Of a stretch of DNA of 64,000 nt, positions 1 to 64,000 are shown one piece after another. The notes under the pieces are model-generated. The model saw only the letters and a program-made list of their open reading frames with translations, ran no database searches and had not been told where the DNA came from. Source of the stretch: an uncultured Candidatus Saccharibacteria bacterium. Lineage in GTDB: Bacteria > Patescibacteriota > Minisyncoccia > Phycocordibacterales > DATDWN01. The DNA lies in contig CAYRRP010000001.1 in assembly GCA_964426735.1 (NCBI GenBank), positions 75,923-139,922 of the forward strand. Direction: 5' to 3'. Each line of letters begins with the position of its first letter. Positions within the stretch are counted from its first letter, which is position 1. The position numbers and the translations under genes were made by a program.

Positions 1-48
1 GGAAGTATGTTTGGCGGAAAGTCAGCTCTTGTTGATCTAGGAAGATAA

Positions 49-1584
49 TCAAATCGCGTCAAACTTTGGAGCATTCCGTATAGAGTTCCTTTTCTCGATG
101 ATTCCTAGTTTCTCTCTACTACTTAAGTGATTGAGATCACGGTCATCTCTTGGTGGAAATACACCAAATGATACCGACCTATGATTATTCTCAATAACTT
201 TAGAAAGTAATATGGAAAAAGCATCAGCTAAGTCATCGTGTCTTTCCGAACCAAAACCAGTTAGTTGATTAATAAGTTGCTCTACTCCACTTTTAGGAAA
301 CAACACTTGACCACTTTCTATAAGAAAACTAACAGCACTCAATCTGTCATATTTGTCTCCCACAGAACGCACACCTACTACATTACAATTTTCTTTTTTG
401 AGATGTTCAATAATCGAAGCTTGATATCCGTTAGTTTCAACAAAGAGCTTGGGTCTATTAAGTACAGATGATATCATCTTAGCTTGCTCAATAGTTTCAA
501 GAGAAGTCAGTCGTTTGTTAACGATATTTGGTAGGATATATATTCTCAAGTTCTGTCCTCTACCTTGAACGATAGCAGGTATCATAGCAGTGTAGTCTGC
601 ACTATCTTTCAGTGATATAGCTAAATCAATACCAACTGCTCTATATGTATGGAAGTTATCAGGTGGAAGTACATCATATGATTGTATCCACCCTCTTTGA
701 ATAACCTGATCTTCTCTCTCAACAATTTGGAGTAGATATTCTCTCTGCCAAGCTAAAAGATTAAAGCATTTTGCTTTTTCCATTTGTATATCGTCATCAT
801 TTTGAAACTTGCCAGACCATAGAGGTATATTATTCTCATCAACAATAGGATATTCTCTAAAAATACTTTTTGAATTGTTATTTTCAAAGATACCCTTAAG
901 TCTCATGAGTAGAGAATCTTGGTGCAGTGGTGTACCAATGAAAATCATCCTTGTGTCTTTATCGCCAGCAGGTAACACATCACCCGTCAGCCACTCAAAC
1001 AGTTTATCTCTACTCTCTTGTGTTTTAACTGATTCAGAATCCTCTAGGTCGTCGCAAACAATTACATCGGGTCTATGTTGGTTGTGTCGTATACCTCTCA
1101 CACTTTGTTCTACTGACCCAATTGAGATTCTTGCTCCGTATTGAAGCAAGATGAGTGATTGAGCACCCCATTGGTTGTTCTCTTCCTTAAACGGACCAAG
1201 ATCACGACGTAGTTCATCGTTTTGCTCCAGTTCTTTCTTAATATTCATCAAGTGATTTTGAGCTTTACTCTGTGTCTTTCCGAGAATTAAGGGAAACTTC
1301 TTTTGTTGTTCTCCAAGTATAGACCAAATAACATATGACATAGTCACAATGGTACTCTTAGCACTTCCTCTAAAGGCAGTAATGACAAGATTTTGTATAT
1401 CCATATCTTCCGTTAACTGAAATATTTCTCTTTGAAAATCAGCAGTTCTGTATTTAACATAGTGTCTACCAAAGTAGTAGTGGAAAAACCAATAATGGCT
1501 TTTGCGAACCATTGCTACTCGAAAGGCTTTATCCTTTATCATTCTCTCTATTATCTTCTCCTCATCAGGATTTAGATTTGTCAT
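49..1584 (-). CDS. phage terminase large subunit (TerL), prophage remnant
   Basis: 511 aa. Walker A-like ITAFRGSAKSTIV and Walker B-like VIVCDDLED in the N-terminal half; C-terminal RNaseH-like nuclease half. Typical TerL architecture. Confidence 0.8.
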   Translation of the reverse strand: MTNLNPDEEKIIERMIKDKAFRVAMVRKSHYWFFHYYFGRHYVKYRTADFQREIFQLTEDMDIQNLVITAFRGSAKSTIVTMSYVIWSILGEQQKKFPLILGKTQSKAQNHLMNIKKELEQNDELRRDLGPFKEENNQWGAQSLILLQYGARISIGSVEQSVRGIRHNQHRPDVIVCDDLEDSESVKTQESRDKLFEWLTGDVLPAGDKDTRMIFIGTPLHQDSLLMRLKGIFENNNSKSIFREYPIVDENNIPLWSGKFQNDDDIQMEKAKCFNLLAWQREYLLQIVEREDQVIQRGWIQSYDVLPPDNFHTYRAVGIDLAISLKDSADYTAMIPAIVQGRGQNLRIYILPNIVNKRLTSLETIEQAKMISSVLNRPKLFVETNGYQASIIEHLKKENCNVVGVRSVGDKYDRLSAVSFLIESGQVLFPKSGVEQLINQLTGFGSERHDDLADAFSILLSKVIENNHRSVSFGVFPPRDDRDLNHLSSREKLGIIEKRNSIRNAPKFDAI

Positions 1585-1966
1585 GGTTTTGTGGAGGCAT
1601 AGCCAAAAGCAGAGCTTTCTTAATTAAGTCCTCTTGCTCTGGAGAGAGTGGTGCGTTCTGATTTTCCAGTTTTACTGTAGCTTCGACCTTTTCTCTGAAT
1701 TTAGGATTTCTGTGTCTTAACCAAAAACTGATAGCGTTCCAGTTTCTATCCTTAATGAGAGATAGAAGTTGATTCTCACTCATGTCATTAACCAAGGCTT
1801 CACCTTCAGACAAGGCAAGTTCCATTTCGTCTAGAAACTTTGGATCTTCCTTACGCCAACGGTAGATACTGTTTCTAGAGATATTTGTTTTCTCACATGC
1901 TACCTGAACTATGGGGATTTTACGGAGTTGTTCGAGGAAAGTATTCTTGATTTTATTCTTCTTCAT
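1565..1966 (-). CDS. terminase small subunit-like HTH protein
   Basis: 133 aa immediately upstream of TerL and overlapping it by a few codons. N-terminal HTH-like segment (ISRNSIYRWRKEDPKF), the usual TerS-TerL arrangement. Confidence 0.5.
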   Translation of the reverse strand: MKKNKIKNTFLEQLRKIPIVQVACEKTNISRNSIYRWRKEDPKFLDEMELALSEGEALVNDMSENQLLSLIKDRNWNAISFWLRHRNPKFREKVEATVKLENQNAPLSPEQEDLIKKALLLAMPPQNHDKSKS

Positions 1967-3233
1967 ATTTGTGAATTATCTTAGCTTTCTTTCCTGTAAG
2001 TAACTCAAATCGTTTGATAGCTAAATCACAAAATCGTGGTTCAAGTTCCACTGCATATACTCGTCGCTTTAACTGTTCCGCACATATCATAGTGCTAGAT
2101 GATCCAGCAAAGGAATCAAGAATGATGTCGCCAGGTTTAGTACACCGTCTAATCGCTTTCTCATGGAGCTTAGGGGGTTTACTCGTCGCATGCTCGTATT
2201 CTTTACCAGACAGTCGTTTTACAAACCACAAGTCCAAATGATCCAATGCTTCAGTTAGAAGATTGTTTCCAGTTGTGATTTCTTTGTTCATTACCTCATT
2301 AAGGTTCTGAATGTTTTTAGTAATGTATGGTTTGCCACGAACTCCGTATGTACATGGCTCGTAGCATTTGTTGAATGCCACAGTCGGTACTGGGTTCTGT
2401 GAGTTTTTGACCCACAAACAGACTCGTTTGTTTTCAATACCAAGTTCACGGTATATATCTTGGACGAATCCAATATATATTTGGTCCGACCAATAGAAGA
2501 TATGAGTATCTGGTTTAGATACAGACAGAGCATTAACCATGCTTTTTCTCAAGAACTCTTTGTATTCGACGTCTGTTCTGTTGTCGTTTACATTTCCACC
2601 ATAATTTTGTTTACCACCAATACCTCCGTTGTAATTGATTTTGATATTGTATACAGGATCGCTGTAAATCATTGACGCTTTCTCTTTGCCGAATAATTTC
2701 TTGAGAGAAGTTTGGTCTAATGAATCACCACAATAAAGCTTGTGACCTCCCATGAAAATCATATCTCCAAGTTTAGTTTTTGGTTTGGTGATTTTCTTGA
2801 GTTCAGCATCAACATCAAACTGATCATCTTCTGCTTCAAGGTTCTCCGACCAGATATCTTGGAGTTCATTCTTATCAAATCCAATATCAGTGAGTGTATC
2901 CATATCAAAGGATTTTAGTCCTTCAAAATCCCACTCACCATCGTTAGTGTTACTTTCGAGAGCGATTTTGTTTCTCTCGTCTTTGGTTAACTTGCGATTA
3001 GGAATGAGAACAGTAACTTCTTGTATACCAAGTTCAGTTAATGCTTTCTTTCTCTGGTTTCCCGAAAGTACTGTCCCATCTGTATCAATTTTGATGACAT
3101 CATGGAAACCACGTTGTTTGATACGATCCTTCAATTTCTCAAATGCTTCTTTAGTAATTTTCCTCGGATTGTTTCTCCAAGCTTTTAGAGACTTAACGCT
3201 CCGTTTTTCGGAACGCCATATTAATTTAGTCAT
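1953..3233 (-). CDS. ParB-like nuclease domain / DNA methyltransferase fusion (N6-adenine or N4-cytosine, beta-class motif order)
   Basis: 426 aa. N-terminal ParB-like domain, then MTase motif IV-like IYSDPVYN followed by motif I-like ILDSFAGSSST. Motif IV precedes motif I, as in the ParB-MTase fusions common in phages. Confidence 0.75.
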   Translation of the reverse strand: MTKLIWRSEKRSVKSLKAWRNNPRKITKEAFEKLKDRIKQRGFHDVIKIDTDGTVLSGNQRKKALTELGIQEVTVLIPNRKLTKDERNKIALESNTNDGEWDFEGLKSFDMDTLTDIGFDKNELQDIWSENLEAEDDQFDVDAELKKITKPKTKLGDMIFMGGHKLYCGDSLDQTSLKKLFGKEKASMIYSDPVYNIKINYNGGIGGKQNYGGNVNDNRTDVEYKEFLRKSMVNALSVSKPDTHIFYWSDQIYIGFVQDIYRELGIENKRVCLWVKNSQNPVPTVAFNKCYEPCTYGVRGKPYITKNIQNLNEVMNKEITTGNNLLTEALDHLDLWFVKRLSGKEYEHATSKPPKLHEKAIRRCTKPGDIILDSFAGSSSTMICAEQLKRRVYAVELEPRFCDLAIKRFELLTGKKAKIIHKYEEE

Positions 3234-3260
3234 GTTGTTTTAAGTTAGAACTGTTAAAAC

Positions 3261-3376
3261 AATTTAGGTCTCAGTTTAGGTGCAAACAAAAAACGGCACG
3301 AAATAGCGAGTTTAGATCAAATCTCGACCGATCTAAAACTCACACAATTTAGGTACCGTTTAGTTCCAGTTAGTTT
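3261..3376. repeat. iteron-like TTTAG(G/A)T repeats plus an 8-nt inverted repeat in the phage-module upstream region
   Basis: AATTTAGGT at 3261 and 3347, AGTTTAGGT at 3273, TTTAGATC(N12)GATCTAAA at 3311-3338, GTTTAGTT at 3358 and 3369. Lies between the divergent ParB-MTase gene and the 3490 gene. Confidence 0.5.
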
Positions 3377-3489
3377 CTTGCTATTACAAGTACCTGTAGT
3401 ATAGCTCTATGTGGGGAGGGGTCAAGTGGATAACTTTTATTAAATAGACCATTTCGTTATACAAGTCTTTAAAATGGTAAAATAGGCTT

Positions 3490-4797
3490 ATGTCGTCATT
3501 AGGACCAACGATCATTTTCGATAAGTCAGTACTTCAATCACTTAGTGAAGATGAGTCTGTTTGGCTTGATGCTTTTTATCATTCAATAATTACACCCCTA
3601 TTTTATGTGGAAACTCTAGCCGATTTGGCTAAGAAATCTGAATTAAGACCTGCGGAAGATACTGTTCGCATGATTGCAAACAAAGTACCTGAAATGGGTT
3701 CTAGCCCAAATACTCATCACAGAGAACTGGTAGTCGGTAATCTGTTGGGATATGAAGTTAGTAATTCTAGAAGACCAATTCTTAGCGGAGGTAAGAGATA
3801 TACCATGAATAATAAGATCGGTGTCGTTTTTGATGAACCTCCAGAAACTAAAGCTTTTCAACGCTGGCAAAAACAAGAGTTTAATGAACTTGAAAGAGAG
3901 ATTGCTTCACTATGGAGGCAAGCTCTTGCAGAATTTGACTATGATTATTATTTTAATTTAATCAGAGAAATTACTGGTTCAACATTTACAAAACCAAAAA
4001 ATATTGAGGAAGCATACGATATGGCTTCAAAGATAGTTCGTGGAGAAGGTGACAGGTATAAATTATTGATAATGGCTAGAAATTTATTCAACATAAGCGA
4101 TGCAGGTTTCAGAGAAATATTGAAAGGATGGAATAAAAGTGGAATGCTTTCTATAAGCCAATTCGCTCCATATGCGAGTCATGTATTAAAAGTTGATATC
4201 TTTTTTATATTATGTACTAGTTCAAGTCTCATTTCTAGAGATAGAAAAAGTAACAGAGCAGATATGGCTTATTTGTATTATCTACCATTCGCCAATATTT
4301 TTACTTCAAGCGACAATTTACACAAAAGAGTCACACCGTTATTTTTAGAATCAGATCAAAGATTTATTTATGGTCCTGATTTAAAAAAGGATTTATCAGA
4401 ATTAGATGAGCACTTTTTTAAATTAAAAACCGATGATGAAAAAAGAGGTGGGGTTTTTGGTTTTGCCTGGTATCCTCCAGACAACAGTAGATTTTTAACT
4501 ACTCAGATGTGGGACAACATGAGACCTAACTGGAGATTGAGTGATAATCCAATGAGACAAGAAAAAATAAAGCCTAAAAATCAAAAGGTTCCAGATGGAT
4601 TAAAGGAGCACATTAAGAATGCTTATGAACAAATAAAGGCACAAAAAGGGACTCCAGTCTCTCCAGAGTTTGACCTTGAGGAAGCAAATGATGTAATTGT
4701 AAAAAGGACGGTTAGGGGGAGAAAAGGTAAATGGCAACTATTTTCAGATGAGATGATGAACTCTAAAGAGAGACTAATGGATGATGATGCAGATTAG
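3490..4797 (+). CDS. hypothetical protein (435 aa), possibly prophage accessory
   Basis: Long ORF with complex composition and no motif I can name. Sits directly next to the prophage module. Confidence 0.55.
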   Translation: MSSLGPTIIFDKSVLQSLSEDESVWLDAFYHSIITPLFYVETLADLAKKSELRPAEDTVRMIANKVPEMGSSPNTHHRELVVGNLLGYEVSNSRRPILSGGKRYTMNNKIGVVFDEPPETKAFQRWQKQEFNELEREIASLWRQALAEFDYDYYFNLIREITGSTFTKPKNIEEAYDMASKIVRGEGDRYKLLIMARNLFNISDAGFREILKGWNKSGMLSISQFAPYASHVLKVDIFFILCTSSSLISRDRKSNRADMAYLYYLPFANIFTSSDNLHKRVTPLFLESDQRFIYGPDLKKDLSELDEHFFKLKTDDEKRGGVFGFAWYPPDNSRFLTTQMWDNMRPNWRLSDNPMRQEKIKPKNQKVPDGLKEHIKNAYEQIKAQKGTPVSPEFDLEEANDVIVKRTVRGRKGKWQLFSDEMMNSKERLMDDDAD

Positions 4798-4841
4798 TTA
4801 TTTGCGTTAGTCTATTTTTTCACTAATATACAAATATAACG

Positions 4842-5786
4842 ATGAAAAAGTATGAAGATATATTTGTGTCCACACCTAAACCCTTTCAAGAAATTGGGAG
4901 TAATTTTGTTATTTCTGGATTAGTTCCAGTCTCTTGGTTAAAAGATGAGTTTGGAACTTTTGATAATCGGTTATTTTTAGATCTAATTGATATTGATGGT
5001 ATAGCTTTTAGTTGTGACACAATCTTTCTTCCGAGAATTAACTGGTTATGGAGATTATTAAGGAAAGTACCGTTTGATGCTAATGTCCAGTTTAACCAAT
5101 TTAACCTCGGCTTCTTAGAAAAATCTCAAGGAAGAGTTACTATTAAAATTTCAGCAAAGATGGAGGATGATAAATCTGTTTATATACCACTAATCATTAA
5201 GGAGTTAGAGCCAGAAAATGGAGTAGATCTTGAAGTACTAGAAAAACATAAAACTGTCGGTAGTAGGATAAAGCAGTATAAACAAGATTTAAAAGATTAT
5301 TACAGACAACTTGAAGAAATCAGAAAAAGACGTGAAGTTAAAGATAATATTTTTGATGATGCAGAATCAAATAAATTTTCATACTCAGGAGACCTAAATT
5401 TTGCTCATGAAATTTTGAACATTTTAAATCAATCAGAAGAAAATTTCGAAGAGTATCTTTATAGTGAGGAGGACAAAGAAGAACAAAAGTTAGAGGAGAA
5501 ATATAAAGATGCAATTGCGTGGAGGGGACCACTTTTTCGTGGACTGGTTGCAAAATTTGGTCCATTTGAAATGAGAGTCTATAGTAATGACCATGATAAA
5601 CATTTCCATGTAATACATAAAAGTAAGGGCGTGAACGCAAGATTTTCTTTTCCTCAAATTGAACTGATGAACTATAAAAAATCTAGAAATACCATTGGAA
5701 GTAAAGAATTAAAAAAAATTTGTGAGTTTTGTAAACGACCAGAAATTTTTGAAAGATTAGAAAAAGAATTCAGTAAGAGACAATAA
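4842..5786 (+). CDS. hypothetical protein with C-terminal DUF4160 domain
   Basis: 314 aa. C-terminal ...RVYSNDHDKHFHVIHKSKGVNARFSF... matches the DUF4160 signature (NDHxPPHFH). An acidic coiled-coil linker separates it from an N-terminal beta-rich domain. Confidence 0.5.
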   Translation: MKKYEDIFVSTPKPFQEIGSNFVISGLVPVSWLKDEFGTFDNRLFLDLIDIDGIAFSCDTIFLPRINWLWRLLRKVPFDANVQFNQFNLGFLEKSQGRVTIKISAKMEDDKSVYIPLIIKELEPENGVDLEVLEKHKTVGSRIKQYKQDLKDYYRQLEEIRKRREVKDNIFDDAESNKFSYSGDLNFAHEILNILNQSEENFEEYLYSEEDKEEQKLEEKYKDAIAWRGPLFRGLVAKFGPFEMRVYSNDHDKHFHVIHKSKGVNARFSFPQIELMNYKKSRNTIGSKELKKICEFCKRPEIFERLEKEFSKRQ

Positions 5787-5824
5787 CGAGATTTATAAGT
5801 AAAGTGAAGTGATGATTGTCTGTA

Positions 5825-6130
5825 CTACCAACTTCTATTCCACCATGATCCGAATTTTCCAAAAAGAAGTAGGAAGAATCCCAGTATACTAATAGAAAGA
5901 CCCATGCCAGTCTTTGGATCACTAAACCCTAAAACTGAAAGCCATGCTAGAAAGTAATATCCTCCACCTATGAACATGAGCCAACCAAGAGCTATAGTGA
6001 CTTTCCACTTTTTTGATACTGTCTGAGCGCCGTCTACTCTAACAGTTGTTTTTGAATTACCAATTCCAAACAATGATAAAATCCATCCAGAGATGACTGC
6101 TATCACAATTCCACTAAGTATCTGATTCAT
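5825..6130 (-). CDS. small membrane protein
   Basis: About 100 aa with 3 predicted TM helices. The ORF track starts at TTG (6139); an ATG at 6128-6130 is the likelier start. Confidence 0.45.
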   Translation of the reverse strand: MNQILSGIVIAVISGWILSLFGIGNSKTTVRVDGAQTVSKKWKVTIALGWLMFIGGGYYFLAWLSVLGFSDPKTGMGLSISILGFFLLLFGKFGSWWNRSW

Positions 6131-6395
6131 AATAAGCAAAGAATACCGAGAGGGTGGTAAAAAGTAAAGTGACAGTCAGAAGTCTCTTTCAAGTGTCACT
6201 TTTGTCACTATTTGAAAAAATCAGTGTGCTCAAGACCCGTCGATATGATATTGTTAAATTAGCTAAATCCACCAATCTGGGCTTGACCGACCACGGTTCT
6301 AGCTCGAGTCGGCCAGCCAAGTCGAGCACAGCACGAGTTGTGTTATTTGTCAACAGCACTCGAGCGCTCAAGTTGCGTCGTCAATTTAATTTTTA

Positions 6396-7187
6396 TTGAA
6401 CTTTATGGAATCACTAAATAAAGCAATTGAGAACCTAAAGCTAAATAACGATGTAGACGCAGTTTTTCTCACAGGTTCGAACGCTATAAACCAATCAAAA
6501 TCATACAGTGATATTGATTTGGTGGTTATTCTGAAAGAAAACAAAAATAGTCTATATTCTCTATACAAATGGATTGATGGTATTTTTGCTGAAATTTTCT
6601 TTTTTGATTTGTCAGATATGCAAAGAATTGCTTCAGCAACAAACATTGATTCTGATAATTTCGATGCAATATTGTTTGATTGGATAAAAAAATCAAATAT
6701 ATATTTTGATAAATCTGGATTGGTTACAAATTTGAAATTGAAAGCTTTAGAAGTTGATACTTCACATGTTTCTGAAAAATCCAAAAAAGGTTATTGGCAA
6801 AGAATAAATCACAATTATATTGCTGATAAAAGATATTTTGATTCTGGAGATCAAATTTACCATGAAGCTCTGGAAATGAAATTATTCTATAGCATGGAAC
6901 AAGTTACCTGTGCTTATTTTACTCTACGAGATATACCGTGGAGAGGAGAGAAAAACGCTATTTTGTATATGAAAGAAAATGCAAAAGATTTTTACGAATT
7001 GTTTCAAAGCTATACTTCTGCAGTAACTCTACATGAAAGATTTAAGGCATATTCAGAAATGGTTGATTTGGTTTTTACCGATGAATATAAAAAATGGACA
7101 AAGGAGAATGAAATAATTCTTAAAAAAGATTTTTCTGTTGCAGAAAAGGATGATCTTGTTTCTATTTATGTAAAATCATTATTTTAA
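6396..7187 (+). CDS. nucleotidyltransferase-fold protein (aminoglycoside/minimal nucleotidyltransferase-like)
   Basis: 263 aa. N-terminal NTase motif GSNAINQSKSYSDIDLVVIL (hG[GS]...DhD), C-terminal helical domain. Confidence 0.6.
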   Translation: MNFMESLNKAIENLKLNNDVDAVFLTGSNAINQSKSYSDIDLVVILKENKNSLYSLYKWIDGIFAEIFFFDLSDMQRIASATNIDSDNFDAILFDWIKKSNIYFDKSGLVTNLKLKALEVDTSHVSEKSKKGYWQRINHNYIADKRYFDSGDQIYHEALEMKLFYSMEQVTCAYFTLRDIPWRGEKNAILYMKENAKDFYELFQSYTSAVTLHERFKAYSEMVDLVFTDEYKKWTKENEIILKKDFSVAEKDDLVSIYVKSLF

Positions 7188-7195
7188 AAAATAAC

Positions 7196-7678
7196 ATGCA
7201 AATAAAATCACAATTCACTGATAATGGGAATATAGCACAAGTGGTATATGAGGATTGTGACTCTTTTAACCATCTTTTATCAAAAAAAGTGACACAAGTA
7301 TACGCTATCTGTTTCCTAGATGACAAAATGCTAGTTGTTCACAATAAACATGCATGGGGTTTAGTTGGTGGTGGTCTTGAACCAAACGAAACATATGAAG
7401 AATGTTTGAAAAGAGAAATAAAAGAAGAATCAAATATGAGAGTTCTTTCTTTTGCACCTGTAGGTGCCCAAGAAGTTCAATTTGATGGCAAAATAATCTA
7501 CCAACTTCGTTATGCTTGCATCATTCATCCATATGGTGATTTTGTCTCTGACCCAGACGGAGATGTATCTGAAATTAAACTAATTGATTCAAAAGATTAT
7601 AAAGAATATTTTGACTGGGGTGAAATTGGAGAAAGAATCATAGAAAGAGCACTCGAACTTAAGAATAAATTAGCTTAA
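7196..7678 (+). CDS. NUDIX hydrolase (paralog 1)
   Basis: Nudix box GGGLEPNETYEECLKREIKEESN. Shares the C-terminal block PYGDFVSDPDGDxSEIKLID with the ORFs at 7686 and 11897. Confidence 0.8.
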   Translation: MQIKSQFTDNGNIAQVVYEDCDSFNHLLSKKVTQVYAICFLDDKMLVVHNKHAWGLVGGGLEPNETYEECLKREIKEESNMRVLSFAPVGAQEVQFDGKIIYQLRYACIIHPYGDFVSDPDGDVSEIKLIDSKDYKEYFDWGEIGERIIERALELKNKLA

Positions 7679-7685
7679 CAAAATC

Positions 7686-8180
7686 ATGGAAATAAAATCA
7701 CAATTTAAATCACGTAATGGAGAAATGGTTGATTACGTGTTCAGAGAAGGATTTGATCCGATGGGGGGATTAGATGGAAAAGTTCTGCAGGCTGTCCATG
7801 GTTTTTGTTTTTATGGTGACAAATTGGTAGTAGTATACGCAAATGATAAGGGGTATTGGACATTTCCAGGCGGTAGTATAGAACCCGGAGAAACATGGCA
7901 AGAAGCTACTACCCGAGAGATAAAAGAAGAATCAAATATGAAAGTGTTACATCAGGAATTGATTGGATATATCGATGTATATGAAAAAGACCGCACTATT
8001 CGACAAACCAGATCGTTTTGTATAGTTGAACCATACGGTGATTTCGTTTCTGATCCGGATGGAGATATTTCAGAAATAAAGTTGATTGACCCAAAAGACT
8101 ACGGACAGTATGTAAAATGGGGAGAAATTGGTGATCACATTGTGAAGCGAGCGATGGAAATGTTTGGAAAATATAAATAA
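7686..8180 (+). CDS. NUDIX hydrolase (paralog 2)
   Basis: Nudix box PGGSIEPGETWQEATTREIKEESN. About 50% identical to the neighbouring paralogs. Confidence 0.8.
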   Translation: MEIKSQFKSRNGEMVDYVFREGFDPMGGLDGKVLQAVHGFCFYGDKLVVVYANDKGYWTFPGGSIEPGETWQEATTREIKEESNMKVLHQELIGYIDVYEKDRTIRQTRSFCIVEPYGDFVSDPDGDISEIKLIDPKDYGQYVKWGEIGDHIVKRAMEMFGKYK

Positions 8181-8373
8181 AATTATGAAAGAAATTGAGA
8201 ATAATCTTATTTCAGCCCGTCAAAATATTTTGGATAAATTATTGAATTTCTTTCAAAATAAGGCTACTGAATGTCATGTTTTCGGATCCATAGCTAGAGG
8301 TGATACTGATGCATATAGCGATATGGATATTTTTTATGCTTCTTGGTTTTACATTCTCATTCACAACTCATAA
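8164..8373 (+). pseudogene. truncated minimal nucleotidyltransferase fragment
   Basis: 69 aa. Contains the NTase motif GSIARGDTDAYSDMDI but ends about 40-60 aa short of a complete MNT fold. Overlaps the upstream gene end. Confidence 0.4.
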
Positions 8374-8518
8374 AATCACTCATCCTATACACAGGATTAT
8401 TGCTGGTATAGCGGTCATTTTGTTTTTTACTTTTGTGTGGGTGATGCTGGCGACAGGATAATTGGACAGTCCATTTCTGACACCACCGTCAGGTGGTGTA
8501 TAGTAAAGTAGTCTACAT

Positions 8519-9118
8519 ATGAAATCAAAAATTTTAGAACTTGCATCATTGATTCTTGACTTTGGAAAAGTAGATCGAAAGACATCTCACCAAGATGGTG
8601 TTTATCCTGAATCTGATACGGACCATACTGTCATGCTTGGTATATTGGCACCATCTATTGCCGAGCGTTTATATCCAGATCTTGATCGAGGGCTTTTGGT
8701 GCAGTTTGCACTGATTCATGACCTGGTTGAAGTGCATACGGGAGACACACCAACACTTATCGGTGTAAGTGATGCATTTTTTGCAGATAAAGAAGCTCGA
8801 GAATATGACTCACTAAAGCGTATTGAAGAAATGTTTGGACCTGTATTTCCGTGGGTACATACTACGATAGAGCATTATGAACGCTTGGATACAAAAGAAG
8901 CTCGGTTTATAAAAACACTTGATAAAATTTTGCCGAAGCTTACTGTGATATTAAACCAGGGTGCTGGGCTCAAACGTCACGGACATATTACTAAAGATGA
9001 AGTAAAAAAGACTTTTGTTATCCAGAAGAAGAAGTTGGAGGGTATTGCTCATGATATGCCAGAACTACTTGAGCTCTGGCAACACTTTATGGATAAAGAG
9101 CTCGAATTTTTGGAATGA
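8519..9118 (+). CDS. HD-domain 5'-deoxynucleotidase (YfbR-like)
   Basis: H...HD...D metal-binding pattern (ESDTDHT ... LIHDLVEVHTGD), as in the YfbR/HD_3 family. Confidence 0.7.
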   Translation: MKSKILELASLILDFGKVDRKTSHQDGVYPESDTDHTVMLGILAPSIAERLYPDLDRGLLVQFALIHDLVEVHTGDTPTLIGVSDAFFADKEAREYDSLKRIEEMFGPVFPWVHTTIEHYERLDTKEARFIKTLDKILPKLTVILNQGAGLKRHGHITKDEVKKTFVIQKKKLEGIAHDMPELLELWQHFMDKELEFLE

Positions 9119-9152
9119 TACAAGTAATATATTTCTGGTATACTTTTCTCAT

Positions 9153-9587
9153 ATGCAAAAAATTAAAATCGAAACAATAATCAATGCTCCAGTAGCAAAA
9201 GTTTGGGAACACTGGAATAGTCCAGAAAGCATTAAAGGGTGGGCTTTTGCCAGTGATACGTGGGAATGTCCGTATGCGGAAAATGATGTAAAAGTGGGAG
9301 GTAGATTTTTGACTCGAATGTCCGCAAAAGACGGGAGCGCTTCTTTTGATTTTACCGGTACGTACACAGAAGTTGTTCCGTTTGAAAAAATCACATACAT
9401 AATGGATAAAGCTGATACTGAAGCAGAGCATAGAGAATGCGATATTATTTTTACTGATCTTGGAGACGGTACTACAAAAATAGAAGAAGAATTTTCTCCC
9501 GAAGAAGTAAATAGTGAAGATATACAAAGAGCCGGATGGTCTGCAATACTTGAAAACTTTAAAAAGTTTGTAGAAAACAAAGCATAA
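9153..9587 (+). CDS. SRPBCC (AHSA1/YndB-like) domain protein
   Basis: About 144 aa with a conserved VWEHWNSPE...W start typical of the Aha1/SRPBCC fold. Start taken at the ATG at 9153; the ORF track begins earlier. Confidence 0.5.
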   Translation: MQKIKIETIINAPVAKVWEHWNSPESIKGWAFASDTWECPYAENDVKVGGRFLTRMSAKDGSASFDFTGTYTEVVPFEKITYIMDKADTEAEHRECDIIFTDLGDGTTKIEEEFSPEEVNSEDIQRAGWSAILENFKKFVENKA

Positions 9588-9615
9588 CGTATTTGATAAT
9601 ATAGTTTGCTATACT

Positions 9616-10152
9616 ATGAGTATGGAAGAATTGCCTCAAAATAAAATAGAATTAGCAAGAGAGTTTGCTGACAGAAAATTTAGAGAAACAGGAATAGGAA
9701 ATCATTTTTTGGAAGTATGTCATATTTTACAAAATGATTTTGGAATTGATGATATAGATATCTTAACTGCAGGTCTCCTTCATGATACGTTAGAGGATAC
9801 GAGCGCTACATACGAAGAAATAGAAAGTATTTTTGGGAAAAATGTAGCTGATATGGTAGAAGAAGTAAGTCATCCAAAAAACTACACCGCTGAACAAAAA
9901 GTAGAATATTACGAAAAACTCAAACATATTTCATGGGGTGGAAAAATGATTAAGTTGGCAGATTTTAAATCCCACCTTAAGAGATTTATCGGAGCATTTA
10001 CAGGAGAGAATAACTTAAAGAAATTTACATATAATGAATATTGTCTGTATATTCGTGGTTTTCTAGAGAGTTGTGATGATTCTTCTGCTAAAGAAGAAGT
10101 AACTAATTTAAATGACAAGTTAGAAAGTTATATTATGGGGATAAACAAATAA
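9616..10152 (+). CDS. HD-domain phosphohydrolase, SpoT/Mesh1-like small (p)ppGpp hydrolase-like
   Basis: HFLEVCH ... LLHDTLEDT ... D motif set of the Rel/SpoT hydrolase (HD_4) domain. 178 aa. The promoter-like ATAGTTTGCTATACT directly abuts the ATG. Confidence 0.6.
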   Translation: MSMEELPQNKIELAREFADRKFRETGIGNHFLEVCHILQNDFGIDDIDILTAGLLHDTLEDTSATYEEIESIFGKNVADMVEEVSHPKNYTAEQKVEYYEKLKHISWGGKMIKLADFKSHLKRFIGAFTGENNLKKFTYNEYCLYIRGFLESCDDSSAKEEVTNLNDKLESYIMGINK

Positions 10153-10183
10153 AATGATCAAGTATTTTTCATATAAATAATTT

Positions 10184-10696
10184 ATGAAAATTCTTAGAAC
10201 CATCAGAGATGTAGATATAGGAAGTGGGCTTCAAGAGCCAGAGACTTTTCGTGAACGAAAAGCAAGTCGAGGAGTTATTTTTGATAAAGAAAATAAGGTT
10301 GCTCTCGTGTATTCTGCAAAGAATCAATATCATAAATTGCCAGGAGGGGGAGTAGGTGAGGGAGAAGATTTGGAAGTGGCTTTGCAACGAGAATTGATTG
10401 AAGAAGTTGGATGTAAAGTCGAGAGTATTGAGGAACTTGGAATTGTAGAGGAATATAGAAACAAAATTGGTTTGCATCAGATTTCATATGGTTATATAGC
10501 TCGGGTAGTCGAAAAAGGTACAGCTCAGTTAGAAGCAAATGAGGTTGAGGAAAAATATATCACAAAATGGTTTGATTTAGATGTTGCAATTGAAACTTTG
10601 GAAGCTGAATCAATCACGGATCATTATGATGGTAAGTTTATGTGGATGCGTGACATAACTTTTCTTAAGGAGGCAAGACAAACAAAGTGCAACTAA
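10184..10696 (+). CDS. NUDIX hydrolase
   Basis: Nudix box PGGGVGEGEDLEVALQRELIEEVG. Confidence 0.75.
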   Translation: MKILRTIRDVDIGSGLQEPETFRERKASRGVIFDKENKVALVYSAKNQYHKLPGGGVGEGEDLEVALQRELIEEVGCKVESIEELGIVEEYRNKIGLHQISYGYIARVVEKGTAQLEANEVEEKYITKWFDLDVAIETLEAESITDHYDGKFMWMRDITFLKEARQTKCN

Positions 10697-10714
10697 TTCA
10701 GGTATAATTTAAAT

Positions 10715-11239
10715 ATGGAAGAATTTATATCACCAGAACAAATTAAATTTCCTGAAATAGCTCAAGAAATTAATGAAATGGCTGAGGTTGACCAGAATAT
10801 GCGACAAAGAGAAATCGATGAGCCTGATTTTTGGGATGATTCAGTTGATAAGAAGAATACAGAGAGAATGAAAGAAATAGTTGGGGAAATAGGTTGGCCT
10901 TCAGTTTCAAGAGTTGGAAAGGAGGCTTCAATTGATGCGTGGTTATTGGTTCAGCATGCGGATCATGATGTGGAGTTTCAATCGTATTGTCTGTCTCTCA
11001 TAAATGAATTACCTACGGGTGAAGTCCGTGCTGAAGATATTGCACTTCTTACAGATAGGGTGCGAGTTAATTCAGGTCAACCGCAGGTTTACGGGACTCA
11101 ATTTAGACAAGTGGATGGAAAACATATTCCAAAGGATATTGAGGATATTGAAAATGTAAATGAAAGACGAAAAGCGGTAGGGTTAGATTCTTTAGAAGAG
11201 AATATCGAAAGAATGTATAAAAAGTATCCTTTAAAATAG
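10715..11239 (+). CDS. hypothetical protein (174 aa) inside the nucleotide-hydrolase island
   Basis: ORF with balanced composition, 18 nt after the upstream gene. No assignable motif. Confidence 0.5.
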   Translation: MEEFISPEQIKFPEIAQEINEMAEVDQNMRQREIDEPDFWDDSVDKKNTERMKEIVGEIGWPSVSRVGKEASIDAWLLVQHADHDVEFQSYCLSLINELPTGEVRAEDIALLTDRVRVNSGQPQVYGTQFRQVDGKHIPKDIEDIENVNERRKAVGLDSLEENIERMYKKYPLK

Positions 11240-11330
11240 GATTAAAGAAGTCAGGAGCTATTGTCACGGAGCAGAAAGTGGATTGGTTGTTATGTGCACA
11301 ACCTCCTTTATTAATTGGTATACTTACACT

Positions 11331-11891
11331 ATGAAAATATTTTTAGTGAGACACGGGGAAACCGAAGAAAACGTTGCAGGTCTTTTGATGGGGCAACATC
11401 AAGGAGTGTTGACTGAAAAAGGGAAAACTCAAGCAAGTGAGACTGCTGGTATGTTGAAGGATTATACATTTGCACACATCTATTCTTCCGATTTGAATCG
11501 GTGCGTAGATACTGCTGAAATTATTAAAGAGTTTCATCCTGATACACCTCTGACATTTACTAAAGATCTGAGGGAACGACATCTTGGGATTTTCCAGGGA
11601 CAACCTCACATATCTGTAGACTGGGAAGCGTTACCGGGTACTTGGGATGATAAGAAACCGGAAAATGGTGAGTCTGTGGCTGAGTTGAAAAAGCGAGCGC
11701 TAGATTTTATTGAATACCTCTACACAATTCATCCGAGCGAAAGTATATTGCTTATTTCTCATAATGGATGGATAAAACAAATTATTTCACATTTTTCTGG
11801 TGTGCCATCTAAGGAAGTGGGTAAGGTAGAAAATGCTCAGGTTATTGAAGTTGAAGTGGGTGAAAATCTAGAAGGGAAAATTTTGAACTAG
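11331..11891 (+). CDS. histidine phosphatase family protein (phosphoglycerate mutase-like)
   Basis: MKIFLVRHGETEEN (RHG catalytic motif) at the ATG at 11331. 186 aa. Confidence 0.75.
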   Translation: MKIFLVRHGETEENVAGLLMGQHQGVLTEKGKTQASETAGMLKDYTFAHIYSSDLNRCVDTAEIIKEFHPDTPLTFTKDLRERHLGIFQGQPHISVDWEALPGTWDDKKPENGESVAELKKRALDFIEYLYTIHPSESILLISHNGWIKQIISHFSGVPSKEVGKVENAQVIEVEVGENLEGKILN

Positions 11892-11896
11892 TATAT

Positions 11897-12385
11897 ATGC
11901 AAATCGTATCAACTATCACTAATAAACAAGGAGAGACTTTTAAATCTATCTATCATGAAGGTGAAAATCCTAATGAAAATTTAGATGGAGTTATTTTGCC
12001 TGGCTCAGGCGGACATTGTTTTTGTGGTGACAAGTTGGTAATTGTAAAATCCGGTAATGATTGGGGTTTTCCAGGGGGTGGAATTGAAAAAGGAGAGACA
12101 TGGCAGGATGCTGTCGCACGGGAGGTAAAAGAAGAAGCAAATATGAAAGTGGTACACCACGAGCTTATTGGCTACCAAGACTTTTTTATGAAAAAACACA
12201 CATTGCGCCATGTGCACTCTCTCTGTATTGTCGAGCCGTATGGAGACTTTGAATCTGATCCAGATAACGATATTACGGAGATAAAACTCATTGATCCGAA
12301 AGATTTTAAAGAATACATCAACTGGGGTGAAGTTGGTGATTATCTAATGAAACAAGCTTTGGAAATGAAAGATTTGATAAAATGA
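11897..12385 (+). CDS. NUDIX hydrolase (paralog 3)
   Basis: Nudix box PGGGIEKGETWQDAVAREVKEEAN. C-terminal block PYGDFESDPDNDITEIKLIDPKDF is shared with the 7196 and 7686 paralogs. Confidence 0.8.
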   Translation: MQIVSTITNKQGETFKSIYHEGENPNENLDGVILPGSGGHCFCGDKLVIVKSGNDWGFPGGGIEKGETWQDAVAREVKEEANMKVVHHELIGYQDFFMKKHTLRHVHSLCIVEPYGDFESDPDNDITEIKLIDPKDFKEYINWGEVGDYLMKQALEMKDLIK

Positions 12386-12512
12386 TTTGATTACTAAGAA
12401 CCCATCATTAGGTTTGTTTACTTAAATTTGTTGTCCAACAGAAAAATAATAGAAGTAAGAAAACGCTTGTGTTTTTAATAAAAAATGGTATTGTAAATTT
12501 TGAGGTGCTCTG

Positions 12513-12857
12513 ATGTTATATTACGAAAGTGCAGTACAATGTCCGCAAGAAGGAAGCTTGGGTGAATCTCTAGTTCAGGTTGTCTCAGAAGAAGACGGAG
12601 TCTATCTTATTGTTCTTCCGGACGGAGTCACTCCTGGGAGACGAGAAGCTGCAGAGAAGTTTGCAGAGGCAGTTGCGAACCTTCGTGCAAGAGCTCCTGG
12701 TTGTTCATTTTCTTTCACTCCGTTTGATTATGAGTCATCTAAGGAATCTAGCGGCGTCACATCGTGGCTAGCAGTTCGAGGACGTGTTTTGCCACGACGA
12801 TTGAGTTTGATGGATAGGATGCTGAGAGTACTTGCTCTACCGTCAGTGAGATATTAA
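12513..12857 (+). CDS. hypothetical small protein (GC-elevated)
   Basis: 114 aa. RBS GAGGTG 6 nt upstream. Own rho-independent terminator. Locally elevated GC. Confidence 0.4.
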   Translation: MLYYESAVQCPQEGSLGESLVQVVSEEDGVYLIVLPDGVTPGRREAAEKFAEAVANLRARAPGCSFSFTPFDYESSKESSGVTSWLAVRGRVLPRRLSLMDRMLRVLALPSVRY

Positions 12858-12862
12858 CTTAA

Positions 12863-12905
12863 CCGCCCGCGAGAGCCAAACGCTTTCGCGGGCGGCTTTC
12901 ATTTA
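12863..12905 (+). terminator. rho-independent terminator
   Basis: CCGCCCGCGAGAGCCAAACGCTTTCGCGGGCGG followed by a T-run. Confidence 0.75.
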
Positions 12906-12989
12906 TACGTAAAATATAACTTTGTTATAGGTTGCGATTGTAATTTTAAATAAAATACTGTAGAAATATACCTAGAAAGGGAAACATCC

Positions 12990-13301
12990 ATGGGTAGTAA
13001 TTATTATGCTAAAAGATTCGGCAAAGTGGTGTCTGCCACTGAAGATCAGGTGACTGAGATACTGCAGGTCAACACGAAAGCAGCTGCAGCAAAAGAGTAT
13101 GTTCTCCAGTGCATGCCGGAGGTCAGAATCAACAGAAATGAAGAAGTTTATTGCCCTTACGCAGCATGTGGAGCCCAACAATCTTCGCTCACGATCGGAA
13201 TTCATACGTGTCGAAACAGCAAGTGTGGCAGAATGTTTAGGGTGCCGGACACTGCCACCAATCGGCGGATCAGAAAAGAACTCCAACACGATAGGTTTTG
13301 A
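12990..13301 (+). CDS. small cysteine-rich (zinc-ribbon-like) hypothetical protein
   Basis: 103 aa. C-x4-C ... C-x4-C arrangement (CPYAACGAQ ... CRNSKCGRMF). RBS AAAGGGAAA. Own terminator at 13334-13367. GC-elevated. Confidence 0.4.
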   Translation: MGSNYYAKRFGKVVSATEDQVTEILQVNTKAAAAKEYVLQCMPEVRINRNEEVYCPYAACGAQQSSLTIGIHTCRNSKCGRMFRVPDTATNRRIRKELQHDRF

Positions 13302-13333
13302 CATCCTTTATTGTTGGCTCAAAGGTGGCTTTA

Positions 13334-13367
13334 ATCGGAGTTGTTTTGCAACAACTCCGATTTTTTG
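13334..13367 (+). terminator. rho-independent terminator
   Basis: ATCGGAGTTGTTTTGCAACAACTCCGAT followed by TTTTTTG. Confidence 0.75.
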
Positions 13368-13455
13368 TATTCGATATTTGCTACCCTCTATTTTCTCAAA
13401 CTTTGGTATTTTTTATAAATTCAAATCTAAACAAATAGTTTGCTATACTAACACC

Positions 13456-14055
13456 ATGAAAAAACAAGTTGTTGTTATCCATGGTGGAGATACATTTGAA
13501 AATTATGAGGCGTATGTCGATTTTCTAAAAAATTTTGAAATTGATCTTGAGAGATATAAGACAAGTAAAAATGATTGGAAGCCGTGGCTCAGGCAAAAAC
13601 TCGGAGAGGAGTATGAGGTTATATTGCCTACAATGCCAAACAAGACAAATGCACAGTTTGGAGAGTGGAAACTCTGGTTTGAGAAAATAATTCCACTGTT
13701 AAATGATCAGGTTGTATTGGTAGGGCATTCTCTCGGAGCGTCTTTTTTGGTTAAATATTTATCGGAAAATATATTTCCAAAAAAGATACAAGGTGTATTT
13801 CTCGTAAGCGGGGTTTTTGATACAGATTCGGAAGGGTATTTGTTGTGGAGTTTTGCATTACCAGAAAAGCTCGACTTGCAGACAGAACATATATACCTCT
13901 ATCACAGCAAAGATGATCCTGTTGTACCATTTTCTGCTCTTGGGGATTTTATGAATGTGTTACCTGGTGCTCATGCGAGAGTGTTTGAAGACAGGAGACA
14001 TATAAACCAAGAAGAATTTCCAGAACTCGCCGAAGATATTTTAAGTGTGGAATAA
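13456..14055 (+). CDS. alpha/beta serine hydrolase (RBBP9/YdeN family)
   Basis: VVVIHGGDT ... LVGHSLGAS (GxSxG nucleophile elbow) ... D/H pattern. TATACT-N6-ATG leaderless promoter arrangement. Confidence 0.7.
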   Translation: MKKQVVVIHGGDTFENYEAYVDFLKNFEIDLERYKTSKNDWKPWLRQKLGEEYEVILPTMPNKTNAQFGEWKLWFEKIIPLLNDQVVLVGHSLGASFLVKYLSENIFPKKIQGVFLVSGVFDTDSEGYLLWSFALPEKLDLQTEHIYLYHSKDDPVVPFSALGDFMNVLPGAHARVFEDRRHINQEEFPELAEDILSVE

Positions 14056-14069
14056 CATATATGTAATAT

Positions 14070-14330
14070 ATGAAAGATTTCAAACCAAAACATACTCCTT
14101 TTGTTGTGTTGGGTATACTGTCTCTCGTATGCTCGCGTATATTATTTTCATTGTTTAATGACCCTGAGGGTGCAAATCTACTTGTGGTTGTAGTAATGGC
14201 ATTGATTATGTATTTCTTGTCGCTGACTCCGTATATACTTGTGGCTTCACTCAATAGTCAGAGTAAATTTTTAGGTGGGATTTTGATTCAAATAGTATCA
14301 CTTGTCACTTTCTGGGTGTATTTAAAATAG
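14070..14330 (+). CDS. small membrane protein
   Basis: 86 aa with 2-3 TM helices. Confidence 0.4.
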   Translation: MKDFKPKHTPFVVLGILSLVCSRILFSLFNDPEGANLLVVVVMALIMYFLSLTPYILVASLNSQSKFLGGILIQIVSLVTFWVYLK

Positions 14331-14402
14331 GTTACGTATAGTATATAGAAGTGAGATAAGGTATTCCTATAAAATTAATATAACTTTGGTATACTTAAAT
14401 TC

Positions 14403-15275
14403 ATGTTCGTTATTCCTAAGAAAAAAAGTATACAAGTTGCTAGCATACTTTCTGTGGTAGTGTTTTTTTACCTGGTTATCGTAGTAGATGTATTTCATAT
14501 TATCGGTACAGCTGAGCAGTCCCAAGTGGGTACAGTGGCACTTTCTACTACACAACAAAGCGTGCCTCCAAGTGAACAAGATTTGCTTGGTAAGGCAGAA
14601 TTGAGTTATGCAGGAGGGACGATAGGGAGAAATAAAAATATTGAACTAGGTGCATCTTTGATTGACGGTACAGTTGTTTTTCCTGGAGAGGAATTTTCGT
14701 TTATTAAAGCGTTGGGAGAGGTTACTGAAGAAGGTGGTTTTAGTAATGAAAAAGTCTTTCTCAATGGTGAAGTAACAAAGGGGATTGGTGGCGGACTTTG
14801 TCAGGTATCAACAACTCTTTTCAGAGGCATACTTGAAGCTGGTTTTCCTGTAACCGAGCGGCACAATCATAGCTATACTGTTTCTCGATACGATGCTGGT
14901 CTCGATGCAACATATTCAGATCCTGGTGTTGATTTGAAATTTTTAAACGATATGAAGTATCCAGTGGTAGTGCGTGCAAAAACAGAAGAACAAAAAGTGG
15001 TTATTGAACTTCGTGGTATTTCTGACGGAAGAGTTGCGAGTACAACAGAACCAGAAATTATACATATCGTTGACGTACCACCTCCACGTATTGTTGCTAC
15101 CACCACCGTCTTTAAAAAAGGACAAGAATGTGTAAATAGTCCACAGATTGGCTATACCGCAAAGGTAGAATATAGTATTTTTTATCCAGACAATACAGTA
15201 AAAGAGCAAATCTTTTCTTCTACATATAAACCATTGCAAAGAATATGTTACGTGATGGCGACAAGTACGCAATAA
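14403..15275 (+). CDS. VanW family protein
   Basis: N-terminal TM helix and the VanW signature GGGLCQVSTTLF. Confidence 0.75.
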   Translation: MFVIPKKKSIQVASILSVVVFFYLVIVVDVFHIIGTAEQSQVGTVALSTTQQSVPPSEQDLLGKAELSYAGGTIGRNKNIELGASLIDGTVVFPGEEFSFIKALGEVTEEGGFSNEKVFLNGEVTKGIGGGLCQVSTTLFRGILEAGFPVTERHNHSYTVSRYDAGLDATYSDPGVDLKFLNDMKYPVVVRAKTEEQKVVIELRGISDGRVASTTEPEIIHIVDVPPPRIVATTTVFKKGQECVNSPQIGYTAKVEYSIFYPDNTVKEQIFSSTYKPLQRICYVMATSTQ

Positions 15276-15288
15276 TATAGACAATACT

Positions 15289-16119
15289 ATGATTAAAAAA
15301 ATACTACGAGTGGTGATTGTTGTTTGTGTAGGGGTTGTTGTGTGGTGTGTATTTTTGAAACCAGTGCCACTTACAGGGGATTGGCAAGAGCATCTCAAAA
15401 TAGCTTCAACTGCAGAATTTAATGGTGATACTGTTACCGTTAAGAATGTAAGAAATTTTAGGTATTACCCTCAGGAGAAAGATATGCATCCTGGATATTA
15501 TGATCGTACCTACAATCTCAATGAAGTAACACAAGTGTGGTATGTAGCAGAACCATTTAATGAAAATGAATCAGCAGCACATACATTTGTTTCTTTTGAA
15601 TTTAAAAATGGCGATTTTCTTTCTATTAGTATAGAGGCACGAAAAACAAAAGAACAAACATACAGTATTTGGAAAGGTTTTTTGCGTACGTATCCGCTTA
15701 TCTATATTGCTGCCGATGAACGAGACGTGATACTTCTTCGTGCAAATCTTCGAAAAGACAAGGTGTATGTATATCCAGTAAAATTTGAAAAACCAGAAAA
15801 TAGACGACTCTTGTTGGTAGATATGCTCACACGAATGAATGAACTTACTACAACAAAGCCTGCGTGGTATAACACATTATTTGCAAATTGTACGTCGAGT
15901 ATTGCGGGGCATGTAAATAAGCTCTCGCCAGGGCGCATTTCTATTTTCTCATGGGAACTCTGGCTCACCGCTTCTGCCGATGAGCTTGCACTTGAGCATG
16001 GACTACTTGATACTGATTTGTCTATTGAAAAAGCTCGTGAAAAATATTCAATCAATGAAACGTCTCTCAGGGTGGGGGATGTGCCAGAGTATTCCACAGA
16101 AATTCGAAAATTTAAATGA
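15289..16119 (+). CDS. DUF4105-like membrane-anchored protein
   Basis: N-terminal TM helix, about 270 aa, conserved NCTS motif region reminiscent of DUF4105 (Lnb N-terminal domain). Confidence 0.45.
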   Translation: MIKKILRVVIVVCVGVVVWCVFLKPVPLTGDWQEHLKIASTAEFNGDTVTVKNVRNFRYYPQEKDMHPGYYDRTYNLNEVTQVWYVAEPFNENESAAHTFVSFEFKNGDFLSISIEARKTKEQTYSIWKGFLRTYPLIYIAADERDVILLRANLRKDKVYVYPVKFEKPENRRLLLVDMLTRMNELTTTKPAWYNTLFANCTSSIAGHVNKLSPGRISIFSWELWLTASADELALEHGLLDTDLSIEKAREKYSINETSLRVGDVPEYSTEIRKFK

Positions 16120-16226
16120 TATACTTATTGTATATAAATAATTGTAATTTTATGGCAAAAGGAAACACACATACAAAAGAAAAAAAGAAACCAAAAAAGC
16201 CAAAGGCTAAATAGTCTGAAGCGACA

Positions 16227-16262
16227 AAAAACCTTCTCTGTTTAAAGAAAAGGTTTTTTGTT
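16227..16262 (+). terminator. rho-independent terminator
   Basis: AAAAACCTTCTCTGTTTAAAGAAAAGGTTTTTTG. Confidence 0.6.
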
Positions 16263-16273
16263 AGAATAGTTGC

Positions 16274-16840
16274 ATGTTTGATTTTATTGATCCGAAGACT
16301 ATATACACAATTATTCATGTGTTTGGGGCGATTTTAGGAGCCGGAGGGGCATTTGTGAGTGATGGTATGTTTTTTGACACTATCAAAGATGGAAGAGTGA
16401 CAAAACGTGAGCTTGATTTTATGAAGCTCGGAGGGAGGTTTGTGTGGACGGGGCTTTTTGTACTCCTTATATCAGGTATATTTCTTGTATCTACCGACCC
16501 TGCGCGTTATCTTGTATCAGATAAATTTATTGCTAAAGTTGTTATTGTTGCCGTGATTGTATTAAATGGAATTATATTTCATACTATTCATATTCCTCAT
16601 ATCAGAAATCATCTCGGTATTAAACTTAAAGAGTCAGAGACTTTTCTAAAAAAATCTTCATTTATCATGGCGAGTGGTGCACTCTCACTCGTCTCATGGG
16701 TGGTGACAGTAATCCTCGGAAGTCTTCGTCATGTTCCATACAATTACGCTGAAATATTGAGTGTGTATGTGGTGTGCGTGACAGTCGCTATTGTGGGGGC
16801 ATTGACTATGAAAAGAGTGGTGTTGCATATTAAAAATTAA
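16274..16840 (+). CDS. polytopic membrane protein
   Basis: 188 aa with about 5 TM helices. Confidence 0.5.
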   Translation: MFDFIDPKTIYTIIHVFGAILGAGGAFVSDGMFFDTIKDGRVTKRELDFMKLGGRFVWTGLFVLLISGIFLVSTDPARYLVSDKFIAKVVIVAVIVLNGIIFHTIHIPHIRNHLGIKLKESETFLKKSSFIMASGALSLVSWVVTVILGSLRHVPYNYAEILSVYVVCVTVAIVGALTMKRVVLHIKN

Positions 16841-16850
16841 AAAATTATGT

Positions 16851-17255
16851 ATGAAAGAAGATGCATTGTTTTATGTTGGACAGAAAGCATTTATTAAAAA
16901 AGGTGATGAAGTACTAGTGCTTGGAGATCCTGTTGAAGGACTCGATTACCCTGGTGGGAAAATTCAGGAAGGTGAATTTGATTTGGTAGAGTCATTAAAA
17001 AGAGAAGTAAGAGAAGAAACAGGGTTAGAGATTTCAGTTGGTGAACCTTTTGCAACATGGACAAATGTATTTCCTGCACAGCATCGCCTTGCAGGGAAGC
17101 GAGTATTTTTAGTGGGGTATAGATGTGGGTATGTATCTGGAGAAGTTCAGTTGAGTAACGAACATGATAAATTTTCTTGGGTTACAAAAGATAACTTTAA
17201 TACAGTAGATGATGGCACATCATATTTTGAAATTTTAAAGAAGTACTTTGCATAA
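16851..17255 (+). CDS. NUDIX hydrolase
   Basis: Nudix box PGGKIQEGEFDLVESLKREVREETGL. Confidence 0.75.
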   Translation: MKEDALFYVGQKAFIKKGDEVLVLGDPVEGLDYPGGKIQEGEFDLVESLKREVREETGLEISVGEPFATWTNVFPAQHRLAGKRVFLVGYRCGYVSGEVQLSNEHDKFSWVTKDNFNTVDDGTSYFEILKKYFA

Positions 17256-17544
17256 ATCTCAAACATTCACATTCACATCAGAAGTTTGGAAATGGCCGGG
17301 GTTTGCAGGGTGGCATTTTGTGACGTTATCAAAGAAAATATCCGCAGAGATTAAGAAAAATGGAAAGCCGTATGGTGCGGGGTTTGTGAAAGTGGAAGTG
17401 GTGGTGAGGAAGTCGACATGGACTACTGCACTTTTCCCACATAAAGATTCCGAGGGGTATCTTCTCTCAATCAAGAAAAAAGTCCGAGAAAAAGAAAATA
17501 TTTGGGAGGGAGATAAGGTGAACGTACGAATAACATTGGTGTAA
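17248..17544 (+). CDS. DUF1905 domain protein
   Basis: 98 aa. W..F..V...A ... V.V.V ... W.T.L.P...G ... EGD.V pattern typical of DUF1905. Confidence 0.5.
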   Translation: MHKSQTFTFTSEVWKWPGFAGWHFVTLSKKISAEIKKNGKPYGAGFVKVEVVVRKSTWTTALFPHKDSEGYLLSIKKKVREKENIWEGDKVNVRITLV

Positions 17545-17567
17545 AAACCTGGTATACTATTTCCATG

Positions 17568-17671
17568 ATCCCGTTAGAAATAACGGAAATCGATTGATGG
17601 TGGTATATTATTAACATATTAAATACATAGAGGAATTATAGATAGCTGTAATTTCCTATTTCTAACGGGAT
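17568..17671 (+). promoter_or_regulatory. long-range inverted repeat enclosing the 5' region of the FAD oxidase gene
   Basis: Left arm ATCCCGTTAGAAATAACGGAAAT (17568-17590) and right arm ATTTCCTATTTCTAACGGGAT (17651-17671). The right arm abuts the ATG at 17670. The promoter-like TGGTATACT at 17550 lies just upstream. Confidence 0.4.
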
Positions 17672-19328
17672 GACATCACAAGAAATCAAAGACGCACTTG
17701 CTCCATTACTTGAAGGAGATATTGATATAGAAGAAAAAACACTAACCATCTATTCGCGTGACGCGAGTCTCTTTGAGATCAAACCTCAGGTAGTGATTTT
17801 CCCTAAACATGCAAAAGATGTGGGGACGATTGTAAAATGGGTAAGCGAGAACAAACAAAAAGACCCAACTCTTTCTATTACCGCACGTTCTGGAGGTACT
17901 GATATGTCTGGTGGTTCTATCAACAATTCAATCATCCTCGATTTTACTCGCTATATGAATGCGATCAGAAGTGTGAAAGATAAAGTGGGTGTAGTAGAGC
18001 CGGGGTGCTACTATCGTGATTTTGAAAAAGAAACACTCAAACAAAATTGGCTTATGCCGTCGTATACTGCTTCGAGAGAGATTTGTGCAGTGGGAGGAAT
18101 GGTTGCAAACAATGCAGGTGGAGAGAATACGGTAAAGTATGGAAAAGTAGAAGAATTTCTCGCACACCTGAAAGTAGTATTTACCGATGGTAATGAATAC
18201 CTCATCAAACCAATAACATATACCGAGCTTGAGACAAAAGTGGCAGAGCAGGGCTTTGAAGGTTCACTCTATAAAAAAATCTGGGAGCTCATTTCACTTC
18301 ATAAAGAAAAGATAATGGCGGCTAAGCCAAATGTATCTAAAAATTCAGCGGGGTACTATATCTGGAATATTTGGGATGAAAAAACACAAACATTTGATTT
18401 GTGTAAATTAATCGTCGGTTCTCAAGGAACACTTGGTATCATTACCGAAATTGGTTTTAAACTTGTTGAAAAGCCTGCATATGGAAGTTTGCTTGCGATC
18501 TTCATGCCGTCTCTTGATCATCTACCGGAGATTGTAAATGAGGTAATGGTCTACAAACCAGATAGTTTTGAAACATATGACGATTATAGTCTGAAGCTTG
18601 CGGTAACATTCTTTTTTGATTTCTTTGCGCAGATGGGTTTTGTAGGTGCGGTCAAGCTTGGGCTTCAGTTTTTCCCTGAAGCACTTCTTATGCTTACTGG
18701 AGGTATTCCAAAGCTCACACTTCTCGTACAATTTACCGGTGACACAAAAGAGGATGTGCATACTCGACTTTCTGAACTCCAGAAAAAACTTGCCCATTTG
18801 AAACTAAAATCACGTATTACAAAAAGTCCAATTGAGGCAGAAAAGTATTGGGAGATTCGCCGACAAAGCTTCAATATGCTTCGTAAGCATGTGCACGGTA
18901 AACGCACTGCTCCATTTGTTGATGATATTATTGTAAAACCAGAACATCTTCCAGAATTTCTACCGAAAGTTGAAGCGATACTTGATAAAGCAAAACTCAT
19001 TTACACAGTAGCTGGACATGCAGGAGATGGAAACTTTCATATTATTCCGCTCATGGATCTCAATGCTCCGTATTCAGAAGATATTATTCTTGATATTGGA
19101 AAACAAATTTATGATTTGGTAGTTGAATATAAGGGCTCTATTACTGCAGAACACAATGACGGTATCGTGCGCACTCCGTATCTCGAGATGATGTATGGTC
19201 CTGAGATAATCGGTTTGTTCAAACAAACAAAAGAAATATTTGATCCATTATATATTCTCAACCCTGGTAAAAAAGTCGGCGGAACATTCGAAGATATTAG
19301 ACGAACACTTATTCGGAAGAATAACTAA
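17670..19328 (+). CDS. FAD-binding oxidoreductase (GlcD / D-lactate dehydrogenase-like FAD-linked oxidase)
   Basis: 552 aa. FAD-binding PCMH-type N-domain (ARSGGTDMSGGSI), C-terminal FAD-oxidase_C-like domain. Confidence 0.75.
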   Translation: MTSQEIKDALAPLLEGDIDIEEKTLTIYSRDASLFEIKPQVVIFPKHAKDVGTIVKWVSENKQKDPTLSITARSGGTDMSGGSINNSIILDFTRYMNAIRSVKDKVGVVEPGCYYRDFEKETLKQNWLMPSYTASREICAVGGMVANNAGGENTVKYGKVEEFLAHLKVVFTDGNEYLIKPITYTELETKVAEQGFEGSLYKKIWELISLHKEKIMAAKPNVSKNSAGYYIWNIWDEKTQTFDLCKLIVGSQGTLGIITEIGFKLVEKPAYGSLLAIFMPSLDHLPEIVNEVMVYKPDSFETYDDYSLKLAVTFFFDFFAQMGFVGAVKLGLQFFPEALLMLTGGIPKLTLLVQFTGDTKEDVHTRLSELQKKLAHLKLKSRITKSPIEAEKYWEIRRQSFNMLRKHVHGKRTAPFVDDIIVKPEHLPEFLPKVEAILDKAKLIYTVAGHAGDGNFHIIPLMDLNAPYSEDIILDIGKQIYDLVVEYKGSITAEHNDGIVRTPYLEMMYGPEIIGLFKQTKEIFDPLYILNPGKKVGGTFEDIRRTLIRKNN

Positions 19329-19339
19329 TTATAAAAATT

Positions 19340-20275
19340 ATGTCTAAGTACTTAGTCACTGGAGGGGCGGGATTTATTGGGTCTAATATTGTGAAAAGGC
19401 TTGTGGAGATGGGTGAGGAAGTAAGAGTGCTTGATAATCTGGTTACAGGAAAAAAAGAAAATCTACAAGGTTTATTTGAAAAAATTGAGTACATAGAGGG
19501 TGATTTTACGGACATAGATGTTGCAAGAAAAGCGGTACTTGATGTTGACTATGTATTACATCAAGGAGCAATACCTTCGGTACCTCGTTCAGTTGATAAC
19601 CCGATCCAAACCAATAATGCTAATATTTTAGGAACATTGAATATGTTAGTTGCATCACGTGATGCTCAAGTAAAGCGTTTTGTGTACGCAGCGTCTTCAG
19701 CAGCATATGGAGACTCACCGACAATGCCTAAAGTAGAAACAATGCCAACGGCTCCTAAATCACCATATGCAATTCAAAAATTAACTGCTGAGCAGTATTG
19801 TCAAAACTTTTTTACTTTATATGGACTTGAAACGGTATGTCTGAGGTATTTTAACGTATTTGGTCCACAACAGGATCCATCTTCTGTGTATTCTGCAGTT
19901 ATTCCATTATTTATTAAAAAGATGATGATAGGTGAAGCTCCTGTTATTTATGGAGATGGGACAACGTCTCGAGATTTTACCTATGTTGATAACAATGTCG
20001 ATGCAAATATATCCGCATGTATATCAGGAAAAGAGTGTGCTGGCGAAGTTATTAATATCGCGTGTGGTTACGAAATATCTCTTAATGAATTGGTGGAAAA
20101 GATAAATATACAACTTGGAGTACATGTTAATCCTATATACAAGGAAGAAAGAAAAGGAGACGTAAAACATTCACTTGCTGATATTACCAAAGCAAAAAAT
20201 CTGCTCAATTATACGCCACGCGTGAATTTTGATGAAGGATTAAGAAAAACTATTGAATTTTATAAACATAATTAG
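19340..20275 (+). CDS. NAD-dependent epimerase/dehydratase (UDP-sugar 4-epimerase-like SDR)
   Basis: GGAGFIGSN Rossmann motif and YxxxK catalytic pair (PYAIQK). 311 aa. Confidence 0.8.
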   Translation: MSKYLVTGGAGFIGSNIVKRLVEMGEEVRVLDNLVTGKKENLQGLFEKIEYIEGDFTDIDVARKAVLDVDYVLHQGAIPSVPRSVDNPIQTNNANILGTLNMLVASRDAQVKRFVYAASSAAYGDSPTMPKVETMPTAPKSPYAIQKLTAEQYCQNFFTLYGLETVCLRYFNVFGPQQDPSSVYSAVIPLFIKKMMIGEAPVIYGDGTTSRDFTYVDNNVDANISACISGKECAGEVINIACGYEISLNELVEKINIQLGVHVNPIYKEERKGDVKHSLADITKAKNLLNYTPRVNFDEGLRKTIEFYKHN

Positions 20276-20290
20276 GAATTAAATGGTGAT

Positions 20291-21574
20291 TTAAGTAAGT
20301 TGCTTGTGTAGTTTGTATATATCTCCAGCTCCTAGTGTAATAATTACAGTATTTTCGGCACATTCCTGGATCTTTTCTTGCGCATCCTCAAAAGTTTTTA
20401 CAAGAAAAGCTTTTTTTCCTGGAATACTTTTTACAAGCATTTCTGAAGTGATAGATGGGTCAAATTCTTCACGTGATGCATAAATTGGCAAAATATAAAT
20501 TTCATCCGCAAGATCGAATGATTGAGAAAATCCTTTCAAGAGTGATTTAGTTCTACTGAACAGATGAGGTTGAAAAAAGACTACCTTTTTCATGCTAGGG
20601 TGTTTCTCTTGAAGCCCCTGAAGGACAGCTTTTATTTCTGTAGGGTGATGGGCATAGTCATCATAGAGAAGTGCTCCGTTTTTTGTTTTTCCATGAAAAT
20701 CAAAACGTCTCCATGTTCCATTAAACTGTGCGAGAGAATTTTCGATCACTGTAGTATCAACAGCAAGGAAGTGTGCGATAGCTTGTGCCACGGCAGCATT
20801 CTGTTGATTATGTAAACCAGGTGCTTTAAGTAGTCTTTGTGTATTAATGTATGAAGTGTAATCAATGATTGTACAACATAAACCATCTAAAACAGGAATA
20901 AGTTTTGGGTCAGATGGGTTACAAATGATCGCTCCTGATCTTGGGACTCGGAGGGCAAGTTCTCTGAAAGCTGACTGTATGTCCGCAAGGTCTCTATAAT
21001 AATCTAAATGATCTGTATCAATATTGGTGATAGCAAGAACAGTTGGGTAAAGGTTTAAAAAAGATCGGCGGTATTCACATGCTTCTACTATAAAATAATT
21101 ACTTCGCCCAACAATGAGGTTACTCTCAGAGTCTTTCATAAGACTACCAACAATGACAGTGGGGTCAAGTGAAGAATCTATACATATTTTTGCAAGCATT
21201 GCAGTACTTGTGGTCTTTCCGTGTGTACCAGAGATTGCGATGGTGCACATATCTTTTGAGATAAGTGCAAGCATTTGAGGATATGTTTTTGTTGGAATAT
21301 TATGTGAATGAGCTCGCAATAACTCAGGGTTGTTTTCAGGAATAGCAATTGTGTGTACGACTAAATCAACATCGGCACCAATATTTTCTTCAGTTTGTCC
21401 AGCAAAAATCTGTATCCCGAGTGCAGTAAGTTGATCAGTAACATGAGAAGTGTTTATATCAGAACCTGTCACAATTTTACCTGAGACATGCATGAGTCGA
21501 GCGATGGCAGATATTCCGATTCCGCCAATGCCAATAAAGTGAACCTTTTTGATTTGATTGAGATCTATTTCCAT
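20291..21574 (-). CDS. murC: UDP-N-acetylmuramate--L-alanine ligase
   Basis: GIGGIGISAIARLM N-terminal Rossmann motif and P-loop GTHGKTTSTAML. 427 aa. Confidence 0.9.
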   Translation of the reverse strand: MEIDLNQIKKVHFIGIGGIGISAIARLMHVSGKIVTGSDINTSHVTDQLTALGIQIFAGQTEENIGADVDLVVHTIAIPENNPELLRAHSHNIPTKTYPQMLALISKDMCTIAISGTHGKTTSTAMLAKICIDSSLDPTVIVGSLMKDSESNLIVGRSNYFIVEACEYRRSFLNLYPTVLAITNIDTDHLDYYRDLADIQSAFRELALRVPRSGAIICNPSDPKLIPVLDGLCCTIIDYTSYINTQRLLKAPGLHNQQNAAVAQAIAHFLAVDTTVIENSLAQFNGTWRRFDFHGKTKNGALLYDDYAHHPTEIKAVLQGLQEKHPSMKKVVFFQPHLFSRTKSLLKGFSQSFDLADEIYILPIYASREEFDPSITSEMLVKSIPGKKAFLVKTFEDAQEKIQECAENTVIITLGAGDIYKLHKQLT

Positions 21575-22917
21575 TTTTTTATGATACGTATGAACTGATC
21601 ATTTCGATCATATTCATTCTTAAATAAACCAAATGATGCAAACCCAGGGCTAAACAATATAACGTCTCCTCTTGTTGCGTGTGTAAGCGTATATGCAACA
21701 GCTTTTTTTAACCCATCTACTTCGATATATCTAGTGTGTAGATTCTTTTTTAATATATCTGTCCCAGTACCAGGAAGGAGAATGCTTTGCACGGAGTGTT
21801 TTTGTATGGTTTTAGATAGTGTTGTAGTATCCAGACCTTTGTTTGAACCACCGAGAATAAGGGTGATGTTACTTTTAGGATATCTATAGGAAACCGCTTT
21901 GATTCCAGCGATAGTGGCTTCTGGTGTTGTTGAGTTATTGTCATTGATGATGTGGATACCTGAGACAGTGTGAAGATGTTGTAGCCTCCCTTCAAGACCA
22001 GTAAATGAACGTAATGCCTTTTGTATTGATGAGTCGTCTAATCCACATTTTTTTGCGACTGTATATGCATATGAAGCATTACGGATATTATGTTCCCCAA
22101 AAATATGCATAGGAGTATTTGAAACTTTTGAAATAGTTGGCGTGTATATATTACTTTGTATAGTGTTTGGTAGTAATGCACGCATGGTTTTATTTGTTAC
22201 TAACACATCGTCTTTTTTCTGGAATATACATATATTTGATTTATCTTTAAGATATATTTTCATGTCATTCTTATAATAGTTCATATGATCAGGCATAAGA
22301 TTTGTGAATACTGCAATGTTGGGAGAAATTTTTTCATCCCCAAATCCTTGGCATTGCCATGAGTCAAGTTCGAGCACTACAAAATCTCCAGATGAAACTT
22401 TTGATAGTAAAGGAAGAGTCGCTTTCATTCGCATATTACCACCTAAATGTACTTTAGAGCCTAGTTTTTTCTCATTACTTTTGAGTAGGTGGTACGTAAT
22501 AGCTGTGGTCATAGACTTACCTCGTGTACCTGTAATGCCAATAAGCGTAATATCAAGTTTTGTGTCATATATGATACGAGCAAACAATGAGGCGTCCATC
22601 ACAACAGGAATATTCTGTGCGCGAGCATGAGTGATGTACGGTGAATCAATCGGTACTCCTGCCGCTTTAACAACAATATCTACTTTTTCGAAATCTTCTA
22701 TTTTGTGTGTACCAAGCACGTATCGAATATTTTTGTATTTTTTGAGTGCCTGAAGGGAAGTTTCAAGTTCAGTTTTGTTTTTTAGATCAGTTACGGTGAG
22801 TTCTGCACCACAATCTGCAAGAAAAGATGTGACTTGTAAACCACGACCAAGGACGCCAAGTCCCATAATGGTAATCTTTTTATTTTTAAATCTAGATATA
22901 TATAAATTTTTATTCAT
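21565..22917 (-). CDS. murD: UDP-N-acetylmuramoylalanine--D-glutamate ligase
   Basis: GLGVLGRG N-terminal motif and P-loop ITGTRGKSMTTAI. Overlaps the murC start by 10 nt. Confidence 0.9.
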   Translation of the reverse strand: MNKNLYISRFKNKKITIMGLGVLGRGLQVTSFLADCGAELTVTDLKNKTELETSLQALKKYKNIRYVLGTHKIEDFEKVDIVVKAAGVPIDSPYITHARAQNIPVVMDASLFARIIYDTKLDITLIGITGTRGKSMTTAITYHLLKSNEKKLGSKVHLGGNMRMKATLPLLSKVSSGDFVVLELDSWQCQGFGDEKISPNIAVFTNLMPDHMNYYKNDMKIYLKDKSNICIFQKKDDVLVTNKTMRALLPNTIQSNIYTPTISKVSNTPMHIFGEHNIRNASYAYTVAKKCGLDDSSIQKALRSFTGLEGRLQHLHTVSGIHIINDNNSTTPEATIAGIKAVSYRYPKSNITLILGGSNKGLDTTTLSKTIQKHSVQSILLPGTGTDILKKNLHTRYIEVDGLKKAVAYTLTHATRGDVILFSPGFASFGLFKNEYDRNDQFIRIIKKWK

Positions 22918-22921
22918 ATGG

Positions 22922-24367
22922 TTACTGTTTTTCTACTTCCTCTTTGTCTGAGAAATGCGTCGTATGGTCAGAGAATATCTGATATTGCTCATGACCTTTA
23001 CCAGCAACAACAACGATGTCACCAGCTTGTGCGTGAGTAAATGCGTGGGCGATGGCAAGAGATCGGTCGGGAATACAGATATATTTTTTTTCTGAGGGTA
23101 TATCTTTAATCATGTCTTTTAATATATCTTCAACTGACTCACTTCGAGGGTTATCAGAAGTAAAAATTGATATATCAGATAATGTACTTGAGATAACACC
23201 CATCGGACTTCGTTTCCCTTTATCACGATCACCACCACAACCGATCACAGTGATGATTTTTGTGTGTAGATTTGATATTTGTCTCAATGTAGAGAGTATG
23301 TTTGAAAGGGCGTCCGGTGTATGTGCGTAGTCGATTACAGAATATACACCAGACTTTGATTTTAGAAATTCAAGTCTTCCAGATGGAGGAGTGAGTTGAG
23401 TAATCGTTTCGAGTAAAGTGTTTTTAGGAATTCCTAAGAGGATGCTTGCTCCATATATGCCAAGTATGTTGTATGCATTAAAAATACCAGTAAGTTTTGA
23501 GAAGCATTCTTCATTGTTGATTGAAAGAAGCAGTCCTTCAAATGACTGATTGATTATCTTACCTGTAAATTCTGAGTGAGTTGTATTGTTAAGCGAAAAA
23601 TAATATTCTTTTGCCCGTGTATCATTAAGCATCTCTACTGAATATGGATCATCTGCATTTGCAAGAGCAAAAGAATGTTTTGATAGATTGTCAAAAAGTT
23701 CTTTTTTGGCACGAGCATATGCATCAAGAGTTTTGTGGTAATCGAGATGGTCATGAGTAAGGTTTGTAAATATTGCTCCGGTGAAAAAAAGACCATACGT
23801 TCTTTTTTGATGTATTGCGTGAGATGAGCACTCCATGAATGCATGTGTGCATCCTTTCGAAACTGCATATGCAAGAAAGGAATTTAAGGTAATGGGATCT
23901 GGAGTTGTGTGCGTTGCGGGAAATACTTCATCGTTAATTTTATTTTCTATTGTTGATAAAAGAGCAGTGTTATATCCAAGTATACGGAAGGTCTTAAAAA
24001 GCAAGGTGGCTGTTGTTGTTTTTCCATTTGTTCCAGTTACTCCGATTACTTTTAGTTTTTCTGAAGGATTGTTGTAAAAATTTTTAGCGATTTGGGCAAG
24101 AGCGATTCGAGCATCTCTGACTTGAATATATACTACCCCTGAAGTTTCCATAGGTGGTTTATTTTCTGAGATGATCACCGTGGCGCCTTTCTGAGTTGCT
24201 TCACGTATAAAAGTGTTACCATCTCTTAAAGTGCCCGTTAGAGCGATAAATAGTGATTGAGGTTGTGCTGTTCGAGAATCAATAGAAAGAGATGATATGT
24301 ATATATCAGTGATAGTGTTACTTTGTATGGTTTCAACTTCTTGCAAAAGATCAGTTAGTTTTTTCAT
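22922..24367 (-). CDS. murE: UDP-N-acetylmuramoyl-L-alanyl-D-glutamate--2,6-diaminopimelate ligase
   Basis: P-loop GVTGTNGKTTTATLL. A DNPR motif (TSDNPRSE) indicates meso-DAP specificity. Start probably at MKKLTDLL. Confidence 0.9.
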   Translation of the reverse strand: MKKLTDLLQEVETIQSNTITDIYISSLSIDSRTAQPQSLFIALTGTLRDGNTFIREATQKGATVIISENKPPMETSGVVYIQVRDARIALAQIAKNFYNNPSEKLKVIGVTGTNGKTTTATLLFKTFRILGYNTALLSTIENKINDEVFPATHTTPDPITLNSFLAYAVSKGCTHAFMECSSHAIHQKRTYGLFFTGAIFTNLTHDHLDYHKTLDAYARAKKELFDNLSKHSFALANADDPYSVEMLNDTRAKEYYFSLNNTTHSEFTGKIINQSFEGLLLSINNEECFSKLTGIFNAYNILGIYGASILLGIPKNTLLETITQLTPPSGRLEFLKSKSGVYSVIDYAHTPDALSNILSTLRQISNLHTKIITVIGCGGDRDKGKRSPMGVISSTLSDISIFTSDNPRSESVEDILKDMIKDIPSEKKYICIPDRSLAIAHAFTHAQAGDIVVVAGKGHEQYQIFSDHTTHFSDKEEVEKQ

Positions 24368-24368
24368 T

Positions 24369-25889
24369 TTAAAATTCATTAAGAAGAGATACATCTGCAC
24401 CGATTGAGTTCAATCGTTCGGCAATATTTTCGTATCCGCGATTAATAGCATATACATTACGAAGAATGGAAGTTCCTGTGGCACCAAGCATTGCAACAAG
24501 GATGATCATTGATGGACGAAGAGCGGGTGGGCATACCACTTGTGTCGCGTGTAGAGGTGTGGGTCCGTTAATAAATACCCTATGAGGGTCAGCGATAATA
24601 ATGTCGCTACCAAGACGGTTTAATTCATTGAAATAGATTGCTCGGCTTTCCCACATCCAGTCATGAATAAGGGTGGTACCTTTTGCCTGAGTTGCGATAG
24701 GTACAAAGAAGGGCAGATTGTCTGAATTTATGCCCGGGTATGCAGATGCATGAATCTTATCTTTTAATGCGGTAAGTTTTGAAGGATACACTGTTATATC
24801 ACATAGTTTGGTGTATCCATTTTTTGCTACATAGAGAGGTCCTTCTGTGTATTTCATTCCCATTTTTTCAAGCTTTAGTATCTCCAGAGAAAGAAAATCA
24901 ATTGGACATCGTGTGATGGTAAGTTTTGATTTTGTAACGAGTGCTGCGGCAATAAACATCATTGATTCGGTAGGGTCTTCACTGTTCCAATATTCAATTG
25001 GTTTATTTATCTCGCTTATTCCATGAATAATAAGTGTACTTGTGCCAATTCCTTCAATCTTCACTCCGCATTGTTTAAGAAAAAAACACACTTCTTGTAC
25101 CTGATAATTTGGTGGAGTAAAACGAAGAGTGGTAGTACCTGGAATAAGTGCAGAAGCAATAAGAAGGTTTTCTGTAGCTGTGTCTGAAGCTTCAAATAAT
25201 ACAATATCCGCGGGCTGTAGCTTCTTAGTTATTATTTCATAATGTGTTTGTTTGGTGGCTATATGTGCACCGAGCGACTCAAGTCCGTATCGATGGGCGG
25301 CGATTGTTCGTTGCCCCATTTTACATCCACCTGCATGTGGTATTGTAAAATTTTTTTCGTGATGTATGAGTGCACCAATAAGCATAAGTACTGATCGTAT
25401 GCGTGTTGAATTTACGGCACGTAATTTTTCTACAGAAAATTTTTTGGGAGGTTGGATGCGCACCGTATTTTTATCCACCCAGTCAATTTTAACGCCAATA
25501 CACTCAAATATTTCAATAATGCGACTGATTTCCTCAATCCGAGGGATGCCGTGGAGTGTTGTTGTGTTTTTGTTGAGGAGGGAAGCGCAAAAAAGACCAA
25601 GCGCACCATTTTTAGATGTGTTGGTTTGTATTGATCCTGATAACGTTTTTCCTCCTGTAATCTTAAAATCATCTGTAGTGTTCTCTACTTTTACAATCGT
25701 TTTACCAAGAATGGTACTTATTTTAGAAAGTAAATCTGCAGTTAGGTTTTGATCGCCTTTTTCTATTCGAGCAACGGCACTCTGAGAAGTTTTTAGTTTT
25801 TTTGCGAAATCTCCTTGTGTCAAACCTGCATCCTCACGCATTTGTTTAATAATCATCCCTATTTTTTCCATGCTTTTTTGTTGAGACAT
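24369..25889 (-). CDS. murA: UDP-N-acetylglucosamine 1-carboxyvinyltransferase with N-terminal XRE-type HTH domain
   Basis: 506 aa. Residues about 10-70 form an HTH_XRE fold (MREDAGLTQGDFAKKLKTSQSAVARIEKGDQNLTADLLSKISTILG). The remainder is canonical MurA (SKNGALGL; active-site Cys in HAGGCKMGQRTI). Confidence 0.85.
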   Translation of the reverse strand: MSQQKSMEKIGMIIKQMREDAGLTQGDFAKKLKTSQSAVARIEKGDQNLTADLLSKISTILGKTIVKVENTTDDFKITGGKTLSGSIQTNTSKNGALGLFCASLLNKNTTTLHGIPRIEEISRIIEIFECIGVKIDWVDKNTVRIQPPKKFSVEKLRAVNSTRIRSVLMLIGALIHHEKNFTIPHAGGCKMGQRTIAAHRYGLESLGAHIATKQTHYEIITKKLQPADIVLFEASDTATENLLIASALIPGTTTLRFTPPNYQVQEVCFFLKQCGVKIEGIGTSTLIIHGISEINKPIEYWNSEDPTESMMFIAAALVTKSKLTITRCPIDFLSLEILKLEKMGMKYTEGPLYVAKNGYTKLCDITVYPSKLTALKDKIHASAYPGINSDNLPFFVPIATQAKGTTLIHDWMWESRAIYFNELNRLGSDIIIADPHRVFINGPTPLHATQVVCPPALRPSMIILVAMLGATGTSILRNVYAINRGYENIAERLNSIGADVSLLNEF

Positions 25890-25895
25890 ATGTTT

Positions 25896-25968
25896 GTGGA
25901 TAAGTAATTAGATATATCATATATGATATATTATTATTTACAACAAAAGGTAACTGTGGATAATTAAA
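25896..25968. promoter_or_regulatory. murA/murB divergent promoter region with operator-like repeats
   Basis: Direct repeat TGTGGATAAGTAA (25896-25908) and TGTGGATAATTAA (25956-25968) flank a palindrome GATATATCATATATGATATAT (25911-25931). Confidence 0.5.
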
Positions 25969-25972
25969 AAAT

Positions 25973-26857
25973 ATGAACATTCAAAAAGATATTATTCTTG
26001 CGCCATACACTACATACCATATCGGCGGGCCAGCGGATTATTTTGTGGTAGCTCACACAAAGCATCAGTTGTCAGAGGCAATTACATATGCTCGAAAAAA
26101 TAAAATGCCGTATTTCGTACTTGGGTCAGGAGCAAATATTTTATGTTCTGATAAAGGGTTTAGAGGTTTGGTGATAAAAAATGAAGCACACAATTTTTAT
26201 TTTAAAGATAGTACTTTGGTTGCAGAAAGTGGTGCAACGATCGCTTCACTTATACAAAAAAGTTTGGAGAAAAATTTATCAGACCTTGAACATTTTGCAG
26301 GTATACCAAGTACAGTGGGTGGAGCACTGTGGCAAAACCTTCATTTTCTTTCACCTGATCGTAAGGAAACAGTTTTTATTGAGACTGTTCTAGAGTCAGC
26401 GGAAATTATGGATGAATCAGGAGATATTTTTGTAGTAGATAAAGATTTTTTTGAGTTTGGGTACGATAAAAGTATCTTGCATACACGGAATTTAGTTGTT
26501 CTCGAAGCAAAATTTAAACTTGAGTATAAAGATAAAGAAAGAATCAAAAGACAGGTAGAAGATAATTTAAAATGGAGAAATGATAAGCAGCCACCTGTCG
26601 AACTTTTTCCTTCGTGCGGGTCAGTGTTCAAGAAAATAGAAGGAGTGGGAGCAGGAAGACTTATCGATCAAGTGGGTTTAAAAGGTTTTCGAGTCGGAGG
26701 AGCGCAAGTCTCAGAGAAGCATGCAAATTTTATTATAAATACAGGAGATGCAACCGCAAATGACGTTATGAGTGTTATCGGTTTCATCAAAGAAAAGGTA
26801 CTTAAGGAAACAGGGTATACACTTGAGACCGAGATTAGTTTTATTGGGGAGTTTTAA
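25973..26857 (+). CDS. murB: UDP-N-acetylenolpyruvoylglucosamine reductase
   Basis: FAD-binding N-domain (GGPADYFVV) and C-terminal SCGSVFKK motif. 294 aa. Confidence 0.9.
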   Translation: MNIQKDIILAPYTTYHIGGPADYFVVAHTKHQLSEAITYARKNKMPYFVLGSGANILCSDKGFRGLVIKNEAHNFYFKDSTLVAESGATIASLIQKSLEKNLSDLEHFAGIPSTVGGALWQNLHFLSPDRKETVFIETVLESAEIMDESGDIFVVDKDFFEFGYDKSILHTRNLVVLEAKFKLEYKDKERIKRQVEDNLKWRNDKQPPVELFPSCGSVFKKIEGVGAGRLIDQVGLKGFRVGGAQVSEKHANFIINTGDATANDVMSVIGFIKEKVLKETGYTLETEISFIGEF

Positions 26858-27763
26858 TTATTTTTTAATTAGTGAAGATGCTGTTTCCATACACCAACTT
26901 TTAAAAATATCTTTTAATGAAAGATTTGCTCCTGCGACCATTTTTGGAATTAATGAAGTGTTCGTCATCCCAGGTATTGTATTGATTTCTAAAAAGTAAA
27001 CTTTATTTTCGTTGGTGACGATAAAATCTGATCGTGATATATGACGAACTTCCAGGTGTGTATGGATCAGTAGAGCTTGTCGTTGTAACTCTTGTGTAAG
27101 AGAGTCAGGTATTTCAGCAGGGCATACTTCTGTCGCTAGTTTGTCAGGATTATATTTACTCTCAAAATCAAAAAAAGTATTTTTGGGAATAATTTCAATT
27201 ACAGGTAATGCAAATACCTTACTATCATAGTCTAGAATCCCTACAGTAAATTCTCTCCCTTTAACTGGTTCTTCTATAAGAAATTTAAGATGAGAATTTT
27301 CTACTAACAACTCATTCATCTCTTCTTGGGTGGTACATAGTTTTGAAGCAACTGATGATCCTCCTAGTCTTGGTTTAACAAAAGCAGGGAATGTTCCGGA
27401 TAGCTCTTTTGGGGATAAAATACCAAGAGAGCTAAGAATTTCTTTTGTGTATTTCTTATCTATTGTAATAGAATGAGTGGTTGTGTTGGAAAATAAAAAA
27501 GGGATTGCTAGAGACTTTAGTAGTGCTTGTAATGTTCCATCTTCACCTCCTTCACCGTGGATAATAGGAATAGCGAGATTAAAGGTCTGTGCACACTTTA
27601 GAAATTTATCTTGATCTTCAGGAAATGTAAAAAGCTCAGTTTCTGCAAAATCAATAAGATCTTGAATGTTTCGAGCAGATCTAATAGAAACCTCACGTTC
27701 ACCAGTCTCTCCTCCAGTTATTAGTGCTATTCTCATAAGCTTTAATAGTAACAAATTTTGCAA
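26858..27763 (-). CDS. ddl: D-alanine--D-alanine ligase
   Basis: MRIALITGGETGEREVSIRSA N-terminus; ATP-grasp fold with EINTIPGMTNTSLIP near the C-terminus. Confidence 0.85.
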   Translation of the reverse strand: MQNLLLLKLMRIALITGGETGEREVSIRSARNIQDLIDFAETELFTFPEDQDKFLKCAQTFNLAIPIIHGEGGEDGTLQALLKSLAIPFLFSNTTTHSITIDKKYTKEILSSLGILSPKELSGTFPAFVKPRLGGSSVASKLCTTQEEMNELLVENSHLKFLIEEPVKGREFTVGILDYDSKVFALPVIEIIPKNTFFDFESKYNPDKLATEVCPAEIPDSLTQELQRQALLIHTHLEVRHISRSDFIVTNENKVYFLEINTIPGMTNTSLIPKMVAGANLSLKDIFKSWCMETASSLIKK

Positions 27764-27840
27764 AGTTGGATAGTAATCTAAAAGAGTAAAGTTGGGAATA
27801 CCCTTTCGGCAAGTCGTTTTTTGTGTTACTCTACAGACTT

Positions 27841-29337
27841 ATGTCAAAAGACGAGGTAATACTTCGATTTGAAAAAGTTAGTTTTCAGTACGAGCCAAAT
27901 AAACCTATTTTAGATGAGGTGTCATTTTCTGTACGTAAAAATTCAAAAATTACGATCATGGGTCAAAATGGTGGTGGAAAAAGCACAACCTTTGGAATGA
28001 TTACGGGCACTATCAAACCTGAAGAAGGGCAAATTTTCAAAACAGCAGGACTGACGATTGCACTTTCTCGTCAAGTCATTCCTCGAGACGAACTAGACCT
28101 CACTGTGCGTGCATTTTTTGAAAAAGCATTTGCTGATGCAGCAAAAGCTGGACTTCGCAAAGATGCAGGGAAAATTTATGACATTGATCCTCGTATTGAT
28201 GAGGTGCTTGAAGTAGTAAACCTCAAAGGTCATGAGAAAATGCACGATCGTATTATTCGTACATTTTCTGGTGGTCAGCAGGCACGCCTCCTCCTTGCCT
28301 CAGCACTTATCCAAGATCCAGATCTCCTTCTTTTGGATGAGCCTACAAACAATCTTGATAAAGCGGGAATCGAACATCTCACTTCATTTTTGAAAGCGTA
28401 TAAAAAAACGGTAATAGTCATTTCCCACGAAGCTGATTTTCTCAATGCCTTTACTGACGGGGTGCTCTATCTCGATGTGTTTACAAAAAAAATTGAGCAG
28501 TATGTCGGTAACTATTTTGATGTGGTGCGACAGATTGCGGTACAGGTAGAAAAAGAAAACAGAAAGAACGCTCAACTCGAAAAGGAAATTCAAGCAAACA
28601 AAGACAAAGCAAACTTCTTTGCAAACAAAGGAGGTCAGATGCGCCTCGTAGCTCGTCGGATGCGTGACAAAGCAGAAGAGCTTGAGGAAAGTATTGTTGA
28701 TACTCGAAGAGAGGATAAGACAATTAAACCATTTAAAATTCCTGCACCTGTGCAAAACGGAGATATTCTTACAATTACAGAATTTTCAACAATAAGTCCA
28801 AAAACTCATAAACCGGTCAAGAGAAAAACAGATGTAGTTCTTCGAAAAAATCAACATCTTCTTTTGAAAGGTCCAAACGGTATTGGAAAAAGTACACTTC
28901 TTGAGTCAATTGCTTCAGGTAAAAATCCGGGGGCGATGATAGCACCAGGGGTAACGGTGGGGTATTACAGACAAGATTTTTCAACACTCAACTTTGATGA
29001 TACAGTCAGAGAATCCCTTATGTCTGTAATGAAAGAACATAGAGAAGAAACAATGCGCGCTGTAGCTGCAGGATTTTTGATTACAGGTGATCTGGTGAAT
29101 GCAAAGATTGGCAGTCTTTCTGAAGGACAGAAAGGACTTGTTGCGTTTGCACGACTTGTGCTTCAACAACCAAACCTCCTTATCCTCGATGAGCCGACAA
29201 ATCATATCAACTTCCGCCACATCCCCGTTATTGCAGAAGCGCTCAATACTTATGAGGGAGCAATGGTAGTGGTGAGTCACGTACCAGAATTTGTAGAAAA
29301 GATTCGTATTGATGAAATCCTTGATCTCGAAAAATAA
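27841..29337 (+). CDS. ABC-F family ATPase (two tandem ABC domains, no TMD)
   Basis: Walker A GQNGGGKST and KGPNGIGKST. Signatures LSGGQQARL and LSEGQKGLV. Charged inter-domain linker. Confidence 0.8.
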   Translation: MSKDEVILRFEKVSFQYEPNKPILDEVSFSVRKNSKITIMGQNGGGKSTTFGMITGTIKPEEGQIFKTAGLTIALSRQVIPRDELDLTVRAFFEKAFADAAKAGLRKDAGKIYDIDPRIDEVLEVVNLKGHEKMHDRIIRTFSGGQQARLLLASALIQDPDLLLLDEPTNNLDKAGIEHLTSFLKAYKKTVIVISHEADFLNAFTDGVLYLDVFTKKIEQYVGNYFDVVRQIAVQVEKENRKNAQLEKEIQANKDKANFFANKGGQMRLVARRMRDKAEELEESIVDTRREDKTIKPFKIPAPVQNGDILTITEFSTISPKTHKPVKRKTDVVLRKNQHLLLKGPNGIGKSTLLESIASGKNPGAMIAPGVTVGYYRQDFSTLNFDDTVRESLMSVMKEHREETMRAVAAGFLITGDLVNAKIGSLSEGQKGLVAFARLVLQQPNLLILDEPTNHINFRHIPVIAEALNTYEGAMVVVSHVPEFVEKIRIDEILDLEK

Positions 29338-29383
29338 TTAGTGTAACCCTCTATATTGGCAAATTTAGTTGTTGAACTATAGA

Positions 29384-29416
29384 AAACAAACTCTCGGAAA
29401 TGAGAGTTTGTTTTCT
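29384..29416. terminator. bidirectional rho-independent terminator
   Basis: AAACAAACTCTCGGAAATGAGAGTTTGTTT, flanked by an A-run upstream and a T-run downstream. Confidence 0.7.
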
Positions 29417-29421
29417 ACCTA

Positions 29422-29694
29422 CTATAATCCATGATGCTCCTTTTCTCTGATTTTCTCTATTGCATCAAACGCTTCCTTTTCTTCTTTCACTTTATTTTCT
29501 TCCTCCATTCTTCGATGTTTTCGTTCTTCCTTATGAGCAAGAGGCTCATGGCGTTTTTTTATGCGAGTATGACCATGCTTTTCTCCCGAATGTTTGTGGT
29601 GTGTAAAAAAATTATATAGAGTAAATTTTTTTGTAATTGTATCAATTATTTCCATATACCGATATAACTCTAACGCAATAATGTGTGTATACAT
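29422..29694 (-). CDS. His/Lys-rich small hypothetical protein
   Basis: 90-aa ORF, highly charged and His-rich (HHKHSGEKHGH...). Terminator directly downstream. Start uncertain. Confidence 0.35.
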   Translation of the reverse strand: MYTHIIALELYRYMEIIDTITKKFTLYNFFTHHKHSGEKHGHTRIKKRHEPLAHKEERKHRRMEEENKVKEEKEAFDAIEKIREKEHHGL

Positions 29695-29777
29695 ATATTT
29701 GTTAATTAATTGGTAAAGGACTAAACAAACTCACTTTAAGTATATCACTTTGATATTTTCTGGTACTATATGCATAT

Positions 29778-30284
29778 ATGAAAAAACAGGTTGTAGTGAA
29801 CGATAAGATTCAAAAAGGCTATACATATACACTTTCTGAGCCAATTGGTAAAAATTTTGATCCAGTGTTCAAGCCAGATTTGACTCCACAAGAGATGCTT
29901 GAGCTCGGAGTATTTGGTGGAAAGTATATGACTGACTGCAGGGATGAATTCCCAAAACAATGGTTTACGCATGCCAAACTTTCTCCAGAAAAAAAAGACC
30001 CTTCACTTAATTTTTTTGGAGTTGATGCGAGTCAGTCGCGCGAAGAGTGGCAGAAAAAAAGGTGGATGCATAAAGATGATCCACGAGGGTGGTTCCAGTG
30101 GTACTGTAGATATTATATGGGTCGTCGAATGCCTGTCGAAGACCAGCGTCAGATCAAGCGATGGAGAGCGATGGTGCGCCATATGTCACAAATACAAAAC
30201 AATTGCCGTGCTGGAGATTTCTCGTGTCATACCAAACAGCGACAAGCACTTCTCCATTGGGCATATGACAGTCGAAAAATGTAG
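29778..30284 (+). CDS. hypothetical protein (168 aa)
   Basis: Leaderless-type -10 box upstream. Trp/Arg-rich core GWFQWYCRYYMGRR and an RQALLH (Rx4H) segment. No family assigned. Confidence 0.5.
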   Translation: MKKQVVVNDKIQKGYTYTLSEPIGKNFDPVFKPDLTPQEMLELGVFGGKYMTDCRDEFPKQWFTHAKLSPEKKDPSLNFFGVDASQSREEWQKKRWMHKDDPRGWFQWYCRYYMGRRMPVEDQRQIKRWRAMVRHMSQIQNNCRAGDFSCHTKQRQALLHWAYDSRKM

Positions 30285-30296
30285 TATAATTTATAT

Positions 30297-30734
30297 ATGA
30301 AAAAAATTTTAATTATAGGTGTCTTAATAGTATGTATTGGAGGTGGAATAGTTGTATTATTCAAACAAAAAAATACACCACCGCAAGCAGTTATAAATCC
30401 TGGTCCAATGCAGTATAAAGATTTGGTATATATAGAAGCACCTTTTTCTGGTACAAAAGTGACGAGTCCATTGGTGGTTTCCGGGCGTGCACGAGGGAAC
30501 TGGTATTTTGAAGCGTCATTTCCAGTAAAACTTTTAGATGGTAATGGAAATCAAATTGTAATTGCTCCTGCACAAGCCCAAGGGGATTGGATGACTACAG
30601 ACTATGTGCCTTTTTCTGTGACGCTGACCTTCCCAACACCAGCAACTGCCACAGGTACCCTTATTTTGCAAAAAGACAATCCTTCAGGAGAACCTCAGTT
30701 TGATGATTATGTCTCAATCCCAGTAACTTTCTAA
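30297..30734 (+). CDS. Gmad2 immunoglobulin-like domain protein, membrane-anchored
   Basis: N-terminal TM helix. SPLVVSGRARGNWYFEASFPVKLLDGNGN...YVPFSVTLTF matches the Gmad2 (PF10648) pattern. Confidence 0.6.
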   Translation: MKKILIIGVLIVCIGGGIVVLFKQKNTPPQAVINPGPMQYKDLVYIEAPFSGTKVTSPLVVSGRARGNWYFEASFPVKLLDGNGNQIVIAPAQAQGDWMTTDYVPFSVTLTFPTPATATGTLILQKDNPSGEPQFDDYVSIPVTF

Positions 30735-30735
30735 C

Positions 30736-30756
30736 TACATAGGGGTACCCTATGTA
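30736..30756. repeat. 21-nt near-palindrome TACATAGGGGTACCCTATGTA (copy 1)
   Basis: Sits immediately after the Gmad2 stop codon. One of three copies in this window. Confidence 0.8.
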
Positions 30757-30771
30757 CCAATAAAACAATCA

Positions 30772-31368
30772 ATGAATAACAAGAAAGTTTCTTTTACTGT
30801 TTCAGTATTCCTTGTATTATTTCTGTTACTCTCAAAATACATAGGGTACCCCTATGTAAAAGAGATGCGATCTCAAGTGTCAGCTATAGTACAGGCTCAA
30901 GTTGAGGCAGAGAATGTTTCAACAACAACTCCTGTATATCCCATAAAGACTGAAGATTTGTATGTTGTCTCACGTGTAGTGGATGGAGATACGATTGAAG
31001 TGATTCGCGATAACGTGAAGGAAAAAGTACGCTTGATTGGTGTTAATACTCCAGAGACTGTGGATCCACGAAAAAAAGTGGAGTGTTTTGGAAAAGAAGC
31101 CTCTGCTCATGCGAAAGAAATATTACTTGGTCAAAAAGTGAAACTTGTGTCTGATGATACTCAAACAAAATACGATAAGTACGGTAGACTTTTGGCGTAT
31201 GTATACACAGACGATGGGCTATTTATAAACAAACACATGATCAGTGAGGGGTATGCGTATGAGTATACCTACAGAGTGCCGTATCTTTTTCAAAATGAAT
31301 TTAAAGAAGCTCAAGTAAAAGCTCAAACTCAAGGGAAGGGTTTGTGGAGAGCGGGAATGTGTGAGTAA
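30772..31368 (+). CDS. secreted/membrane-anchored thermonuclease (SNase-like)
   Basis: N-terminal signal/TM segment. VVDGDTIEV ... RLIGVNTPET ... matches the staphylococcal nuclease catalytic core. Palindrome copy 2 lies inside its N-terminal coding region (YIGYPYV). Confidence 0.8.
   Translation: MNNKKVSFTVSVFLVLFLLLSKYIGYPYVKEMRSQVSAIVQAQVEAENVSTTTPVYPIKTEDLYVVSRVVDGDTIEVIRDNVKEKVRLIGVNTPETVDPRKKVECFGKEASAHAKEILLGQKVKLVSDDTQTKYDKYGRLLAYVYTDDGLFINKHMISEGYAYEYTYRVPYLFQNEFKEAQVKAQTQGKGLWRAGMCE
30838..30858. repeat. 21-nt near-palindrome (copy 2, inverted orientation of copy 1)
   Basis: TACATAGGGTACCCCTATGTA, the reverse complement of copies 1 and 3. Embedded in nuclease codons 23-29. Confidence 0.8.
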
Positions 31369-31394
31369 AACTGAGTGATGCAAGGTGATTGAAC

Positions 31395-31445
31395 TATTAC
31401 GGTACTATTGACAGATAGTAAAATAATAGTACGCTACTATAGTAC
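31395..31445 (+). promoter_or_regulatory. operator-like inverted repeats upstream of the 31482 gene
   Basis: TACTAT-N6-ATAGTA followed by ATAGTA-CGC-TACTAT (GGTACTATTGACAGATAGTAAAATAATAGTACGCTACTATAGTACT). Downstream gene uses a GTG start with a GGAG RBS. Confidence 0.45.
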
Positions 31446-31481
31446 TGATCTTTTTAATTCAAAAAGCCGAGGAGAATGTAA

Positions 31482-32138
31482 GTGCTAAAATTAACCTGGA
31501 AAGATGTTCCGAACTTTGCGTTCAAGATTCATGTTCAATTGTTTGTCCGTAAGGCGACGTATGAACATGGGAGTCTCAAGAAACTGGCGACGGATATTTC
31601 TAATCGCTACTTGAAGGGGAAAGACTTCGAGTTGATGGTGCAAACCTATCTCGATATCTGCTGGACGATTGACGGCATCAAGACAAAAACCATTGGCACG
31701 GCAGCACCAATTACTCGAAGTAATACACTCATGCAAGCAATTGCAATGGTGTATATGAACGAGAACCCTGTTACTATTGAGCAGTGTGATCAGATCAACC
31801 GATTCGCAGAGAAATGTAAAAACAGCTCAGTGAGTATTCATAATTGGTTTTTCCCCAAGGTCTACACTCTCTGGATGTATGCAAGTTATGCGAGTCAGAT
31901 CAATGATTTTGCGCGCAATCTCGTTGTTGATCCTCAAATAGACGAATCAACGCTCGCATTCCTTTACGAATCTATGAAAGGTGTTGGGGCAGAGATCAAC
32001 GAAATAGTTACTGAACTGTCAATGCTTCGGAAATATGGTGTGAAATCTTCATTCTTTCAGGATGGGATGTTGCATGGTCCGGATGAGGCATGGGTCTTTA
32101 CTGATTTTCATGAACTCATTCCTCAAATTTCTGAATGA
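31482..32138 (+). CDS. hypothetical protein (218 aa), GC-elevated cassette gene 1
   Basis: GTG start with a GGAG RBS at -11. About 42-48% GC against about 30-38% for the surrounding genes. No recognisable motifs. Confidence 0.5.
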   Translation: MLKLTWKDVPNFAFKIHVQLFVRKATYEHGSLKKLATDISNRYLKGKDFELMVQTYLDICWTIDGIKTKTIGTAAPITRSNTLMQAIAMVYMNENPVTIEQCDQINRFAEKCKNSSVSIHNWFFPKVYTLWMYASYASQINDFARNLVVDPQIDESTLAFLYESMKGVGAEINEIVTELSMLRKYGVKSSFFQDGMLHGPDEAWVFTDFHELIPQISE

Positions 32139-32147
32139 CGTCAGTTT

Positions 32148-32840
32148 ATGCCCTCAATTCCACTTGCGGTCGTGAGCCTTTCTAACAAGAGCGATCTCAC
32201 TGAGATTGGTTTTACCACCAAGCTTCATGAGAGTGGTATAGGAAAAATGTCCGGCGCCGGTTCACTATTTACAACCCGCGGATTCATGCATATCGATAGT
32301 AAAGGTGAACTTGACACTTCACCCGGTCTCGGCCTTATGCCTGTTCGAGAAATTTTCGAAAGGCATAACAAGGTTGCATTTTATGAGACCTTACGTTTCG
32401 TGCATGCCATTCGTCTTTACGATTTAGTTGTACCTATAACCACGGTCTCACAGATGCCTCAACCCCTCGTTCCTAAAGGTATTCTCGATCGGCTAAAAGG
32501 TGTCTTGAACAAGAAGCATCTTTTGCAGCTTGACCTTATCATTCCGCGTGTGCGCACTCTCGAGAACGTCGATCAGCTCATTCGTGAGTTGGAAGACGAG
32601 ATCGAGAAAGCAGATACGGAAACCATGGTACGCACGAAACGCGAACTACGACGTCACGAAGTGATCTACCATGTTCGTAGACTTCCCAAAGGTAAGCATC
32701 CAACTGCAGAAGCGCGAGCGCGTGCAGCTGAGTACAATATCGTACTTGCAGATGACGAAACCTTTGTGAAGCCTCACGAGCGTGGTGAAGGTAGTCTTGT
32801 AAAAACACTTCATCAGGCAGTGGTACGCCAGGGTAAGTAG
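32148..32840 (+). CDS. hypothetical protein (230 aa), GC-elevated cassette gene 2
   Basis: Starts 9 nt after gene 1, so an operon is likely. About 48% GC. Charged C-terminal half. No recognisable motifs. Confidence 0.5.
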   Translation: MPSIPLAVVSLSNKSDLTEIGFTTKLHESGIGKMSGAGSLFTTRGFMHIDSKGELDTSPGLGLMPVREIFERHNKVAFYETLRFVHAIRLYDLVVPITTVSQMPQPLVPKGILDRLKGVLNKKHLLQLDLIIPRVRTLENVDQLIRELEDEIEKADTETMVRTKRELRRHEVIYHVRRLPKGKHPTAEARARAAEYNIVLADDETFVKPHERGEGSLVKTLHQAVVRQGK

Positions 32841-32856
32841 CTGTATTTTCATAGGT

Positions 32857-32886
32857 AGGCCCCGCAAAACATCGCGGGGCTTTTCT
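32857..32886 (+). terminator. rho-independent terminator
   Basis: GCCCCGCAAAACATCGCGGGGC followed by TTTTCTG. Confidence 0.75.
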
Positions 32887-32892
32887 GTATAC

Positions 32893-32912
32893 TACATAGG
32901 GGTACCCTATGT
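32893..32912. repeat. 21-nt near-palindrome (copy 3, same orientation as copy 1)
   Basis: ACTACATAGGGGTACCCTATGT lying between two convergent terminators. Confidence 0.8.
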
Positions 32913-32915
32913 GTT

Positions 32916-32958
32916 ATTAAAAAGAAAGCCACCCGAGAAGCAGGGCGCTTTCGGGTGG
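32916..32958 (-). terminator. rho-independent terminator (minus strand)
   Basis: CCACCCGAGAAGCAGGGCGCTTTCGGGTGG with a T-run on the minus strand. Confidence 0.65.
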
Positions 32959-32979
32959 TTACAAGTGTCAGCTAGCAAG

Positions 32980-33285
32980 CTAGCCAAATACTTTTTTGTT
33001 GAACACACTCAGTGTCCAAAGTGTCAGGCCGACTGCCCACACCATCATGCCCGCAATTGGGCCGTGATGTTGTGTGATAGGCCACGACAGAACAAAAAGT
33101 CCTGCACCAATTAGACTTGCGCAAAATAGGCTTGTTTCGCGTATGGTGCTCAGGGTCAGAATGAGTGCAACAGTTGCGGTTACGGTTGGGGCTAGTTGTT
33201 CAGCAAGTTTGAGAAAAAGCCCGAATATCACCAGGGCGTAGGTTAGAAACCCAAGTCCTTGGAGCCAGTCAATTAGGTTTTTCAT
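32980..33285 (-). CDS. small membrane protein (GC-elevated)
   Basis: 101 aa with 3 TM helices. Own terminator. Confidence 0.45.
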   Translation of the reverse strand: MKNLIDWLQGLGFLTYALVIFGLFLKLAEQLAPTVTATVALILTLSTIRETSLFCASLIGAGLFVLSWPITQHHGPIAGMMVWAVGLTLWTLSVFNKKVFG

Positions 33286-33542
33286 GGGGGTCTGTGGTTA
33301 CAATACCACCTATTTTTCATATATGTCAATGATTTTTATTGACAAAATATACAAGAGGTGCTATACTTCTTGGGTAACTAAATCTCATTTTTCTCAGGAG
33401 GTTTCTCTCTGCGCAACGCGCTTTATTGAAAAATTCGAGACCATTTCGCGGTTTGTGTTAAATTAAGCGAAAAAGTTATAAGGGCTCGAATCCTTCAGTA
33501 AATATACAATTCAGTATATTTCTATTAAGTAAAAATATATAT

Positions 33543-34817
33543 ATGTATTCAGAAAGACCTCAATCAAGAGGAAGTAATTTTTCACGACCATCTGCAGGTG
33601 GATATCGAGGAGCGCGACCAAGTTTCGGCTCACGTCCATCTTTTGGTTCTCGTGGAGGTTCACGATTTGCACCACGTCGCCAAGCAGGCAGACGAGGACA
33701 GTCAACTTTCAATGATATTTCTCGTTTCGTAAATAAAGCAACAAAAGCTGAAGAAGTGGAGGTATTCGTACCAAAGCATGCTTTTAGTGATTTTGCGATT
33801 CACGAAGCGCTTAAAGCGGTTATTCTCAAAAAAGGATATACGACTCCAACTCCGATCCAGGATACGTCAATTCCTCACATTTTAGCCGGTCTAGATGTGG
33901 TGGGTATTGCAAACACCGGTACCGGAAAGACAGCTTCATTCCTTATCCCTCTCATTCACAAAGTGATGATTGGTATTATGGCAAAGCGCAATGAGCAGGT
34001 GCTTATCGTCGCTCCGACACGTGAACTCGCAATTCAAATTGATGCTGAATTTAAAAAATTCACTGATGGTTTAAATTTGTATTCAGTGTGTGTAGTTGGT
34101 GGTGCTCCAATCAACAAACAGATCCGCGAACTCCGCTCTCATAATGATTTTATCATCGGGACTCCAGGACGTATCAAAGATTTGATGGAGCAGGGATATA
34201 TTAATCTTTCAAAATTTAACACAATCGTACTCGATGAAGCTGACCGAATGCTTGATATGGGATTTGTGGGTGATATGCGCTTTATGATGGCTAAGATGCC
34301 ACAAGTGCGACACACACTTTTCTTCTCAGCGACTCTGTCAAAAGAAATCGAACAGTTGATTGGGGAGTTTCTCAACAATCCAGTGCGAGTATCTGTAAAG
34401 ACACGAGATACGTCAAAAAATATTGACCAAGACGTGGTACGAACAGGTGGAAAGGATAAGCTCGATGTACTTCACGATATTTTGAATCAGCCAGAATGTG
34501 ACAAAGTCATTATTTTCGGACGAACAAAACATGGAGTAGAAAGACTTTCTGAAATGCTCGCAAAACGAGGTTTTAAAGCAGATGCGATCCATGGTGACAA
34601 AAATCACACTGGACGACAGCGAGCGTTGACCAAGTTTAAAGAAAACCAGGTGCAGATTCTTGTGGCAACAGATGTTGCTGCTCGAGGACTCGACATTCCA
34701 AACGTTTCTCATGTGATCAATTACGATCTTCCGTCAACGTACGAAGACTATGTTCACAGAATCGGACGAACCGGCCGCGCAGGGAAACCAGGAAAGGCCC
34801 TTACGTTTATCGACTAG
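33543..34817 (+). CDS. DEAD-box ATP-dependent RNA helicase with N-terminal RG/S-rich tail
   Basis: Q-motif, GTGKTASFLIP (motif I), DEAD, SAT, HRIGRTGRAG (motif VI). The N-terminal 60 aa is Arg/Gly/Ser-rich. Confidence 0.9.
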   Translation: MYSERPQSRGSNFSRPSAGGYRGARPSFGSRPSFGSRGGSRFAPRRQAGRRGQSTFNDISRFVNKATKAEEVEVFVPKHAFSDFAIHEALKAVILKKGYTTPTPIQDTSIPHILAGLDVVGIANTGTGKTASFLIPLIHKVMIGIMAKRNEQVLIVAPTRELAIQIDAEFKKFTDGLNLYSVCVVGGAPINKQIRELRSHNDFIIGTPGRIKDLMEQGYINLSKFNTIVLDEADRMLDMGFVGDMRFMMAKMPQVRHTLFFSATLSKEIEQLIGEFLNNPVRVSVKTRDTSKNIDQDVVRTGGKDKLDVLHDILNQPECDKVIIFGRTKHGVERLSEMLAKRGFKADAIHGDKNHTGRQRALTKFKENQVQILVATDVAARGLDIPNVSHVINYDLPSTYEDYVHRIGRTGRAGKPGKALTFID

Positions 34818-34825
34818 TAAAACTT

Positions 34826-34930
34826 CCACATTTGGCAAATTTCTTTGTCGAGCGTCGGTAAAATAATTCTCAACGTACGTTAGTACGTTTCCAATTATTT
34901 TCCTAGCTCTTCGCGAACTTTGCTCAAATC
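34826..34930 (+). repeat. ~105-nt intergenic repeat, copy A
   Basis: TTGGCAAATTTCTTTGTCGAGCGTCGGTAAAATAATTCTCAACGTACGTTAGTACGTTTCCAATTATTTTCCTAGCTCTTCGCGAACTTTGCTCAA. Internally palindromic (GAAAATAATT...AATTATTTTC). Confidence 0.75.
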
Positions 34931-34952
34931 TGAAAGTTTTAGGGTTACAACA

Positions 34953-34978
34953 AAAAACCGCCAGGGCGGTTTTTTGCT
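34953..34978 (+). terminator. rho-independent terminator
   Basis: AAAAAACCGCCAGGGCGGTTTTTTGC. Confidence 0.8.
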
Positions 34979-35027
34979 TGGTATAGATTTCCCAGACATC
35001 ATTTATAACTTTTGCTATACTTATTTC

Positions 35028-36206
35028 ATGGAAGGAGCACCAACATCACATTCGGAACGAATATCTGATCGATCTGAAAAGTATCGGGAAATTAGAGAAA
35101 GAATGCGAGAAACTGTCCCTGATGGCGCAATGATATTTGGCGAAGAGGCTCTTGCTGATATAGATATAAATCGAAAAATAGTTAAAGATATAGATGATGA
35201 TCTTGCTGAAGAAACGAATGAAGAGAAAAAAGAAAAATTACTTGACCATAAAATCTTTTTTGAAGGCTGCTGTAAAAAGAGACTCTCGGAGCTTAAAACT
35301 GATATAGAAGATCGGGCCGCTATCGATGCACTACCTTTTTTTGAAACGATATCAACCTCTCCGCATATTGAAAAGTTAGTCAAAGATGAATTGCCGTTGA
35401 TTAAAAAATTGAGCAAGTATGATGCAATTACGCTCTTTGTGTGTACAGTGAATAAAGATATTCCAGATCAATTATTTGAAGAGATGGTGCGGACATATGT
35501 AAACTTTTGGGAGAAAAAGCAGGAAGAATTTCATGAAAAGGCACCGTACATGTTAGCTGAATTTAAAGAAAAAACACTGCAGGCTATAAAAGAAAATAAA
35601 CTACCTATTACTCAAGAGTTATTAGAAGAAAGAATGGATGATACCAGAATCTATTTAGCAGATGCAATGTCTATAGGAGATTGTACGAATGGAGATTATA
35701 GTGTTAAAGAAGGTGTGGTGAGAGTTGCTTATAGAGATGATGAAGAAGCCCAGGAGAAAACTGTCTTTCATGAAATGGTGCACGCACTTTCAGGGCGAAC
35801 AGTAAGACTCAGGAGCGGAGACCTAGATCATCAGCGGAATGGTTTAGTTTTTTGGGTTTATAACAGCAAAGGTAATAAAAGCGGTAAACAATTCAGGTGG
35901 CTAAATGAAGCTGTAACTGAAGAAATTACCATTGAACTTTTGGGAATAGAACCTGAAGATGCTGCATATCCTCGAGAACGAAGGTATCTTCAGGAACTCT
36001 ACAATCAAGGTGTCTCTAAAGAATTGGTTTATGGAGCTTATTTTGAAAATTATGATCCTGATTCTCAAGAAAAAGTTCCTAAATGGAAGGAATTAGTTCG
36101 TCTTATTAAGGATACACATCCAGAAATACCTGATGATAGGGGTGGTGTGGAATACATAAAAAAAGTAGAAGAGGAAATTAAACGAAGGAAAGGTGGTTCT
36201 AACTGA
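35028..36206 (+). CDS. HExxH-motif hypothetical protein (putative metallopeptidase-like)
   Basis: TATACT-N6-ATG leaderless arrangement at 35016-35030. Motif VFHEMVHALSGR; acidic N-terminal third. About 393 aa. Confidence 0.5.
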   Translation: MEGAPTSHSERISDRSEKYREIRERMRETVPDGAMIFGEEALADIDINRKIVKDIDDDLAEETNEEKKEKLLDHKIFFEGCCKKRLSELKTDIEDRAAIDALPFFETISTSPHIEKLVKDELPLIKKLSKYDAITLFVCTVNKDIPDQLFEEMVRTYVNFWEKKQEEFHEKAPYMLAEFKEKTLQAIKENKLPITQELLEERMDDTRIYLADAMSIGDCTNGDYSVKEGVVRVAYRDDEEAQEKTVFHEMVHALSGRTVRLRSGDLDHQRNGLVFWVYNSKGNKSGKQFRWLNEAVTEEITIELLGIEPEDAAYPRERRYLQELYNQGVSKELVYGAYFENYDPDSQEKVPKWKELVRLIKDTHPEIPDDRGGVEYIKKVEEEIKRRKGGSN

Positions 36207-36244
36207 TCCTATTTCAAAAGTACGTTTTGTGGGATAATAGATAT

Positions 36245-36937
36245 ATGCAAAAAATATTAATTGGGTTTTGTTTTGGGTTGCTTTTGGTGCTTGGGGGTGT
36301 TTTGTATTTTCGTGCGGACAAGCTTCAGGTAGCAGAACTCACTACAAATACTATTGAGACAGATTTCTATACTATAAAAGTTACCCAACCGAAAAACGCA
36401 GAAAAGGATTTTCCTGAGATTTTTGCTGTAACAAAAAATGCGATTACAACATTTGAAAAACAATATGGAAACTTGAGCCCTGAAGATATCGAAACTCTTG
36501 GTCTCGGAGGAGATCGTATCTATGACTTACAAATAGATACCACAGTTGCTACTTCTTCGAAGACAGTTTCGTATATTTTGACGTTATACGAATTTACTGG
36601 AGGTGCGCACGGTAATACTGCAGTGAAGACATTTACGTATGATAAAGACAATACATTCATCGATGAAAAGAAATTGTTTGGAGAAAATAACTGGCGACCA
36701 GTGGTGTCCGATATTACCTATGCGTATTTGAAAGAAAAATTAAAAGAAAACACAACCGATGAAGCTCTCAGAGAGGGGACAAAACCTGAGGGAGAAAATC
36801 TATCCACCTGGTATCTCAAAGGTGATGATGTGATCTTTATATTCGGGCAATATCAAATCGGCGCGTATGTGCTTGGTATTCAGGAGGTACCAATATCTCG
36901 TGAAAAATTGAGTGAAGTTTTATTAATTAACAACTAA
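36245..36937 (+). CDS. DUF3298/DUF4163 (RsiV-like) domain protein, membrane-anchored
   Basis: N-terminal TM helix and the LYEFTGGAHGNT signature of DUF3298. Confidence 0.55.
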   Translation: MQKILIGFCFGLLLVLGGVLYFRADKLQVAELTTNTIETDFYTIKVTQPKNAEKDFPEIFAVTKNAITTFEKQYGNLSPEDIETLGLGGDRIYDLQIDTTVATSSKTVSYILTLYEFTGGAHGNTAVKTFTYDKDNTFIDEKKLFGENNWRPVVSDITYAYLKEKLKENTTDEALREGTKPEGENLSTWYLKGDDVIFIFGQYQIGAYVLGIQEVPISREKLSEVLLINN

Positions 36938-36951
36938 AATAAAGAAGTTAC

Positions 36952-37058
36952 GCAATTGAGCAAAGTTCTAGGCAGGCTAGGAAAATAATTGTAGGCGTAC
37001 TCGTTGTACGATGGAAATTATTTTCAGTAGCCTAACAACGAAATTTGCCAAGTGCGGA
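36952..37058 (-). repeat. ~105-nt intergenic repeat, copy C (inverted relative to A and B)
   Basis: The reverse complement aligns to copy A at about 80% identity over about 105 nt (TTGGCAAATTTCgTTGT ... AAAATAATT ... CGTAC ... AGTACG ... CAATTATTTTCCTAGC ... GAACTTTGCTCAA). Confidence 0.75.
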
Positions 37059-37073
37059 AGTTCTAGAAAACAT

Positions 37074-37598
37074 ATGGAGAAAGCTGTATTTGGAGGGGGC
37101 TGTTTCTGGTGTGTGGAAGCTGTGTTTAAAATGCTCAAAGGTGTGAGTGAGGTGTATCCAGGATACGCCGGAGGTACGGTGCCGAATCCAACTTACGAAC
37201 AGGTATGCACGGGAGATACCGGACATGCTGAGGTGGTAGTGGTGGAGTATGATCCTTCAGTTATTAAATATACAGATTTAATGACGGTGTTTTTTGCAAG
37301 CCACAATCCGACCGAGAAAAACAGGTAGGGGGCAGATGTGGGGACTCAGTACCGCTCTGTGATTTTCTATACAACAGAACGGCAAAAAGAAGATGCCTTC
37401 GCGTACATTAAGGAAATAGAGAGTGTGGGTGGAGGTAAGCCAATAGTCACTGAAGTAGAGCCTTTGACCGAAGTATATAAAGCAGAGGATTACCATAAAG
37501 ATTATTTAGCAAATCATCCATCCGCACCGTATTGTCAGATTGTTATTGAACCAAAACTCGACAAAGTAAAAGAGCGATTTGCAAAACTAATAAAATAG
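37074..37598 (+). pseudogene. msrA: peptide methionine sulfoxide reductase MsrA interrupted by an in-frame TAG
   Basis: [12 protein letters not shown] catalytic-Cys motif. ...[25 protein letters not shown] continues in the same frame. The TAG (37326-37328) replaces the conserved Gln (CAG) of the NRQGNDVGTQYRS block. Confidence 0.7.
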
Positions 37599-37690
37599 GC
37601 GAACTTCTTTGTTGGACGTCGGCAATTTGATTGTCATCGTACATTAGTACGCCTCCAATCAAATTCCTTGTCCGCCTCGAATTTCATCCT
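37597..37690 (+). repeat. ~105-nt intergenic repeat, copy B
   Basis: TAGGCGAACTTCTTTGTTGGACGTCGGCAATTTGATTGTCATCGTACATTAGTACGCCTCCAATCAAATTCCTTGTCCGCCTCGAATTTCATC. About 70% identical to copy A without gaps. Confidence 0.7.
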
Positions 37691-37713
37691 ATTTAATTAG
37701 TTTTGCTAGTGAC

Positions 37714-38121
37714 ATGTATAAATTAAATAATATAAAAACTATGGAAATTGACGAAGAAGAGTTGAAAGCAAAGCTTACTCCAGAGGAGTATAAGGTGTTG
37801 CGAGAAAAGGGAACTGAAGCTCCGTTTTCAGGTGCACTGTTGCATGATGAGCGAAGTGGTATGTATACATGCAAAGTGTGTGGGCAAGAACTTTTTGCCT
37901 CAGATGCAAAATTTGATTCAGGTACTGGTTGGCCAAGTTTTGATCAGGCTATACCGGGGAGTGTGGTAGAAACAGAAGATGTGTCGCATGGAATGTCTCG
38001 AACAGAGATTACGTGTTCACAATGTGGATCACACTTGGGGCATGTGTTTAATGATGGACCGACTGTTACAGGAAAGAGGTATTGTCTTAATTCAGTGTGC
38101 TTAGACCTAAAGGTCAAATAA
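37714..38121 (+). CDS. msrB: peptide methionine sulfoxide reductase MsrB
   Basis: Two CxxC zinc knuckles (CKVCGQ, CSQCGS) and the catalytic region [10 protein letters not shown]. Confidence 0.85.
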
Positions 38122-38678
38122 CGGCTCTGGTCTTTTTCACCAATCTCATCGTCTAAAATTAAAAAATACTCCTCACCTTACAAAAAGTAAGGCTCGTCAT
38201 ATTTTTAAATTTTATACGCGACCTTGGCGAAAAATCCACAGAGTGTGGTTATATGGCTTAGGATAAAGATAAAGTTATCCACCTGTGCGTATTTGCGATT
38301 AACCTAACTGTTAGGTAGTATATATGTATACAAAAATACCCACATTGTTGGACTAGATACGGTTGGTATAACAGCTTATCGATAAGTCTTAAGTGAGTTT
38401 TTCGGTCACCAGTTATACCAAATAGGATGGGATTGTATCTAGCCCAATAACAAGGGTATTTTTGCTTTGTTAATTTTACCTTATGGTGCTTAAAAAAGTT
38501 TGCAAAAAACAGTGGAAAACCCCTCTTTCTTCCCACCGCGATACAAAAGCAAACTGATGTAAAATATTGCATCAAATAATGGCTTCGATTAAAGCTTTTT
38601 TAGAACTTTATTTTACTACAACATATTTTTAGGAGAAAACATCTTTCCTTTTTAATTTTTTATGTTGTTTTAGTAAAA

Positions 38679-39974
38679 ATGAAATTAGAATTCATGTGTT
38701 TTGCTATAATGTTGTCTATGCAAGACTCAGGAATTCCTCTCGACATCGTCTTTTCTGTTAGCGAATATCTCGATGCGTTAAATCGCTCGCTTAAGAGTGT
38801 GCGGGCAAAAATACTCGGTGAAGTTTCAGGGATACAGGAGTATCCAGGGCGGAGTTATCTTTATTTTTCAATCAAAGACAAAAAGGATGGAAGTACAGCA
38901 AAGTGCTTCATGTGGAAGCAGGACTACAAAAACTCCGGAGTGTTGCTCGAAGAAGGGATGGAAATGATGATCACTGCATATCCAAATGTCTACAAACCAA
39001 ACGGAGGAATGACACTTCAAGTGGAGAGTGTGGAGCTTGTGGGGGAAGGTGCCCTGAAGATTGCATATGAAAAGCTTAAAGCACAGCTCGAAAAGGAAGG
39101 ACTTTTTGATGAAGCAAACAAAAAAGCACTTCCACTTCTCCCGCACCGTATCGGTATTATTACCTCAAAGAGTGGTGCAGTGATAAATGATTTCCTTTCA
39201 AATATTGGTAAGTATGGTTTTGAGCTTTTGTTTGTTGATTCAAAAGTGGAGGGTGAAGGTGCGGTCAAAGATCTTCTCTCTGCTCTCCGTACGCTCTACA
39301 CACAAAAGGTGGATGTACTCATACTGATGCGTGGAGGAGGTTCCCTAGAGTCATTTCAGGCTTTTAACAACGAGTCTGTGGTACGTGCAGTATCAAAGTT
39401 TAATGCGCCTGTGATTACCGGTATTGGGCACGACAAAGATGTTCCACTTATTTCTTTTGTGTCTGATAAAAATGTATCTACTCCCACTGCAGCAGCAAAT
39501 CTTTTAAACACCGGATGGAAAGAATCATTTCACGAGGTAACTTTAGTAGAAGAAAAAATACTTGGACGATTTGAAAAGCTCTTGCAAAATAATCGGTATG
39601 AATTGGAAAATGCAGAGCGTATAATTGAAGATAGTTTCTATACGGTATTTGAAAGGTTTAAAGAATATAGGGAAATACTTGTGCGGTCGCTTAAAGATGT
39701 AGGTAATACGATAGAGCGAATGAGCGAACAGATTAAAGAAGCACAGTATCGTATTATCCGAGGGTTTACAGAAGATGTAGAAAGAAAAAAAGATACAGTC
39801 GAACAATATGAAAAACTATTGATTCAGCAAAATCCAGAGCGACAACTCAAGCTCGGATGGAGTATTACGAGAAACAAGAATGGTCAGGTGGTACGAAGTG
39901 TGAAAGATGTGAAGAAAGGAGATGAGCTTGTGGTTTCGGTTTCAGATGGGATTATTCATACAATAACTAACTAA
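38679..39974 (+). CDS. xseA: exodeoxyribonuclease VII large subunit
   Basis: N-terminal OB-fold (SVSEYLDALNRSLKSV...ILGEVSG) and the catalytic core GIGHDKDVPLISFVSD...STPTAAAN. 431 aa. Confidence 0.8.
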   Translation: MKLEFMCFAIMLSMQDSGIPLDIVFSVSEYLDALNRSLKSVRAKILGEVSGIQEYPGRSYLYFSIKDKKDGSTAKCFMWKQDYKNSGVLLEEGMEMMITAYPNVYKPNGGMTLQVESVELVGEGALKIAYEKLKAQLEKEGLFDEANKKALPLLPHRIGIITSKSGAVINDFLSNIGKYGFELLFVDSKVEGEGAVKDLLSALRTLYTQKVDVLILMRGGGSLESFQAFNNESVVRAVSKFNAPVITGIGHDKDVPLISFVSDKNVSTPTAAANLLNTGWKESFHEVTLVEEKILGRFEKLLQNNRYELENAERIIEDSFYTVFERFKEYREILVRSLKDVGNTIERMSEQIKEAQYRIIRGFTEDVERKKDTVEQYEKLLIQQNPERQLKLGWSITRNKNGQVVRSVKDVKKGDELVVSVSDGIIHTITN

Positions 39975-39978
39975 TATA

Positions 39979-40194
39979 ATGAAAAAAACAGATTCAAAAA
40001 AGACGAATGATATCGGAGATATGCTCAAGAGACTCGGTGCGATTGTGTCCTGGTTTGAGTCTCAAAAAGAAATGGATGTAGAAAAAGCCCTTGAGCAAGT
40101 GAAAGAGGGTGTGATGCTGATTAAAGATTCAAAAGAACGTCTCAAGGAAATTGAAAATGAGTTTAAAGAAATTAAGAAGAGTATTGAAGATTAG
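39979..40194 (+). CDS. xseB: exodeoxyribonuclease VII small subunit
   Basis: 71-aa helical protein 4 nt after xseA; the LE.V..G helical pattern of XseB. Confidence 0.65.
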   Translation: MKKTDSKKTNDIGDMLKRLGAIVSWFESQKEMDVEKALEQVKEGVMLIKDSKERLKEIENEFKEIKKSIED

Positions 40195-40195
40195 G

Positions 40196-40224
40196 AAAAA
40201 AGAGGCCAAGCGGCCTCTTTTATT
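40196..40224. terminator. bidirectional rho-independent terminator
   Basis: AAAAAAGAGGCCAAGCGGCCTCTTTTATT. Confidence 0.8.
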
Positions 40225-40387
40225 CTTCCAGATCGTCGTCGGGAAGAAAACAAATAGTGCATTCTCGAGTGAGTTTTTTCCCAGTAGGGTGATTTGGCGG
40301 TTCAAGTAGACGCTTCAGCGTGTATTGTTTACAAACAGTACAGTATTCGCTGGTTGAACCTCGAAAGATTGCAGATTCTACAGACAC
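40220..40387 (-). CDS. unlisted small C4 zinc-ribbon protein (55 aa, GTG start)
   Basis: Strong SD GAGGAGG 8 nt upstream of a GTG. Encodes VSVESAIFRGSTSEYCTVCKQYTLKRLLEPPNHPTGKKLTRECTICFLPDDDLEE with CxxC-x24-CxxC. Stop codon runs straight into the terminator hairpin. Absent from the ORF track (under 60 aa, non-ATG start). Confidence 0.45.
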   Translation of the reverse strand: MSVESAIFRGSTSEYCTVCKQYTLKRLLEPPNHPTGKKLTRECTICFLPDDDLEE

Positions 40388-40416
40388 TGTAGATACCTCC
40401 TCTTAATAACCTATAC

Positions 40417-41463
40417 CTATCTCAACAATTCGTCAATTTTTGCTGCCACAATAAAGTCGTTGTCAGAGAGTCCTTTGATGGCATGTGTAGTGAGTACGAT
40501 CTTCACTTTATTGAAATCAAACAGGTGTAGATCTGGGTGGTGATTTTCAACATCTGCAATATGAGCCACTCTATTTACAAAGCGCATTGCCTCTCGAAAG
40601 TTTGTAAATTGTACAATCTTTTCAATATGCTTATCTTCAACAAGTACCCATTGATTGATTTGTTCAAGAAGGATCTCATTTTGTTCGTGGGTGAGTGGTG
40701 CAACACCTCCTTCGCACGGTACACATTCTTTTTGTGCAAGAGGATTCACTGGTTCGAAATGCTCGATAGGGATACCGTTGCGTACGGGAGCATTTTTAAT
40801 AATATCAATAATCTCATCCTCATTATCAGTAATAGTAAAGAGTGTTAGATCTTCTGGTTCAATAGTCTTTCTAAACAACAACTCTTTTTTCATTGTTTCA
40901 TACATTTCATCCCAGAATTCATGTCCCACAAGAATAATAGGTACTCGTTCGATTTTTTTTGTTTGGACAAGAGTTACTACTTCAAAAAATTCATCAAGTG
41001 TACCAAAACCTCCCGGGAAAAAGATATATGCTTCTGCTGCAAAAGAAAGACATACTTTACGGCTAAAGAAGTAATAAAAATCAAGATGTTTCGTAAGGTA
41101 AGGATTTACAATCTGTTCTCGAGGGAGTTGGATGGTAAGTCCGGCTGACTCTCCGCCAGCTTCAAATGCCCCTTTGTTTGCTCCTTCCATAATACCGGGT
41201 CCTCCACCAGTGACGATTGCGTAGTTGAGTTCTTTTGCAATACGAAATGCAAGTGCTTCGGCTTTTTTATAAAATATATTATCGGGACCAAGATTTACTC
41301 CGCCAAAAAAAGTCACTGACCGTGGAAGATCTTCAAGAAAACTAAAACCTTCTTTAAATTCTCGGCTAATTAAAGAAATGCGCTCGTGTGCAGCGGCATG
41401 CATTTCTTTTTTTGTTAATGTTTTGAATTCTGTTTTTTCGCGGATTATTTTTTTTTCACTCAT
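40417..41463 (-). CDS. LOG-family (TIGR00730) nucleotide phosphoribohydrolase fused to pterin-4a-carbinolamine dehydratase (PCD/DCoH) domain
   Basis: 348 aa. N-terminal LOG motifs GGGPGIMEG and PGGFGTLDE. The C-terminal about 95 aa carries the PCD signature ENHHPDLHLFDFNKVKIVLTTHAIKGLSDNDFIVAAKIDEL. Confidence 0.75.
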   Translation of the reverse strand: MSEKKIIREKTEFKTLTKKEMHAAAHERISLISREFKEGFSFLEDLPRSVTFFGGVNLGPDNIFYKKAEALAFRIAKELNYAIVTGGGPGIMEGANKGAFEAGGESAGLTIQLPREQIVNPYLTKHLDFYYFFSRKVCLSFAAEAYIFFPGGFGTLDEFFEVVTLVQTKKIERVPIILVGHEFWDEMYETMKKELLFRKTIEPEDLTLFTITDNEDEIIDIIKNAPVRNGIPIEHFEPVNPLAQKECVPCEGGVAPLTHEQNEILLEQINQWVLVEDKHIEKIVQFTNFREAMRFVNRVAHIADVENHHPDLHLFDFNKVKIVLTTHAIKGLSDNDFIVAAKIDELLR

Positions 41464-41553
41464 AAGAGTATTGTACCTTGAGCAAGTCCATAAAGTCTAT
41501 AAAGTCAAAAGTCCATCAAGTCATGATGCATATGCATTTACTTTAGACTTTTT

Positions 41554-42294
41554 TTAAAGACCTAAAGAATTTAGAAAAGTTTCTCTTTCTTCGTTGACAA
41601 TTTCTCGATACTGTCCGGGTTTTGTATCATTAAGAAGAATATTTTGAACGCGCACTCGTTTGAGATCGATGACAGTGTAGCCGAGCTTTTCGGTCATGCG
41701 GCGGATTTGTCGGTTTTTACCTTCAGTCATGGTGATAGAGAAAGTTGCTTCTTTGATTTTCTTCATTTTGGTTGGTCGAGTGACATATGGTTCTTGTTTA
41801 CTGCCGATATCGACACCTTCTGCCATGTTACGCAAAAAACCAGGAGTGAACTTTTTGTTGACGGTCACCACATATTCTTTTTCGTGGTTTTTGTCGGGGT
41901 TCAAGAGTCGGTCAGTGATGCGCCCATCATTGGTGAGTATGATAAGTCCATATGAATCTTTGTCGAGACGTCCGACAGGGAATACTCGAGTGCGATAATG
42001 TACCGCGTCAACAATTTCTTGATCGTCTCCTTGTGCGTTTGAGCTCACCATTCCTTTTGGTTTGTTGTATGCAAGATATACATACTGGTTTGGTTTGCGT
42101 TTTTGACTCACAACCACTACATCTGCTTCGGTAACTTTGTCTCCAAGTGCCGCTTTTTTACCGTTTATAGTGACTAAGCCCTTGGTTATAATGTCGTCCG
42201 CTCCGCGTCGAGTAGCGTAACCTTTGTCAGCCAGATATTTATTGATACGAATAGTTTTTTGTTCCATATACTTCACTATAGCACTATATTTCAA
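41554..42294 (-). CDS. pseudouridine synthase, RsuA/RluB family
   Basis: N-terminal S4 domain (RINKYLADKGYATRRGADDIITKGLVTING) and catalytic PVGRLDKDSYGLIILTNDG. Start may be at MEQKTIR. Confidence 0.8.
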   Translation of the reverse strand: MKYSAIVKYMEQKTIRINKYLADKGYATRRGADDIITKGLVTINGKKAALGDKVTEADVVVVSQKRKPNQYVYLAYNKPKGMVSSNAQGDDQEIVDAVHYRTRVFPVGRLDKDSYGLIILTNDGRITDRLLNPDKNHEKEYVVTVNKKFTPGFLRNMAEGVDIGSKQEPYVTRPTKMKKIKEATFSITMTEGKNRQIRRMTEKLGYTVIDLKRVRVQNILLNDTKPGQYREIVNEERETFLNSLGL

Positions 42295-42307
42295 ATTTAA
42301 ATATGGT

Positions 42308-42775
42308 ATGATGTTTGGTATGAGAACACTAAAAAGAAACGAATGGATTGCTGTTTCAGTGTCTTTATTTGTAATCGGATTCTTTTTTCTCTTTGGAGAA
42401 AATATATTAAGTATTATAAATCGAAATGAGTCTTCTTATTCAAAAAATATGAATACATCAGAAATTATTATTGAAGATACAGTTGTTGGTACAGGACAGG
42501 AAGCATTGCCTGGTCGCCAGGTGACTGTGGAGTACACAGGAAAATTTACCAATGGAAAGGTGTTTGATACATCAGTGGGACGAGGACCTTTTTCATTTGT
42601 GTTAGGTGCGGGACAGGTGATACAGGGATGGGATAAAGGAGTGGTAGGTATGAAGGTGGGTGGCAAACGGATGCTCACTGTACCGCCTGAATATGGATAT
42701 GGGGCAAATGATTATGGTCCGATTCCAGGAGGATCAACACTTGTGTTTGAGGTTGAGTTGCTTGGAGTAGAATAA
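42308..42775 (+). CDS. FKBP-type peptidyl-prolyl cis-trans isomerase, membrane-anchored
   Basis: N-terminal TM helix and the FKBP core VTVEYTGKFTNGKVFDTS...FVLGAGQVIQGWDKGVVGMKVGGKRML. Confidence 0.85.
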   Translation: MMFGMRTLKRNEWIAVSVSLFVIGFFFLFGENILSIINRNESSYSKNMNTSEIIIEDTVVGTGQEALPGRQVTVEYTGKFTNGKVFDTSVGRGPFSFVLGAGQVIQGWDKGVVGMKVGGKRMLTVPPEYGYGANDYGPIPGGSTLVFEVELLGVE

Positions 42776-42783
42776 GACAAGTT

Positions 42784-42812
42784 GAAACCCGCTCTAGGCG
42801 GGTTTCTTGTTG
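42784..42812 (+). terminator. rho-independent terminator
   Basis: GAAACCCGCTCTAGGCGGGTTTCTTGTT. Confidence 0.75.
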
Positions 42813-43094
42813 AGAGGGGAACGATTTTTCAACCCCGCGTTCCAAGACGATACCCACCATTTTTCTTGGTTGCCTTTCCGAAGGGTTTGTTTGGAGGGGC
42901 AGTCTCTTCACTGATGGGTGGTTCGGTTTTGAGCTTACTCTTGAGGGAGATACCTACAGTAAATCCAATCAAGATGATAAGTGACATGGCACCCCAAAAA
43001 TCAAAAGCCATCTTAAGGGGATGGGTTGGATGGGGTGTTTTTGTTTGAGCAGAAATCGTAGCTTGGTGCAAGGAGCCTCCTGCTAAAAATCTAA

Positions 43095-44342
<1,248 letters not shown>

Positions 44343-44618
44343 TATAATTTAAAACAACACGCATAAACTTTTGGTAAAGTTTTGCTATGCTCGCCAATCA
44401 AGAAAAATAATTGACTTCTGACGGCTACCTTCTCGCAAACTCGTCGAGGAATACCTCTCCTCAAACAGTGCTTCAGGTTGCGCCGTCTCTGATGAGTACA
44501 TCAGGCAGTCGTTATTTTCTAATTGGCTGTGCAATGTTGTTTTTAAATTACATTAAAATAAACTGAATGCTGTTGCAATTATTTTGAGATTGTTTTATTC
44601 TAAATTCAGGAGGTGTAT

Positions 44619-44826
44619 ATGCGAATTGATTTTCGCAAATGGAATGGTTCTTGAACGAAGGGAGGTGGTAAACCTACGGCACACCTCCTGTGTGCTGGCG
44701 GGTGAAATCCCGCAAAGATGAATATTGAGGAAAGGGGAAGGTGGAGGAGGTGAAATTGCTATCCCTGTAGCTTTTATCACCTCCTTTCACATCATTCTCG
44801 TAGACGGCATATGCCGTTTTTTCTTT
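44619..44826 (+). promoter_or_regulatory. structured leader upstream of uvrB: SD plus 11-codon ORF, GC-rich hairpins, intrinsic terminator
   Basis: AGGAGGTG-N5-ATG encoding MRIDFRKWNGS (44619-44654). Then hairpins GGAGGTG...CACCTCC (twice) and GGCGGGTGAAATCCCGC. Ends with ACGGCATATGCCGT plus a T-run at 44803-44826, 44 nt before the uvrB start. Confidence 0.45.
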
Positions 44827-44869
44827 TGCATGCTCTGTATTTAAATTGTTCACGTGGTATAGTAATCTC

Positions 44870-46993
44870 ATGTCAGAGGTCTTTAAACTTAAAAATGACT
44901 ATCTCCCTGCAGGAGACCAACCAAAAGCGATTGAATCGCTTGTTTCTGGTGTAAAAAAGGGTCTCAGACACCAGACCTTGGTGGGTGTTACAGGTTCAGG
45001 AAAGACTTTTACAGCGGCAAATGTGATTGCCCAAATCGGTAAACCGACTCTCGTAATCGCTCACAACAAAACTCTCGCCGCCCAGCTCGCCCAAGAGTAC
45101 CGAGAGTTTTTCCCAGACAATGCAGTGCATTATTTTGTATCCTACTACGACTACTATCAGCCAGAGGCCTACATGCCGACGACCGATACCTTTATTGAAA
45201 AAGAAGCGACAATCAATGAAGAGATTGAGCGTCTTCGACACGCATCGACCCAAGCACTCCTCACTCGTAAAGATGTGATTATCGTTGCGTCCGTATCGTG
45301 TATTTATGGTCTCGGAAGTCCCATTGAATACGAAAAAGTAAATATGAAGATAGAGCAAGGAATGAAAATCACTCGTGCGGACTTTATTCGTCGCCTTGTC
45401 GATATTCATTTTGAGCGTACTCCTGCTGACCTCACACCAGGAAGTTTTCGTGCGCTTGGTAACACGGTGGAGATCATGCCTGTGTCAGAAAAGATTGTCT
45501 TTCGTATTGAACTTTCACCAGATGGTATTACTGAAATATTAAAACTCGATCCAGTGACTCGTAGTGTACTTGAAACGGTACGTGTATTTTATCTTTTCCC
45601 CGCAAAGCACTTTATCAGTAGCAAAGAAGCGTCAGAAAAAGCATTTAAGACTATCAAAGCAGAGCTCGCATCTCAGCTCAAAAAATTTGAAAAAGAAGGA
45701 AAAGTTCTCGAAGCGGAGCGTATCAAGCGCCGCACCACTTATGACCTCGCCATGATCAAGGAAATGGGATACTGCAGTGGTATTGAAAACTATTCACGAC
45801 ACTTTTCAGGTAAACTTCCTGGAGAAGCTCCTGATACTCTCATTTCATATTTTCCACACAATGCGGATGGTACTCCAGACTTTTTGACGATTATCGATGA
45901 GTCACATGTGACCGTACCTCAGCTTGGTGGTATGTATGCCGGTGATGCGTCACGAAAAGAAACATTGGTAAACTTTGGTTTTCGTCTTCCGTCTGCAAAA
46001 GATAACCGCCCGCTTAAGTTTGAAGAATTTGAAAAAAGTGTAGGGCAAACTATATATACAACAGCAACACCGAGTGTGTATGAAAAGGAAAAGAGTCAAA
46101 ACATGGTTGAACAGGTGATTCGTCCGACAGGACTGACTGATCCGTTGGTTGAAGTACGACCGGTTATTGAAAGAGGAAAATATAAAGGACAGATTTTTGA
46201 TTTGATTGCAGAAGCAGAAAAAGAAATCAAAAAAGGTGGGCGCGTGATTGCAACCACGCTCACTAAAAAAATGGCAGAAGACCTGACTGAATTTCTGAAA
46301 GAGAAAAAAATAAAAGCAGAGTATATTCATAGTGATATTAAAACTATTCAGCGTATTGAAATCCTCACTGAGTTTCGTCGAGGAACATTTGATGTGATAG
46401 TGGGAGTAAACTTGCTTCGAGAAGGACTCGATCTTCCAGAGGTAACGTTGATTGGTATTTTGGATGCGGATAAAGAAGGTTTTCTTCGTTCTGAGACTGC
46501 ACTTGTGCAGATTATTGGGCGTGCAGCACGAAATGTGGAGGGGCGAGTGATTTTGTATGCAGACAACATGACCGGTTCTATGGAGCGAGCGATGGCAGAG
46601 ACTAAGCGTCGTCGAGATATTCAGATTGCATATAATACAAAACACGGTATTACTCCAAAAACAATCATTAAACAAATCAAAGATATTACCGATCAGTTGC
46701 AGTCAAAACACGACAAGACAGTACTTGGCATGATTGCGTTTGATCAGAAAATGATGGGAGGTGAAGCGAAACTCACACGCAAGGGAATTGAAAAATTGAT
46801 CAAACATAAAGAGCGTCAGATGCAGGCTTCGGTAAAGATACTCGACTTTGAAACTGCGGCACTCTTACGCGATGAGCTCAAAAAACTGATAGAAATGAAA
46901 GAGAGTAAAGCTGATATAGAAGTGAAAGCCGAAGATTTTAGTGTAGTGATCAAACCAGAGCTTGGAGTTCCTGGTAAAAAGAAAAAAGGCTAA
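44870..46993 (+). CDS. uvrB: excinuclease ABC subunit B
   Basis: Helicase motifs (VTGSGKTFTAANVIAQ), a beta-hairpin region and a C-terminal UVR domain. TATAGT-N6-ATG leaderless arrangement at 44858-44872. Confidence 0.9.
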   Translation: MSEVFKLKNDYLPAGDQPKAIESLVSGVKKGLRHQTLVGVTGSGKTFTAANVIAQIGKPTLVIAHNKTLAAQLAQEYREFFPDNAVHYFVSYYDYYQPEAYMPTTDTFIEKEATINEEIERLRHASTQALLTRKDVIIVASVSCIYGLGSPIEYEKVNMKIEQGMKITRADFIRRLVDIHFERTPADLTPGSFRALGNTVEIMPVSEKIVFRIELSPDGITEILKLDPVTRSVLETVRVFYLFPAKHFISSKEASEKAFKTIKAELASQLKKFEKEGKVLEAERIKRRTTYDLAMIKEMGYCSGIENYSRHFSGKLPGEAPDTLISYFPHNADGTPDFLTIIDESHVTVPQLGGMYAGDASRKETLVNFGFRLPSAKDNRPLKFEEFEKSVGQTIYTTATPSVYEKEKSQNMVEQVIRPTGLTDPLVEVRPVIERGKYKGQIFDLIAEAEKEIKKGGRVIATTLTKKMAEDLTEFLKEKKIKAEYIHSDIKTIQRIEILTEFRRGTFDVIVGVNLLREGLDLPEVTLIGILDADKEGFLRSETALVQIIGRAARNVEGRVILYADNMTGSMERAMAETKRRRDIQIAYNTKHGITPKTIIKQIKDITDQLQSKHDKTVLGMIAFDQKMMGGEAKLTRKGIEKLIKHKERQMQASVKILDFETAALLRDELKKLIEMKESKADIEVKAEDFSVVIKPELGVPGKKKKG

Positions 46994-47065
46994 AACATTT
47001 TTTACTAAAAATGTTCACCCGACCAACTGTACTCATTTGGTTTAGGGGAAGAAAAAATAATAGAT

Positions 47066-47095
47066 AGGCGCTTTCGGGCGCCTGTTGTTTTTTGT
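47066..47095 (+). terminator. rho-independent terminator
   Basis: AGGCGCTTTCGGGCGCCTGTTGTTTTTTG. Confidence 0.75.
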
Positions 47096-47131
47096 ACAAA
47101 AATACGGCATAGTGTTTCAGGAGGAAAGGAA

Positions 47132-47629
47132 ATGCGATTTGTTGTATCATACCGATTTGTGAGACATGCGGATATCAAAAAGATGGGAAAAAGATATTTT
47201 AAACTCTTGCCCTTATGGGTTCAGAATGCGTTAAAACCTCAATCTGTGATAATAATCGCTCCTTCATCAGATGATGCGGAGCGTATCAAAAAAAGTGGAA
47301 GTATCCGGCATAACGAAAAAGTTTTCACGGTTGTATTTGGAAACGATATCAAAGGTGCATATGTGGAATTGTTTACACAGATAATCAAATGTTCTATTGA
47401 TATTGATCCTCAGCGACGCCAACTGTTTCATCGTTATGTGCAGAATTTATATGATCCATGTGGTTTTTTGCAGAAAAAAGATGTTGCTTCTGCACTTTAC
47501 ACGCATCTTACGTTGTATCTTTTGCGGAATGATGAATTCTTGAATCGAAACGAAGAGCGTCGCGTATTGTGTGAGGAGATTGTACGAGATATCAATGCTC
47601 TCGTGCTTCCGTACGGCGCCCTACAATAG
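47132..47629 (+). CDS. hypothetical protein (165 aa) between uvrB and uvrA
   Basis: Strong SD CAGGAGGAAAGGAA before the ATG. The terminator hairpin includes its stop codon. Confidence 0.5.
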   Translation: MRFVVSYRFVRHADIKKMGKRYFKLLPLWVQNALKPQSVIIIAPSSDDAERIKKSGSIRHNEKVFTVVFGNDIKGAYVELFTQIIKCSIDIDPQRRQLFHRYVQNLYDPCGFLQKKDVASALYTHLTLYLLRNDEFLNRNEERRVLCEEIVRDINALVLPYGALQ

Positions 47630-47641
47630 GGCGCCGTTTTA
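47612..47641 (+). terminator. rho-independent terminator
   Basis: ACGGCGCCCTACAATAGGGCGCCGTTTT. Confidence 0.75.
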
Positions 47642-47725
47642 TGTACAAAACATTGATGTAATGGTATGATACATGGATTAATTTATACATACCCTAGAGC
47701 CCGTTTTGCGGGCCCGTTTACGTAT

Positions 47726-50425
47726 ATGAAAGACAAAAAAACACACAAACCAGAGGCTAAACCTACAGAAGTAGGTCGCCCGACTCCCGTGGAACGGGAG
47801 TTTAGGGATAAGATTATCGTGCGAGGTGCACGGACACACAATCTCAAAAATATAACCGTGGAAATGCCACGGGGTACGATGAACGTATTTACCGGACTCT
47901 CAGGGTCAGGTAAGTCATCTCTTGCATTTGATACGATTTTTGCAGAGGGTCAGCGTCGATACGTAGAGTCTCTTTCTTCATATGCACGTCAGTTTTTGCG
48001 TCAAATGCAAAAGCCAGATGTAGATGAGATTGTAGGACTTTCTCCTGCTATCTCGATCGATCAAAAGTCTCGCTCAAACAATCCTCGTTCGACCGTGGCT
48101 ACTATCACAGAAATCTACGACTATCTTCGTATCTTGTATTCACGTATTGGCCATCCACACTGTCTTGTGTGTGGTGATGAAATTAAAAAACTTTCAAATG
48201 AAGAGATTAAAAATTTTCTTTTAGAGAAAATTGCCCTTCAAAAGACAGCCTTCAAAAAAGTACGCACAGAGAAAAAAGTGCCGATGCCTATGTATGCAGA
48301 GATTTTCGCGCCGATTGTTCGAGGACGAAAAGGTGAATACTATCAGCTCCTCTATGACCTTCTTGGAAAGGGGTATTCTCATGTGCTCGTGGACGGCAAA
48401 CGATATGCGCTTCGTGAACGTATCGAACTTTCAAAAACAAAACGTCATGACATTGATGTGCTTGTGGACAGTATCAGTATCTTAGATTTTTTGGATAATG
48501 AAGCGGATGCACAAGAACGTCTCGCCGAGTCCCTCGAAAAAGCACTCGAAGAATCAGAGGGTTTGGTGAAGGTGCTTTTCCGTGATATGGGTCGCGAGCA
48601 AGATGAAAAGGATTATAAACCAGAAGAGGTTTTCATGTCCTCAAAACTTTCGTGTCCAAAAGATGGATACTCATATCCAGAAGTAGAGCCACGACTTTTT
48701 TCATTCAACTCTCCCTACGGTGCATGTCCAGAGTGTAACGGTCTTGGTACGCGACACTTTTTTGGTAATGAACAGTGTCCAAAATGTAACGGTGCACGAC
48801 TTCGAGAAGAAGCGCTTCATGTGCTTATTGGCAAGAAAAATATTGTCGATTTTGTGGCACTTTCAATCAAAGATGCAAATGAATTTCTTGAAACTCTCAA
48901 GCTTTCTGATCGAGAAAAAAATATCGCGAAAGTGGTACTTAAAGAAATCAAATCTCGCATTGATTTTATGGTAAATGTGGGTATTGAATATTTGTCGCTT
49001 GACCGTCGTGCACACACACTATCGGGTGGAGAAGCTCAGCGTATTAGACTCGCGTCTCAGCTCGGTTCTGGGCTTGTGGGGGCACTCTACGTGCTCGATG
49101 AGCCGACGATCGGTCTCCATTCTCGGGACAATGACCGCCTTATTCAGACATTACTCAACCTTCGTGATCTTGGAAACACCATCATTGTCGTGGAACATGA
49201 TGAGGATACTATTTTTGCATCAGATTATATTGTTGATATCGGACCGGGTGCAGGTGTGCATGGTGGAAATGTGGTGGTAGCAGGATATCTCGACGAGCTC
49301 GTCACTGCAAAGAAAAATACATCAGGATCTATTACACTCGATTATTTGCGTGGGGACAATTTTGTAGAAGTGCCAGAAAAAAGACGAGATACTCCAAAAG
49401 GTGAAATTCAAATCAGAGGAGGGAAAGTCTTTAATATTAAAAATCTTAATGTGGATATTCCACTTGGGAAGTTTGTGTCAGTGACCGGAGTGTCTGGTTC
49501 AGGGAAGTCTTCGTTTGTGTATGAGATTGTACATAAGAATCTCCTTGCTCGCCTTGAGCGAAAGTATCGAAGTGCAGAAACTTTCAATGCAAAGAGTTTT
49601 ACAGGAACCGAATATCTCGGACGAGCTATCTTGATCGACCAGAGTCCGATCGGCCGTACACCACGAAGTAATCCTGCAACATACACCGGTGCATGGACAT
49701 TTATCCGCGATCTTTTTGCTGAGACAGCAGAGGCACGAGCACGAGGATGGAAATCAAGTCGCTTTTCTTTCAATGTGAAAGGTGGACGATGTGAGACGTG
49801 TCAGGGAAATGGAGAGATTGAAGTAGAAATGCACTTTTTGCCTACTGTGTACGTACCATGTGATGTATGTAAAGGAAAACGCTTTATGAAAGAAACGCTT
49901 GATGTGAAGTACAAAAAGAAAAATGTGTATGATGTACTTGAAATGACTATAGAGGAGGCGCTTGCGTTTTATGAAGATATTCCTGCTATCTATGATCGCT
50001 TGAAGAGTTTGAGTGATGTAGGACTTGGATACCTCAAGCTCGGACAGTCTGCAACCACTCTCTCAGGAGGAGAGGCACAACGTGTGAAGATTTCTTCGGA
50101 GCTTTACCGTCCACACCTACAGAAAACAATATATCTTTTAGATGAGCCAACGATCGGTCTGCACTACGAAGACGTAAAAAAACTTATTGAGATTTTGCAA
50201 AAACTGGTAGATAAAGGAAATACAGTGGTGGTGATTGAGCACAATCTTGACCTGATCAAGTCATCAGACTATGTGATCGACATCGGTCCTGAAGGTGGAG
50301 CAGGCGGAGGAAATATTGTGGCAAAAGGAACTCCTGAAGAAGTAGCAAATGTTGAAAAGAGTTATACAGGGAAATATCTGGCAAAAGTGTTGAAGGATTA
50401 TAGAAATCGGAAGAATAGAGACTAG
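47726..50425 (+). CDS. uvrA: excinuclease ABC subunit A
   Basis: Two ABC modules ([15 protein letters not shown] with [14 protein letters not shown], and [13 protein letters not shown] with [15 protein letters not shown]) and zinc-finger Cys clusters. N-terminal extension. The ORF track starts at 47666; the ATG at 47726 is the likelier start. Confidence 0.9.
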
Positions 50426-50449
50426 AGGTTAGAAGTTAGAGATAAGAAA

Positions 50450-50485
50450 AAGCGGGCCCCACAGTGATGTGGTGCCCGCGTTTCG
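50450..50485. terminator. bidirectional terminator (stronger on the minus strand)
   Basis: GCGGGCCCCACAGTGATGTGGTGCCCGC. On the minus strand it is followed by CTTTTTCTT. Confidence 0.6.
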
Positions 50486-50487
50486 GG

Positions 50488-50787
50488 TTAGTTGTTTTTA
50501 TACCCAAGTATTACCTCGGATACGTATTTTGTTGCCGATGGGTACCGGGACTCGGCAGCCATCTTGCGAAATCTCCACAACTCATCCTCAGTTAGTCTTA
50601 CGGCTATCTGGTGGTTCCTAACCGCCTCCGGTTTGTCCGGATCTTTAATCCGGGTTTTCCTTTCCCCACAGACGAGTTTCCGGATGTACTCGGAGACCGT
50701 ACGGCACCCGACGTGAGGTAAAAGGGCCTTTATTTGAGCATGTTCTCTTGGTGTGGTACGTACACACACCATGTAGGTTCTGTTCAT
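50488..50787 (-). CDS. MobC-like mobilisation/RHH-type protein (GC-rich, foreign)
   Basis: Two tandem segments of the V-R-T/L-T-x-E ... SEYIR pattern (VCVRTTPREHAQIKALLPHVGCRTVSEYIRKLV and IAVRLTEDELWRFRKMAAESRYPSATKYV). About 50% GC. Confidence 0.4.
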   Translation of the reverse strand: MNRTYMVCVRTTPREHAQIKALLPHVGCRTVSEYIRKLVCGERKTRIKDPDKPEAVRNHQIAVRLTEDELWRFRKMAAESRYPSATKYVSEVILGYKNN

Positions 50788-50832
50788 AGGTAACTCCTGA
50801 GTACTTTATACCACGCTATAAACTTAAGTCAA

Positions 50833-51060
50833 CTACCTCTGCCCAACGCCTTCTCTAAATCCTCGGATTCCTTCTAGAAGGTTTTTGTCCGATTCTGTGT
50901 GTTGTTTGACAAACCAGCGTGCTGTTAGATAACAACAAGCTCGACCTCCTCGAAACAAAGTCTCAAGGATTAGTGTTTCTATGGATCCATTGTTTTTACT
51001 AGCAAGAGTGGAGAGCATCTCCATTTGCTCGTCAGAAAGATTAAGCGTCACTTGTGGCAT
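50833..51060 (-). CDS. ribbon-helix-helix (CopG-like) small protein
   Basis: MPQVTLNLSDEQMEMLSTLASKNNGSIETLI matches the beta-strand-helix-helix pattern. RBS GAAGGG 6 nt upstream of the ATG at 51060. The ORF track extends further upstream. Confidence 0.4.
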   Translation of the reverse strand: MPQVTLNLSDEQMEMLSTLASKNNGSIETLILETLFRGGRACCYLTARWFVKQHTESDKNLLEGIRGFREGVGQR

Positions 51061-51096
51061 TTGGCACCCTTCTTTTTTTAGAGTATAATACTTCCC

Positions 51097-52413
51097 ATGA
51101 CTCGTCAATCCCTTATCGAATCAATCAAAAAGTTTCCAGAGACACCAGGGGTGTACTTCTTTACCCGACGCTTAGGTAATCCTAAGCGTTTAGGGTTGGA
51201 GTCAGACCCTAAATCACCGCGAATACGTAATAACCAGGTAAAGATTTTATACATCGGCAAGGCCACCTCTCTCCGCGACAGAGTGCGAAGCTATTTTTCC
51301 AACGATATTGCAGTCACTCGAGGTCCAAAGATTGTTGGCATGCTTGAGGAGTGTACAGATATTACGTTTGAAAAAACAGACTCAGTGCTTGAAGCACTTC
51401 TCCTTGAGGCTCACTTAATCAAAAAATATCAACCAGAATACAACACCAAAGAAAAGGATAATAAAAGTTTTTATTACGTTGTCATAACAAAAGAGGATTT
51501 CCCTCGAGTACTTTTGGTACGTGGGCGAGATATTCTCGTAGGGGCACTATCGACCAAGAAAAAAATTGATTACACGATCGCTCATTCATTCGGACCGTTT
51601 CCTTCAGGGCAGACACTTCGCGATGCACTTGGTCTTATTCGCAAAATTTTTCCATTTCGAGATAAATGCGTACCATGTGCAGATGAAAAATGTAAACCGT
51701 GTTTTAACCGACAGATCGGACTTTGTCCTGGTGTGTGTACGGGAGAAATTTCACAAGAAGCATACGGTGCCACTATCAAACACATCATCCGTTTTTTAAA
51801 TGGTGAGAAAAAAGCGATTGTAAAAGACCTGGAAAAACAAATGAAGGTTCTTGCGAAAGCACAAAAGTTTGAAGAAGCGGGAGAGTTGAAAAAGCAGATA
51901 TTTGCCCTGACACATATTCACGATGTATCACTCATTAAAGAAGAAAACTTTGAAGCAAAAGCCCCTTCTGGTTTTCGTATCGAATCATATGATATTGCAC
52001 ACATGTCAGGACAAAACATGGTGGGTGTAATGACGGTGCTTGAAGATGGGCAGATAGAAAAAGGGGAGTATCGTAAATTTAAAATACAACACAATACAGG
52101 TGCAGATGATACAAAAGCACTCAAAGAGGTGATTACACGCCGTCTTGGGCACAATGAGTGGCGATTGCCACAGCTTATTGTTGTTGATGGCGGTGTTGCT
52201 CAAAAAAAAGCAATTGAACGTGTGCTTAAAGAAAATATGGTAGGGATTCCGGTGGTCTCTGTGGTAAAAGATGAACGACATAAGCCAAAAGAAATTTTAG
52301 GGGACAAAAAATATTTGAAATATGAGAAAGAAATCTTGCTTGCCAATGCAGAAGCACATCGGTATGCGATTGGTTTTCATAAAATGTTGAGAAATAAAGG
52401 AATGCGAGGGTAG
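51097..52413 (+). CDS. uvrC: excinuclease ABC subunit C (short form lacking the C-terminal HhH2 domain)
   Basis: GIY-YIG (GVYFF...ILYIGKATSLRDRVRSYF), UVR domain (KAQKFEEAGELKKQIFAL) and an RNaseH-like endonuclease domain (ESYDIAHMSGQNMVGV...YRKFKIQ). Ends after this, about 160 aa shorter than canonical UvrC. TATAAT-N7-ATG. Confidence 0.85.
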   Translation: MTRQSLIESIKKFPETPGVYFFTRRLGNPKRLGLESDPKSPRIRNNQVKILYIGKATSLRDRVRSYFSNDIAVTRGPKIVGMLEECTDITFEKTDSVLEALLLEAHLIKKYQPEYNTKEKDNKSFYYVVITKEDFPRVLLVRGRDILVGALSTKKKIDYTIAHSFGPFPSGQTLRDALGLIRKIFPFRDKCVPCADEKCKPCFNRQIGLCPGVCTGEISQEAYGATIKHIIRFLNGEKKAIVKDLEKQMKVLAKAQKFEEAGELKKQIFALTHIHDVSLIKEENFEAKAPSGFRIESYDIAHMSGQNMVGVMTVLEDGQIEKGEYRKFKIQHNTGADDTKALKEVITRRLGHNEWRLPQLIVVDGGVAQKKAIERVLKENMVGIPVVSVVKDERHKPKEILGDKKYLKYEKEILLANAEAHRYAIGFHKMLRNKGMRG

Positions 52414-52455
52414 TAGTCTATTTCTGTTTTGTTTCCGCTAAAATTTTTTCTCCCT

Positions 52456-52487
52456 GTCCCGCGCCATTTGGTGCGGGATTTTCTTTT
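52456..52487 (+). terminator. rho-independent terminator
   Basis: CCCGCGCCATTTGGTGCGGG followed by ATTTTCTTTT. Confidence 0.75.
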
Positions 52488-52562
52488 GCACAAATACTTC
52501 GAAACAAAAAAATGAAAGGGTAAACTATACAGAGCACTTGGTACGCATGATATAATCTTTAC

Positions 52563-53528
52563 ATGAATACATCACCGATCAGAGTTGCAGTGTTACGGGG
52601 AGGACCATCTCATGAATACGATGTCTCATTACGTACGGGAAGTGAAGTGTTGAAACATTTACCTCCACAGTATAAAGGGATTGATATACTAATCGATAGA
52701 GATGGTGTGTGGCACATGAACGGCACACCAAAATCTCCCGAGAAAATTTTCCCACACATCGATATTGTATGGAATGCTCTCCACGGACACTTTGGTGAAG
52801 ATGGAAAAATCCAACATATACTCGAAATGCATGGTATACCACATACAGGATCTTCTGTGTTACCGAGTGCACTTGGAGTAAATAAAGTATTATCTAAAAA
52901 TGTGTTCGCAAAATACGGTATTCGCACACCACACTCTATTGCTGTACATAAAGATGAGATGTCGAATGCAAAAATACATGAAATATTTACGACACTTCCA
53001 CATCCTGCCATCGTAAAACCTGCGTCCGGCGGATCATCACTTGGTGTAAAAGTGGTACAAACCATTCCCGAACTTATTGAAGCACTTGAAGAAGCATTTG
53101 CATATGGAGAAAAGGTTGTTGTTGAAGAATACATCACTGGACGCGAAGCTACGTGTGGTATCATCTCAGGTTTTAGAGATGAAAATCTCTATGCGCTTCC
53201 TGTGCTTGAGGTAAAAAAACCAGATGGACTTTTACATCATACGTTTGATCATAAGATGGAGGGAGGAGTCGAGTTTGACCATATGAGTCTGACCGCACTC
53301 GAAAAAGCAGAAGCAAAGCGTGTAGCGATGCTTGCACATAAAGCTCTCGGACTCTCACATTATTCTCGCTCAGATATGATCGTACATCCAAAACGAGGAG
53401 TCTTTTTGTTAGAAGTAAATAGTCAACCAAGTCTGAAGGATGGAAGTTCGTTTGCACACGGACTTGAACATATCGGAAGCTCACTTTCTCAATTTTTGGG
53501 ACATGTGCTCGGAAGGGTGACAATATAA
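52563..53528 (+). CDS. D-alanine--D-alanine ligase family ATP-grasp protein (second copy)
   Basis: RVAVLRGGPSHEYDVSLRTGSEV N-terminus, ATP-grasp core and EVNSQPSL motif. TATAAT-N6-ATG. Only about 25-30% identical to ddl at 26858. Confidence 0.75.
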   Translation: MNTSPIRVAVLRGGPSHEYDVSLRTGSEVLKHLPPQYKGIDILIDRDGVWHMNGTPKSPEKIFPHIDIVWNALHGHFGEDGKIQHILEMHGIPHTGSSVLPSALGVNKVLSKNVFAKYGIRTPHSIAVHKDEMSNAKIHEIFTTLPHPAIVKPASGGSSLGVKVVQTIPELIEALEEAFAYGEKVVVEEYITGREATCGIISGFRDENLYALPVLEVKKPDGLLHHTFDHKMEGGVEFDHMSLTALEKAEAKRVAMLAHKALGLSHYSRSDMIVHPKRGVFLLEVNSQPSLKDGSSFAHGLEHIGSSLSQFLGHVLGRVTI

Positions 53529-53550
53529 TACATACATAGGCATTGTGTGA

Positions 53551-53592
53551 AAAAAGAGCGATGGACAAAGTTGTCCCTCGCTCTTGTTTTGT
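53551..53592. terminator. bidirectional rho-independent terminator
   Basis: AAAAAAGAGCGATGGACAAAGTTGTCCCTCGCTCTTGTTTTGTT. Confidence 0.7.
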
Positions 53593-53997
53593 TCACCAGA
53601 CAATGCCTTCCTTCTGGAAAACATCAATAGTGTCTCTTTGCTGTCTCCAACAATCATGGATTGCCTGAGACTGTCTCTTCATGGCGCCGATTCCGCCCGG
53701 CTTCGTGGTCCACAGCACTGCACCGAATTTACATTTGTAGTTGCCAGGATGAAATGGTGCGGATTCACTTTTTTGATCCAGATTCTTTATCTGGACATAC
53801 CGCAAATTGTCGGCGGTCACTTGCAGTTTTTTTGCGTACTGGTCTACGCAATCCCAATGAGCTAGCCGTTTCTTTTCCTGAGAACGGTTCGGGTCTTTTA
53901 CGTTGAAAACGTACAAGCCATTTTCGCACGTATATTCCTTTGTCTCACCGAACACAACCCCAGCCGCAGCCAGGGCAATTACTAGTATGAAGAACAT
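53593..53997 (-). CDS. secreted cysteine-containing small protein (GC-elevated)
   Basis: 134 aa with a signal peptide-like N-terminus and 4 Cys. About 47% GC. Confidence 0.45.
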   Translation of the reverse strand: MFFILVIALAAAGVVFGETKEYTCENGLYVFNVKDPNRSQEKKRLAHWDCVDQYAKKLQVTADNLRYVQIKNLDQKSESAPFHPGNYKCKFGAVLWTTKPGGIGAMKRQSQAIHDCWRQQRDTIDVFQKEGIVW

Positions 53998-54080
53998 CAG
54001 GTGCCTCCTATGAATAGTATACCTAAACTAAAATATGTATATCAAGTTATAACGTGGTACAAGATATAATAAATACCGTG

Positions 54081-54455
54081 TCATCCGTTCAGTGTAAACA
54101 AATATACGCCGACAATAATAGCGACGATACCGTAAGTGATGAAGAATCGTCTTGATTTTTTGATAGCAATTTCACTCAGTAATTTCGGTGCAAAAATATA
54201 TACAATTCCTTTGAGTCCAACAAGCCATGCAAAGATTGTCACAATCATTCGCCATGACCCATCCCAGATGCTGTATGGTATAAGATACATTGAAGAGAGA
54301 AAGATGAGAATCACACCTGTCAGATACATAGTTGCCGGATGATCAAAGAAGTCTTTTAAAAGATGAGGGATGCTCTTGCGCTTAAAGATTATAAAGAATC
54401 CACTCATAATCAAATACACAGAAAGTATTTTTAAGGTAATCAATGTGGTATCCAT
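54081..54455 (-). CDS. membrane protein
   Basis: 124 aa with 4 TM helices. Confidence 0.45.
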   Translation of the reverse strand: MDTTLITLKILSVYLIMSGFFIIFKRKSIPHLLKDFFDHPATMYLTGVILIFLSSMYLIPYSIWDGSWRMIVTIFAWLVGLKGIVYIFAPKLLSEIAIKKSRRFFITYGIVAIIVGVYLFTLNG

Positions 54456-54532
54456 AATATATGACTAGTTATTAATATAATAATTGTATACTTGATGGGG
54501 TGTAAAGCAAAAGGTGCATGTTCCGTGGTAGG

Positions 54533-54976
54533 TCATGCACCCTGTTTTGGTTTGCGATATATAAATATAAGATAGTTAAGTGATGCGATACCACCACAAA
54601 GAAGAATAATGGTGATCAGTATGTCAGGGACCTGAAAACCAAGGTGCTTGAGTTGCTCTACGACAAAAGGCTTGTAATCCCAACCTTGAGCGTATCCGGG
54701 ATGTGCGAGTTCTCTCAAATATCCTGATATAAGAGACAAGGGGCATCTAAAGCTGAAAAGCAGATTTAAGAGGAGGGTGTTTGCTACAAAAACACGGTGG
54801 ATAAATACAAAACGAGGACATTCTTTCTTTGAAACAAAGAAGCCAATAGTCCAATATGTTTTTATAACAAAATGGATGACATCCACAAGGAGAGCGAGGA
54901 TAGTGTATATCATTAAGGAACCTTTCTGTGAAAAGTTTAACATAAAAGAGTGTGTGCCTGATAAGGTGTAACTCAA
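54533..54976 (-). CDS. DUF2784-like membrane protein
   Basis: TM helices and an FRCPLSLISGYLRELA (CPLT-like) motif. Confidence 0.4.
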   Translation of the reverse strand: MSYTLSGTHSFMLNFSQKGSLMIYTILALLVDVIHFVIKTYWTIGFFVSKKECPRFVFIHRVFVANTLLLNLLFSFRCPLSLISGYLRELAHPGYAQGWDYKPFVVEQLKHLGFQVPDILITIILLCGGIASLNYLIFIYRKPKQGA

Positions 54977-55009
54977 ATTGTGTGGGGATATGTAAAAAAG
55001 ACCTGCACT

Positions 55010-55336
55010 TCATGTGCAAGCCTTTTTGTTATCGGTTCCCTCAGTGATACGTGCGTAGTGACACCCATCATTTGGGGTCAGTCCCCAGATGATTCTCCAT
55101 CCTCGCTCCTCCCACCATTCTTCAGCGCGCTGGGTTACATATCGGTTCCACTCCTCCATGCGTTTTCTGGTGTTTTCGTGGGGATTGTTGAGGTGGATTA
55201 CCAGATCCGTCGGCGGGCTTATTCTAAGCCATTCATTTTTCCAGGTTTTTACCAGTTCTACATATTCACTAAAGTATATGTCGAACTGAGATTCTTCTTC
55301 GGCCATATTATATCTCTCCTCTGATGAGTGTAGCAT
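55010..55336 (-). CDS. hypothetical protein
   Basis: 108-aa acidic, Trp-rich ORF. No match. Confidence 0.4.
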   Translation of the reverse strand: MLHSSEERYNMAEEESQFDIYFSEYVELVKTWKNEWLRISPPTDLVIHLNNPHENTRKRMEEWNRYVTQRAEEWWEERGWRIIWGLTPNDGCHYARITEGTDNKKACT

Positions 55337-55392
55337 GGGGGATAAAATTTACAAGAAAAGACCGCCCGATGAGGGGCGGTCTCTTTGAGGGG

Positions 55393-55611
55393 TTAGTTGG
55401 ACGTGAGGAAGCGTTTAAAACTCCAAAGCGCTAGAAATATCCCAAAAACGAATACGCTTGTTTTAAACACTGTCATGAAATCATAACACGGGATGGGCAC
55501 CCCGACGATGACAAACACTCGCCAAGCAAATGTTGCCACAAATGACATAAAAAATACAAAAACGAAAAACCGTATTATTGACATGCTCTTTCTCCTATAT
55601 AAATAAAACAT
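55393..55611 (-). CDS. small membrane protein
   Basis: 72 aa with 2 TM helices. Confidence 0.35.
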   Translation of the reverse strand: MFYLYRRKSMSIIRFFVFVFFMSFVATFAWRVFVIVGVPIPCYDFMTVFKTSVFVFGIFLALWSFKRFLTSN

Positions 55612-55688
55612 ATTTATATAATTATGTCAATTTTATAACAGAAAACCCGCACAAGATACGAACGGGTATTTCCGTCCGCTGGTGCGGG

Positions 55689-56141
55689 CTAGTTTGCTTT
55701 GAGAGCAGCATGGATGGCCTGGAGCAGATTATCAAATCTGTATTCTTTCCTACAGTGTGAGACGTTTGGCATTTCGAAGGTAGAAGAGTCGATACATTCC
55801 TTGTCATTGCCAGTGAAGAAAATGACTGGCATATTCATACCCTCACTCCGCATCCACCTGAGCAGTCTTTCACCACCATCATGATTATCCCATTTCTTTG
55901 CCAGCCCAGGAAATTGGGCGGATATCTGCACAAGGTCTGCTTCCAGCGTTGCTGATTGTCCAATAAGTGGGAGAAGTTGTTCCATAATGACGACAGTCGC
56001 TCCTCTGTTGAAGTCTTGGTTTGAGATAAAACTTCCGGCACCTCGGAAAGCTTGGATAGTTGCCGACGGGAACTGATCTTGAAGTGTTTCCTTCATAGGT
56101 TCACTATCAAAATGGTCAGGTTCAACAATGACTAAGGTCAT
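55689..56141 (-). CDS. receiver-fold-like protein with non-canonical acceptor (possible pseudo-receiver)
   Basis: MTLVIVEPD ... VVIMEQLLP ... VIFFTG follows the receiver beta1/beta3/beta4 pattern, but with E where the phospho-acceptor Asp is expected. Start at the internal Met (ORF track extends to 56240). Confidence 0.3.
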   Translation of the reverse strand: MTLVIVEPDHFDSEPMKETLQDQFPSATIQAFRGAGSFISNQDFNRGATVVIMEQLLPLIGQSATLEADLVQISAQFPGLAKKWDNHDGGERLLRWMRSEGMNMPVIFFTGNDKECIDSSTFEMPNVSHCRKEYRFDNLLQAIHAALKAN

Positions 56142-56328
56142 AGTATTTGATTTTCTCCTATAGGTATTTATATAGGAAAATAGGGAAGTGTCAATAAATC
56201 CTACAGGAATCTCTCCTGCAACTTTTTCTCGCCGTCGCATGGAAAATTTTGGGCATCAGACTTGCGACATTGTTGTATTAAAATAATATAATTAGGAAAG
56301 CCACGGGAGCATGTGCTTTCCGTGGCAT

Positions 56329-56646
56329 CTATGTTGTACAGTAGTCTGGATGTTTGTTACTGACACGCCATCCGAGCTTGTTGAACTCATGGTTTTTGGG
56401 GATGTAACCATCCCAGGCGACCAATGTGAAGTTTTTGCAGTAGGTGGATTCAATTACCTTACCACAACGGACGTTATCCTCAGTTATCTCTAATCCTGGC
56501 AGGAGTTCCTTCATCTCTGCTACCAGTTCACGGTAGGCCTTCAGGGTCTCAGGGGTGTAACCGCGAAGAAGATGAATATTTGCCCACACATGAGTGTCCG
56601 TCGGCTGAAAATCCCGACGGATAAAAATATTTTTATGAATTGACAA
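56329..56646 (-). CDS. hypothetical protein
   Basis: 105 aa, about 46% GC. No match. Confidence 0.4.
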   Translation of the reverse strand: MSIHKNIFIRRDFQPTDTHVWANIHLLRGYTPETLKAYRELVAEMKELLPGLEITEDNVRCGKVIESTYCKNFTLVAWDGYIPKNHEFNKLGWRVSNKHPDYCTT

Positions 56647-56844
56647 TTTGGTGTACCTCTATATAAATATAATCATACATAAATAAATATGTCAAGTATT
56701 ATAGATCGTACAGGGTACTCTTCCTATTTTTTGATTCGTCGTCACTTATCAAAAAAAGGACGCAGATTCGCGAAAACCGCTGGGGCGGTCGTAAACCGCG
56801 AATCCGTTCGAGTCCTGACGCAAAGCTCTGCTTTGCTTAGAGTC

Positions 56845-56872
56845 CACAAACAAAAAACGCCTCGCGGCGTTT
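56845..56872 (-). terminator. rho-independent terminator downstream of tRNA-Ala
   Basis: On the minus strand: AACGCCGCGAGGCGTT followed by TTTTTTGTTTG. Confidence 0.75.
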
Positions 56873-56878
56873 CGTTTG

Positions 56879-56951
56879 TGGACCGTACAGGACTCGAACC
56901 TGCCACCCCATCATTGCAAATGATGTGCTCTACCAGATGAGCTAACGGCCC
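56879..56951 (-). tRNA. tRNA-Ala (anticodon UGC)
   Basis: Minus-strand GGGCCGTTAGCTCATCTGGTAGAGCACATCATTTGCAATGATGGGGTGGCAGGTTCGAGTCCTGTACGGTCCA. G3:U70 Ala identity pair, D-loop AGCTCA..GGTAGAGC, T-loop GGTTCGAGTCC, anticodon loop TTTGCAA. CCA not encoded. Confidence 0.85.
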
Positions 56952-57013
56952 AATAATGAAGACTTATACATAGTATCAAAACCAACTTAAAAATCAAATA
57001 GGTCGTATGAGGT

Positions 57014-57040
57014 ATAAAAAATGCCGTGCAGTTGCACGGC
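57014..57040 (-). terminator. rho-independent terminator (minus strand) upstream of tRNA-Ala
   Basis: On the minus strand: GCCGTGCAACTGCACGGC followed by ATTTTTTAT. Suggests a minus-strand transcript ending here, within the ORF-free 56952-57427 region. Confidence 0.6.
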
Positions 57041-57651
57041 CGTGGTGGAAGTTTAGCCTTACAGTTATAAACCTAACTCACATGCAGGGATGAGAAAGGG
57101 AATTGGCTGCCAAGAGGAGGTTCTTGGTGTATACGTAACTGGTTATTCGATCCAGCTACGTCTTACACAAAGCTAAGCTTCCATTCATGGATTATACAGT
57201 AGTATATTGTTTTAGCAAGAACACGTGTATAGATAGAAATACTTGCATTATGTAAATGGTATGGTATTATATATGTGTAGGATTGCTCATTGAAATCTCG
57301 TTACAGGAACCTCATTTCTTCTTTTTCGATCAGATATGGTCGCAAGGGAAGAGAGGGGTAGCCTGGCGATTAGCTGGCGTACTATGCTTGTCCGCATAGT
57401 ATACTGTCCTTCTCATAGAACACGAATATGAAAATATTCTCTGTTTTTGGATTAGGTTTGCTGATTGTCATGCTTCAGTTCCTAACTCCCGAGATTTTCT
57501 CTGGATTTGAGAACACACTCCTCGTGTTCTTTCAGACCATCCAGACTATATTGGCACAAAGCCAATCTGCGATGACTGCAGGGTTCATACCTCCGCAGAT
57601 GCCGCAGTAATACACAGAAACCAGATTGGGATACTACATCCATCTGGTTTT

Positions 57652-58113
57652 TTGCTGTATGCTATATATATGATTCATGCACTTGATTTTCTTATTATTA
57701 GATTCTGTCGAAGTATGGCGGAGCCATTGTCTCGATTTGGATTGTTTGTAGTATTTTTTTGGTTTGGTGCACTCAAGGTTCTCGGTCTTTCTCCTGCGAG
57801 TCCACTTGTACAAGCGCTTTTTGAACATACGATACCGGTGATGCCTTTTTCATTATTTATTATTATTTTCGGAGTGCTTGAGATGTTGATCGGGGTGATG
57901 TTCCTTCTTCGTGGTGCTGAGCGTGCAGTGATACCACTTCTCTTTTTTCATATGGCAACAACTATCATGCCACTGTTTTTGCTTCAGTCAGTCACATGGT
58001 CTGGGTTTCTTATCCCAACGCTCGAAGGTCAATACATCATTAAAAATATTCTCATTATTGCGGCAGCAATCGGTATTGCGTCACATCTTCATCCACTCAA
58101 GAAAATTAATTAA
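57652..58113 (+). CDS. DUF417 (YkgB-like) inner membrane protein
   Basis: 153 aa with 4 TM helices and an ...FFWFGALKVLG...GVLEMLIGVMFLL pattern. Confidence 0.5.
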   Translation: MLYAIYMIHALDFLIIRFCRSMAEPLSRFGLFVVFFWFGALKVLGLSPASPLVQALFEHTIPVMPFSLFIIIFGVLEMLIGVMFLLRGAERAVIPLLFFHMATTIMPLFLLQSVTWSGFLIPTLEGQYIIKNILIIAAAIGIASHLHPLKKIN

Positions 58114-58768
58114 ATCTATATCGCACAAGCGTCCACACACCTCGCAATGCATCAATTGCTCTGATTTTCTTGCCCTCTGTGTGAGTTCGAGGGTGATATG
58201 AAATCGGTATTTCAATAATAGTCTTTTGTCGAAGAAGAATTTTTGCAGTGATTTCTGCTTCAATCTCAAAACCATTTGATACGAGATCTAGTTGTCGGGC
58301 GAGGTGAGAAGGTAGTATTTTATAACATGTATAAATATCGTAGAGGGTACTACCATAGAGTAGATTACAGAGAGATGAAAGGATATAGTTTGCGATACGG
58401 TTGAGGATGTATCCTTGGTTGCGTGAACGTTTGCCGTATATCACCATATCAGGACGAGTAATCGAAGACCAGAGCGTATGAAGTGTTTCAGGTAGGTATT
58501 CTAAATCTGCATCTTGAATTGCAATATAGTCTCCTGAAGCGTGGGATAGACCATGACGTACAGCACTTCCTTTTCCCTCATTTTCTTTGCGGATATAAAA
58601 AACAGTTTGAGAGGCGAGGTGTGATGCGATCTCTGGTGTACGATCTGTTGATCCATCATCGATGATGAGTATTTCATGTTCTGTGTGTGAAAATGCGCTC
58701 TGTACATGAAGTACTACATGCTCGAGAGTGTTTTCTTCGTTATATACAGGAATAATAATTGAAAGCTT
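58106..58768 (-). CDS. family 2 glycosyltransferase (DPM1-like)
   Basis: MKLSIIIPVYNEE ... ILIIDDGSTDRT ... QDADLEY carries the GT-A DxD motifs. Confidence 0.8.
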   Translation of the reverse strand, partial: KLSIIIPVYNEENTLEHVVLHVQSAFSHTEHEILIIDDGSTDRTPEIASHLASQTVFYIRKENEGKGSAVRHGLSHASGDYIAIQDADLEYLPETLHTLWSSITRPDMVIYGKRSRNQGYILNRIANYILSSLCNLLYGSTLYDIYTCYKILPSHLARQLDLVSNGFEIEAEITAKILLRQKTIIEIPISYHPRTHTEGKKIRAIDALRGVWTLVRYRFN

Positions 58769-58772
58769 CATA

Positions 58773-60341
58773 TTATTCTGTAACACTAAACATACTTTTT
58801 GGAAGTTCGTATTGTGTAATTAACTGATTGTTCTTTTCTACACGTTTAAGAAAAATAATTGTAAAATCATCCACATATACCGGTGCCCAAAGAGGATTTT
58901 TGATAAGTGTGATAAGGAATGTTTGTGCCCATGGAGTGCTGTCGAGTCTATAAAACCACACTGCATTGAAATTATATTCTTTTGATTTTTCTTCCCATAC
59001 TGCAGGATTTTCTTGCATTGGTTTGTATGTATCAAAAAAGAATGACTCGGGGTATACCTCAGGTCTATTGTCGACAAATACTTTTTCTTTTCGTTCTGGA
59101 GTAAAGAGGCTAAAAATAAGTAGTCCGCCGATGTCATAGTTTGAAAAGAAAGGACCCTCTATCTGATGTGTTTTTACAAATAACGCAGAATCAGCATTTC
59201 GTGGATATAATCCAAAACCCCAACGAGATGATCCAGGAAGGCGATCATTGAATCGAGCAAAAATACACACGATAAGGAAAAGAGAAATAATAATTGACCA
59301 TGCCCATGCGGTAGAGGCATCTTTTCCATGAGATGTTTCATCTTTTTTGTAGAGAAGATGAATAAGAGTTCCAAGGAAAGGAAGTAATATGAGTCCAAAT
59401 AAAGTGAGGTGTCTAATACCGAAAAAACTTAATCCTCCAAATGCGAGCGTGATAATACCCAATGCAACAGGAAATCGTTTAACGCCTGTGTGTATACATA
59501 CAACAATACTGAGTATGCTTGCAATCAGTGCAGATAGTTTCCACCACAAAAAGTTTGGGTTAATGAAGTTGAGCGTTTGAAGAAAAGAGATGGATTGGTT
59601 TTCTGCTACCATGTATCCATAATTTTCAAAAATCTTGAATGGGTAGAGTGCTCCAGAAAGTCCATATGGACTTATCAAAAGACCTATTCCACAGAGGAGT
59701 ATGATTAATAAAAACATTTTTACTTTTTCCCAGTCTTTTCGCAGTAAACTTTCACATAAAAAAGTGCCAACAAGTAGTGGACCTAAGATTGCGTAAATGT
59801 GAATGTTGATCCAAAACACACTAAGTACAGGAAGAATGTAGAGGTAGGTTTTCTTTAGTTTATCATCATTAAATCTAATAAGGATATACAGAAAGATTGC
59901 AATAAAAAGATAACTCAAACCTTCAGGGCGAATCTCACTTCGTTCGGCAATCAGTGGTATGAGAAATAGGGATAGTGGGATAGTTATGTAAAGTGGTATT
60001 TTTTTTGAAACAAGAGAAAAAAGAATAAGAAAAGTAAGTATGAGTGTGCAGATGTATGAGAGTGACAGTCCTGTCCAACCAAACATGCTATACGTGAGAT
60101 ATGCAATAATACCGTACCCCCAGTGGTGGTTGATGAAGGGAAAATCAGGAAAAGTGAAAGAGAAAAAGTTGGTATGGAGAAGTGCAGAGCGAGATACGGC
60201 GTATTCTTTTGCGTGCAAAAGCACCTCGCCATTTTTAATATGTCTACCGATATCTGCTGCAGGGAGATTGATCTTTTGAACTAAAAATATTCCCAAAAAA
60301 ACCGAAAGGATAAGCGCGACAATAAGAGTGCTTTTCTTCAT
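58773..60341 (-). CDS. polytopic membrane protein, putative GT-C-type glycosyltransferase/mannosyltransferase
   Basis: About 520 aa with 10 or more TM helices and a soluble C-terminal domain. Translationally coupled to the downstream GT2. Confidence 0.5.
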   Translation of the reverse strand: MKKSTLIVALILSVFLGIFLVQKINLPAADIGRHIKNGEVLLHAKEYAVSRSALLHTNFFSFTFPDFPFINHHWGYGIIAYLTYSMFGWTGLSLSYICTLILTFLILFSLVSKKIPLYITIPLSLFLIPLIAERSEIRPEGLSYLFIAIFLYILIRFNDDKLKKTYLYILPVLSVFWINIHIYAILGPLLVGTFLCESLLRKDWEKVKMFLLIILLCGIGLLISPYGLSGALYPFKIFENYGYMVAENQSISFLQTLNFINPNFLWWKLSALIASILSIVVCIHTGVKRFPVALGIITLAFGGLSFFGIRHLTLFGLILLPFLGTLIHLLYKKDETSHGKDASTAWAWSIIISLFLIVCIFARFNDRLPGSSRWGFGLYPRNADSALFVKTHQIEGPFFSNYDIGGLLIFSLFTPERKEKVFVDNRPEVYPESFFFDTYKPMQENPAVWEEKSKEYNFNAVWFYRLDSTPWAQTFLITLIKNPLWAPVYVDDFTIIFLKRVEKNNQLITQYELPKSMFSVTE

Positions 60342-60365
60342 ATATATAGTATACAATATGAGGAT

Positions 60366-61580
60366 ATGAATATTCCAACTCAAATTATTATTTTCGGCAT
60401 TACTGGAGACCTTTCACAGAAGAAAATCCTCCCTTCGCTCTTTAGTTTGTATATTGAGGGACTGCTCCCTAAAAAGCTGGTCCTCACTGGTTTTTCTCGA
60501 CGAGATTTTTCAAAGAGTGATATTGAGGATTTTGTGCGAGGTGTATTGCCTGAGCATGAAAAAAGAGAAGACTTTGTAAAACTTTTTTCATATGTGCAAG
60601 GGGATTTTTCTTCGCTTGATTCGTACATGAGGTTGCTGGAGCAGGTCGACGCTCACGATATCGATTTTATGCAATGTTCAAACAAACTGTACTATCTATC
60701 CGTATCACCTCAATACTATGCCCATATTTTCTGCTTACTCAAAGAATCTGGTTTGAGTTTTCCTTGTGGAGGAGATCTTGGATGGGCACGCATACTAGTG
60801 GAAAAACCATTTGGTTCACATAAAGAATCTGCAGAGGCGCTCAACGTGCTTGTAGAAGAGCTTTTTTTGGAGCAGCAGGTGTATCGTATCGACCACTACA
60901 TGGCGAAAACATCACTTCAAAAAATTATTGAATTTCGCAAGAGTAATACATACAAAGAAAAATGGAACAGTGAGTATATCAAAGAAATTAACATTGATTT
61001 ACTAGAAACTGCAACGGTTGAAAATCGGGGAGAGTTTTACGATTCGCTCGGGGTGGTATACGACGTGGGGCAAAACCATATCTTGCAAATGATTGCACTT
61101 GCGGTGCGTCCATTAAAGGATAATGAGACAGCTGATGAAGTACAAAAAGCCAGGGAGAATGTGTTTGAGTCACTATCTGTTGATGTAAAAAACGCGCAAA
61201 GAGCTCAGTACGAAGGTTACAAAGAGCACAAAGGAGTTAAGAATGATTCTGATACGGAGACATATATTGATGTGACTTTGCACTCCTCGCTTCCTGCGTT
61301 TGCTGGCGTGCCGATACGAGTGCGCTCCGGCAAAGCTCAACCAAAGTCTTTTACGGCGGTGACGGTGGTTTGGAAAGATGGGACAGAAACAGTATTTGAA
61401 ACGCCAGCATCGGAGAGTAATGAAGCATACAAAAAAGTATTGCTCGATTGTATGAATGGAGACCAGACTGTCTTTACTTCAGGAAAGGAAGTAGAACTCG
61501 GGTGGCATATTGCGGAAGAGGTGAAAAAAGTGATACAACAAAAACCACTTGAGGAATATCAAGTGGGAAAAATGCTATAA
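60366..61580 (+). CDS. glucose-6-phosphate dehydrogenase family protein (short)
   Basis: N-terminal IFGITGDLSQKKILPSLFSL (G6PD NADP site) and YRIDHYMAKTSLQ (RIDHYLGKE-like active site). 404 aa, shorter than canonical Zwf. Confidence 0.6.
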   Translation: MNIPTQIIIFGITGDLSQKKILPSLFSLYIEGLLPKKLVLTGFSRRDFSKSDIEDFVRGVLPEHEKREDFVKLFSYVQGDFSSLDSYMRLLEQVDAHDIDFMQCSNKLYYLSVSPQYYAHIFCLLKESGLSFPCGGDLGWARILVEKPFGSHKESAEALNVLVEELFLEQQVYRIDHYMAKTSLQKIIEFRKSNTYKEKWNSEYIKEINIDLLETATVENRGEFYDSLGVVYDVGQNHILQMIALAVRPLKDNETADEVQKARENVFESLSVDVKNAQRAQYEGYKEHKGVKNDSDTETYIDVTLHSSLPAFAGVPIRVRSGKAQPKSFTAVTVVWKDGTETVFETPASESNEAYKKVLLDCMNGDQTVFTSGKEVELGWHIAEEVKKVIQQKPLEEYQVGKML

Positions 61581-62384
61581 GTATTTTTCAATATTCTTTT
61601 TGTGCTCCTCATATGTCTTCGCACAGTGTATTTTCTTTTTCTTGTCGTGGAGGTAAAACATACAGCTTGTCTTTTGAGGATTGTATGCAGCTTCGAGAGC
61701 AGCAAGTCCAGGGTTTGCTATCGGTGTAGGAGGTAAACTTTTGTTTTGATATGTGTTGTATGGAGATACAATATATTTATCTTCTGACTTTACTTGAGGC
61801 CACCACAAATCCTCATCTCCCTTTGCATACTGAAGTGTTGCGTCCATTTGAAGTTTCATTCCAGCAAAAATACGATTCCAAATAATTCCTGAAATCAGAC
61901 GCATGTCACTTTTGCCACCCGCTTCACGTTGGATGATAGAAGCAACAATCAAAGCAGTATCTTCATTGAGGATTGTAGTGTTTTTACTTCGTTTGATTTC
62001 TTTTGTTTTTTTATCAAATGCTTTGATCATCATCTCACTCACTTCTTCTGGTTCAGCATCTTTCATAATCATGTAATTTTGTGGAAAATAAAATCCTTCA
62101 GAAGTTTTTTTTCCGAGTGCAATATGTGCGTTTAAAAAATCTTCTTTATCTTGCTCATCCCACCCAAGTTTTGCTCCGACTGATTCAGCCACTTGTTCTT
62201 TGCGCCATCCTTCTTGAATATAGATCATTCGTACCGAAGGGTTTGCGAGGTTTTGATAAAAAGAGAGTGATGCAAGCTCAGAAAAAGGTATGTGATAATA
62301 ATGAAGAAGATATCCGAGTGCGATAAGAGGTATAAAAGGAAATATAAAAAAATATGGAACTTTTTTAATACGAAAAGGTCGTTT
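61575..62384 (-). CDS. mltG: endolytic murein transglycosylase MltG (YceG-like)
   Basis: N-terminal TM helix; ASIIQREAG; SPYNTYQNKSLPPTPIANPGLAALEAA. Confidence 0.75.
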   Translation of the reverse strand, partial: KRPFRIKKVPYFFIFPFIPLIALGYLLHYYHIPFSELASLSFYQNLANPSVRMIYIQEGWRKEQVAESVGAKLGWDEQDKEDFLNAHIALGKKTSEGFYFPQNYMIMKDAEPEEVSEMMIKAFDKKTKEIKRSKNTTILNEDTALIVASIIQREAGGKSDMRLISGIIWNRIFAGMKLQMDATLQYAKGDEDLWWPQVKSEDKYIVSPYNTYQNKSLPPTPIANPGLAALEAAYNPQKTSCMFYLHDKKKKIHCAKTYEEHKKNIEKYL

Positions 62385-62429
62385 CATGGCTTTGAAATAG
62401 TATACTAAGTATAGTATAGTAGTCTGCAT

Positions 62430-62660
62430 ATGTCACTAAAAACATTTTTTTTAAAGAAGATGCTTTCATCAAAAATGAAAGGTGTTCCACAAGCAGAGCA
62501 AGATAAGATATTTGATATGATTGAAAAAAACCCAGATCTTTTCCAGAAGATTGGTGTTGAAGTACAAGAAAAGATGCAGAAAGAAGGGAAGGATCAAATG
62601 CAGGCTGCGATGGAGGTGATGCAGAAACATAAAGACCAACTCCAAGGTCTCATGAAGTAG
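62430..62660 (+). CDS. small helical hypothetical protein
   Basis: 76-aa Lys/Gln/Met-rich ORF. Low confidence. Confidence 0.3.
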   Translation: MSLKTFFLKKMLSSKMKGVPQAEQDKIFDMIEKNPDLFQKIGVEVQEKMQKEGKDQMQAAMEVMQKHKDQLQGLMK

Positions 62661-62876
62661 GAATTTTAAATTTGGTAAATTTCGTTGTTGGAATTCATTC
62701 AAATTTAAAATCCTTAGTAGCCTATTTCTCGTCGAATTTTTCTTAAATAGTAAACTTTGTAGGATTCAAAAAAGATCAAAAATAATCGAGGTTTGTAGGC
62801 CTCACAAAAAACCACTCTTGAACGGAGTGATTTTTTATATCCGAATGCGCTATCCACACCTATTTTCGTTGACGGT

Positions 62877-62888
62877 GAACAAGTGTTC
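62877..62888 (+). promoter_or_regulatory. LexA (SOS) box, Cheo-type GAAC-N4-GTTC
   Basis: GTGAACAAGTGTTCAC is a perfect 16-nt palindrome. It lies about 50 nt upstream of the small ORF that is translationally coupled to lexA. Confidence 0.6.
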
Positions 62889-62936
62889 ACCTATGATAAT
62901 GATATACAAGAAACGCATAATAATTATAAAAACCAT

Positions 62937-63144
62937 GAGTAAACAAAATTTTGAAAAAGCATTGCGAGATGAACTAGAAGTTTTGAATGAGACGATCGAT
63001 CGAAAGATTATCAAAGGTCTTTCGTATGCCGCTGAAGCTCGTCGACACAAAGCGATTCTTTCTCAGATACTTGAGATACGACGCCGAGACAATCGTTCAA
63101 GCTGGTTCTTGCGATCACTTGGGTTTACTTCATTTTTATTCTAA
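62937..63144 (+). CDS. small SOS-regulated protein upstream of lexA (candidate cell-division inhibitor)
   Basis: 69 aa (MSKQNFEKALRDELEVL...RSSWFLRSLGFTSFLF) with a hydrophobic C-terminus. Stop overlaps the lexA ATG (TAATG). LexA box upstream. Confidence 0.4.
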
Positions 63145-63707
63145 TGAATTCATATAAAGATAAAATTTTTGCTTTTTACGGGCGATACAAACGGATGCCA
63201 AACTATCAAGAGATCATGGATCTTGTTGGTTTCAAATCCAAAAATGCAGTGTATAAACTCATCAATAAACTTATTGATGAAGGGGTCGTGACAAAAGACT
63301 CAAAGGGTAAGCTTGTACCCACACGAATGTTTGATGAGGTGCCACTTTTAGGTCTGGTGGAGGCAGGTTTTCCTACTACAGCTGATGAAGAAGTACTTGA
63401 GACTCTCTCACTTGATAACTATCTCATCAAACACAAAGAGTCCACCTATCTTCTTGAAGTTAAAGGTGATTCGATGATTGAAGAAGGTATTAAGGAAGGT
63501 GACCTTGTTATCGTGGAGCGAAGGGGGGATGCTAAAGAGGGAGATATTGTAATTGCAGAAGTCGATGGTGGATGGACGATGAAATATTACAAGAAAAAAG
63601 GAAACCAAGTCTACCTCATGCCTGCCAACAAAAACTACAAACCCATCTATCCAGAATATGATCTCAAAATCGCCGCGATTGTGAAGGGAGTAATTCGTAA
63701 GTACTAA
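63144..63707 (+). CDS. lexA: LexA repressor
   Basis: N-terminal winged HTH and a C-terminal S24 peptidase domain with GDSM (Ser nucleophile) and the catalytic Lys in TMKYYKK. Self-cleavage site region LGLVEAGFP. Confidence 0.85.
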   Translation: MNSYKDKIFAFYGRYKRMPNYQEIMDLVGFKSKNAVYKLINKLIDEGVVTKDSKGKLVPTRMFDEVPLLGLVEAGFPTTADEEVLETLSLDNYLIKHKESTYLLEVKGDSMIEEGIKEGDLVIVERRGDAKEGDIVIAEVDGGWTMKYYKKKGNQVYLMPANKNYKPIYPEYDLKIAAIVKGVIRKY

Positions 63708-63708
63708 A

Positions 63709-64000
63709 ATGAAAAAAGATTTTGATAAGTGGAACGAGGTTAAAAAGAAGACTGAAGCAGAACAGCCAAGGTTGTATACCGTGAGAGAAATCTGGTGGTG
63801 TAGATTTGGACTAAATATTGGGACAGAGCAGGATGGTAAGGGTGAATGGTATGTGAGGCCGTGCATTATCTTGAGAGGATTTGGTCCAGATGCATGTCTT
63901 GTTGTTCCTCTCACCACATCTCCACGTAAACATGTCTTAAGAATATCATTGGGTAAAATCAATGGAGAAAAAGCGAATGCGAACCTTTCTCAGATAAGAG
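63709..64000 (+). CDS. PemK/MazF-family toxin-like protein (3' partial at window end)
   Basis: REIWWCRFGLNIGTEQDGKGEWYVRPCIIL...VVPLTTS resembles the Kid/PemK/MazF mRNA interferase core. Truncated by the window end. Confidence 0.5.
   Translation, partial: MKKDFDKWNEVKKKTEAEQPRLYTVREIWWCRFGLNIGTEQDGKGEWYVRPCIILRGFGPDACLVVPLTTSPRKHVLRISLGKINGEKANANLSQIR

What the first reader, a model, noticed from the sequence alone, without database searches (positions are those of the whole stretch)
6396..12385. Six-kb same-strand island of nucleotide-hydrolysing enzymes, including three recently duplicated NUDIX paralogs
Eleven consecutive plus-strand genes with minimal spacing encode a nucleotidyltransferase, two NUDIX paralogs, a truncated nucleotidyltransferase fragment, a YfbR-like HD 5'-deoxynucleotidase, an SRPBCC protein, a SpoT-like HD (p)ppGpp-hydrolase-type enzyme, a fourth NUDIX, an unknown 174-aa protein, a histidine phosphatase and a third copy of the NUDIX paralog. 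The three paralogs (7196, 7686, 11897) share about 50% identity and the block PYGDF(V/E)SDPD(G/N)D(I/V)(S/T)EIKLID. A fifth NUDIX lies at 16851. This concentration sits directly beside a prophage remnant. It suggests a dedicated module for nucleotide salvage or pool sanitation, or for degrading nucleotide second messengers such as alarmones, cyclic oligonucleotides or NAD-derived signals, possibly as anti-defence or signalling control. The biological role is inference.
Basis: partly seen in the sequence, partly recalled or inferred. Interest (0 to 1): 0.5.

Follow-up and report, generated by a model that had tools for sequence, protein, structure and literature searches.

The report
Patchwork island of nucleotide-hydrolase genes
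In the genome of an ultra-small Parcubacteria (CPR) bacterium, a strain-specific stretch next to a dead prophage has collected ten small enzymes that cut phosphorylated nucleotides; the genes are real and thematically linked, but they are old, separately promoted genes assembled piecemeal, not a recently duplicated, co-inherited system.

Summary
There are ten intact plus-strand genes and one 62-aa nucleotidyltransferase stump at 6396-12385. The block is 100% identical in three independent assemblies.

"Recently duplicated" is wrong. NUDIX A, B and C share 39-55% identity with each other. Each has orthologs of 63-87% identity in other Patescibacteria, so the duplications predate those lineages.

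The 11-gene set is not a conserved module.
- A close relative shares the prophage remnant (86% nt) but carries different cargo after it.
- Around 43 other loci with this NUDIX family, HD_3, HD_4, SRPBCC, DUF6624 and the NTase are absent within 10 kb.
- Several genes have their own extended -10 box 6-8 nt before the ATG.

The theme is still not pure chance.
- NUDIX genes cluster: 12/150 near versus 2/150 far ORFs, p=0.011.
- The A-B tandem and the His-phosphatase/NUDIX pairing recur.
- This NUDIX family is found fused to HD_4, to DUF6624 and to a second NUDIX elsewhere.

Best reading: a flexible-genome patch drawn from a loosely linked guild of nucleotide phosphohydrolases, used for salvage, sanitation or alarmone/NADP(H) turnover. 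I found no support for anti-defence or phage cargo. Interest is modest.

The parts
49..1584 (-). Terminase large subunit of the prophage remnant
   Evidence: phrog_38 E 3e-82. Conserved at 86% nt in L016/L017.
1565..1966 (-). Terminase small subunit-like gene
   Evidence: phrog_309/4044.
1953..3233 (-). ParB_N + N6/N4 DNA methyltransferase (phage-type)
   Evidence: phrog_498 E 1e-83. PADLOC MTase_II.
3490..4797 (+). 435-aa protein of unknown function; the last gene shared with the close relative L016
   Evidence: No Pfam, PHROG, PADLOC or PDB hit. 97% aa identity in L016. Nucleotide homology with L016 ends at 4793.
4842..6139 (.). Insertion relative to L016: a 314-aa unknown gene (+, 4842-5786) and a 104-aa membrane ORF (-, 5825-6139)
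   Evidence: Absent between the 436-aa gene and the conserved block in L016.
6214..6318 (+). Conserved ~105-nt non-coding block at the head of the cargo array
   Evidence: 91% identical in L016, where different genes follow it. Further copies in L023, L024/L026, two in L021, and a weak one in L107. No Rfam hit and no covariation.
6396..7187 (+). 263-aa (260 aa from the ATG at 6405) pol-beta-type nucleotidyltransferase with a helical C-terminal half
   Evidence: PF01909 29.5 bits, PF18765 27.7 bits. Weak LnuH/ANT(4')/MntA similarity, all below cut-offs. A 45% identical ortholog sits in the L107 cargo array.
7196..7678 (+). NUDIX paralog A; starts 8 nt after the NTase
   Evidence: PF00293. Own ortholog clade. 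Tandem with B is conserved in L003, L008-10, L013-15 and L030.
7686..8180 (+). NUDIX paralog B; starts 7 nt after A
   Evidence: PF00293. 1211 homologs. Orthologs are 84-87% identical.
8185..8373 (+). 62-aa stump of an MNT-type nucleotidyltransferase (pseudogene remnant)
   Evidence: Ends right after GSIARGDTDAYSDMDI and is followed by 145 nt of non-coding DNA. Unrelated to the 263-aa NTase.
8519..9118 (+). HD_3 phosphohydrolase (HDDC2/YfbR-class 5'-nucleotidase-like)
   Evidence: PF13023 74.8 bits. PDB 3kh1 E 1e-10, HDDC2 E 4e-6. A 93% aa ortholog lies in a different array in L018.
9153..9587 (+). SRPBCC/AHSA1 small-ligand-binding protein, with its own TGGTATACT box 8 nt before the ATG
   Evidence: PF08327 74 bits. 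Promoter box.
9616..10152 (+). HD_4 small alarmone hydrolase (MESH1-like), with its own TGCTATACT box
   Evidence: PF13328 40.2 bits. Human MESH1 E 2e-16 with H, HD, ED and KLAD aligned. 226 homologs; those carrying a source name are Patescibacteria. Promoter box.
10184..10696 (+). Fourth NUDIX, a different subfamily, with a canonical Nudix box
   Evidence: PF00293 57.5 bits. 21-27% identity to A, B and C.
10715..11239 (+). DUF6624 protein (all-alpha, function unknown), with its own GGTATAAT box 6 nt before the ATG
   Evidence: PF20329 86.8 bits. 1238 homologs. AF2 model pLDDT 90.9 with no informative PDB fold match. Found fused to an A/B/C-type NUDIX in P0442.
11331..11891 (+). Histidine phosphatase (PhoE/CobC-like), with its own TGGTATACT box 6 nt before the ATG
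   Evidence: PF00300 144 bits. PDB PhoE 1ebb E 3e-18. All NCBIfam equivalogs are below cut-off.
11897..12385 (+). NUDIX paralog C; starts 5 nt after the histidine phosphatase
   Evidence: PF00293 57.4 bits. An 83-85% identical ortholog sits alone among hypothetical genes in L021.
12513..13362 (+). Two small higher-GC ORFs (114 aa; 103 aa with a zinc-ribbon motif), each followed by a strong terminator-like hairpin (12863-12895, 13333-13362)
   Evidence: The 103-aa ORF is conserved in L018 (63% aa).
13456..17544 (+). Rest of the flexible region: Ser_hydrolase, 86-aa ORF, VanW, Lnb_N, 188-aa membrane protein, fifth NUDIX (16851-17255), DUF1905
   Evidence: Pfam; gene list. Core genes start at about 17.7 kb.

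Best explanation
The region is a strain-specific patch of flexible genome in a Parcubacteria/Paceibacteria (CPR) chromosome. It lies just downstream of a decayed phage-like element.

It was assembled gene by gene, or pair by pair, from families that are native to and widespread in Patescibacteria. The units appear to be NTase-NudA-NudB | HD_3 | SRPBCC | HD_4(-Nud4) | DUF6624 | HisPhos-NudC. Most units carry their own extended -10 box a few nucleotides before the start codon, so the block is not one operon and not a fixed system.

The members nevertheless belong to a loosely linked guild. Elsewhere, the Patescibacteria-specific A/B/C NUDIX family sits next to other NUDIX genes and next to histidine phosphatases. 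It is also fused to MESH1-type HD_4 hydrolases and to DUF6624.

Inferred mechanism (not shown): the enzymes act separately or in short relays on phosphorylated nucleotides.
- HD_4 removes 3'-pyrophosphate or 2'-phosphate from (p)ppGpp, (p)ppApp or NADPH.
- NUDIX enzymes cleave 5' pyrophosphate linkages.
- The histidine phosphatase removes remaining monoesters.
- HD_3 removes the 5'-phosphate.

The products would feed nucleotide salvage and pool sanitation in an organism that cannot make nucleotides.
For: Shown by tool results:
1. Identity of the organism and reality of the block.
2. Ancient paralogy: each of A, B and C has its own ortholog clade.
3. A close relative, L016/L017, is 86% identical over window 1-4793 and carries the same 105-nt block. 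Different cargo follows it there: MgtE x2, EVE, OmdA and others.
4. L018 keeps a collinear scaffold NudA..HD_3..p103..VanW with different fillers.
5. L107 has ParB-MTase plus a 438-aa gene, then an array with HD_4 (77% identity) and the NTase (45% identity) among Dabb, SnoaL and GrpB.
6. In 43 independent family loci, HD_3, HD_4, SRPBCC, DUF6624 and NTase orthologs are absent within +-10 kb.
7. The truncated MNT stump shows gene decay inside the block.
8. TG[GC]TATA[CA]T or GGTATAAT boxes end 6-8 nt before the ATG of SRPBCC, HD_4, DUF6624 and HisPhos, and also of SerHyd, VanW and p435. NudA, NudB and NudC have none and start 5-8 nt after the preceding gene. Orthologs elsewhere carry similar boxes.
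9. Guild links: NUDIX is enriched near family members, 12/150 versus 2/150, Fisher p=0.011. HisPhos is adjacent in L044 and L059. Fusions are P0216 and P0505 (NUDIX + HD_4), P0442 (DUF6624 + NUDIX), and P0122, P0415 and others (double NUDIX).
10. Purifying selection is suggested: HD_3 is 93% aa versus 87% nt, and p435 is 97% aa versus 86% nt.

From the literature:
- SAHs are promiscuous on (pp)pGpp, pppApp and NADPH (PMC9765508).
- Nudix enzymes degrade (p)ppGpp (PMC10112252).
- CPR bacteria often lack nucleotide synthesis (PMC7304191).
Against: - No substrate is known for any protein here. All NCBIfam equivalog scores are far below cut-off.
- Promoter boxes are consensus matches in AT-rich DNA. 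The general promoter scan was not above shuffles (56 versus 53). No transcript data exist.
- Fusions are few: 3-4 among a few hundred relatives. Some could be gene-calling or frameshift artefacts in short metagenome contigs; P0216 lies on a 1.3-kb contig.
- The counts for His_Phos, AAA_18, CYTH and APH near the NUDIX family are only 2 each.
- Eight of ten genes sharing a nucleotide theme is more coherent than the other cargo arrays seen (L016, L107). Selection for a joint function in this population therefore cannot be excluded.
- tblastn at E<1e-6 with at least 50% coverage would miss very divergent partners.
Confidence: 0.6

Rival explanations
1. Dedicated co-regulated module. The eleven genes form one functional system, an operon for degrading a nucleotide second messenger or for a defined salvage pathway, selected and inherited together.
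For: - Same strand, 5-91-nt gaps, and no strong terminator until 12863.
- Eight of ten genes are nucleotide or phosphoester enzymes.
- Fusions link NUDIX with HD_4 and DUF6624.
- The block is identical in three samples.
Against: - The set is not found outside one population.
- Partners are absent around 43 other family loci.
- A close relative has other cargo at the same junction.
- Internal promoter-like boxes precede at least four genes.
- The block contains a decayed gene stump.
- SRPBCC has no nucleotide link.
Confidence: 0.12
2. Prophage cargo or anti-defence. The island is the moron/accessory arm of the adjacent phage-like element and serves to destroy host immune nucleotide signals (cyclic oligonucleotides, NAD-derived signals).
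For: - It lies next to TerL, TerS, ParB-MTase and a serine recombinase.
- Variable cargo follows a ParB-MTase plus large unknown gene in three genomes.
- PHROG families exist for NUDIX, HD_4-like and His_Phos proteins.
- Weak PADLOC PDC-S07/S09 matches.
Against: - The element has no capsid, tail or lysis genes in view. It is flanked by a host M23 peptidase.
- No att-like direct repeats enclose the island.
- No phage DNA match. Phage SAHs are only 33-36% identical.
- No full-length member of the A/B/C NUDIX family occurs in IMG/VR.
- Orthologs sit between core genes such as YceG, YchF and LeuRS.
- None of the known anti-CBASS, anti-Thoeris or anti-Pycsar families matched (own knowledge of those families; they were not searched for by name).
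Confidence: 0.06
3. Pure accretion with no functional relation. The flexible region collects any small dispensable genes, and the nucleotide theme arises only because NUDIX and HD families are abundant in these genomes and one pair was duplicated long ago.
For: - Other cargo arrays at equivalent places are heterogeneous: MgtE, EVE, OmdA, Dabb, SnoaL, GrpB.
- Most family loci lack island partners.
- Slightly lower GC than the core, 35.0% versus 39.6%.
Against: - NUDIX genes are significantly enriched next to family members (p=0.011).
- The fusion partners of the family are precisely HD_4, DUF6624 and NUDIX.
- HisPhos-NUDIX adjacency recurs in distant genomes.
Confidence: 0.2

Closest known systems
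Flexible genomic islands / integration hot spots beside decayed prophages
   Same: - Strain-level presence or absence with a conserved flank.
- Lower GC than the core genes.
- Gene stumps.
- Neighbouring recombinase, terminase and methyltransferase.
- Different cargo at the same junction in relatives.
   Different: - No att repeats, tRNA target or integron-type sites were found.
- The cargo families are native to the phylum rather than foreign.
- A conserved ~105-nt block of unknown role sits at the junction.
MESH1 / small alarmone hydrolases (SAH) of the RelA-SpoT homolog superfamily
   Same: - The HD_4 protein is a 178-aa single-domain protein.
- It aligns to human MESH1 (E 2e-16) with H, HD, ED and KLAD conserved.
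- SAHs hydrolyse (pp)pGpp, pppApp and NADPH (PMC9765508).
   Different: - No alarmone synthetase is seen in the 64-kb window, and activity is untested.
- Small RSHs are described as generally single-domain (PMC3153485). Relatives of this one occur fused to NUDIX domains (P0215, P0216, P0505).
Nudix alarmone hydrolases (T. thermophilus Ndx8, E. coli MutT/NudG, B. subtilis NahA)
   Same: - NUDIX fold with an intact catalytic REUXEE motif.
- Physical linkage with an SAH-type hydrolase suggests shared substrates.
- Nudix enzymes are known to degrade (p)ppGpp (PMC10112252).
   Different: - The A/B/C family is a Patescibacteria-restricted clade with an N for G in the Nudix box and a private PYGDFxSDPDxD..EIKLID block.
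- It scores far below the cut-offs of MutT, RppH/YtkD, NudI and NudC models.
- No sequence test against NahA or Ndx8 was possible.
Mycobacterial MutT1 (Nudix domain + histidine-phosphatase domain in one protein)
   Same: A histidine phosphatase sits directly beside a NUDIX gene (5-nt gap here; also L044 and L059). This suggests a two-step diphosphate then monophosphate hydrolysis. The MutT1 architecture is cited from my own knowledge.
   Different: - These are separate genes in the opposite order.
- The NCBIfam MutT1 model scores 18-22 bits against a cut-off of 475.
- The substrate is unknown.
'Housecleaning' NUDIX expansions in Bacillus and Deinococcus genomes
   Same: Many small NUDIX paralogs of unknown substrate, often next to GNAT, APH-type kinase and HD genes. 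The comparison with Bacillus and Deinococcus is from my own knowledge.
   Different: Here the host has a reduced genome, so retaining five NUDIX genes in 10 kb is proportionally larger.

Membership tests
NUDIX superfamily (PF00293) | Nudix box GX5EX7REUXEEXGU and a Pfam score above the gathering cut-off | tested here: met
   All five proteins score 43-57 bits against a cut-off of 21.1. Boxes were found at 7370, 7872, 10346, 12077 and 16956. A, B and C have N in place of the penultimate G. The fifth NUDIX has X8 instead of X7.
Named NUDIX equivalogs (MutT, RppH/YtkD, NudI, NudC NADH pyrophosphatase, NudE, MutT1) | NCBIfam equivalog score at or above the curated cut-off | tested here: not met
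   Best scores are 35-39 bits against cut-offs of 95-475. The closest PDB match is B. subtilis RppH at only E 1e-8.
Small alarmone hydrolase (MESH1-type, HD_4) | Single HD_4 domain of about 180 aa with conserved H...HD...ED...D hydrolase residues | tested here: met
   PF13328 scores 40.2 against a cut-off of 27.2. 178 aa. The alignment to MESH1 3nr1/5vxa shows nH, HD, ED and KLAD conserved.
Small alarmone hydrolase (MESH1-type, HD_4) | Hydrolysis of (p)ppGpp, (p)ppApp or NADPH | not testable with these tools
   Requires an enzyme assay.
YfbR-like 5'-deoxynucleotidase (PF12917) | Pfam score above the gathering cut-off | tested here: not met
   23.8 bits against a cut-off of 25.9. HD_3 (PF13023) is met at 74.8 bits.
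Conserved operon / gene cluster | The same gene set is co-localised in several distinct lineages | tested here: not met
   The full set occurs only in L001, L002 and L020, which are one population. Partners are absent in 43 family loci. Only the A-B tandem, HisPhos-NUDIX and NudA..HD_3 recur.
Recent tandem duplication | Paralogs are each other's closest relatives and more similar to each other than to orthologs elsewhere | tested here: not met
   Paralogs are 39-55% identical; orthologs are 63-87%. The NJ tree gives three separate clades.
Prophage-borne cargo (moron) | Lies inside an element bounded by att repeats, with relatives carried on phage genomes | tested here: not met
   No flanking repeats. 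No phage DNA match. No full-length family member in IMG/VR.
Known anti-phage defence systems (PADLOC) | Match to a defined multi-gene system model | tested here: not met
   Only single-domain candidate families matched: PDC-S07 (NUDIX) and PDC-S09 (MNT-like), at E 1e-6 to 1e-12.
Integron cassette array | attC sites between cassettes and a tyrosine IntI integrase with attI | tested here: not met
   Gaps of 5-31 nt leave no room for attC. The nearby recombinase is a serine recombinase. The 105-nt block occurs once, not between genes.
MNT-type nucleotidyltransferase (type VII TA antitoxin), for the 8185-8373 stump | Complete pol-beta NTase fold of about 100-130 aa, with a HEPN partner | tested here: not met
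   62 aa ending just after the DxD motif. No HEPN ORF follows.

The most novel reading that the evidence does not exclude
The Patescibacteria-specific A/B/C NUDIX family, the MESH1-type HD_4 hydrolase, DUF6624 and a histidine phosphatase form an undescribed, modular route in CPR bacteria. The route would dismantle 2'/3'-phosphorylated nucleotides, meaning alarmones such as (p)ppGpp or (p)ppApp, or NADP(H), taken from or imposed by their hosts. DUF6624 would be a new catalytic or specificity component. The evidence not excluding this is the fusions NUDIX+HD_4 and DUF6624+NUDIX together with the recurrent adjacencies.
Probability: 0.2. Interest if true: 0.65.

Novelty: new variant of a known kind. 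Interest (0 to 1): 0.33.

Why it matters
CPR/Patescibacteria cannot make nucleotides and live off other cells, so how they process scavenged or signalling nucleotides is an open question.

This locus is not a new system in itself. It does bring together a phylum-restricted NUDIX family (over 1,200 relatives, substrate unknown), an orphan MESH1-type hydrolase and an uncharacterised DUF6624 family (over 1,200 relatives). These families are also fused to each other elsewhere.

That gives concrete candidates for enzyme assays and a first functional lead for DUF6624. The locus also documents how flexible regions in these tiny genomes are built from self-promoted single-gene units.

Tried and rejected
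- **Integron-like cassette array:** rejected. Gaps are too short, there is no attC, and the recombinase is a serine recombinase.
- **att sites around the island or prophage:** none found.
- **105-nt block as a known RNA, a structured RNA or a small ORF:** no Rfam hit at E<=1, fold z-score -0.84, no covariation in four sequences, and stop codons in two of the copies in the only plausible frame.
- **Cross-phylum HGT origin:** not supported. The NUDIX family is restricted to Patescibacteria. For HD_4 and DUF6624, every homolog that carries a source name is Patescibacteria.
- **NTase structure:** the single-sequence model is unusable (pLDDT 37). A two-sequence profile against PDB gives only weak KNTase/MNT N-terminal matches and spurious PPR hits.
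- **Phage link:** blastn of the island against phages gave no match. p435 is absent from IMG/VR.
- **Literature on Nudix or ppGpp in CPR:** nothing directly relevant.
- **General sigma-70 promoter scan:** not above shuffles. Only the specific extended -10 box next to start codons was informative.

Full report
**Observation**

- 6396-7187: pol-beta nucleotidyltransferase (NTase).
- 7196-7678 and 7686-8180: NUDIX A and B.
- 8185-8373: a short NTP_transf_2 stump.
- 8519-9118: HD_3.
- 9153-9587: AHSA1/SRPBCC.
- 9616-10152: HD_4.
- 10184-10696: a fourth NUDIX.
- 10715-11239: DUF6624.
- 11331-11891: His_Phos_1.
- 11897-12385: NUDIX C.
- 16851-17255: a fifth NUDIX.

Gaps are 5-91 nt, except for the 338 nt that holds the stump. 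The shared PYGDFxSDPDxD..EIKLID block is real. All five Nudix boxes of the window lie between 7.3 and 17 kb.

The block is 100% identical in three independent Logan assemblies. Its proteins are also recorded from an NCBI contig of 233.7 kb. Homolog names place the organism in Parcubacteria/Paceibacteria of the Candidate Phyla Radiation.

To the left lie TerL, TerS and a ParB-N6/N4 methyltransferase. A serine recombinase sits just outside the window. From about 17.7 kb onward the window holds core genes: Mur ligases, MurA/B, Ddl, UvrABC, TGT, XseA, G6PD and YceG.

**The duplications are old**

Pairwise identities are A-B 48%, B-C 55% and A-C 39%. Orthologs in other genomes are 63-70% (A), 84-87% (B) and 83-85% (C) identical. 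A neighbour-joining tree gives three separate clades, each containing sequences from several genomes.

The A-B tandem itself is conserved at about 76% nucleotide identity in L008-10 and L013-15. It also occurs as NUDIX-APH-NUDIX in L003 and as a tandem in L030.

NUDIX B alone has 1211 detectable relatives. A scan of 185,579 species genomes finds full-length members only in Patescibacteria. 'Recently duplicated' is therefore refuted.

**The eleven-gene set is not conserved**

- **L016/L017**, a close relative, is 86% identical to the window from 1 to 4793. This covers the terminase, the MTase and the 435-aa gene, which is 97% identical in protein. It then carries a 91% identical ~105-nt non-coding block, followed by entirely different cargo: two unknown genes, two MgtE, a 3-dmu-9_3-mt protein, EVE, OmdA and others. 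In the window an extra 1.4-kb insertion (4794-6192) precedes that block.
- **L018**, from another assembly, keeps a collinear scaffold NudA..HD_3 (93% aa)..p103..VanW, with different genes in between.
- **L107** has a ParB-MTase and a 438-aa unknown gene. An array follows that contains HD_4 (77% identity) and the NTase (45% identity) among Dabb, DUF6498, SnoaL and GrpB genes.
- **L021** has the NUDIX C ortholog alone among hypothetical genes.
- **L005/6 and L011/12** have the NUDIX B ortholog between YceG and YchF-LeuRS.

I ran tblastn of every island protein against 43 independent Patescibacteria loci centred on a family member (+-10 kb). There was no HD_3, HD_4, SRPBCC, DUF6624 or NTase ortholog. 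There were two histidine phosphatases.

The 62-aa stump ends just after the GS...DxD motif of an MNT-type enzyme. It is unrelated to the 263-aa NTase, which is a sign of gene decay.

**Transcription units (inferred from sequence only)**

An extended -10-like box, TG[GC]TATA[CA]T or GGTATAAT, ends 6-8 nt before the ATG of several genes. These are SRPBCC, HD_4 (second ATG at 9622), DUF6624 and HisPhos, and also SerHyd, VanW and p435. Three further genes elsewhere in the window have it too.

NudA, NudB and NudC lack such a box and start 5-8 nt after the preceding gene. Orthologs in other genomes carry similar boxes.

This suggests leaderless-type single-gene or two-gene units: NTase-NudA-NudB | HD_3 | SRPBCC | HD_4(-Nud4) | DUF6624 | HisPhos-NudC. 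A generic promoter scan was not above shuffles, so this needs TSS data. Strong terminator-like hairpins appear only downstream, at 12863 and 13333.

**What the proteins are**

- No NCBIfam equivalog reaches its cut-off for any of them.
- HD_4 aligns to human MESH1 (E 2e-16) with the H, HD, ED and KLAD residues in place. It is a small alarmone hydrolase by sequence.
- HD_3 is closest to 3kh1 and HDDC2.
- The histidine phosphatase is closest to PhoE and CobC.
- The A/B/C NUDIX proteins are closest to B. subtilis RppH, at only E 1e-8.
- DUF6624 gives a confident all-alpha model (pLDDT 90.9) but no informative fold match. Its invariant QHADHD, DR and QxYGTQF motifs suggest a conserved site.
- The NTase could not be modelled.
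- The NUDIX family is restricted to Patescibacteria. For HD_4 and DUF6624, every homolog that carries a source name is Patescibacteria. Foreign origin is therefore not indicated.
- Island GC is slightly lower than the core, 35.0% versus 39.6%.

**The theme is not pure chance**

- I compared ORFs within 2 kb of a family member in the 43 loci with ORFs 5-9.5 kb away. The near set holds 12 NUDIX domains in 150 ORFs, and the far set holds 2 in 150 (Fisher p=0.011).
- His_Phos_1, APH, CYTH, GrpB, AAA_18 and GNAT each occur twice in the near set. None appears in the far set's top list.
- A histidine phosphatase sits directly beside the NUDIX in L044, in the array HisPhos-NUDIX-160aa-AAA_18-CYTH. It also does so in L059, as it does here with a 5-nt gap.
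- The family is found fused to the same partners as in the island:
  - P0216 is A/B/C NUDIX + HD_4. P0215 is another NUDIX + HD_4.
  - P0505 is HD_4 + A/B/C NUDIX (profile E 1.4e-26).
  - P0442 is DUF6624 (E 1.4e-27) + A/B/C NUDIX (E 4.3e-50).
  - Several proteins are double NUDIX.
- These fusions are few. Some lie on short contigs, so they are leads rather than proof.

**Mechanism**

Shown:
- The domain identities and catalytic motifs.
- The mosaic evolutionary history.
- The pairwise links listed above.

Inferred:
- The enzymes act separately or in short relays on phosphorylated nucleotides.
- SAHs hydrolyse (pp)pGpp, pppApp and NADPH (PMC9765508).
- Nudix enzymes such as Ndx8, MutT, NudG and NahA cleave (p)ppGpp (PMC10112252).
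- A histidine phosphatase and an HD_3 nucleotidase could finish the job down to the nucleoside.
- CPR bacteria often lack nucleotide synthesis (PMC7304191), which makes salvage or sanitation a plausible selective reason.

**Phage cargo and anti-defence**

There is no support for either.
- No phage DNA match.
- Only distant phage SAHs, at 33-36% identity.
- No full-length family member in IMG/VR.
- Only generic PADLOC candidate-family matches.
- No att repeats.

**Comparison and verdict**

The locus is a flexible-genome patch beside a decayed phage-like element. It is built from native, separately promoted genes of a loosely linked nucleotide-phosphohydrolase guild.

As an island it is ordinary. 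Three points are mildly new:
- The phylum-restricted NUDIX family.
- Its fusions with a MESH1-type hydrolase and with DUF6624. Small RSHs are described as generally single-domain (PMC3153485).
- The ~105-nt conserved block at the head of variable arrays.

Interest is 0.33. Confidence in the mosaic/guild reading is 0.6.

Noticed in passing
window 6214-6318 (+); L016 11350-11454; L023 1873-1977; L024 1194-1296 (-); L026 4-101; L021 578-678 and 2514-2629; L107 9717-9804 (weak): A conserved ~105-nt non-coding block lies 30-76 nt upstream of unrelated plus-strand genes, often at the start of variable gene arrays. Two diverged copies flank the NUDIX C ortholog block in L021. There is no Rfam match, no significant fold and no covariation, and stop codons rule out coding in two of the copies.
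   Followed up: partly
window 3476, 9137, 9608, 10701, 11317, 13442, 14388, 35014, 38703, 52549 (+): Extended -10-like boxes (TGnTATAcT/TATAAT) end 6-8 nt before start codons, with no Shine-Dalgarno sequence. This suggests many leaderless transcripts in this genome. Seven of the ten sites lie in the 3.4-14.4 kb flexible region.
   Followed up: partly
window 1953-3233 (-) and 3490-4797 (+); L016 8463-11311; L107 6567-9683: A ParB_N-N6/N4 methyltransferase is divergently paired with a ~435-aa protein that has no Pfam, PHROG, PADLOC, PDB or IMG/VR match. The pair is conserved (97% aa) in L016. An analogous but non-homologous pair precedes a cargo array in L107.
   Followed up: partly
L011 12954-15914 (also L012): A leucyl-tRNA synthetase of 986 aa carries a ~170-aa insertion (residues ~389-556) with an intact Nudix box, GGVDSGEDIKTGILREVEEESG. 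The 811-aa ortholog in L005 lacks it.
   Followed up: partly
window 24369-25889 (-): A MurA-like EPSP_synthase-family protein has an N-terminal XRE-type HTH_3 domain (506 aa), sitting among the Mur ligase genes.
   Followed up: no
window 40417-41463 (-): A fusion of a LOG/Lysine_decarbox (SLOG) domain with a pterin-4a-carbinolamine dehydratase domain, 348 aa.
   Followed up: no
window 12513-12857 and 12990-13301 (+): Two small ORFs have clearly higher GC (46-47%) than their surroundings. Each is followed by a strong hairpin terminator. The 103-aa ORF has a CxxC...CxxC zinc-ribbon pattern and a 63% identical ortholog in L018.
   Followed up: no
proteins P0122/P0124 (302-305 aa), P0415, P0428, P0468, P0535: Double-NUDIX proteins. 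A close relative of NUDIX A (about 90% identity) is fused to a second, Ap4A-hydrolase-like NUDIX domain. Several other two-NUDIX architectures occur in the family.
   Followed up: partly
L005 13424-14763: A bAvd gene and short RVT_1 fragments, resembling a remnant of a diversity-generating retroelement, lie 3 kb downstream of the NUDIX B ortholog.
   Followed up: no
window 9601-9630 and 13435-13464: A 30-nt direct repeat (80% identity, with 15 nt identical: ATAGTTTGCTATACT) comprises the promoter-like boxes of HD_4 and of the Ser_hydrolase. It brackets the 3.8-kb segment that L018 lacks. Such shared boxes could serve as microhomology for cassette gain or loss, which is speculation.
   Followed up: no

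What the first reader, a model, noticed from the sequence alone, without database searches (positions are those of the whole stretch)
24369..25972. MurA fused to an N-terminal XRE-family HTH domain, with operator-like repeats in the murA/murB divergent promoter
The murA product (506 aa) has an N-terminal extension of about 75 residues with a clear XRE/Cro-type helix-turn-helix (TQGDFAKKLKTSQSAVARIEKGDQNLTADLLSKISTIL). A full MurA follows, including the fosfomycin-target Cys (GGCKMGQRT). The divergent intergenic region to murB contains the direct repeat TGTGGATAA(G/T)TAA twice, flanking a 21-nt palindrome GATATATCATATATGATATAT. This suggests the enzyme may bind its own promoter, giving direct transcriptional autoregulation of the first committed peptidoglycan step.
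Basis: partly seen in the sequence, partly recalled or inferred. Interest (0 to 1): 0.55.

Follow-up and report, generated by a model that had tools for sequence, protein, structure and literature searches.

The report
DNA-binding MurA that regulates itself
In this candidate-phyla (Patescibacteria) bacterium, the first enzyme of cell-wall synthesis, MurA, carries a built-in DNA-binding domain, and its matching 18-bp binding site sits in the enzyme's own promoter across hundreds of species, so the enzyme very probably switches off its own gene.

Summary
ORF 24369-25889(-) encodes one 506-aa protein: an XRE-type HTH (aa 14-66), a roughly 12-aa linker and a complete MurA with all catalytic residues. 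No internal start codon could yield a separate MurA.

The fusion is not an artefact. It occurs in at least 557 species-level Patescibacteria genomes and persists down to 30% protein identity. The recognition helix TSQSAVARxE is invariant.

The key result is the palindrome. Its 18-bp core, TATATCATATATGATATA (25913-25930), lies upstream of HTH-murA in 71 of 76 related loci, although flanks and neighbouring genes differ. It is almost absent from the other ~800 kb of those loci, and absent from all five non-fused murA loci examined. It fills the promoter spacer and overlaps the -10 element.

A DNA-only metagenome scan with the palindrome also recovered stand-alone XRE genes and Gp49/HTH_3 toxin-antitoxin operons with the same recognition helix. 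The palindrome is therefore this HTH clade's own operator.

Autorepression of murA is the best-supported mechanism. It often extends to divergent murB, and here probably to murE-murD-murC.

I found no published description. Binding has not been tested experimentally.

The parts
24369..25889 (-). HTH-murA gene, one 506-aa ORF including its stop codon
   Evidence: A 100% identical protein (P0001) occurs on three other contigs.
25692..25865 (-). N-terminal XRE/Cro-type HTH domain (aa 9-66; Pfam HTH_3 aa 14-66)
   Evidence: One search gives 50.5 bits; the domain alone gives 54.2 bits. AF2 predicts helices at aa 2-20, 25-32, 36-43 and 51-61.
25767..25790 (-). Recognition helix TSQSAVAR (aa 34-41)
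   Evidence: T34, S35, Q36, S37, A38 and R41 are invariant in 33 fused homologues (alignment A2). The motif is the same in nearly all of the 76 related loci (L004 reads SQSALVR; L064 and L068 begin SSQSA).
25671..25706 (-). Inter-domain linker (aa 62-73)
   Evidence: Low pLDDT in the AF2 model: block mean 57, and aa 67-70 below 50. Sequence varies but length is constant to within 1 residue in alignment A1.
24372..25670 (-). Complete MurA catalytic domain (aa 74-506)
   Evidence: NF006873 scores 319 bits against a cutoff of 297. It aligns end to end with solved MurA structures. K93, C189, R194, D390, R458 and R484 are invariant.
25323..25325 (-). Codon of the active-site Cys189 (fosfomycin target)
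   Evidence: The plus strand reads ACA, which is TGT on the coding strand. It aligns to the GGC(A/K)xGQR loop of MurA 5ujs.
25913..25930 (.). 18-bp palindromic operator TATATCATA|TATGATATA. The perfect palindrome in this window extends to 25912-25931.
   Evidence: Present upstream of HTH-murA in 71 of 76 loci, with only 5 other hits in 817 kb. The logo has sharp edges. Absent from non-fused murA loci. Also linked to the same HTH clade outside murA.
25895..25903 (-). Proximal TTATCCACA, a DnaA-box consensus.
   Evidence: L003 has the same arrangement.
25955..25963 (-). Distal TTATCCACA, a DnaA-box consensus. It is the core of direct repeat 25955-25967 and overlaps the candidate murB -10 element.
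   Evidence: The motif is 20-30 times enriched upstream of HTH-murA in relatives, always in the same orientation.
25916..25943 (-). Candidate sigma-70-type murA promoter, TTGTAA-16-TATGAT, with its -10 inside the operator
   Evidence: Consensus scan only. In relatives the operator lies between TTGCAA and TAtaaT.
25937..25964 (+). Candidate murB promoter, TTTACA-16-GATAAT (10 of 12 matches). Its position predicts a leaderless or near-leaderless murB transcript.
   Evidence: Consensus scan only.
25973..26857 (+). Divergent murB (UDP-N-acetylmuramate dehydrogenase)
   Evidence: murB is divergent and adjacent to HTH-murA in at least 35 of 76 related loci, separated by only about 30-90 nt.
20291..24367 (-). 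murE, murD and murC, tightly packed downstream of HTH-murA and probably in the same operon in this genome. The murA stop and murE ATG read TAAAATG.
   Evidence: Co-transcription is inferred from spacing only.

Best explanation
HTH-MurA is a genuine, ancient two-domain protein of Patescibacteria. A fully catalytic MurA is tethered by a short linker of constant length to an XRE-type helix-turn-helix.

The HTH most likely binds as a dimer to the 18-bp palindrome TATATCATATATGATATA. This palindrome occupies the spacer and the start of the -10 element of the gene's own promoter. Occupancy should block RNA polymerase, so MurA concentration sets its own transcription (negative autoregulation). Where murB lies divergently, 30-90 nt away, the same site should also control murB. 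In this window it probably also controls the downstream murE-murD-murC genes.

- **Shown here:** the fusion, its conservation, the invariant recognition helix, the specific co-occurrence of palindrome and HTH, and the position of the palindrome within the promoter.
- **Inferred:** physical binding, dimerisation, repression rather than activation, and co-transcription of the downstream mur genes.
For: **Fusion**
- one ORF with both domains above family cutoffs and no internal start codon.
- dozens of homologues at 65-92% identity carry PF01381 plus PF00275.
- fused representatives persist down to 30-46% identity.
- the recognition helix TSQSAVARxExGxQN is invariant while the rest of the HTH varies.

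**Operator**
- the palindrome is visible upstream of the ATG in nearly all loci.
- 71 of 76 loci have it within 200 nt, with at most 1 mismatch. Only 5 other hits occur in 817 kb; two of these are in loci whose start could not be parsed, and two lie about 600 nt upstream of the gene.
- the information content is confined to 18 bp. A weak TTGCAA lies at -16..-11 and TAtaaT at +7..+12. The ATG is mostly 17-24 nt from the palindrome centre.
- it is present in lineages at 30% and 40% identity. In L212 it sits in front of the first gene of a NUDIX/NTP_transferase/HTH-murA operon.

**Negative control**
- five distinct non-fused murA loci (74-79% identical MurA) have no palindrome at up to 3 mismatches and no separate HTH gene. 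By my arithmetic the Fisher exact p is about 1e-5, ignoring phylogenetic non-independence.

**Independence from MurA**
- 43 of 125 metagenomic occurrences of the palindrome are followed within 800 nt by an ORF with the same recognition-helix motif. That motif occurs zero times in the other 518 kb of those loci.
- the non-murA cases are a stand-alone 74-aa HTH (L128), other XRE genes, and Gp49/HTH_3 toxin-antitoxin operons.

**Nearest solved relatives**
- apart from a designed DNA binder (DBP48) and an MBF1-like protein, these are autoregulatory DNA-binding dimers: restriction-modification controller proteins, ClgR and SinR.
Against: - There is no experimental binding data.
- Solved MurA structures are commonly described as monomers (my knowledge, not tested here). 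How two HTHs would be presented to a palindrome is unknown.
- The palindrome's outer halves (TGATATA) resemble -10 elements, so part of its conservation could reflect promoter function.
- In this window the operator-to-ATG spacing is 32 nt from the palindrome centre, against 17-24 nt in most relatives. The exact promoter is only a consensus match.
- Only one operator copy occurs in the 64 kb available, so the regulon cannot be defined.
- A second, non-fused murA elsewhere in the genome cannot be excluded.
Confidence: 0.75

Rival explanations
1. The HTH is a protein-protein or protein-RNA interaction module rather than a DNA binder. The models are RodZ, whose XRE-type HTH binds MreB, and MBF1, which binds the ribosome. 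In this view the HTH localises MurA to the cell-wall machinery.
For: - XRE-fold domains with non-DNA partners exist in cell-wall biology, for example RodZ (my knowledge; RodZ context in PMC9804626, listed).
- MBF1 is among the sequence neighbours.
- The linker length is constant.
Against: - The RodZ-type model HTH_25 scores only 17.7 bits, below its cutoff of 24.6, against 54 bits for HTH_3.
- This reading does not explain a palindrome that tracks the presence or absence of the HTH. Nor does it explain why the palindrome accompanies stand-alone and antitoxin HTHs with the same recognition helix.
Confidence: 0.07
2. The palindrome is simply a compact bidirectional promoter. It would consist of two back-to-back -10-like TGATATA elements driving leaderless murA and murB, with no role for the HTH.
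For: - The palindrome halves resemble -10 elements.
- Intergenic regions between murB and murA are only 30-90 nt, with start codons 2-10 nt from the palindrome in several loci.
- The spacing to the ATG fits leaderless transcripts.
Against: - Non-fused murA promoters have a TATAAT close to the start codon but lack the palindrome.
- The palindrome persists where the upstream neighbour is a tRNA or another gene rather than murB.
- It is virtually absent from all other promoters in 817 kb of the same genomes.
- It recurs at unrelated operons whose only common feature is the HTH subtype.
- This rival is compatible with the main explanation, because an operator can overlap -10 elements. It is not an alternative to it.
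Confidence: 0.08
3. The MurA domain has become a ligand-sensing module. The protein would be primarily a transcription factor, with catalysis supplied by another murA gene elsewhere in the genome.
For: - Many regulators arose from enzymes.
- Only 64 kb of the genome is visible, so a second murA cannot be excluded.
- The score is below the strict TIGR01072 equivalog cutoff (304 against 393 bits).
Against: - All catalytic residues (K93, C189, R194, D390, R458, R484) are invariant in 40 homologues.
- The MurA domain is 74-79% identical to that of non-fused relatives.
- The gene sits in a murA-murE-murD-murC cluster beside murB.
- The MurA subfamily model NF006873 is passed.
Confidence: 0.05
4. 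The reader's direct repeats TGTGGATAA(G/T)TAA are additional operators for the HTH.
For: They flank the palindrome. The same arrangement is seen in L003, and the motif recurs in about 11 related loci.
Against: - The core is the perfect DnaA-box consensus TTATCCACA (established E. coli consensus, my knowledge).
- It has no similarity to the palindrome half-site.
- It is absent from 65 of 76 loci that keep both the HTH and the palindrome.
- It is not associated with the other operons of this HTH clade.
Confidence: 0.1

Closest known systems
Bifunctional enzyme-repressors ('trigger enzymes'): BirA (biotin ligase/bio repressor), PutA (proline dehydrogenase/put repressor), NadR
   Same: An active metabolic enzyme and a DNA-binding domain sit in one polypeptide. 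The operator lies in the promoter of the enzyme's own pathway genes. The logic is autogenous control.
   Different: - The enzyme family differs: MurA, an EPSP-synthase fold.
- The DNA-binding fold differs: XRE HTH_3, against the winged HTH of BirA and the ribbon-helix-helix of PutA.
- For the known examples, the metabolite that switches DNA binding has been established. Here any ligand control is unknown.
- This comparison rests on my knowledge and was not tested here.
Stand-alone XRE autoregulators: HigA-type/Gp49-associated antitoxins and restriction-modification controller (C) proteins
   Same: They share the HTH_3 domain. They are the nearest natural DNA-binding relatives with solved structures, after a designed binder (DBP48) and an MBF1-like protein. 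They use a palindromic operator in their own promoter. Metagenomic Gp49/HTH_3 operons and stand-alone XRE genes carry the identical 18-bp palindrome and a near-identical recognition helix.
   Different: Those proteins are 70-130 aa and have no enzyme domain. Here no toxin gene is adjacent, the HTH is N-terminal, and it is fused to a 430-aa enzyme.
Canonical MurA (E. coli and E. cloacae MurA; MurAA/MurAB of Firmicutes; mycobacterial MurA)
   Same: The catalytic domain and active-site residues are the same, including the fosfomycin-target Cys.
   Different: Known MurA control is post-translational: UDP-MurNAc feedback and the 'dormant complex', IreB/ReoM-ClpCP proteolysis, direct IreB inhibition, and CwlM activation (PMC12077105). 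None of the 33 distinct solved MurA sequences matched aligns to the HTH extension (query aa 1-69).
RodZ
   Same: An XRE-fold HTH attached to a cell-wall protein.
   Different: RodZ uses the HTH_25 subtype to bind MreB, and it has a transmembrane segment. Here HTH_25 scores below its cutoff, there is no transmembrane segment, and a cognate DNA palindrome exists.

Membership tests
MurA (UDP-N-acetylglucosamine 1-carboxyvinyltransferase) | Full-length match to a curated MurA model above its cutoff | tested here: met
   NF006873 scores 319.3 bits against a cutoff of 297, over aa 73-502. The strict equivalog TIGR01072 scores 303.9 bits, below its cutoff of 392.7. The domain is therefore MurA subfamily, but divergent.
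MurA (UDP-N-acetylglucosamine 1-carboxyvinyltransferase) | Catalytic residues, in E. coli numbering: Lys22, Cys115, Arg120, Asp305, Arg371, Arg397 | tested here: met
   K93, C189, R194, D390, R458 and R484 are invariant in 40 homologues. They align to the corresponding motifs of solved MurA 5ujs. The mapping to E. coli numbering is by motif and rests on my knowledge.
MurA (UDP-N-acetylglucosamine 1-carboxyvinyltransferase) | Enolpyruvyl-transferase activity | not testable with these tools
   Requires an enzyme assay.
XRE/Cro-C1 HTH (Pfam HTH_3, PF01381) | Profile match above the gathering score, and a helical HTH fold | tested here: met
   50.5 bits in the whole protein and 54.2 bits for the isolated domain, against a cutoff of 23. 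AF2 predicts four helices over aa 2-61.
Autoregulatory XRE repressor | A palindromic operator in its own promoter that co-varies in presence or absence with the HTH | tested here: met
   71 of 76 fused loci have it and 0 of 5 non-fused loci do. It overlaps the promoter spacer and -10. The same palindrome occurs at other operons encoding this HTH clade.
Autoregulatory XRE repressor | Demonstrated sequence-specific DNA binding and repression | not testable with these tools
   Requires EMSA, footprinting or a reporter assay.
Bifunctional enzyme-repressor (BirA/PutA/NadR type) | DNA binding switched by the enzyme's substrate or product | not testable with these tools
   There is no computational handle. 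Only the constant linker length hints at coupling between the domains.
Type II antitoxin (HigA/Gp49-partner type) | An adjacent cognate toxin gene | tested here: not met
   The neighbours are murB and murE. There is no Gp49, RelE or HipA gene next to HTH-murA in the window, nor in the called-gene tables of fused loci L209, L210 and L212; the 76 GTDB loci were not screened for toxin genes.
RodZ-like MreB-binding HTH | HTH_25 subtype plus a transmembrane anchor | tested here: not met
   HTH_25 scores 17.7 bits, below its cutoff of 24.6. The HTH is followed directly by MurA.
DnaA box | A 9-mer matching TTATNCACA | tested here: met
   Two perfect TTATCCACA sites, the only ones in 64 kb. The motif is enriched 20-30 times upstream of HTH-murA in relatives.
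DnaA box | Bound by DnaA, or part of an origin of replication | tested here: inconclusive
   Cumulative GC skew is monotonic across 25.9 kb, so there is no origin signal here. DnaA binding cannot be tested with these tools.

The most novel reading that the evidence does not exclude
HTH-MurA is a one-protein feedback loop that reads the peptidoglycan-precursor pool. MurA's large open-to-closed transition would reposition or dimerise the HTHs through the fixed-length linker. That transition depends on UDP-GlcNAc/PEP binding or on the UDP-MurNAc 'dormant complex'. Operator occupancy, and hence transcription of murA, murB and here murE-D-C, would then track metabolite levels rather than protein amount alone. 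In this sub-clade the flanking DnaA boxes would add replication-coupled input. This would be the first transcriptional sensor built from MurA. It would also be one of the first defined regulator-operator circuits in the largely uncultured Patescibacteria.
Probability: 0.3. Interest if true: 0.85.

Novelty: new variant of a known kind. Interest (0 to 1): 0.68.

Why it matters
MurA catalyses the first committed step of peptidoglycan synthesis and is the target of fosfomycin. Every regulatory mechanism described for it so far is post-translational.

A MurA that carries its own repressor domain, with a precisely predicted 18-bp operator, would add transcriptional autoregulation to that list.

- **Breadth:** The arrangement is conserved in hundreds of Patescibacteria species.
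- **Relevance to reduced genomes:** It shows how organisms with tiny genomes and few regulators can wire homeostasis directly into an enzyme.
- **Testability:** The pair can be tested at once in vitro, so uncultivability is not an obstacle.
- **Origin:** The link to the operators of Gp49/XRE toxin-antitoxin modules suggests where the DNA-binding module and its site came from.

Tried and rejected
- **Wrong start or frameshift artefact:** rejected. There is no in-frame ATG, GTG or TTG near the junction, and the fusion is conserved in hundreds of genomes.
- **RNA element:** rejected. The spacer folds weakly (-8.8 kcal/mol, z = -1.7) and has no Rfam match at E up to 1. In most relatives the palindrome lies upstream of the likely transcription start.
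- **Replication origin, to explain the DnaA boxes:** no support. GC skew is monotonic here, and the ORFs tested at 1953-5786 gave no DnaA hit.
- **RodZ-like HTH:** the subtype score is below its cutoff.
- **Generic promoter motif:** rejected on specificity.
- **Covariation between recognition helix and operator variants:** uninformative, because the helix is invariant.
- **Literature:** searches for MurA with HTH, XRE, fusion, Patescibacteria or trigger enzyme, and for the operator sequence, found nothing relevant.
- **Fold search:** not run, because the sequence-level matches were already unambiguous.
Full report
**1. What is in the window**

ORF 24369..25889 on the minus strand encodes 506 aa.

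- **Domains.** Pfam places an XRE/Cro-type HTH_3 domain at aa 14-66 (E 2e-13, 50.5 bits, cutoff 23). An EPSP_synthase-fold domain covers aa 78-493. NCBIfam's MurA subfamily model NF006873 is passed (319 bits, cutoff 297, aa 73-502). The stricter equivalog TIGR01072 is not passed (304 against 393 bits).
- **Enzyme domain.** It aligns end to end with solved MurA structures, including the GGC(K/A)xGQR active-site loop. K93, C189, R194, D390, R458 and R484 are invariant in a 40-sequence alignment. By motif these correspond to Lys22, Cys115, Arg120, Asp305, Arg371 and Arg397 of E. coli MurA.
- **Junction.** No in-frame ATG, GTG or TTG lies near the domain junction. The first in-frame Met inside the MurA part is M169. 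The catalytic domain can therefore only be made as a fusion.
- **Structure.** An AlphaFold2 model has mean pLDDT 87.5. It shows a four-helix N-domain (aa 2-61), a low-confidence linker (aa 62-73) and a confident MurA body.
- **Spacer.** The 83-nt spacer to divergent murB (25973..26857) holds a perfect 20-nt palindrome at 25912-25931. Two 13-nt direct repeats lie at 25895-25907 and 25955-25967.

**2. The fusion is real and old**

- A word-indexed search returned dozens of proteins at 65-92% identity with the same PF01381 plus PF00275 architecture, all from Patescibacteria/Parcubacteria-type metagenome-assembled genomes.
They include Nomurabacteria, Zambryskibacteria, Abawacabacteria, Gracilibacteria, Peribacteria and the closed RAAC4_OD1_1 genome.
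- An exhaustive HMMER search of 50%-identity cluster representatives found fused proteins down to 30-46% identity: P0122, P0125, P0127, P0129, P0132, P0134, P0138 and P0252.
- In a rough neighbour-joining tree of the MurA domain, fused forms occupy both deep and crown branches. Non-fused forms are scattered within the crown. This pattern suggests an old fusion followed by repeated loss of the HTH.
- Within the HTH, the stretch T-S-Q-S-A-V-A-R-x-E-x-G-x-Q-N is invariant, while the surrounding positions vary. This stretch is the recognition helix and the turn that follows it.

**3. The operator**

I aligned 130 nt upstream of the start codon in 77 loci. Almost every one contains the same palindrome, although the flanking DNA and even the neighbouring gene differ. 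The neighbour may be murB, a tRNA or an unrelated gene.

- **Frequency.** ATATCAYATRTGATAT with at most 1 mismatch lies within 200 nt upstream in 71 of 76 loci. It occurs only 5 times in the other ~800 kb. Two of those five are in loci whose start could not be parsed, and two lie about 600 nt upstream, probably in front of a preceding gene.
- **Extent.** A position-frequency table shows the information confined to 18 bp, TATATCATA|TATGATATA, with sharp edges. The two outermost positions lay outside the search pattern and are still conserved in 72 of 74 loci.
- **Tolerated changes.** Substitutions occur at symmetric positions: Y/R next to the centre, and TATCTCA/TGAGATA. One locus (L050) carries the latter change on both arms.
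- **Promoter context.** Upstream of the core is a weak TTGCAA at -16..-11. Downstream is TAtaaT at +7..+12. The palindrome therefore fills a 17-nt promoter spacer and overlaps the -10 element. The ATG is mostly 17-24 nt from the palindrome centre, which implies leaderless or near-leaderless mRNAs. This is the classic position for a repressor.
- **This window.** The consensus scan places a TTGTAA-16-TATGAT promoter with its -10 inside the palindrome. A TTTACA-16-GATAAT promoter faces murB. These are pattern matches only.

**4. Controls**

- **Non-fused relatives.** Five distinct murA loci whose MurA is 74-79% identical to this one have a TATAAT close to the start codon. They have no palindrome at up to 3 mismatches and no separate HTH gene. 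They sit next to parB or miaA. Comparing 71 of 76 with 0 of 5 gives Fisher p of about 1e-5 by my arithmetic, ignoring shared ancestry.
- **Distant fused lineages.**
  - P0252 (30% identity) has ATATCAGATATGATAT at -20.
  - P0127 (40% identity) has a perfect copy at -16.
  - P0138 (39% identity) has a one-mismatch copy in front of the first gene of a NUDIX/NTP_transferase/HTH-murA operon.
  - P0134's contig has no copy in the 712 nt available.
- **DNA-only search.** The 18-mer was scanned through metagenome contigs. Of 125 occurrences, 43 are followed within 800 nt by an ORF carrying Q[SG]x[VIL][SANV][RK][VILMF]ExG. That motif occurs zero times in the remaining 518 kb of those loci, read in six frames.
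  - About 27 of the 43 are HTH-MurA.
  - The rest are a stand-alone 74-aa HTH with the same helix and the palindrome between TTGGCA and TATAAT (L128), other small XRE genes, and operons of a Gp49/HigB-like toxin (PF05973) followed by an HTH_3 antitoxin.
  - The palindrome is therefore the cognate site of an XRE sub-clade, independent of MurA. The fusion probably imported both the domain and its site.
- **RNA level.** The spacer folds weakly (z = -1.7) and matches no Rfam family.

**5. Mechanism**

The best-supported reading is negative autoregulation. Two HTHs bind the palindrome and occlude the promoter, so MurA abundance feeds back on murA transcription.

- In at least 35 of 76 loci, murB is the divergent neighbour only 30-90 nt away. 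In several metagenome loci both start codons lie 2-10 nt from the palindrome. The same site should then govern both steps of UDP-MurNAc synthesis.
- In this window murE, murD and murC follow murA with gaps of -10 to +4 nt; the murA stop and murE ATG read TAAAATG. They are therefore likely co-regulated, although this gene order is unusual among relatives.
- One metagenomic copy of the palindrome lies 9 nt upstream of glmS. This hints at a wider precursor regulon, but it is a single case.
- Binding itself, dimerisation and the direction of regulation are inferred, not shown.
- The linker keeps its length to within one residue across the fused proteins. This is compatible with mechanical coupling between MurA's ligand-driven domain closure and the HTH. 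That idea is speculation. It is motivated by the known UDP-MurNAc feedback and 'dormant complex' of enterobacterial MurA (PMC12077105).

**6. The direct repeats**

- Their 9-nt core, read on the murA strand, is TTATCCACA. This is the consensus DnaA box (my knowledge).
- They are the only two TTATNCACA sites in the 64-kb window.
- In relatives, TTATCCAC occurs 12 times in 11 of 76 upstream regions. Eleven of these are in the murA-sense orientation (L046 is reversed), and they lie 16-83 nt before the ATG (mostly 45-83). This is a 20-30-fold enrichment over the rest of the loci. L003 also has two copies flanking the palindrome.
- They are absent from most loci that retain the HTH and the palindrome. 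They are therefore not the HTH operator.
- GC skew gives no sign of an origin of replication here.
- The function of these sites is unexplained. One possibility is DnaA acting as a transcription factor on murA/murB in this sub-clade.

**7. Comparison with what is known, and novelty**

- **Functional analogues.** The protein works like bifunctional enzyme-repressors such as BirA, PutA and NadR. Its DNA-binding half works like XRE autoregulators (C proteins, HigA-type antitoxins).
- **What it is not.** It is not a RodZ-type HTH. It is not an antitoxin, because no toxin gene is adjacent in the window or in the fused loci with called-gene tables.
- **Known MurA control.** The mechanisms described are all post-translational: UDP-MurNAc feedback, IreB/ReoM-ClpCP proteolysis, IreB inhibition and CwlM activation (PMC12077105).
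- **Literature and annotation.** Full-text searches found no description of an HTH-MurA fusion or of this operator. Databases simply name these proteins MurA.

I classify it as a new variant of a known kind: an enzyme-repressor fusion in a new enzyme family, with a well-defined predicted operator.

**8. Verdict**

| Question | Result |
|---|---|
| Observation | confirmed |
| Confidence in autoregulatory DNA binding | about 0.75 |
| Interest | 0.68 |

Noticed in passing
L115, L141, L154, L157, L099 (Gp49 + HTH_3 operons); L088, L090, L103, L128 (stand-alone XRE genes): The identical 18-bp palindrome sits in the promoters of Gp49/HigB-like toxin plus XRE antitoxin operons and of small XRE genes in unrelated metagenome contigs (GC 33-49%). 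Their recognition helices closely resemble that of HTH-MurA. This suggests the MurA HTH and its operator derive from a toxin-antitoxin-type or other autoregulatory XRE module.
   Followed up: partly
L160, positions 2169-2186: One copy of the palindrome lies 9 nt upstream of a glmS gene (611 aa, begins MCGIIGY...). GlmS catalyses the first step of UDP-GlcNAc synthesis. This may be a further regulon member, but it is a single case.
   Followed up: partly
L212, positions about 185-200: In a lineage 39% identical to this one, HTH-murA is the third gene of a NUDIX/NTP_transferase/HTH-murA operon. The palindrome (1 mismatch) sits in front of the first gene.
   Followed up: partly
L016, L022, L032, L042, L058, L062 (110-190 nt upstream of HTH-murA): In these genomes the usual promoter-operator is separated from the ATG by an extra 110-170 nt. 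The insert has inverted ends such as CCCGTTAGAG...CTCTAACGGG. It may be a small inserted element or a structured leader.
   Followed up: no
L081/L082, about 25 nt upstream of non-fused murA: The non-fused murA promoter reads TTATCATATGCTATAAT. This looks like a decayed half of the palindrome and is consistent with secondary loss of the HTH together with its operator.
   Followed up: no
window 49-3233 and about 4000: There is a terminase-like ORF at 49-1584 (Terminase_6C) and an N6/N4 DNA methylase at 1953-3233. GC skew changes sign near 4 kb. This may mark a prophage or mobile-element boundary, or a replication landmark.
   Followed up: no
window 24365-24400: The mechanical ORF call starts murE at GTG 24400, which overlaps murA by 32 nt. 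An ATG at 24367 lies 1 nt after the murA stop (TAAAATG). That ATG gives a MurE that matches the family model from residue 3, so it is the more likely, translationally coupled start.
   Followed up: partly
L081-L085, L206-L208: Non-fused murA genes of close relatives (Zambryskibacteria-like) consistently sit in a parB neighbourhood: directly next to divergent parB in four of the five loci, with miaA between them in L206/L207. topA and relA/spoT lie nearby. This is a different neighbourhood from the murB-linked fused genes.
   Followed up: no

What the first reader, a model, noticed from the sequence alone, without database searches (positions are those of the whole stretch)
30736..32912. Three copies of a 21-nt near-palindrome bracket the nuclease gene and a foreign two-gene cassette
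The 21-nt near-palindrome TACATAGGGGTACCCTATGTA (core GGTACC) occurs three times: at 30736-30756, at 30838-30858 in reverse-complement orientation, and at 32893-32912. Copies 1 and 2 form an inverted pair 100 bp apart straddling the start codon of the secreted thermonuclease. Copy 2 is read through as codons (YIGYPYV) in the nuclease signal/anchor region. Copy 3 lies 2 kb downstream, exactly between two convergent terminators, after the GC-elevated genes at 31482 and 32148. This arrangement is compatible with terminal inverted repeats of a small non-autonomous mobile cassette, recombination or operator sites for a sequence-specific DNA-binding protein, or a palindromic repeat family that tolerates being coding. 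Nothing else in the window explains it.
Basis: seen in the sequence. Interest (0 to 1): 0.7.

Follow-up and report, generated by a model that had tools for sequence, protein, structure and literature searches.

The report
REP palindromes of a Patescibacteria RAYT transposase
The three 21-base palindromes are copies of a small repeated hairpin element (a REP) whose partner transposase gene sits next to the same sequence in other candidate-phyla-radiation (CPR) bacteria; they are not the ends of a mobile cassette, so this is a known kind of element in a group where I found no earlier description of it.

Summary
TACATAGGGGTACCCTATGTA occurs at 30736-56 (+), 30838-58 (-) and 32893-913 (+, last base G), with none expected by chance.

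The same 19-mer occurs 27 times in 14 other CPR genomes, almost always between genes. In 4 of the 23 loci it lies within about 70 nt of the start of an IS200-like HUH/Tyr (Y1) transposase gene. That protein's best family match is 'REP-associated tyrosine transposase'. Its best structural match is the E. coli RAYT-REP complex, 4ER8.

Of 69 further homologues from metagenomes, 63 share a lineage-specific palindrome of the same build (arm-AGG-N5-CCT-arm) on both sides, against 3 of 63 controls. The motif is therefore a REP of a large CPR RAYT family. No RAYT lies in this window.

Related genomes reject the 'bracketing' reading:
- The nuclease is native and syntenic.
- Copy 2, which encodes YIGYPYV, is present in orthologues of 65-73% identity.
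- Copy 1 is present in some relatives and cleanly absent in others.
- The 'two-gene cassette' is one foreign gene of about 450 aa, split by an in-frame TGA and carrying its own promoter and terminator. Only its right edge abuts copy 3.

This is a known kind of element in a new host group. Oddities are low copy number and much better conservation than the flanks.

The parts
30736..30756 (+). REP copy 1. Exact 21-mer in the 37-nt spacer between the Gmad2-domain gene and the nuclease gene.
   Evidence: Present in relatives L110 (1 mismatch) and L028 (1 mismatch). Absent from L026, L112, L113 and L114, which are empty sites.
30838..30858 (-). REP copy 2. Exact 21-mer in the opposite orientation, read as codons 23-29 (YIGYPYV) of the secreted nuclease, just after its signal-anchor helix.
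   Evidence: YIGYP[YS]V is present in orthologues P0003-P0005 and P0009, with YIGTPSV in P0002 and YIGHPSV in P0008. At the DNA level it is exact in L110, has 1 mismatch in L026, 3 in L028 and 4 in L112. REP columns are 92% identical between relatives, against 43-57% for the flanking codons.
32893..32913 (+). REP copy 3 (20 of 21; last base G), between two convergent terminator-like hairpins. It is the last feature at the right edge of a lineage-specific insertion.
   Evidence: In relatives L026 and L113 the nuclease stop is joined directly to the sequence that follows copy 3 here.
30736..30858 (+). Inverted REP pair with an 81-nt spacer that holds the nuclease start codon and signal peptide. 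As single-stranded RNA the two copies are predicted to pair into a 21-bp helix.
   Evidence: MFE -44.9 kcal/mol, z -6.2; relative L028, z -6.7. Whether the helix forms or matters is not shown.
30772..31368 (+). Context: native secreted staphylococcal-type nuclease gene. It is not part of any mobile unit.
   Evidence: Pfam SNase. Conserved synteny ABC-F / 168-aa gene / Gmad2 / SNase in L028, L113 and L114.
31371..32917 (+). Context: 1.55-kb lineage-specific insertion. It holds its own promoter region, one gene of about 450 aa split by an in-frame TGA at 32136-38 (ORFs 31482-32138 and 32148-32840), a terminator at 32857-82, then REP copy 3. TAAAA lies on both sides (31366-70 and 32918-22).
   Evidence: boundaries; fused homologues; the TGA aligns with Trp; homologues in unrelated, higher-G+C contexts, without a REP, with a similar TTGACA...TACGCT leader.

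Best explanation
The 21-mer is a repetitive extragenic palindrome (REP). It is a short DNA hairpin recognised and spread by a REP-associated tyrosine transposase (RAYT), an HUH/Tyr single-strand DNA nuclease related to the IS200/IS605 TnpA.

**Shown here**
- The same sequence is scattered as solo copies through intergenic DNA of many Patescibacteria genomes.
- In several of those genomes it directly flanks a RAYT-like gene.
- Nearly every homologue of that gene is flanked on both sides by its own palindrome of the same build (arm-AGG-N5-CCT-arm). Arms and centre change with the protein lineage.

**Inferred from the E. coli RAYT and IS608 work (PMC3479197)**
- The protein binds the hairpin when the DNA is single-stranded, cuts beside it with its tyrosine, and now and then pastes a copy elsewhere.

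**The three copies in this window**
- They are solo products of that process, gained at different times.
- Copy 2 is old. It is shared by nuclease orthologues of 65-73% identity and is tolerated in frame in the linker after the signal anchor.
- Copy 1 is present in only part of that clade, through later gain or through loss.
- Copy 3 sits in the usual REP position between convergent genes, next to an unrelated insertion of a foreign gene.
- The transposase itself is not in this window.

**Not shown**
- Any effect on the host, such as a hairpin at the end of the Gmad2 message or pairing of copies 1 and 2 around the nuclease start.
For: **Spread of the motif**
- the 19-mer core occurs 27 times in 23 loci of 14 MAGs, all CPR. 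I estimate about 4 chance hits in 596 Gb.
- the full 21-mer is exact in most copies.
- the copies are intergenic and next to unrelated genes.

**Link to a transposase**
- the only recurring neighbour is a protein of about 220 aa. It lies within about 70 nt of the motif in L001, L008, L011 and L021; in L021 the motif is on both sides. A further frameshifted copy lies in L013.
- Pfam Y1_Tnp, 33-37 bits against a cut-off of 23.
- the best NCBIfam match is REP_Tyr_transpos (E 3e-12 to 6e-10).
- invariant YHxYNRG, CLMPNH[FI]H (the HUH motif) and Y..YIHLNP (the tyrosine).
- the AlphaFold model (pLDDT 79.6) matches 4ER8, the E. coli RAYT bound to a REP hairpin, best (E 1.4e-4), ahead of the IS608 and ISDra2 TnpA structures.
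- 6718 homologues. Those that carry an organism label are from CPR lineages, and one is named RayT by its source.

**Cognate palindromes**
- most of 80 metagenomic homologues carry a matching palindrome 30-60 nt upstream and 0-60 nt downstream.
- 63 of 69 loci share a 10-mer or longer between the two flanks, against 3 of 63 control window pairs.
- the closest relatives of the L021 protein keep the arms TACATAGG/CCTATGTA but have different centres. L116 has 8 copies in 8.6 kb.

**This locus**
- copy 1 is a discrete presence/absence difference in otherwise alignable spacers.
- Known REP behaviour (PMC3733652): inverted pairs, positions between convergent ORFs, and occasional copies inside genes.
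Against: - No RAYT gene lies in the 64-kb window. The rest of the 233,721-bp contig and genome could not be searched, so an active partner in this organism is unproven.
- Copy number is very low for a REP: 3 in 64 kb here and at most 4 exact copies per MAG.
- The family lacks the unpaired GTAG tag of classical REPs. Here CTAC and GTAG are part of the stem.
- The protein scores below NCBIfam's RAYT cut-off (39-47 bits against 80).
- Up- and downstream copies around the gene are in direct orientation in this subfamily but inverted in others. A small IS200-like insertion sequence whose ends also occur alone is therefore not excluded.
- No biochemical evidence of binding or cleavage exists for any member.
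Confidence: 0.85

Rival explanations
1. The copies are terminal inverted repeats of a small non-autonomous mobile cassette (MITE-like) that carries the nuclease and/or the genes at 31482-32840.
For: - Copies 1 and 2 are inverted, and copies 1 and 3 are direct and 2.16 kb apart.
- The segment 31371-32917 is truly an insertion and ends with copy 3.
- TAAAA lies on both sides of that insertion.
Against: - The nuclease is native and syntenic in relatives.
- Copies 1 and 2 occur in relatives that lack the insertion and copy 3.
- Copy 2 occurs without copy 1 in L025-L027.
- The left edge of the insertion has no repeat.
- Homologues of the inserted gene elsewhere have no such repeat.
- The same 21-mer sits alone at unrelated loci in 14 genomes.
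Confidence: 0.03
2. The palindromes are operators for a dimeric DNA-binding regulator, for instance the product of 31482/32148 or an autoregulator of the transposase gene. Two of them would frame the nuclease start.
For: - The site is a strictly conserved dyad, far better conserved than its flanks.
- Two sites frame a translation start.
- The motif lies 13-70 nt upstream of the RAYT start codon in four loci, where it could also act in autoregulation.
Against: - Copy 3, and many copies elsewhere, lie downstream of genes or between convergent genes.
- The 31482/32148 product is absent from all other motif-bearing loci.
- No regulator gene recurs next to the motif.
- Flanking palindromes change with the transposase lineage and lie on both sides of the gene. 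That is the REP-RAYT pattern, not an operator pattern.
Confidence: 0.04
3. The copies are core sites of a site-specific recombinase (Xer/dif-like, or an invertase). The reading would be 7-bp arms around an asymmetric 7-bp spacer, with copies 1 and 2 flipping the 81-nt start region of the nuclease as a phase switch, and copies 1 and 3 allowing excision.
For: - The asymmetric centre gives the site an orientation.
- Copies 1 and 2 are inverted, and copies 1 and 3 are direct.
Against: - No recombinase gene recurs next to the motif; the recurring neighbour is a Y1 HUH transposase instead.
- The window, L024 (the same organism as the window) and the two relatives with both copies (L028, L110) all show the same orientation of the 81-nt segment.
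- The flipped segment would contain no ATG.
- Solo copies dominate elsewhere.
Confidence: 0.03
4. An add-on to the REP reading rather than an alternative: the REP pair at the nuclease 5' end has been taken over by the host. The two copies would pair in the mRNA as a 21-bp helix around the start codon, or each would fold on its own, to limit translation or trigger RNase III cleavage. This would explain why both stay nearly unchanged.
For: - The predicted folds pair copy 1 with copy 2 (z about -6 to -7).
- In L028 both copies carry the complementary change (C>G in copy 1, G>C in copy 2), which keeps the inter-copy pair while breaking each local hairpin. The helix there also extends 14 bp inward.
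- REP columns are 92-94% identical, against 43-57% for neighbouring columns.
Against: - Any two inverted copies of a 21-mer will be predicted to pair.
- L110 has an uncompensated change in copy 1, and L028 also has two non-compensated changes in copy 2.
- L025-L027 keep copy 2 with no copy 1.
- The shared L028 change is equally explained by a lineage-specific REP centre (GGTAG), as seen in other lineages.
- Only three genomes carry both copies.
Confidence: 0.15

Closest known systems
REP elements and their RAYT (TnpA-REP) transposases, as in E. coli, Pseudomonas and Stenotrophomonas (PMC3479197, PMC3116915, PMC5581495, PMC3733652)
   Same: - A short hairpin-forming palindrome, scattered in intergenic DNA, often between convergent genes.
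- It sometimes occurs as inverted pairs and occasionally inside genes.
- The same sequence flanks an HUH/Tyr Y1 transposase gene.
- The palindrome changes together with the transposase lineage.
- The best structural match of the protein is the E. coli RAYT-REP complex, 4ER8.
   Different: - The hosts are Patescibacteria (CPR), with genomes I take to be very small (my own knowledge, not measured here).
- There are a few copies per genome rather than tens to hundreds.
- The palindrome is shorter and nearly perfect, with no unpaired GTAG or CGTC tag.
- The protein is about 217-225 aa, against 165 aa for 4ER8, and falls below NCBIfam's RAYT cut-off.
- Copies flanking the gene are direct in this subfamily.
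- The identical 21-mer persists at orthologous sites in genomes whose proteins are only 56-73% identical.
IS200/IS605 insertion sequences and their gene-less derivatives (PATEs)
   Same: - A Y1 HUH transposase of the same superfamily (Pfam PF01797).
- Hairpins close to both ends of the gene, in direct orientation in this subfamily.
- Single-strand 'peel and paste' chemistry is the likely mechanism.
   Different: - Most motif copies are lone 21-mers, with no second end and no gene within kilobases. What spreads is therefore the hairpin, not an insertion sequence.
- The predicted structure is closer to the RAYT than to the IS608, ISDra2 or IS200 TnpA.
REPINs (REP doublets mobilised as one unit; Bertels and Rainey 2011)
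   Same: Copies 1 and 2 are two REPs in inverted orientation, about 100 bp apart, that can fold into one long hairpin.
   Different: - The 81-nt spacer encodes the nuclease start and a signal peptide that is conserved in orthologues without REPs.
- Copy 1 is independently absent in a relative.
- The pair is therefore two separate copies, not one transposed doublet.
- True doublets of this family are tight head-to-head pairs (L115, L116).

Membership tests
REP (repetitive extragenic palindrome) | Short (about 20-40 nt) imperfect palindrome able to form a stem-loop | tested here: met
   9-bp stem with a 3-nt loop; DNA fold -6.5 kcal/mol.
REP (repetitive extragenic palindrome) | Repeated and dispersed, mainly in intergenic DNA next to unrelated genes | tested here: met
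   3 copies here, plus 27 copies in 23 loci of 14 MAGs, almost all intergenic. Copy number per genome is low (at most 4 exact copies).
REP (repetitive extragenic palindrome) | The same sequence flanks a cognate RAYT gene | tested here: met
   Met in L001, L008, L011 and L021, and for lineage-specific variants in 63 of 69 homologous loci. It could not be tested for the window's own genome; no RAYT lies within the 64 kb.
REP (repetitive extragenic palindrome) | Conserved unpaired GTAG (or CGTC) tag at one end (PMC3733652) | tested here: not met
   CTAC...GTAG occurs in about a third of copies, but as paired bases that extend the stem, not as a one-sided unpaired tag.
RAYT / TnpA-REP | HUH motif and catalytic tyrosine of the Y1 transposase fold | tested here: met
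   Invariant CLMPNH[FI]H and Y..YIHLNP in A2. Pfam PF01797 above its cut-off.
RAYT / TnpA-REP | Scores as RAYT with the curated NCBIfam equivalog model NF047646 | tested here: not met
   It is the best hit, but at 39-47 bits against a cut-off of 80. The protein is a distant relative, not an equivalog.
RAYT / TnpA-REP | Structure closest to the solved RAYT rather than to IS200/IS605 TnpA | tested here: met
   Foldseek top hit 4ER8: E 1.4e-4, TM 0.62 over the target. IS608, ISDra2 and IS200 TnpA follow at E 3e-3 to 5e-2.
RAYT / TnpA-REP | Single copy per genome, vertically inherited (PMC5581495) | not tested
   Whole genomes were not available to the tools.
RAYT / TnpA-REP | Binds and cleaves its REP as single-stranded DNA | not testable with these tools
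   Needs biochemistry.
REPIN (REP doublet moved as one unit) | Two inverted REPs plus spacer gained or lost together as one unit | tested here: not met
   The spacer encodes the conserved signal peptide. Copy 2 is present without copy 1 in L025-L027.
MITE / cassette with terminal inverted repeats | Repeats at both ends of the unit, and an empty site that lacks the whole unit | tested here: not met
   Relatives lack only 31371-32917. Its left end has no repeat. The nuclease with copies 1 and 2 stays in place.
Site-specific recombination or inversion sites | Recombinase gene linked to the sites; both orientations or excised forms observed | tested here: not met
   No recombinase recurs near the motif. 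One orientation only is seen in all the assemblies that carry both copies: the window, L024 (same organism), L028 and L110. Read-level heterogeneity could not be tested.

The most novel reading that the evidence does not exclude
In these tiny genomes the REPs are not just tolerated junk but are kept by selection or by an active homogenising process. The evidence is that an identical 21-mer persists at orthologous sites, including inside a coding sequence, across genomes whose proteins are only 56-73% identical.

At this locus the inverted pair around the start of the secreted nuclease may have become a structural switch, either an RNA helix or a single-strand DNA hairpin, that controls the gene. 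I expect (from general knowledge, not tested here) that such a secreted nuclease helps these bacteria scavenge nucleotides.
Probability: 0.15. Interest if true: 0.6.

Novelty: new member of a known kind. Interest (0 to 1): 0.38.

Why it matters
**Annotation.** It gives a simple identity to a puzzling repeat and removes a false lead: there is no mobile nuclease cassette here.

**A large unreported family.** Patescibacteria carry a large family of RAYT-like transposases (thousands of sequences in public data), each with its own flanking hairpin. I found no description of this in the searchable literature. The genomes of these bacteria are understood to be extremely reduced (general knowledge, not measured here), so the persistence of a transposase-repeat pair, and of repeat copies conserved far better than their surroundings, bears on an open question: are REP systems parasites, or useful parts of the host?

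**Practical uses.** The lineage-specific centre of the hairpin could serve as a marker when binning these organisms. Gene callers should also be aware that such repeats can be read through as codons.

Tried and rejected
- **Other copies in the window:** none, even degenerate ones.
- **Rfam:** nothing at gathering thresholds for the whole window, and only sub-threshold noise in 34.8-37.1 kb.
- **Viral contigs:** the motif is absent. The inserted gene has no viral relatives.
- **RAYT in the window:** none. The weak tblastn hit at 43.3 kb is tRNA-guanine transglycosylase.
- **Single-sequence PDB search with the RAYT:** only a spurious designed-repeat hit. The profile search gave only weak ISDra2 hits. 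The link to 4ER8 needed a structure model.
- **The inserted gene:** no match in Pfam, NCBIfam, PADLOC or PHROGs. The model of its C-terminal half has no PDB match. Its function remains unknown.
- **Neighbours shared with the motif loci:** tblastn of the window's neighbours against the motif loci found no shared cassette genes.
- **DNA-uptake sequence:** considered and rejected, because there are far too few copies per genome.
- **KpnI site (GGTACC):** treated as incidental.
- **In-frame insertion of copy 2:** a clean 7-codon insertion could not be shown. REP-free orthologues differ in length by only 1-3 codons in this variable linker.
- **Organism name:** no accession or name could be recovered for the source genome.
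Full report
**1. The observation**

The sequence is as described.
- TACATAGGGGTACCCTATGTA lies at 30736-30756 on the + strand and at 30838-30858 on the - strand.
- A third copy at 32893-32913 has one mismatch (last base G).
- Shuffled sequence gave no matches.
- Relaxed patterns and a scan for all perfect hairpins found no further copy, even a degenerate one, in the 64 kb.

Each copy has 9-bp arms and a 3-nt centre. Only the centre (GTA or TAC) gives it an orientation.
- Copy 1 begins 1 nt after the stop of a Gmad2-domain gene and ends 15 nt before the ATG of a staphylococcal-type nuclease.
- Copy 2 is codons 23-29 (YIGYPYV) of that nuclease, just after its signal-anchor helix.
- Copy 3 lies between two convergent terminator-like hairpins.

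**2. The motif outside the window**

An exact scan of one genome per species (596 Gb) with the 19-nt core found 27 copies in 23 loci from 14 MAGs.
- All 14 are candidate-phyla-radiation bacteria, labelled Lloydbacteria, Nomurabacteria, Zambryskibacteria and Saccharibacteria. I did not verify these labels.
- I estimate about 4 chance hits.
- The motif is absent from viral contigs.
- Most copies match the full 21-mer exactly. They are nearly always intergenic and close to the ends of unrelated genes.
- In 16 of 30 copies the stem continues outward for 2 or more further complementary bases. The added bases differ between loci, and about 2 such cases are expected by chance.

**3. The partner gene**

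I clustered all ORFs in the motif loci. The only neighbour that recurs in several genomes is a protein of about 220 aa.
- It lies within about 70 nt of the motif in L001, L008, L011 and L021. In L021 the motif is on both sides of it. A frameshifted copy lies in L013.
- It matches Pfam Y1_Tnp (IS200-like transposase) above the cut-off.
- Its best NCBIfam family is 'REP-associated tyrosine transposase', though below that model's cut-off.
- An alignment of 18 homologues has invariant YHxYNRG, CLMPNH[FI]H (the HUH motif) and Y..YIHLNP (the tyrosine).
- An AlphaFold model (pLDDT 79.6) matches 4ER8 best (E 1.4e-4). 4ER8 is the E. coli RAYT bound to a REP hairpin. The IS608, ISDra2 and IS200 transposases follow.
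- The family is large: 6718 database proteins at E <= 1e-5. The hits that carry an organism label are from CPR lineages, and one is named RayT by its source.

**4. Is flanking by a cognate palindrome general?**

A metagenome scan returned 80 homologous loci.
- Most carry a 19-31-nt palindrome 30-60 nt before the start and 0-60 nt after the stop.
- All follow one plan: arm, AGG, five central bases, CCT, arm. The window motif fits it: TACAT-AGG-GGTAC-CCT-ATGTA.
- Arms and centres differ between protein lineages. In many loci the centre is flipped between the two sides.
- In 63 of 69 loci with both flanks available, the two 130-nt flanks share a word of at least 10 nt. Only 3 of 63 control window pairs do.
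- The closest relatives of the L021 protein keep the arms TACATAGG/CCTATGTA but have other centres. L115 has GTCGC. L116 has TGAAA and 8 copies in 8.6 kb, several of them tight head-to-head doublets.

This is the REP-RAYT pattern described for Proteobacteria (PMC3116915, PMC3479197, PMC5581495, PMC3733652). The last of these papers also reports REPs as inverted pairs, between convergent ORFs and occasionally inside genes, which covers every feature seen here.

**5. This locus compared with relatives**

Nuclease orthologues of 65-73% identity were traced to their contigs. The upstream gene order ABC-F / 168-aa gene / Gmad2 / nuclease is conserved in L028, L113 and L114 (with MurB and Ddl further upstream in L028 and L113), so the nuclease is native.

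| Locus | Copy 1 | Copy 2 |
|---|---|---|
| Window | exact | exact |
| L110 | 1 mismatch | exact |
| L028 | 1 mismatch | 3 mismatches |
| L025-L027 | absent | 1 mismatch |
| L112 | absent | 4 mismatches |
| L113, L114 | absent | unrecognisable |

- Where copy 1 is absent, the spacers are otherwise alignable. In L026 the Gmad2 stop is followed by only 4 nt before the ATG.
- The REP columns are 92-94% identical between these genomes. Neighbouring columns are 43-57% identical.
- None of the relatives has copy 3.

**6. The 'cassette'**

In L026 and L113 the nuclease stop is followed at once by AAAAGAAAGCCACCCGAG..., the terminator of the convergent small membrane-protein gene. In the window that sequence begins only after copy 3.
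- The window therefore has a 1.55-kb insertion, 31371-32917, with TAAAA on both sides.
- Its two ORFs are in the same frame, separated by a single TGA.
- Most homologues are single proteins of 435-470 aa that cover both halves. The TGA aligns with Trp in the two closest.
- Homologues lie in unrelated contexts with higher G+C (L109, L117) and have no REP. L117 shares a similar TTGACA...TACGCT leader.
- The insertion is therefore one foreign gene with its own promoter and terminator, now carrying a nonsense codon. Its function is unknown: no family matches it, and the model of its C-terminal half has no structural match.
- Copy 3 is a native-type REP at the right edge of the insertion. I could not decide whether it was there first, arrived later, or marks a preferred entry point.
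- The interval between the nuclease and the convergent gene is variable in general. L028 and L110 hold other unrelated DNA there.

**7. How it most likely works**

Shown:
- A hairpin repeat is scattered as solo copies.
- It is physically linked, in several genomes, to an HUH/Tyr transposase whose relatives are almost always flanked by their own version of the hairpin.
- At least one copy (copy 1) differs by clean presence or absence between relatives.

Inferred from the E. coli RAYT and IS200/IS605 work:
- The protein recognises the folded hairpin on single-stranded DNA, cuts next to it and rarely copies it elsewhere.

Not shown:
- Any activity in this organism.
- Any host effect.

RNA folding pairs copy 1 with copy 2 as a 21-bp helix around the start codon. 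In L028 both copies carry a complementary change. However, L110 has an uncompensated change, L026 keeps copy 2 alone, and a lineage-specific centre explains the L028 change equally well. I give a taken-over regulatory role about 15%.

**8. Verdict**

The cassette, operator and recombination readings are not supported.
- This is a known kind of system (REP plus RAYT) in a host group for which I found no description.
- Unusual traits are few copies per genome, no unpaired GTAG tag, a longer protein, and striking conservation of copies at orthologous sites.
- Confidence in the REP-RAYT identification is about 0.85.

Noticed in passing
window 31482-32840 (TGA at 32136-32138): The two ORFs called a two-gene cassette are one reading frame broken by a single in-frame TGA. 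Homologues are single proteins of 435-470 aa with no known domain. The TGA aligns with Trp in the two closest homologues, so this is a TGG>TGA nonsense change or a read-through site. The copy in L109 is also broken, by a frameshift.
   Followed up: yes
window 34815-34940, 36945-37065 (opposite orientation), 37598-37668 and 29340-29440 (partial); also L113 5321-5435, L114 5175-5278 and 6547-6633: A second, unrelated repeat family. It is an intergenic element of about 120 nt that itself folds into one long hairpin (RNA MFE -38.6 kcal/mol, z -7.4). Copies flank the genes at 34920-36937, and the element is also present in related genomes. There is no Rfam match. It looks like a MITE or REPIN-type element.
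   Followed up: partly
window 31366-31370 and 32918-32922: TAAAA lies on both sides of the 1.55-kb insertion, where relatives have a single TAAAAAA. This could be a target duplication or microhomology at the joint.
   Followed up: partly
window 31398-31445: The leader of the inserted gene holds three TACTAT/ATAGTA dyads (for example ATAGTAcgcTACTAT) around a TTGACA...TACGCT promoter-like stretch. A similar stretch precedes the intact homologue in L117, so this may be the gene's own operator and promoter.
   Followed up: partly
23 motif loci L001-L023 (e.g. L013 72-110, L018 1367-1415, L021 2785-2825): In 16 of 30 copies the hairpin stem continues 2-14 bp beyond the conserved 21-mer, with locus-specific bases. 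A 25-mer, AACTACATAGGGGTACCCTATGTAGTT, recurs in several genomes. Either the mobile unit is slightly longer and variable, or copies prefer to land in the middle of existing palindromes.
   Followed up: partly
L116 1191-4720: A related genome has 8 copies of its own REP variant (TACATAGGTGAAACCTATGTA) in 8.6 kb, several of them overlapping head-to-head doublets. This includes copies around the L10/L12 ribosomal protein genes. The density is far higher than in the window's genome.
   Followed up: no
L028 6001-6669 (protein P0005, residues ~81-105): The nuclease orthologue in L028 carries a 25-residue Pro/Gly/Ala-rich insertion (PARPPESGAGGPARPPESTQLGAGG) inside the nuclease domain. All other orthologues lack it.
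   Followed up: no
L008 567-587: A 17-of-21 match to the motif (CCAATAGGGGTACCCTATGTT) lies inside the RAYT coding sequence itself in L008.
   Followed up: no
window 7367-7632, 7855-8134, 12060-12339: Three diverged direct repeats (66-76% identity) appear to encode a Nudix-box-like peptide (GG..E..E...REIKEE), read by eye from the repeat sequences. They look like three paralogous small hydrolase genes rather than a non-coding repeat.
   Followed up: no
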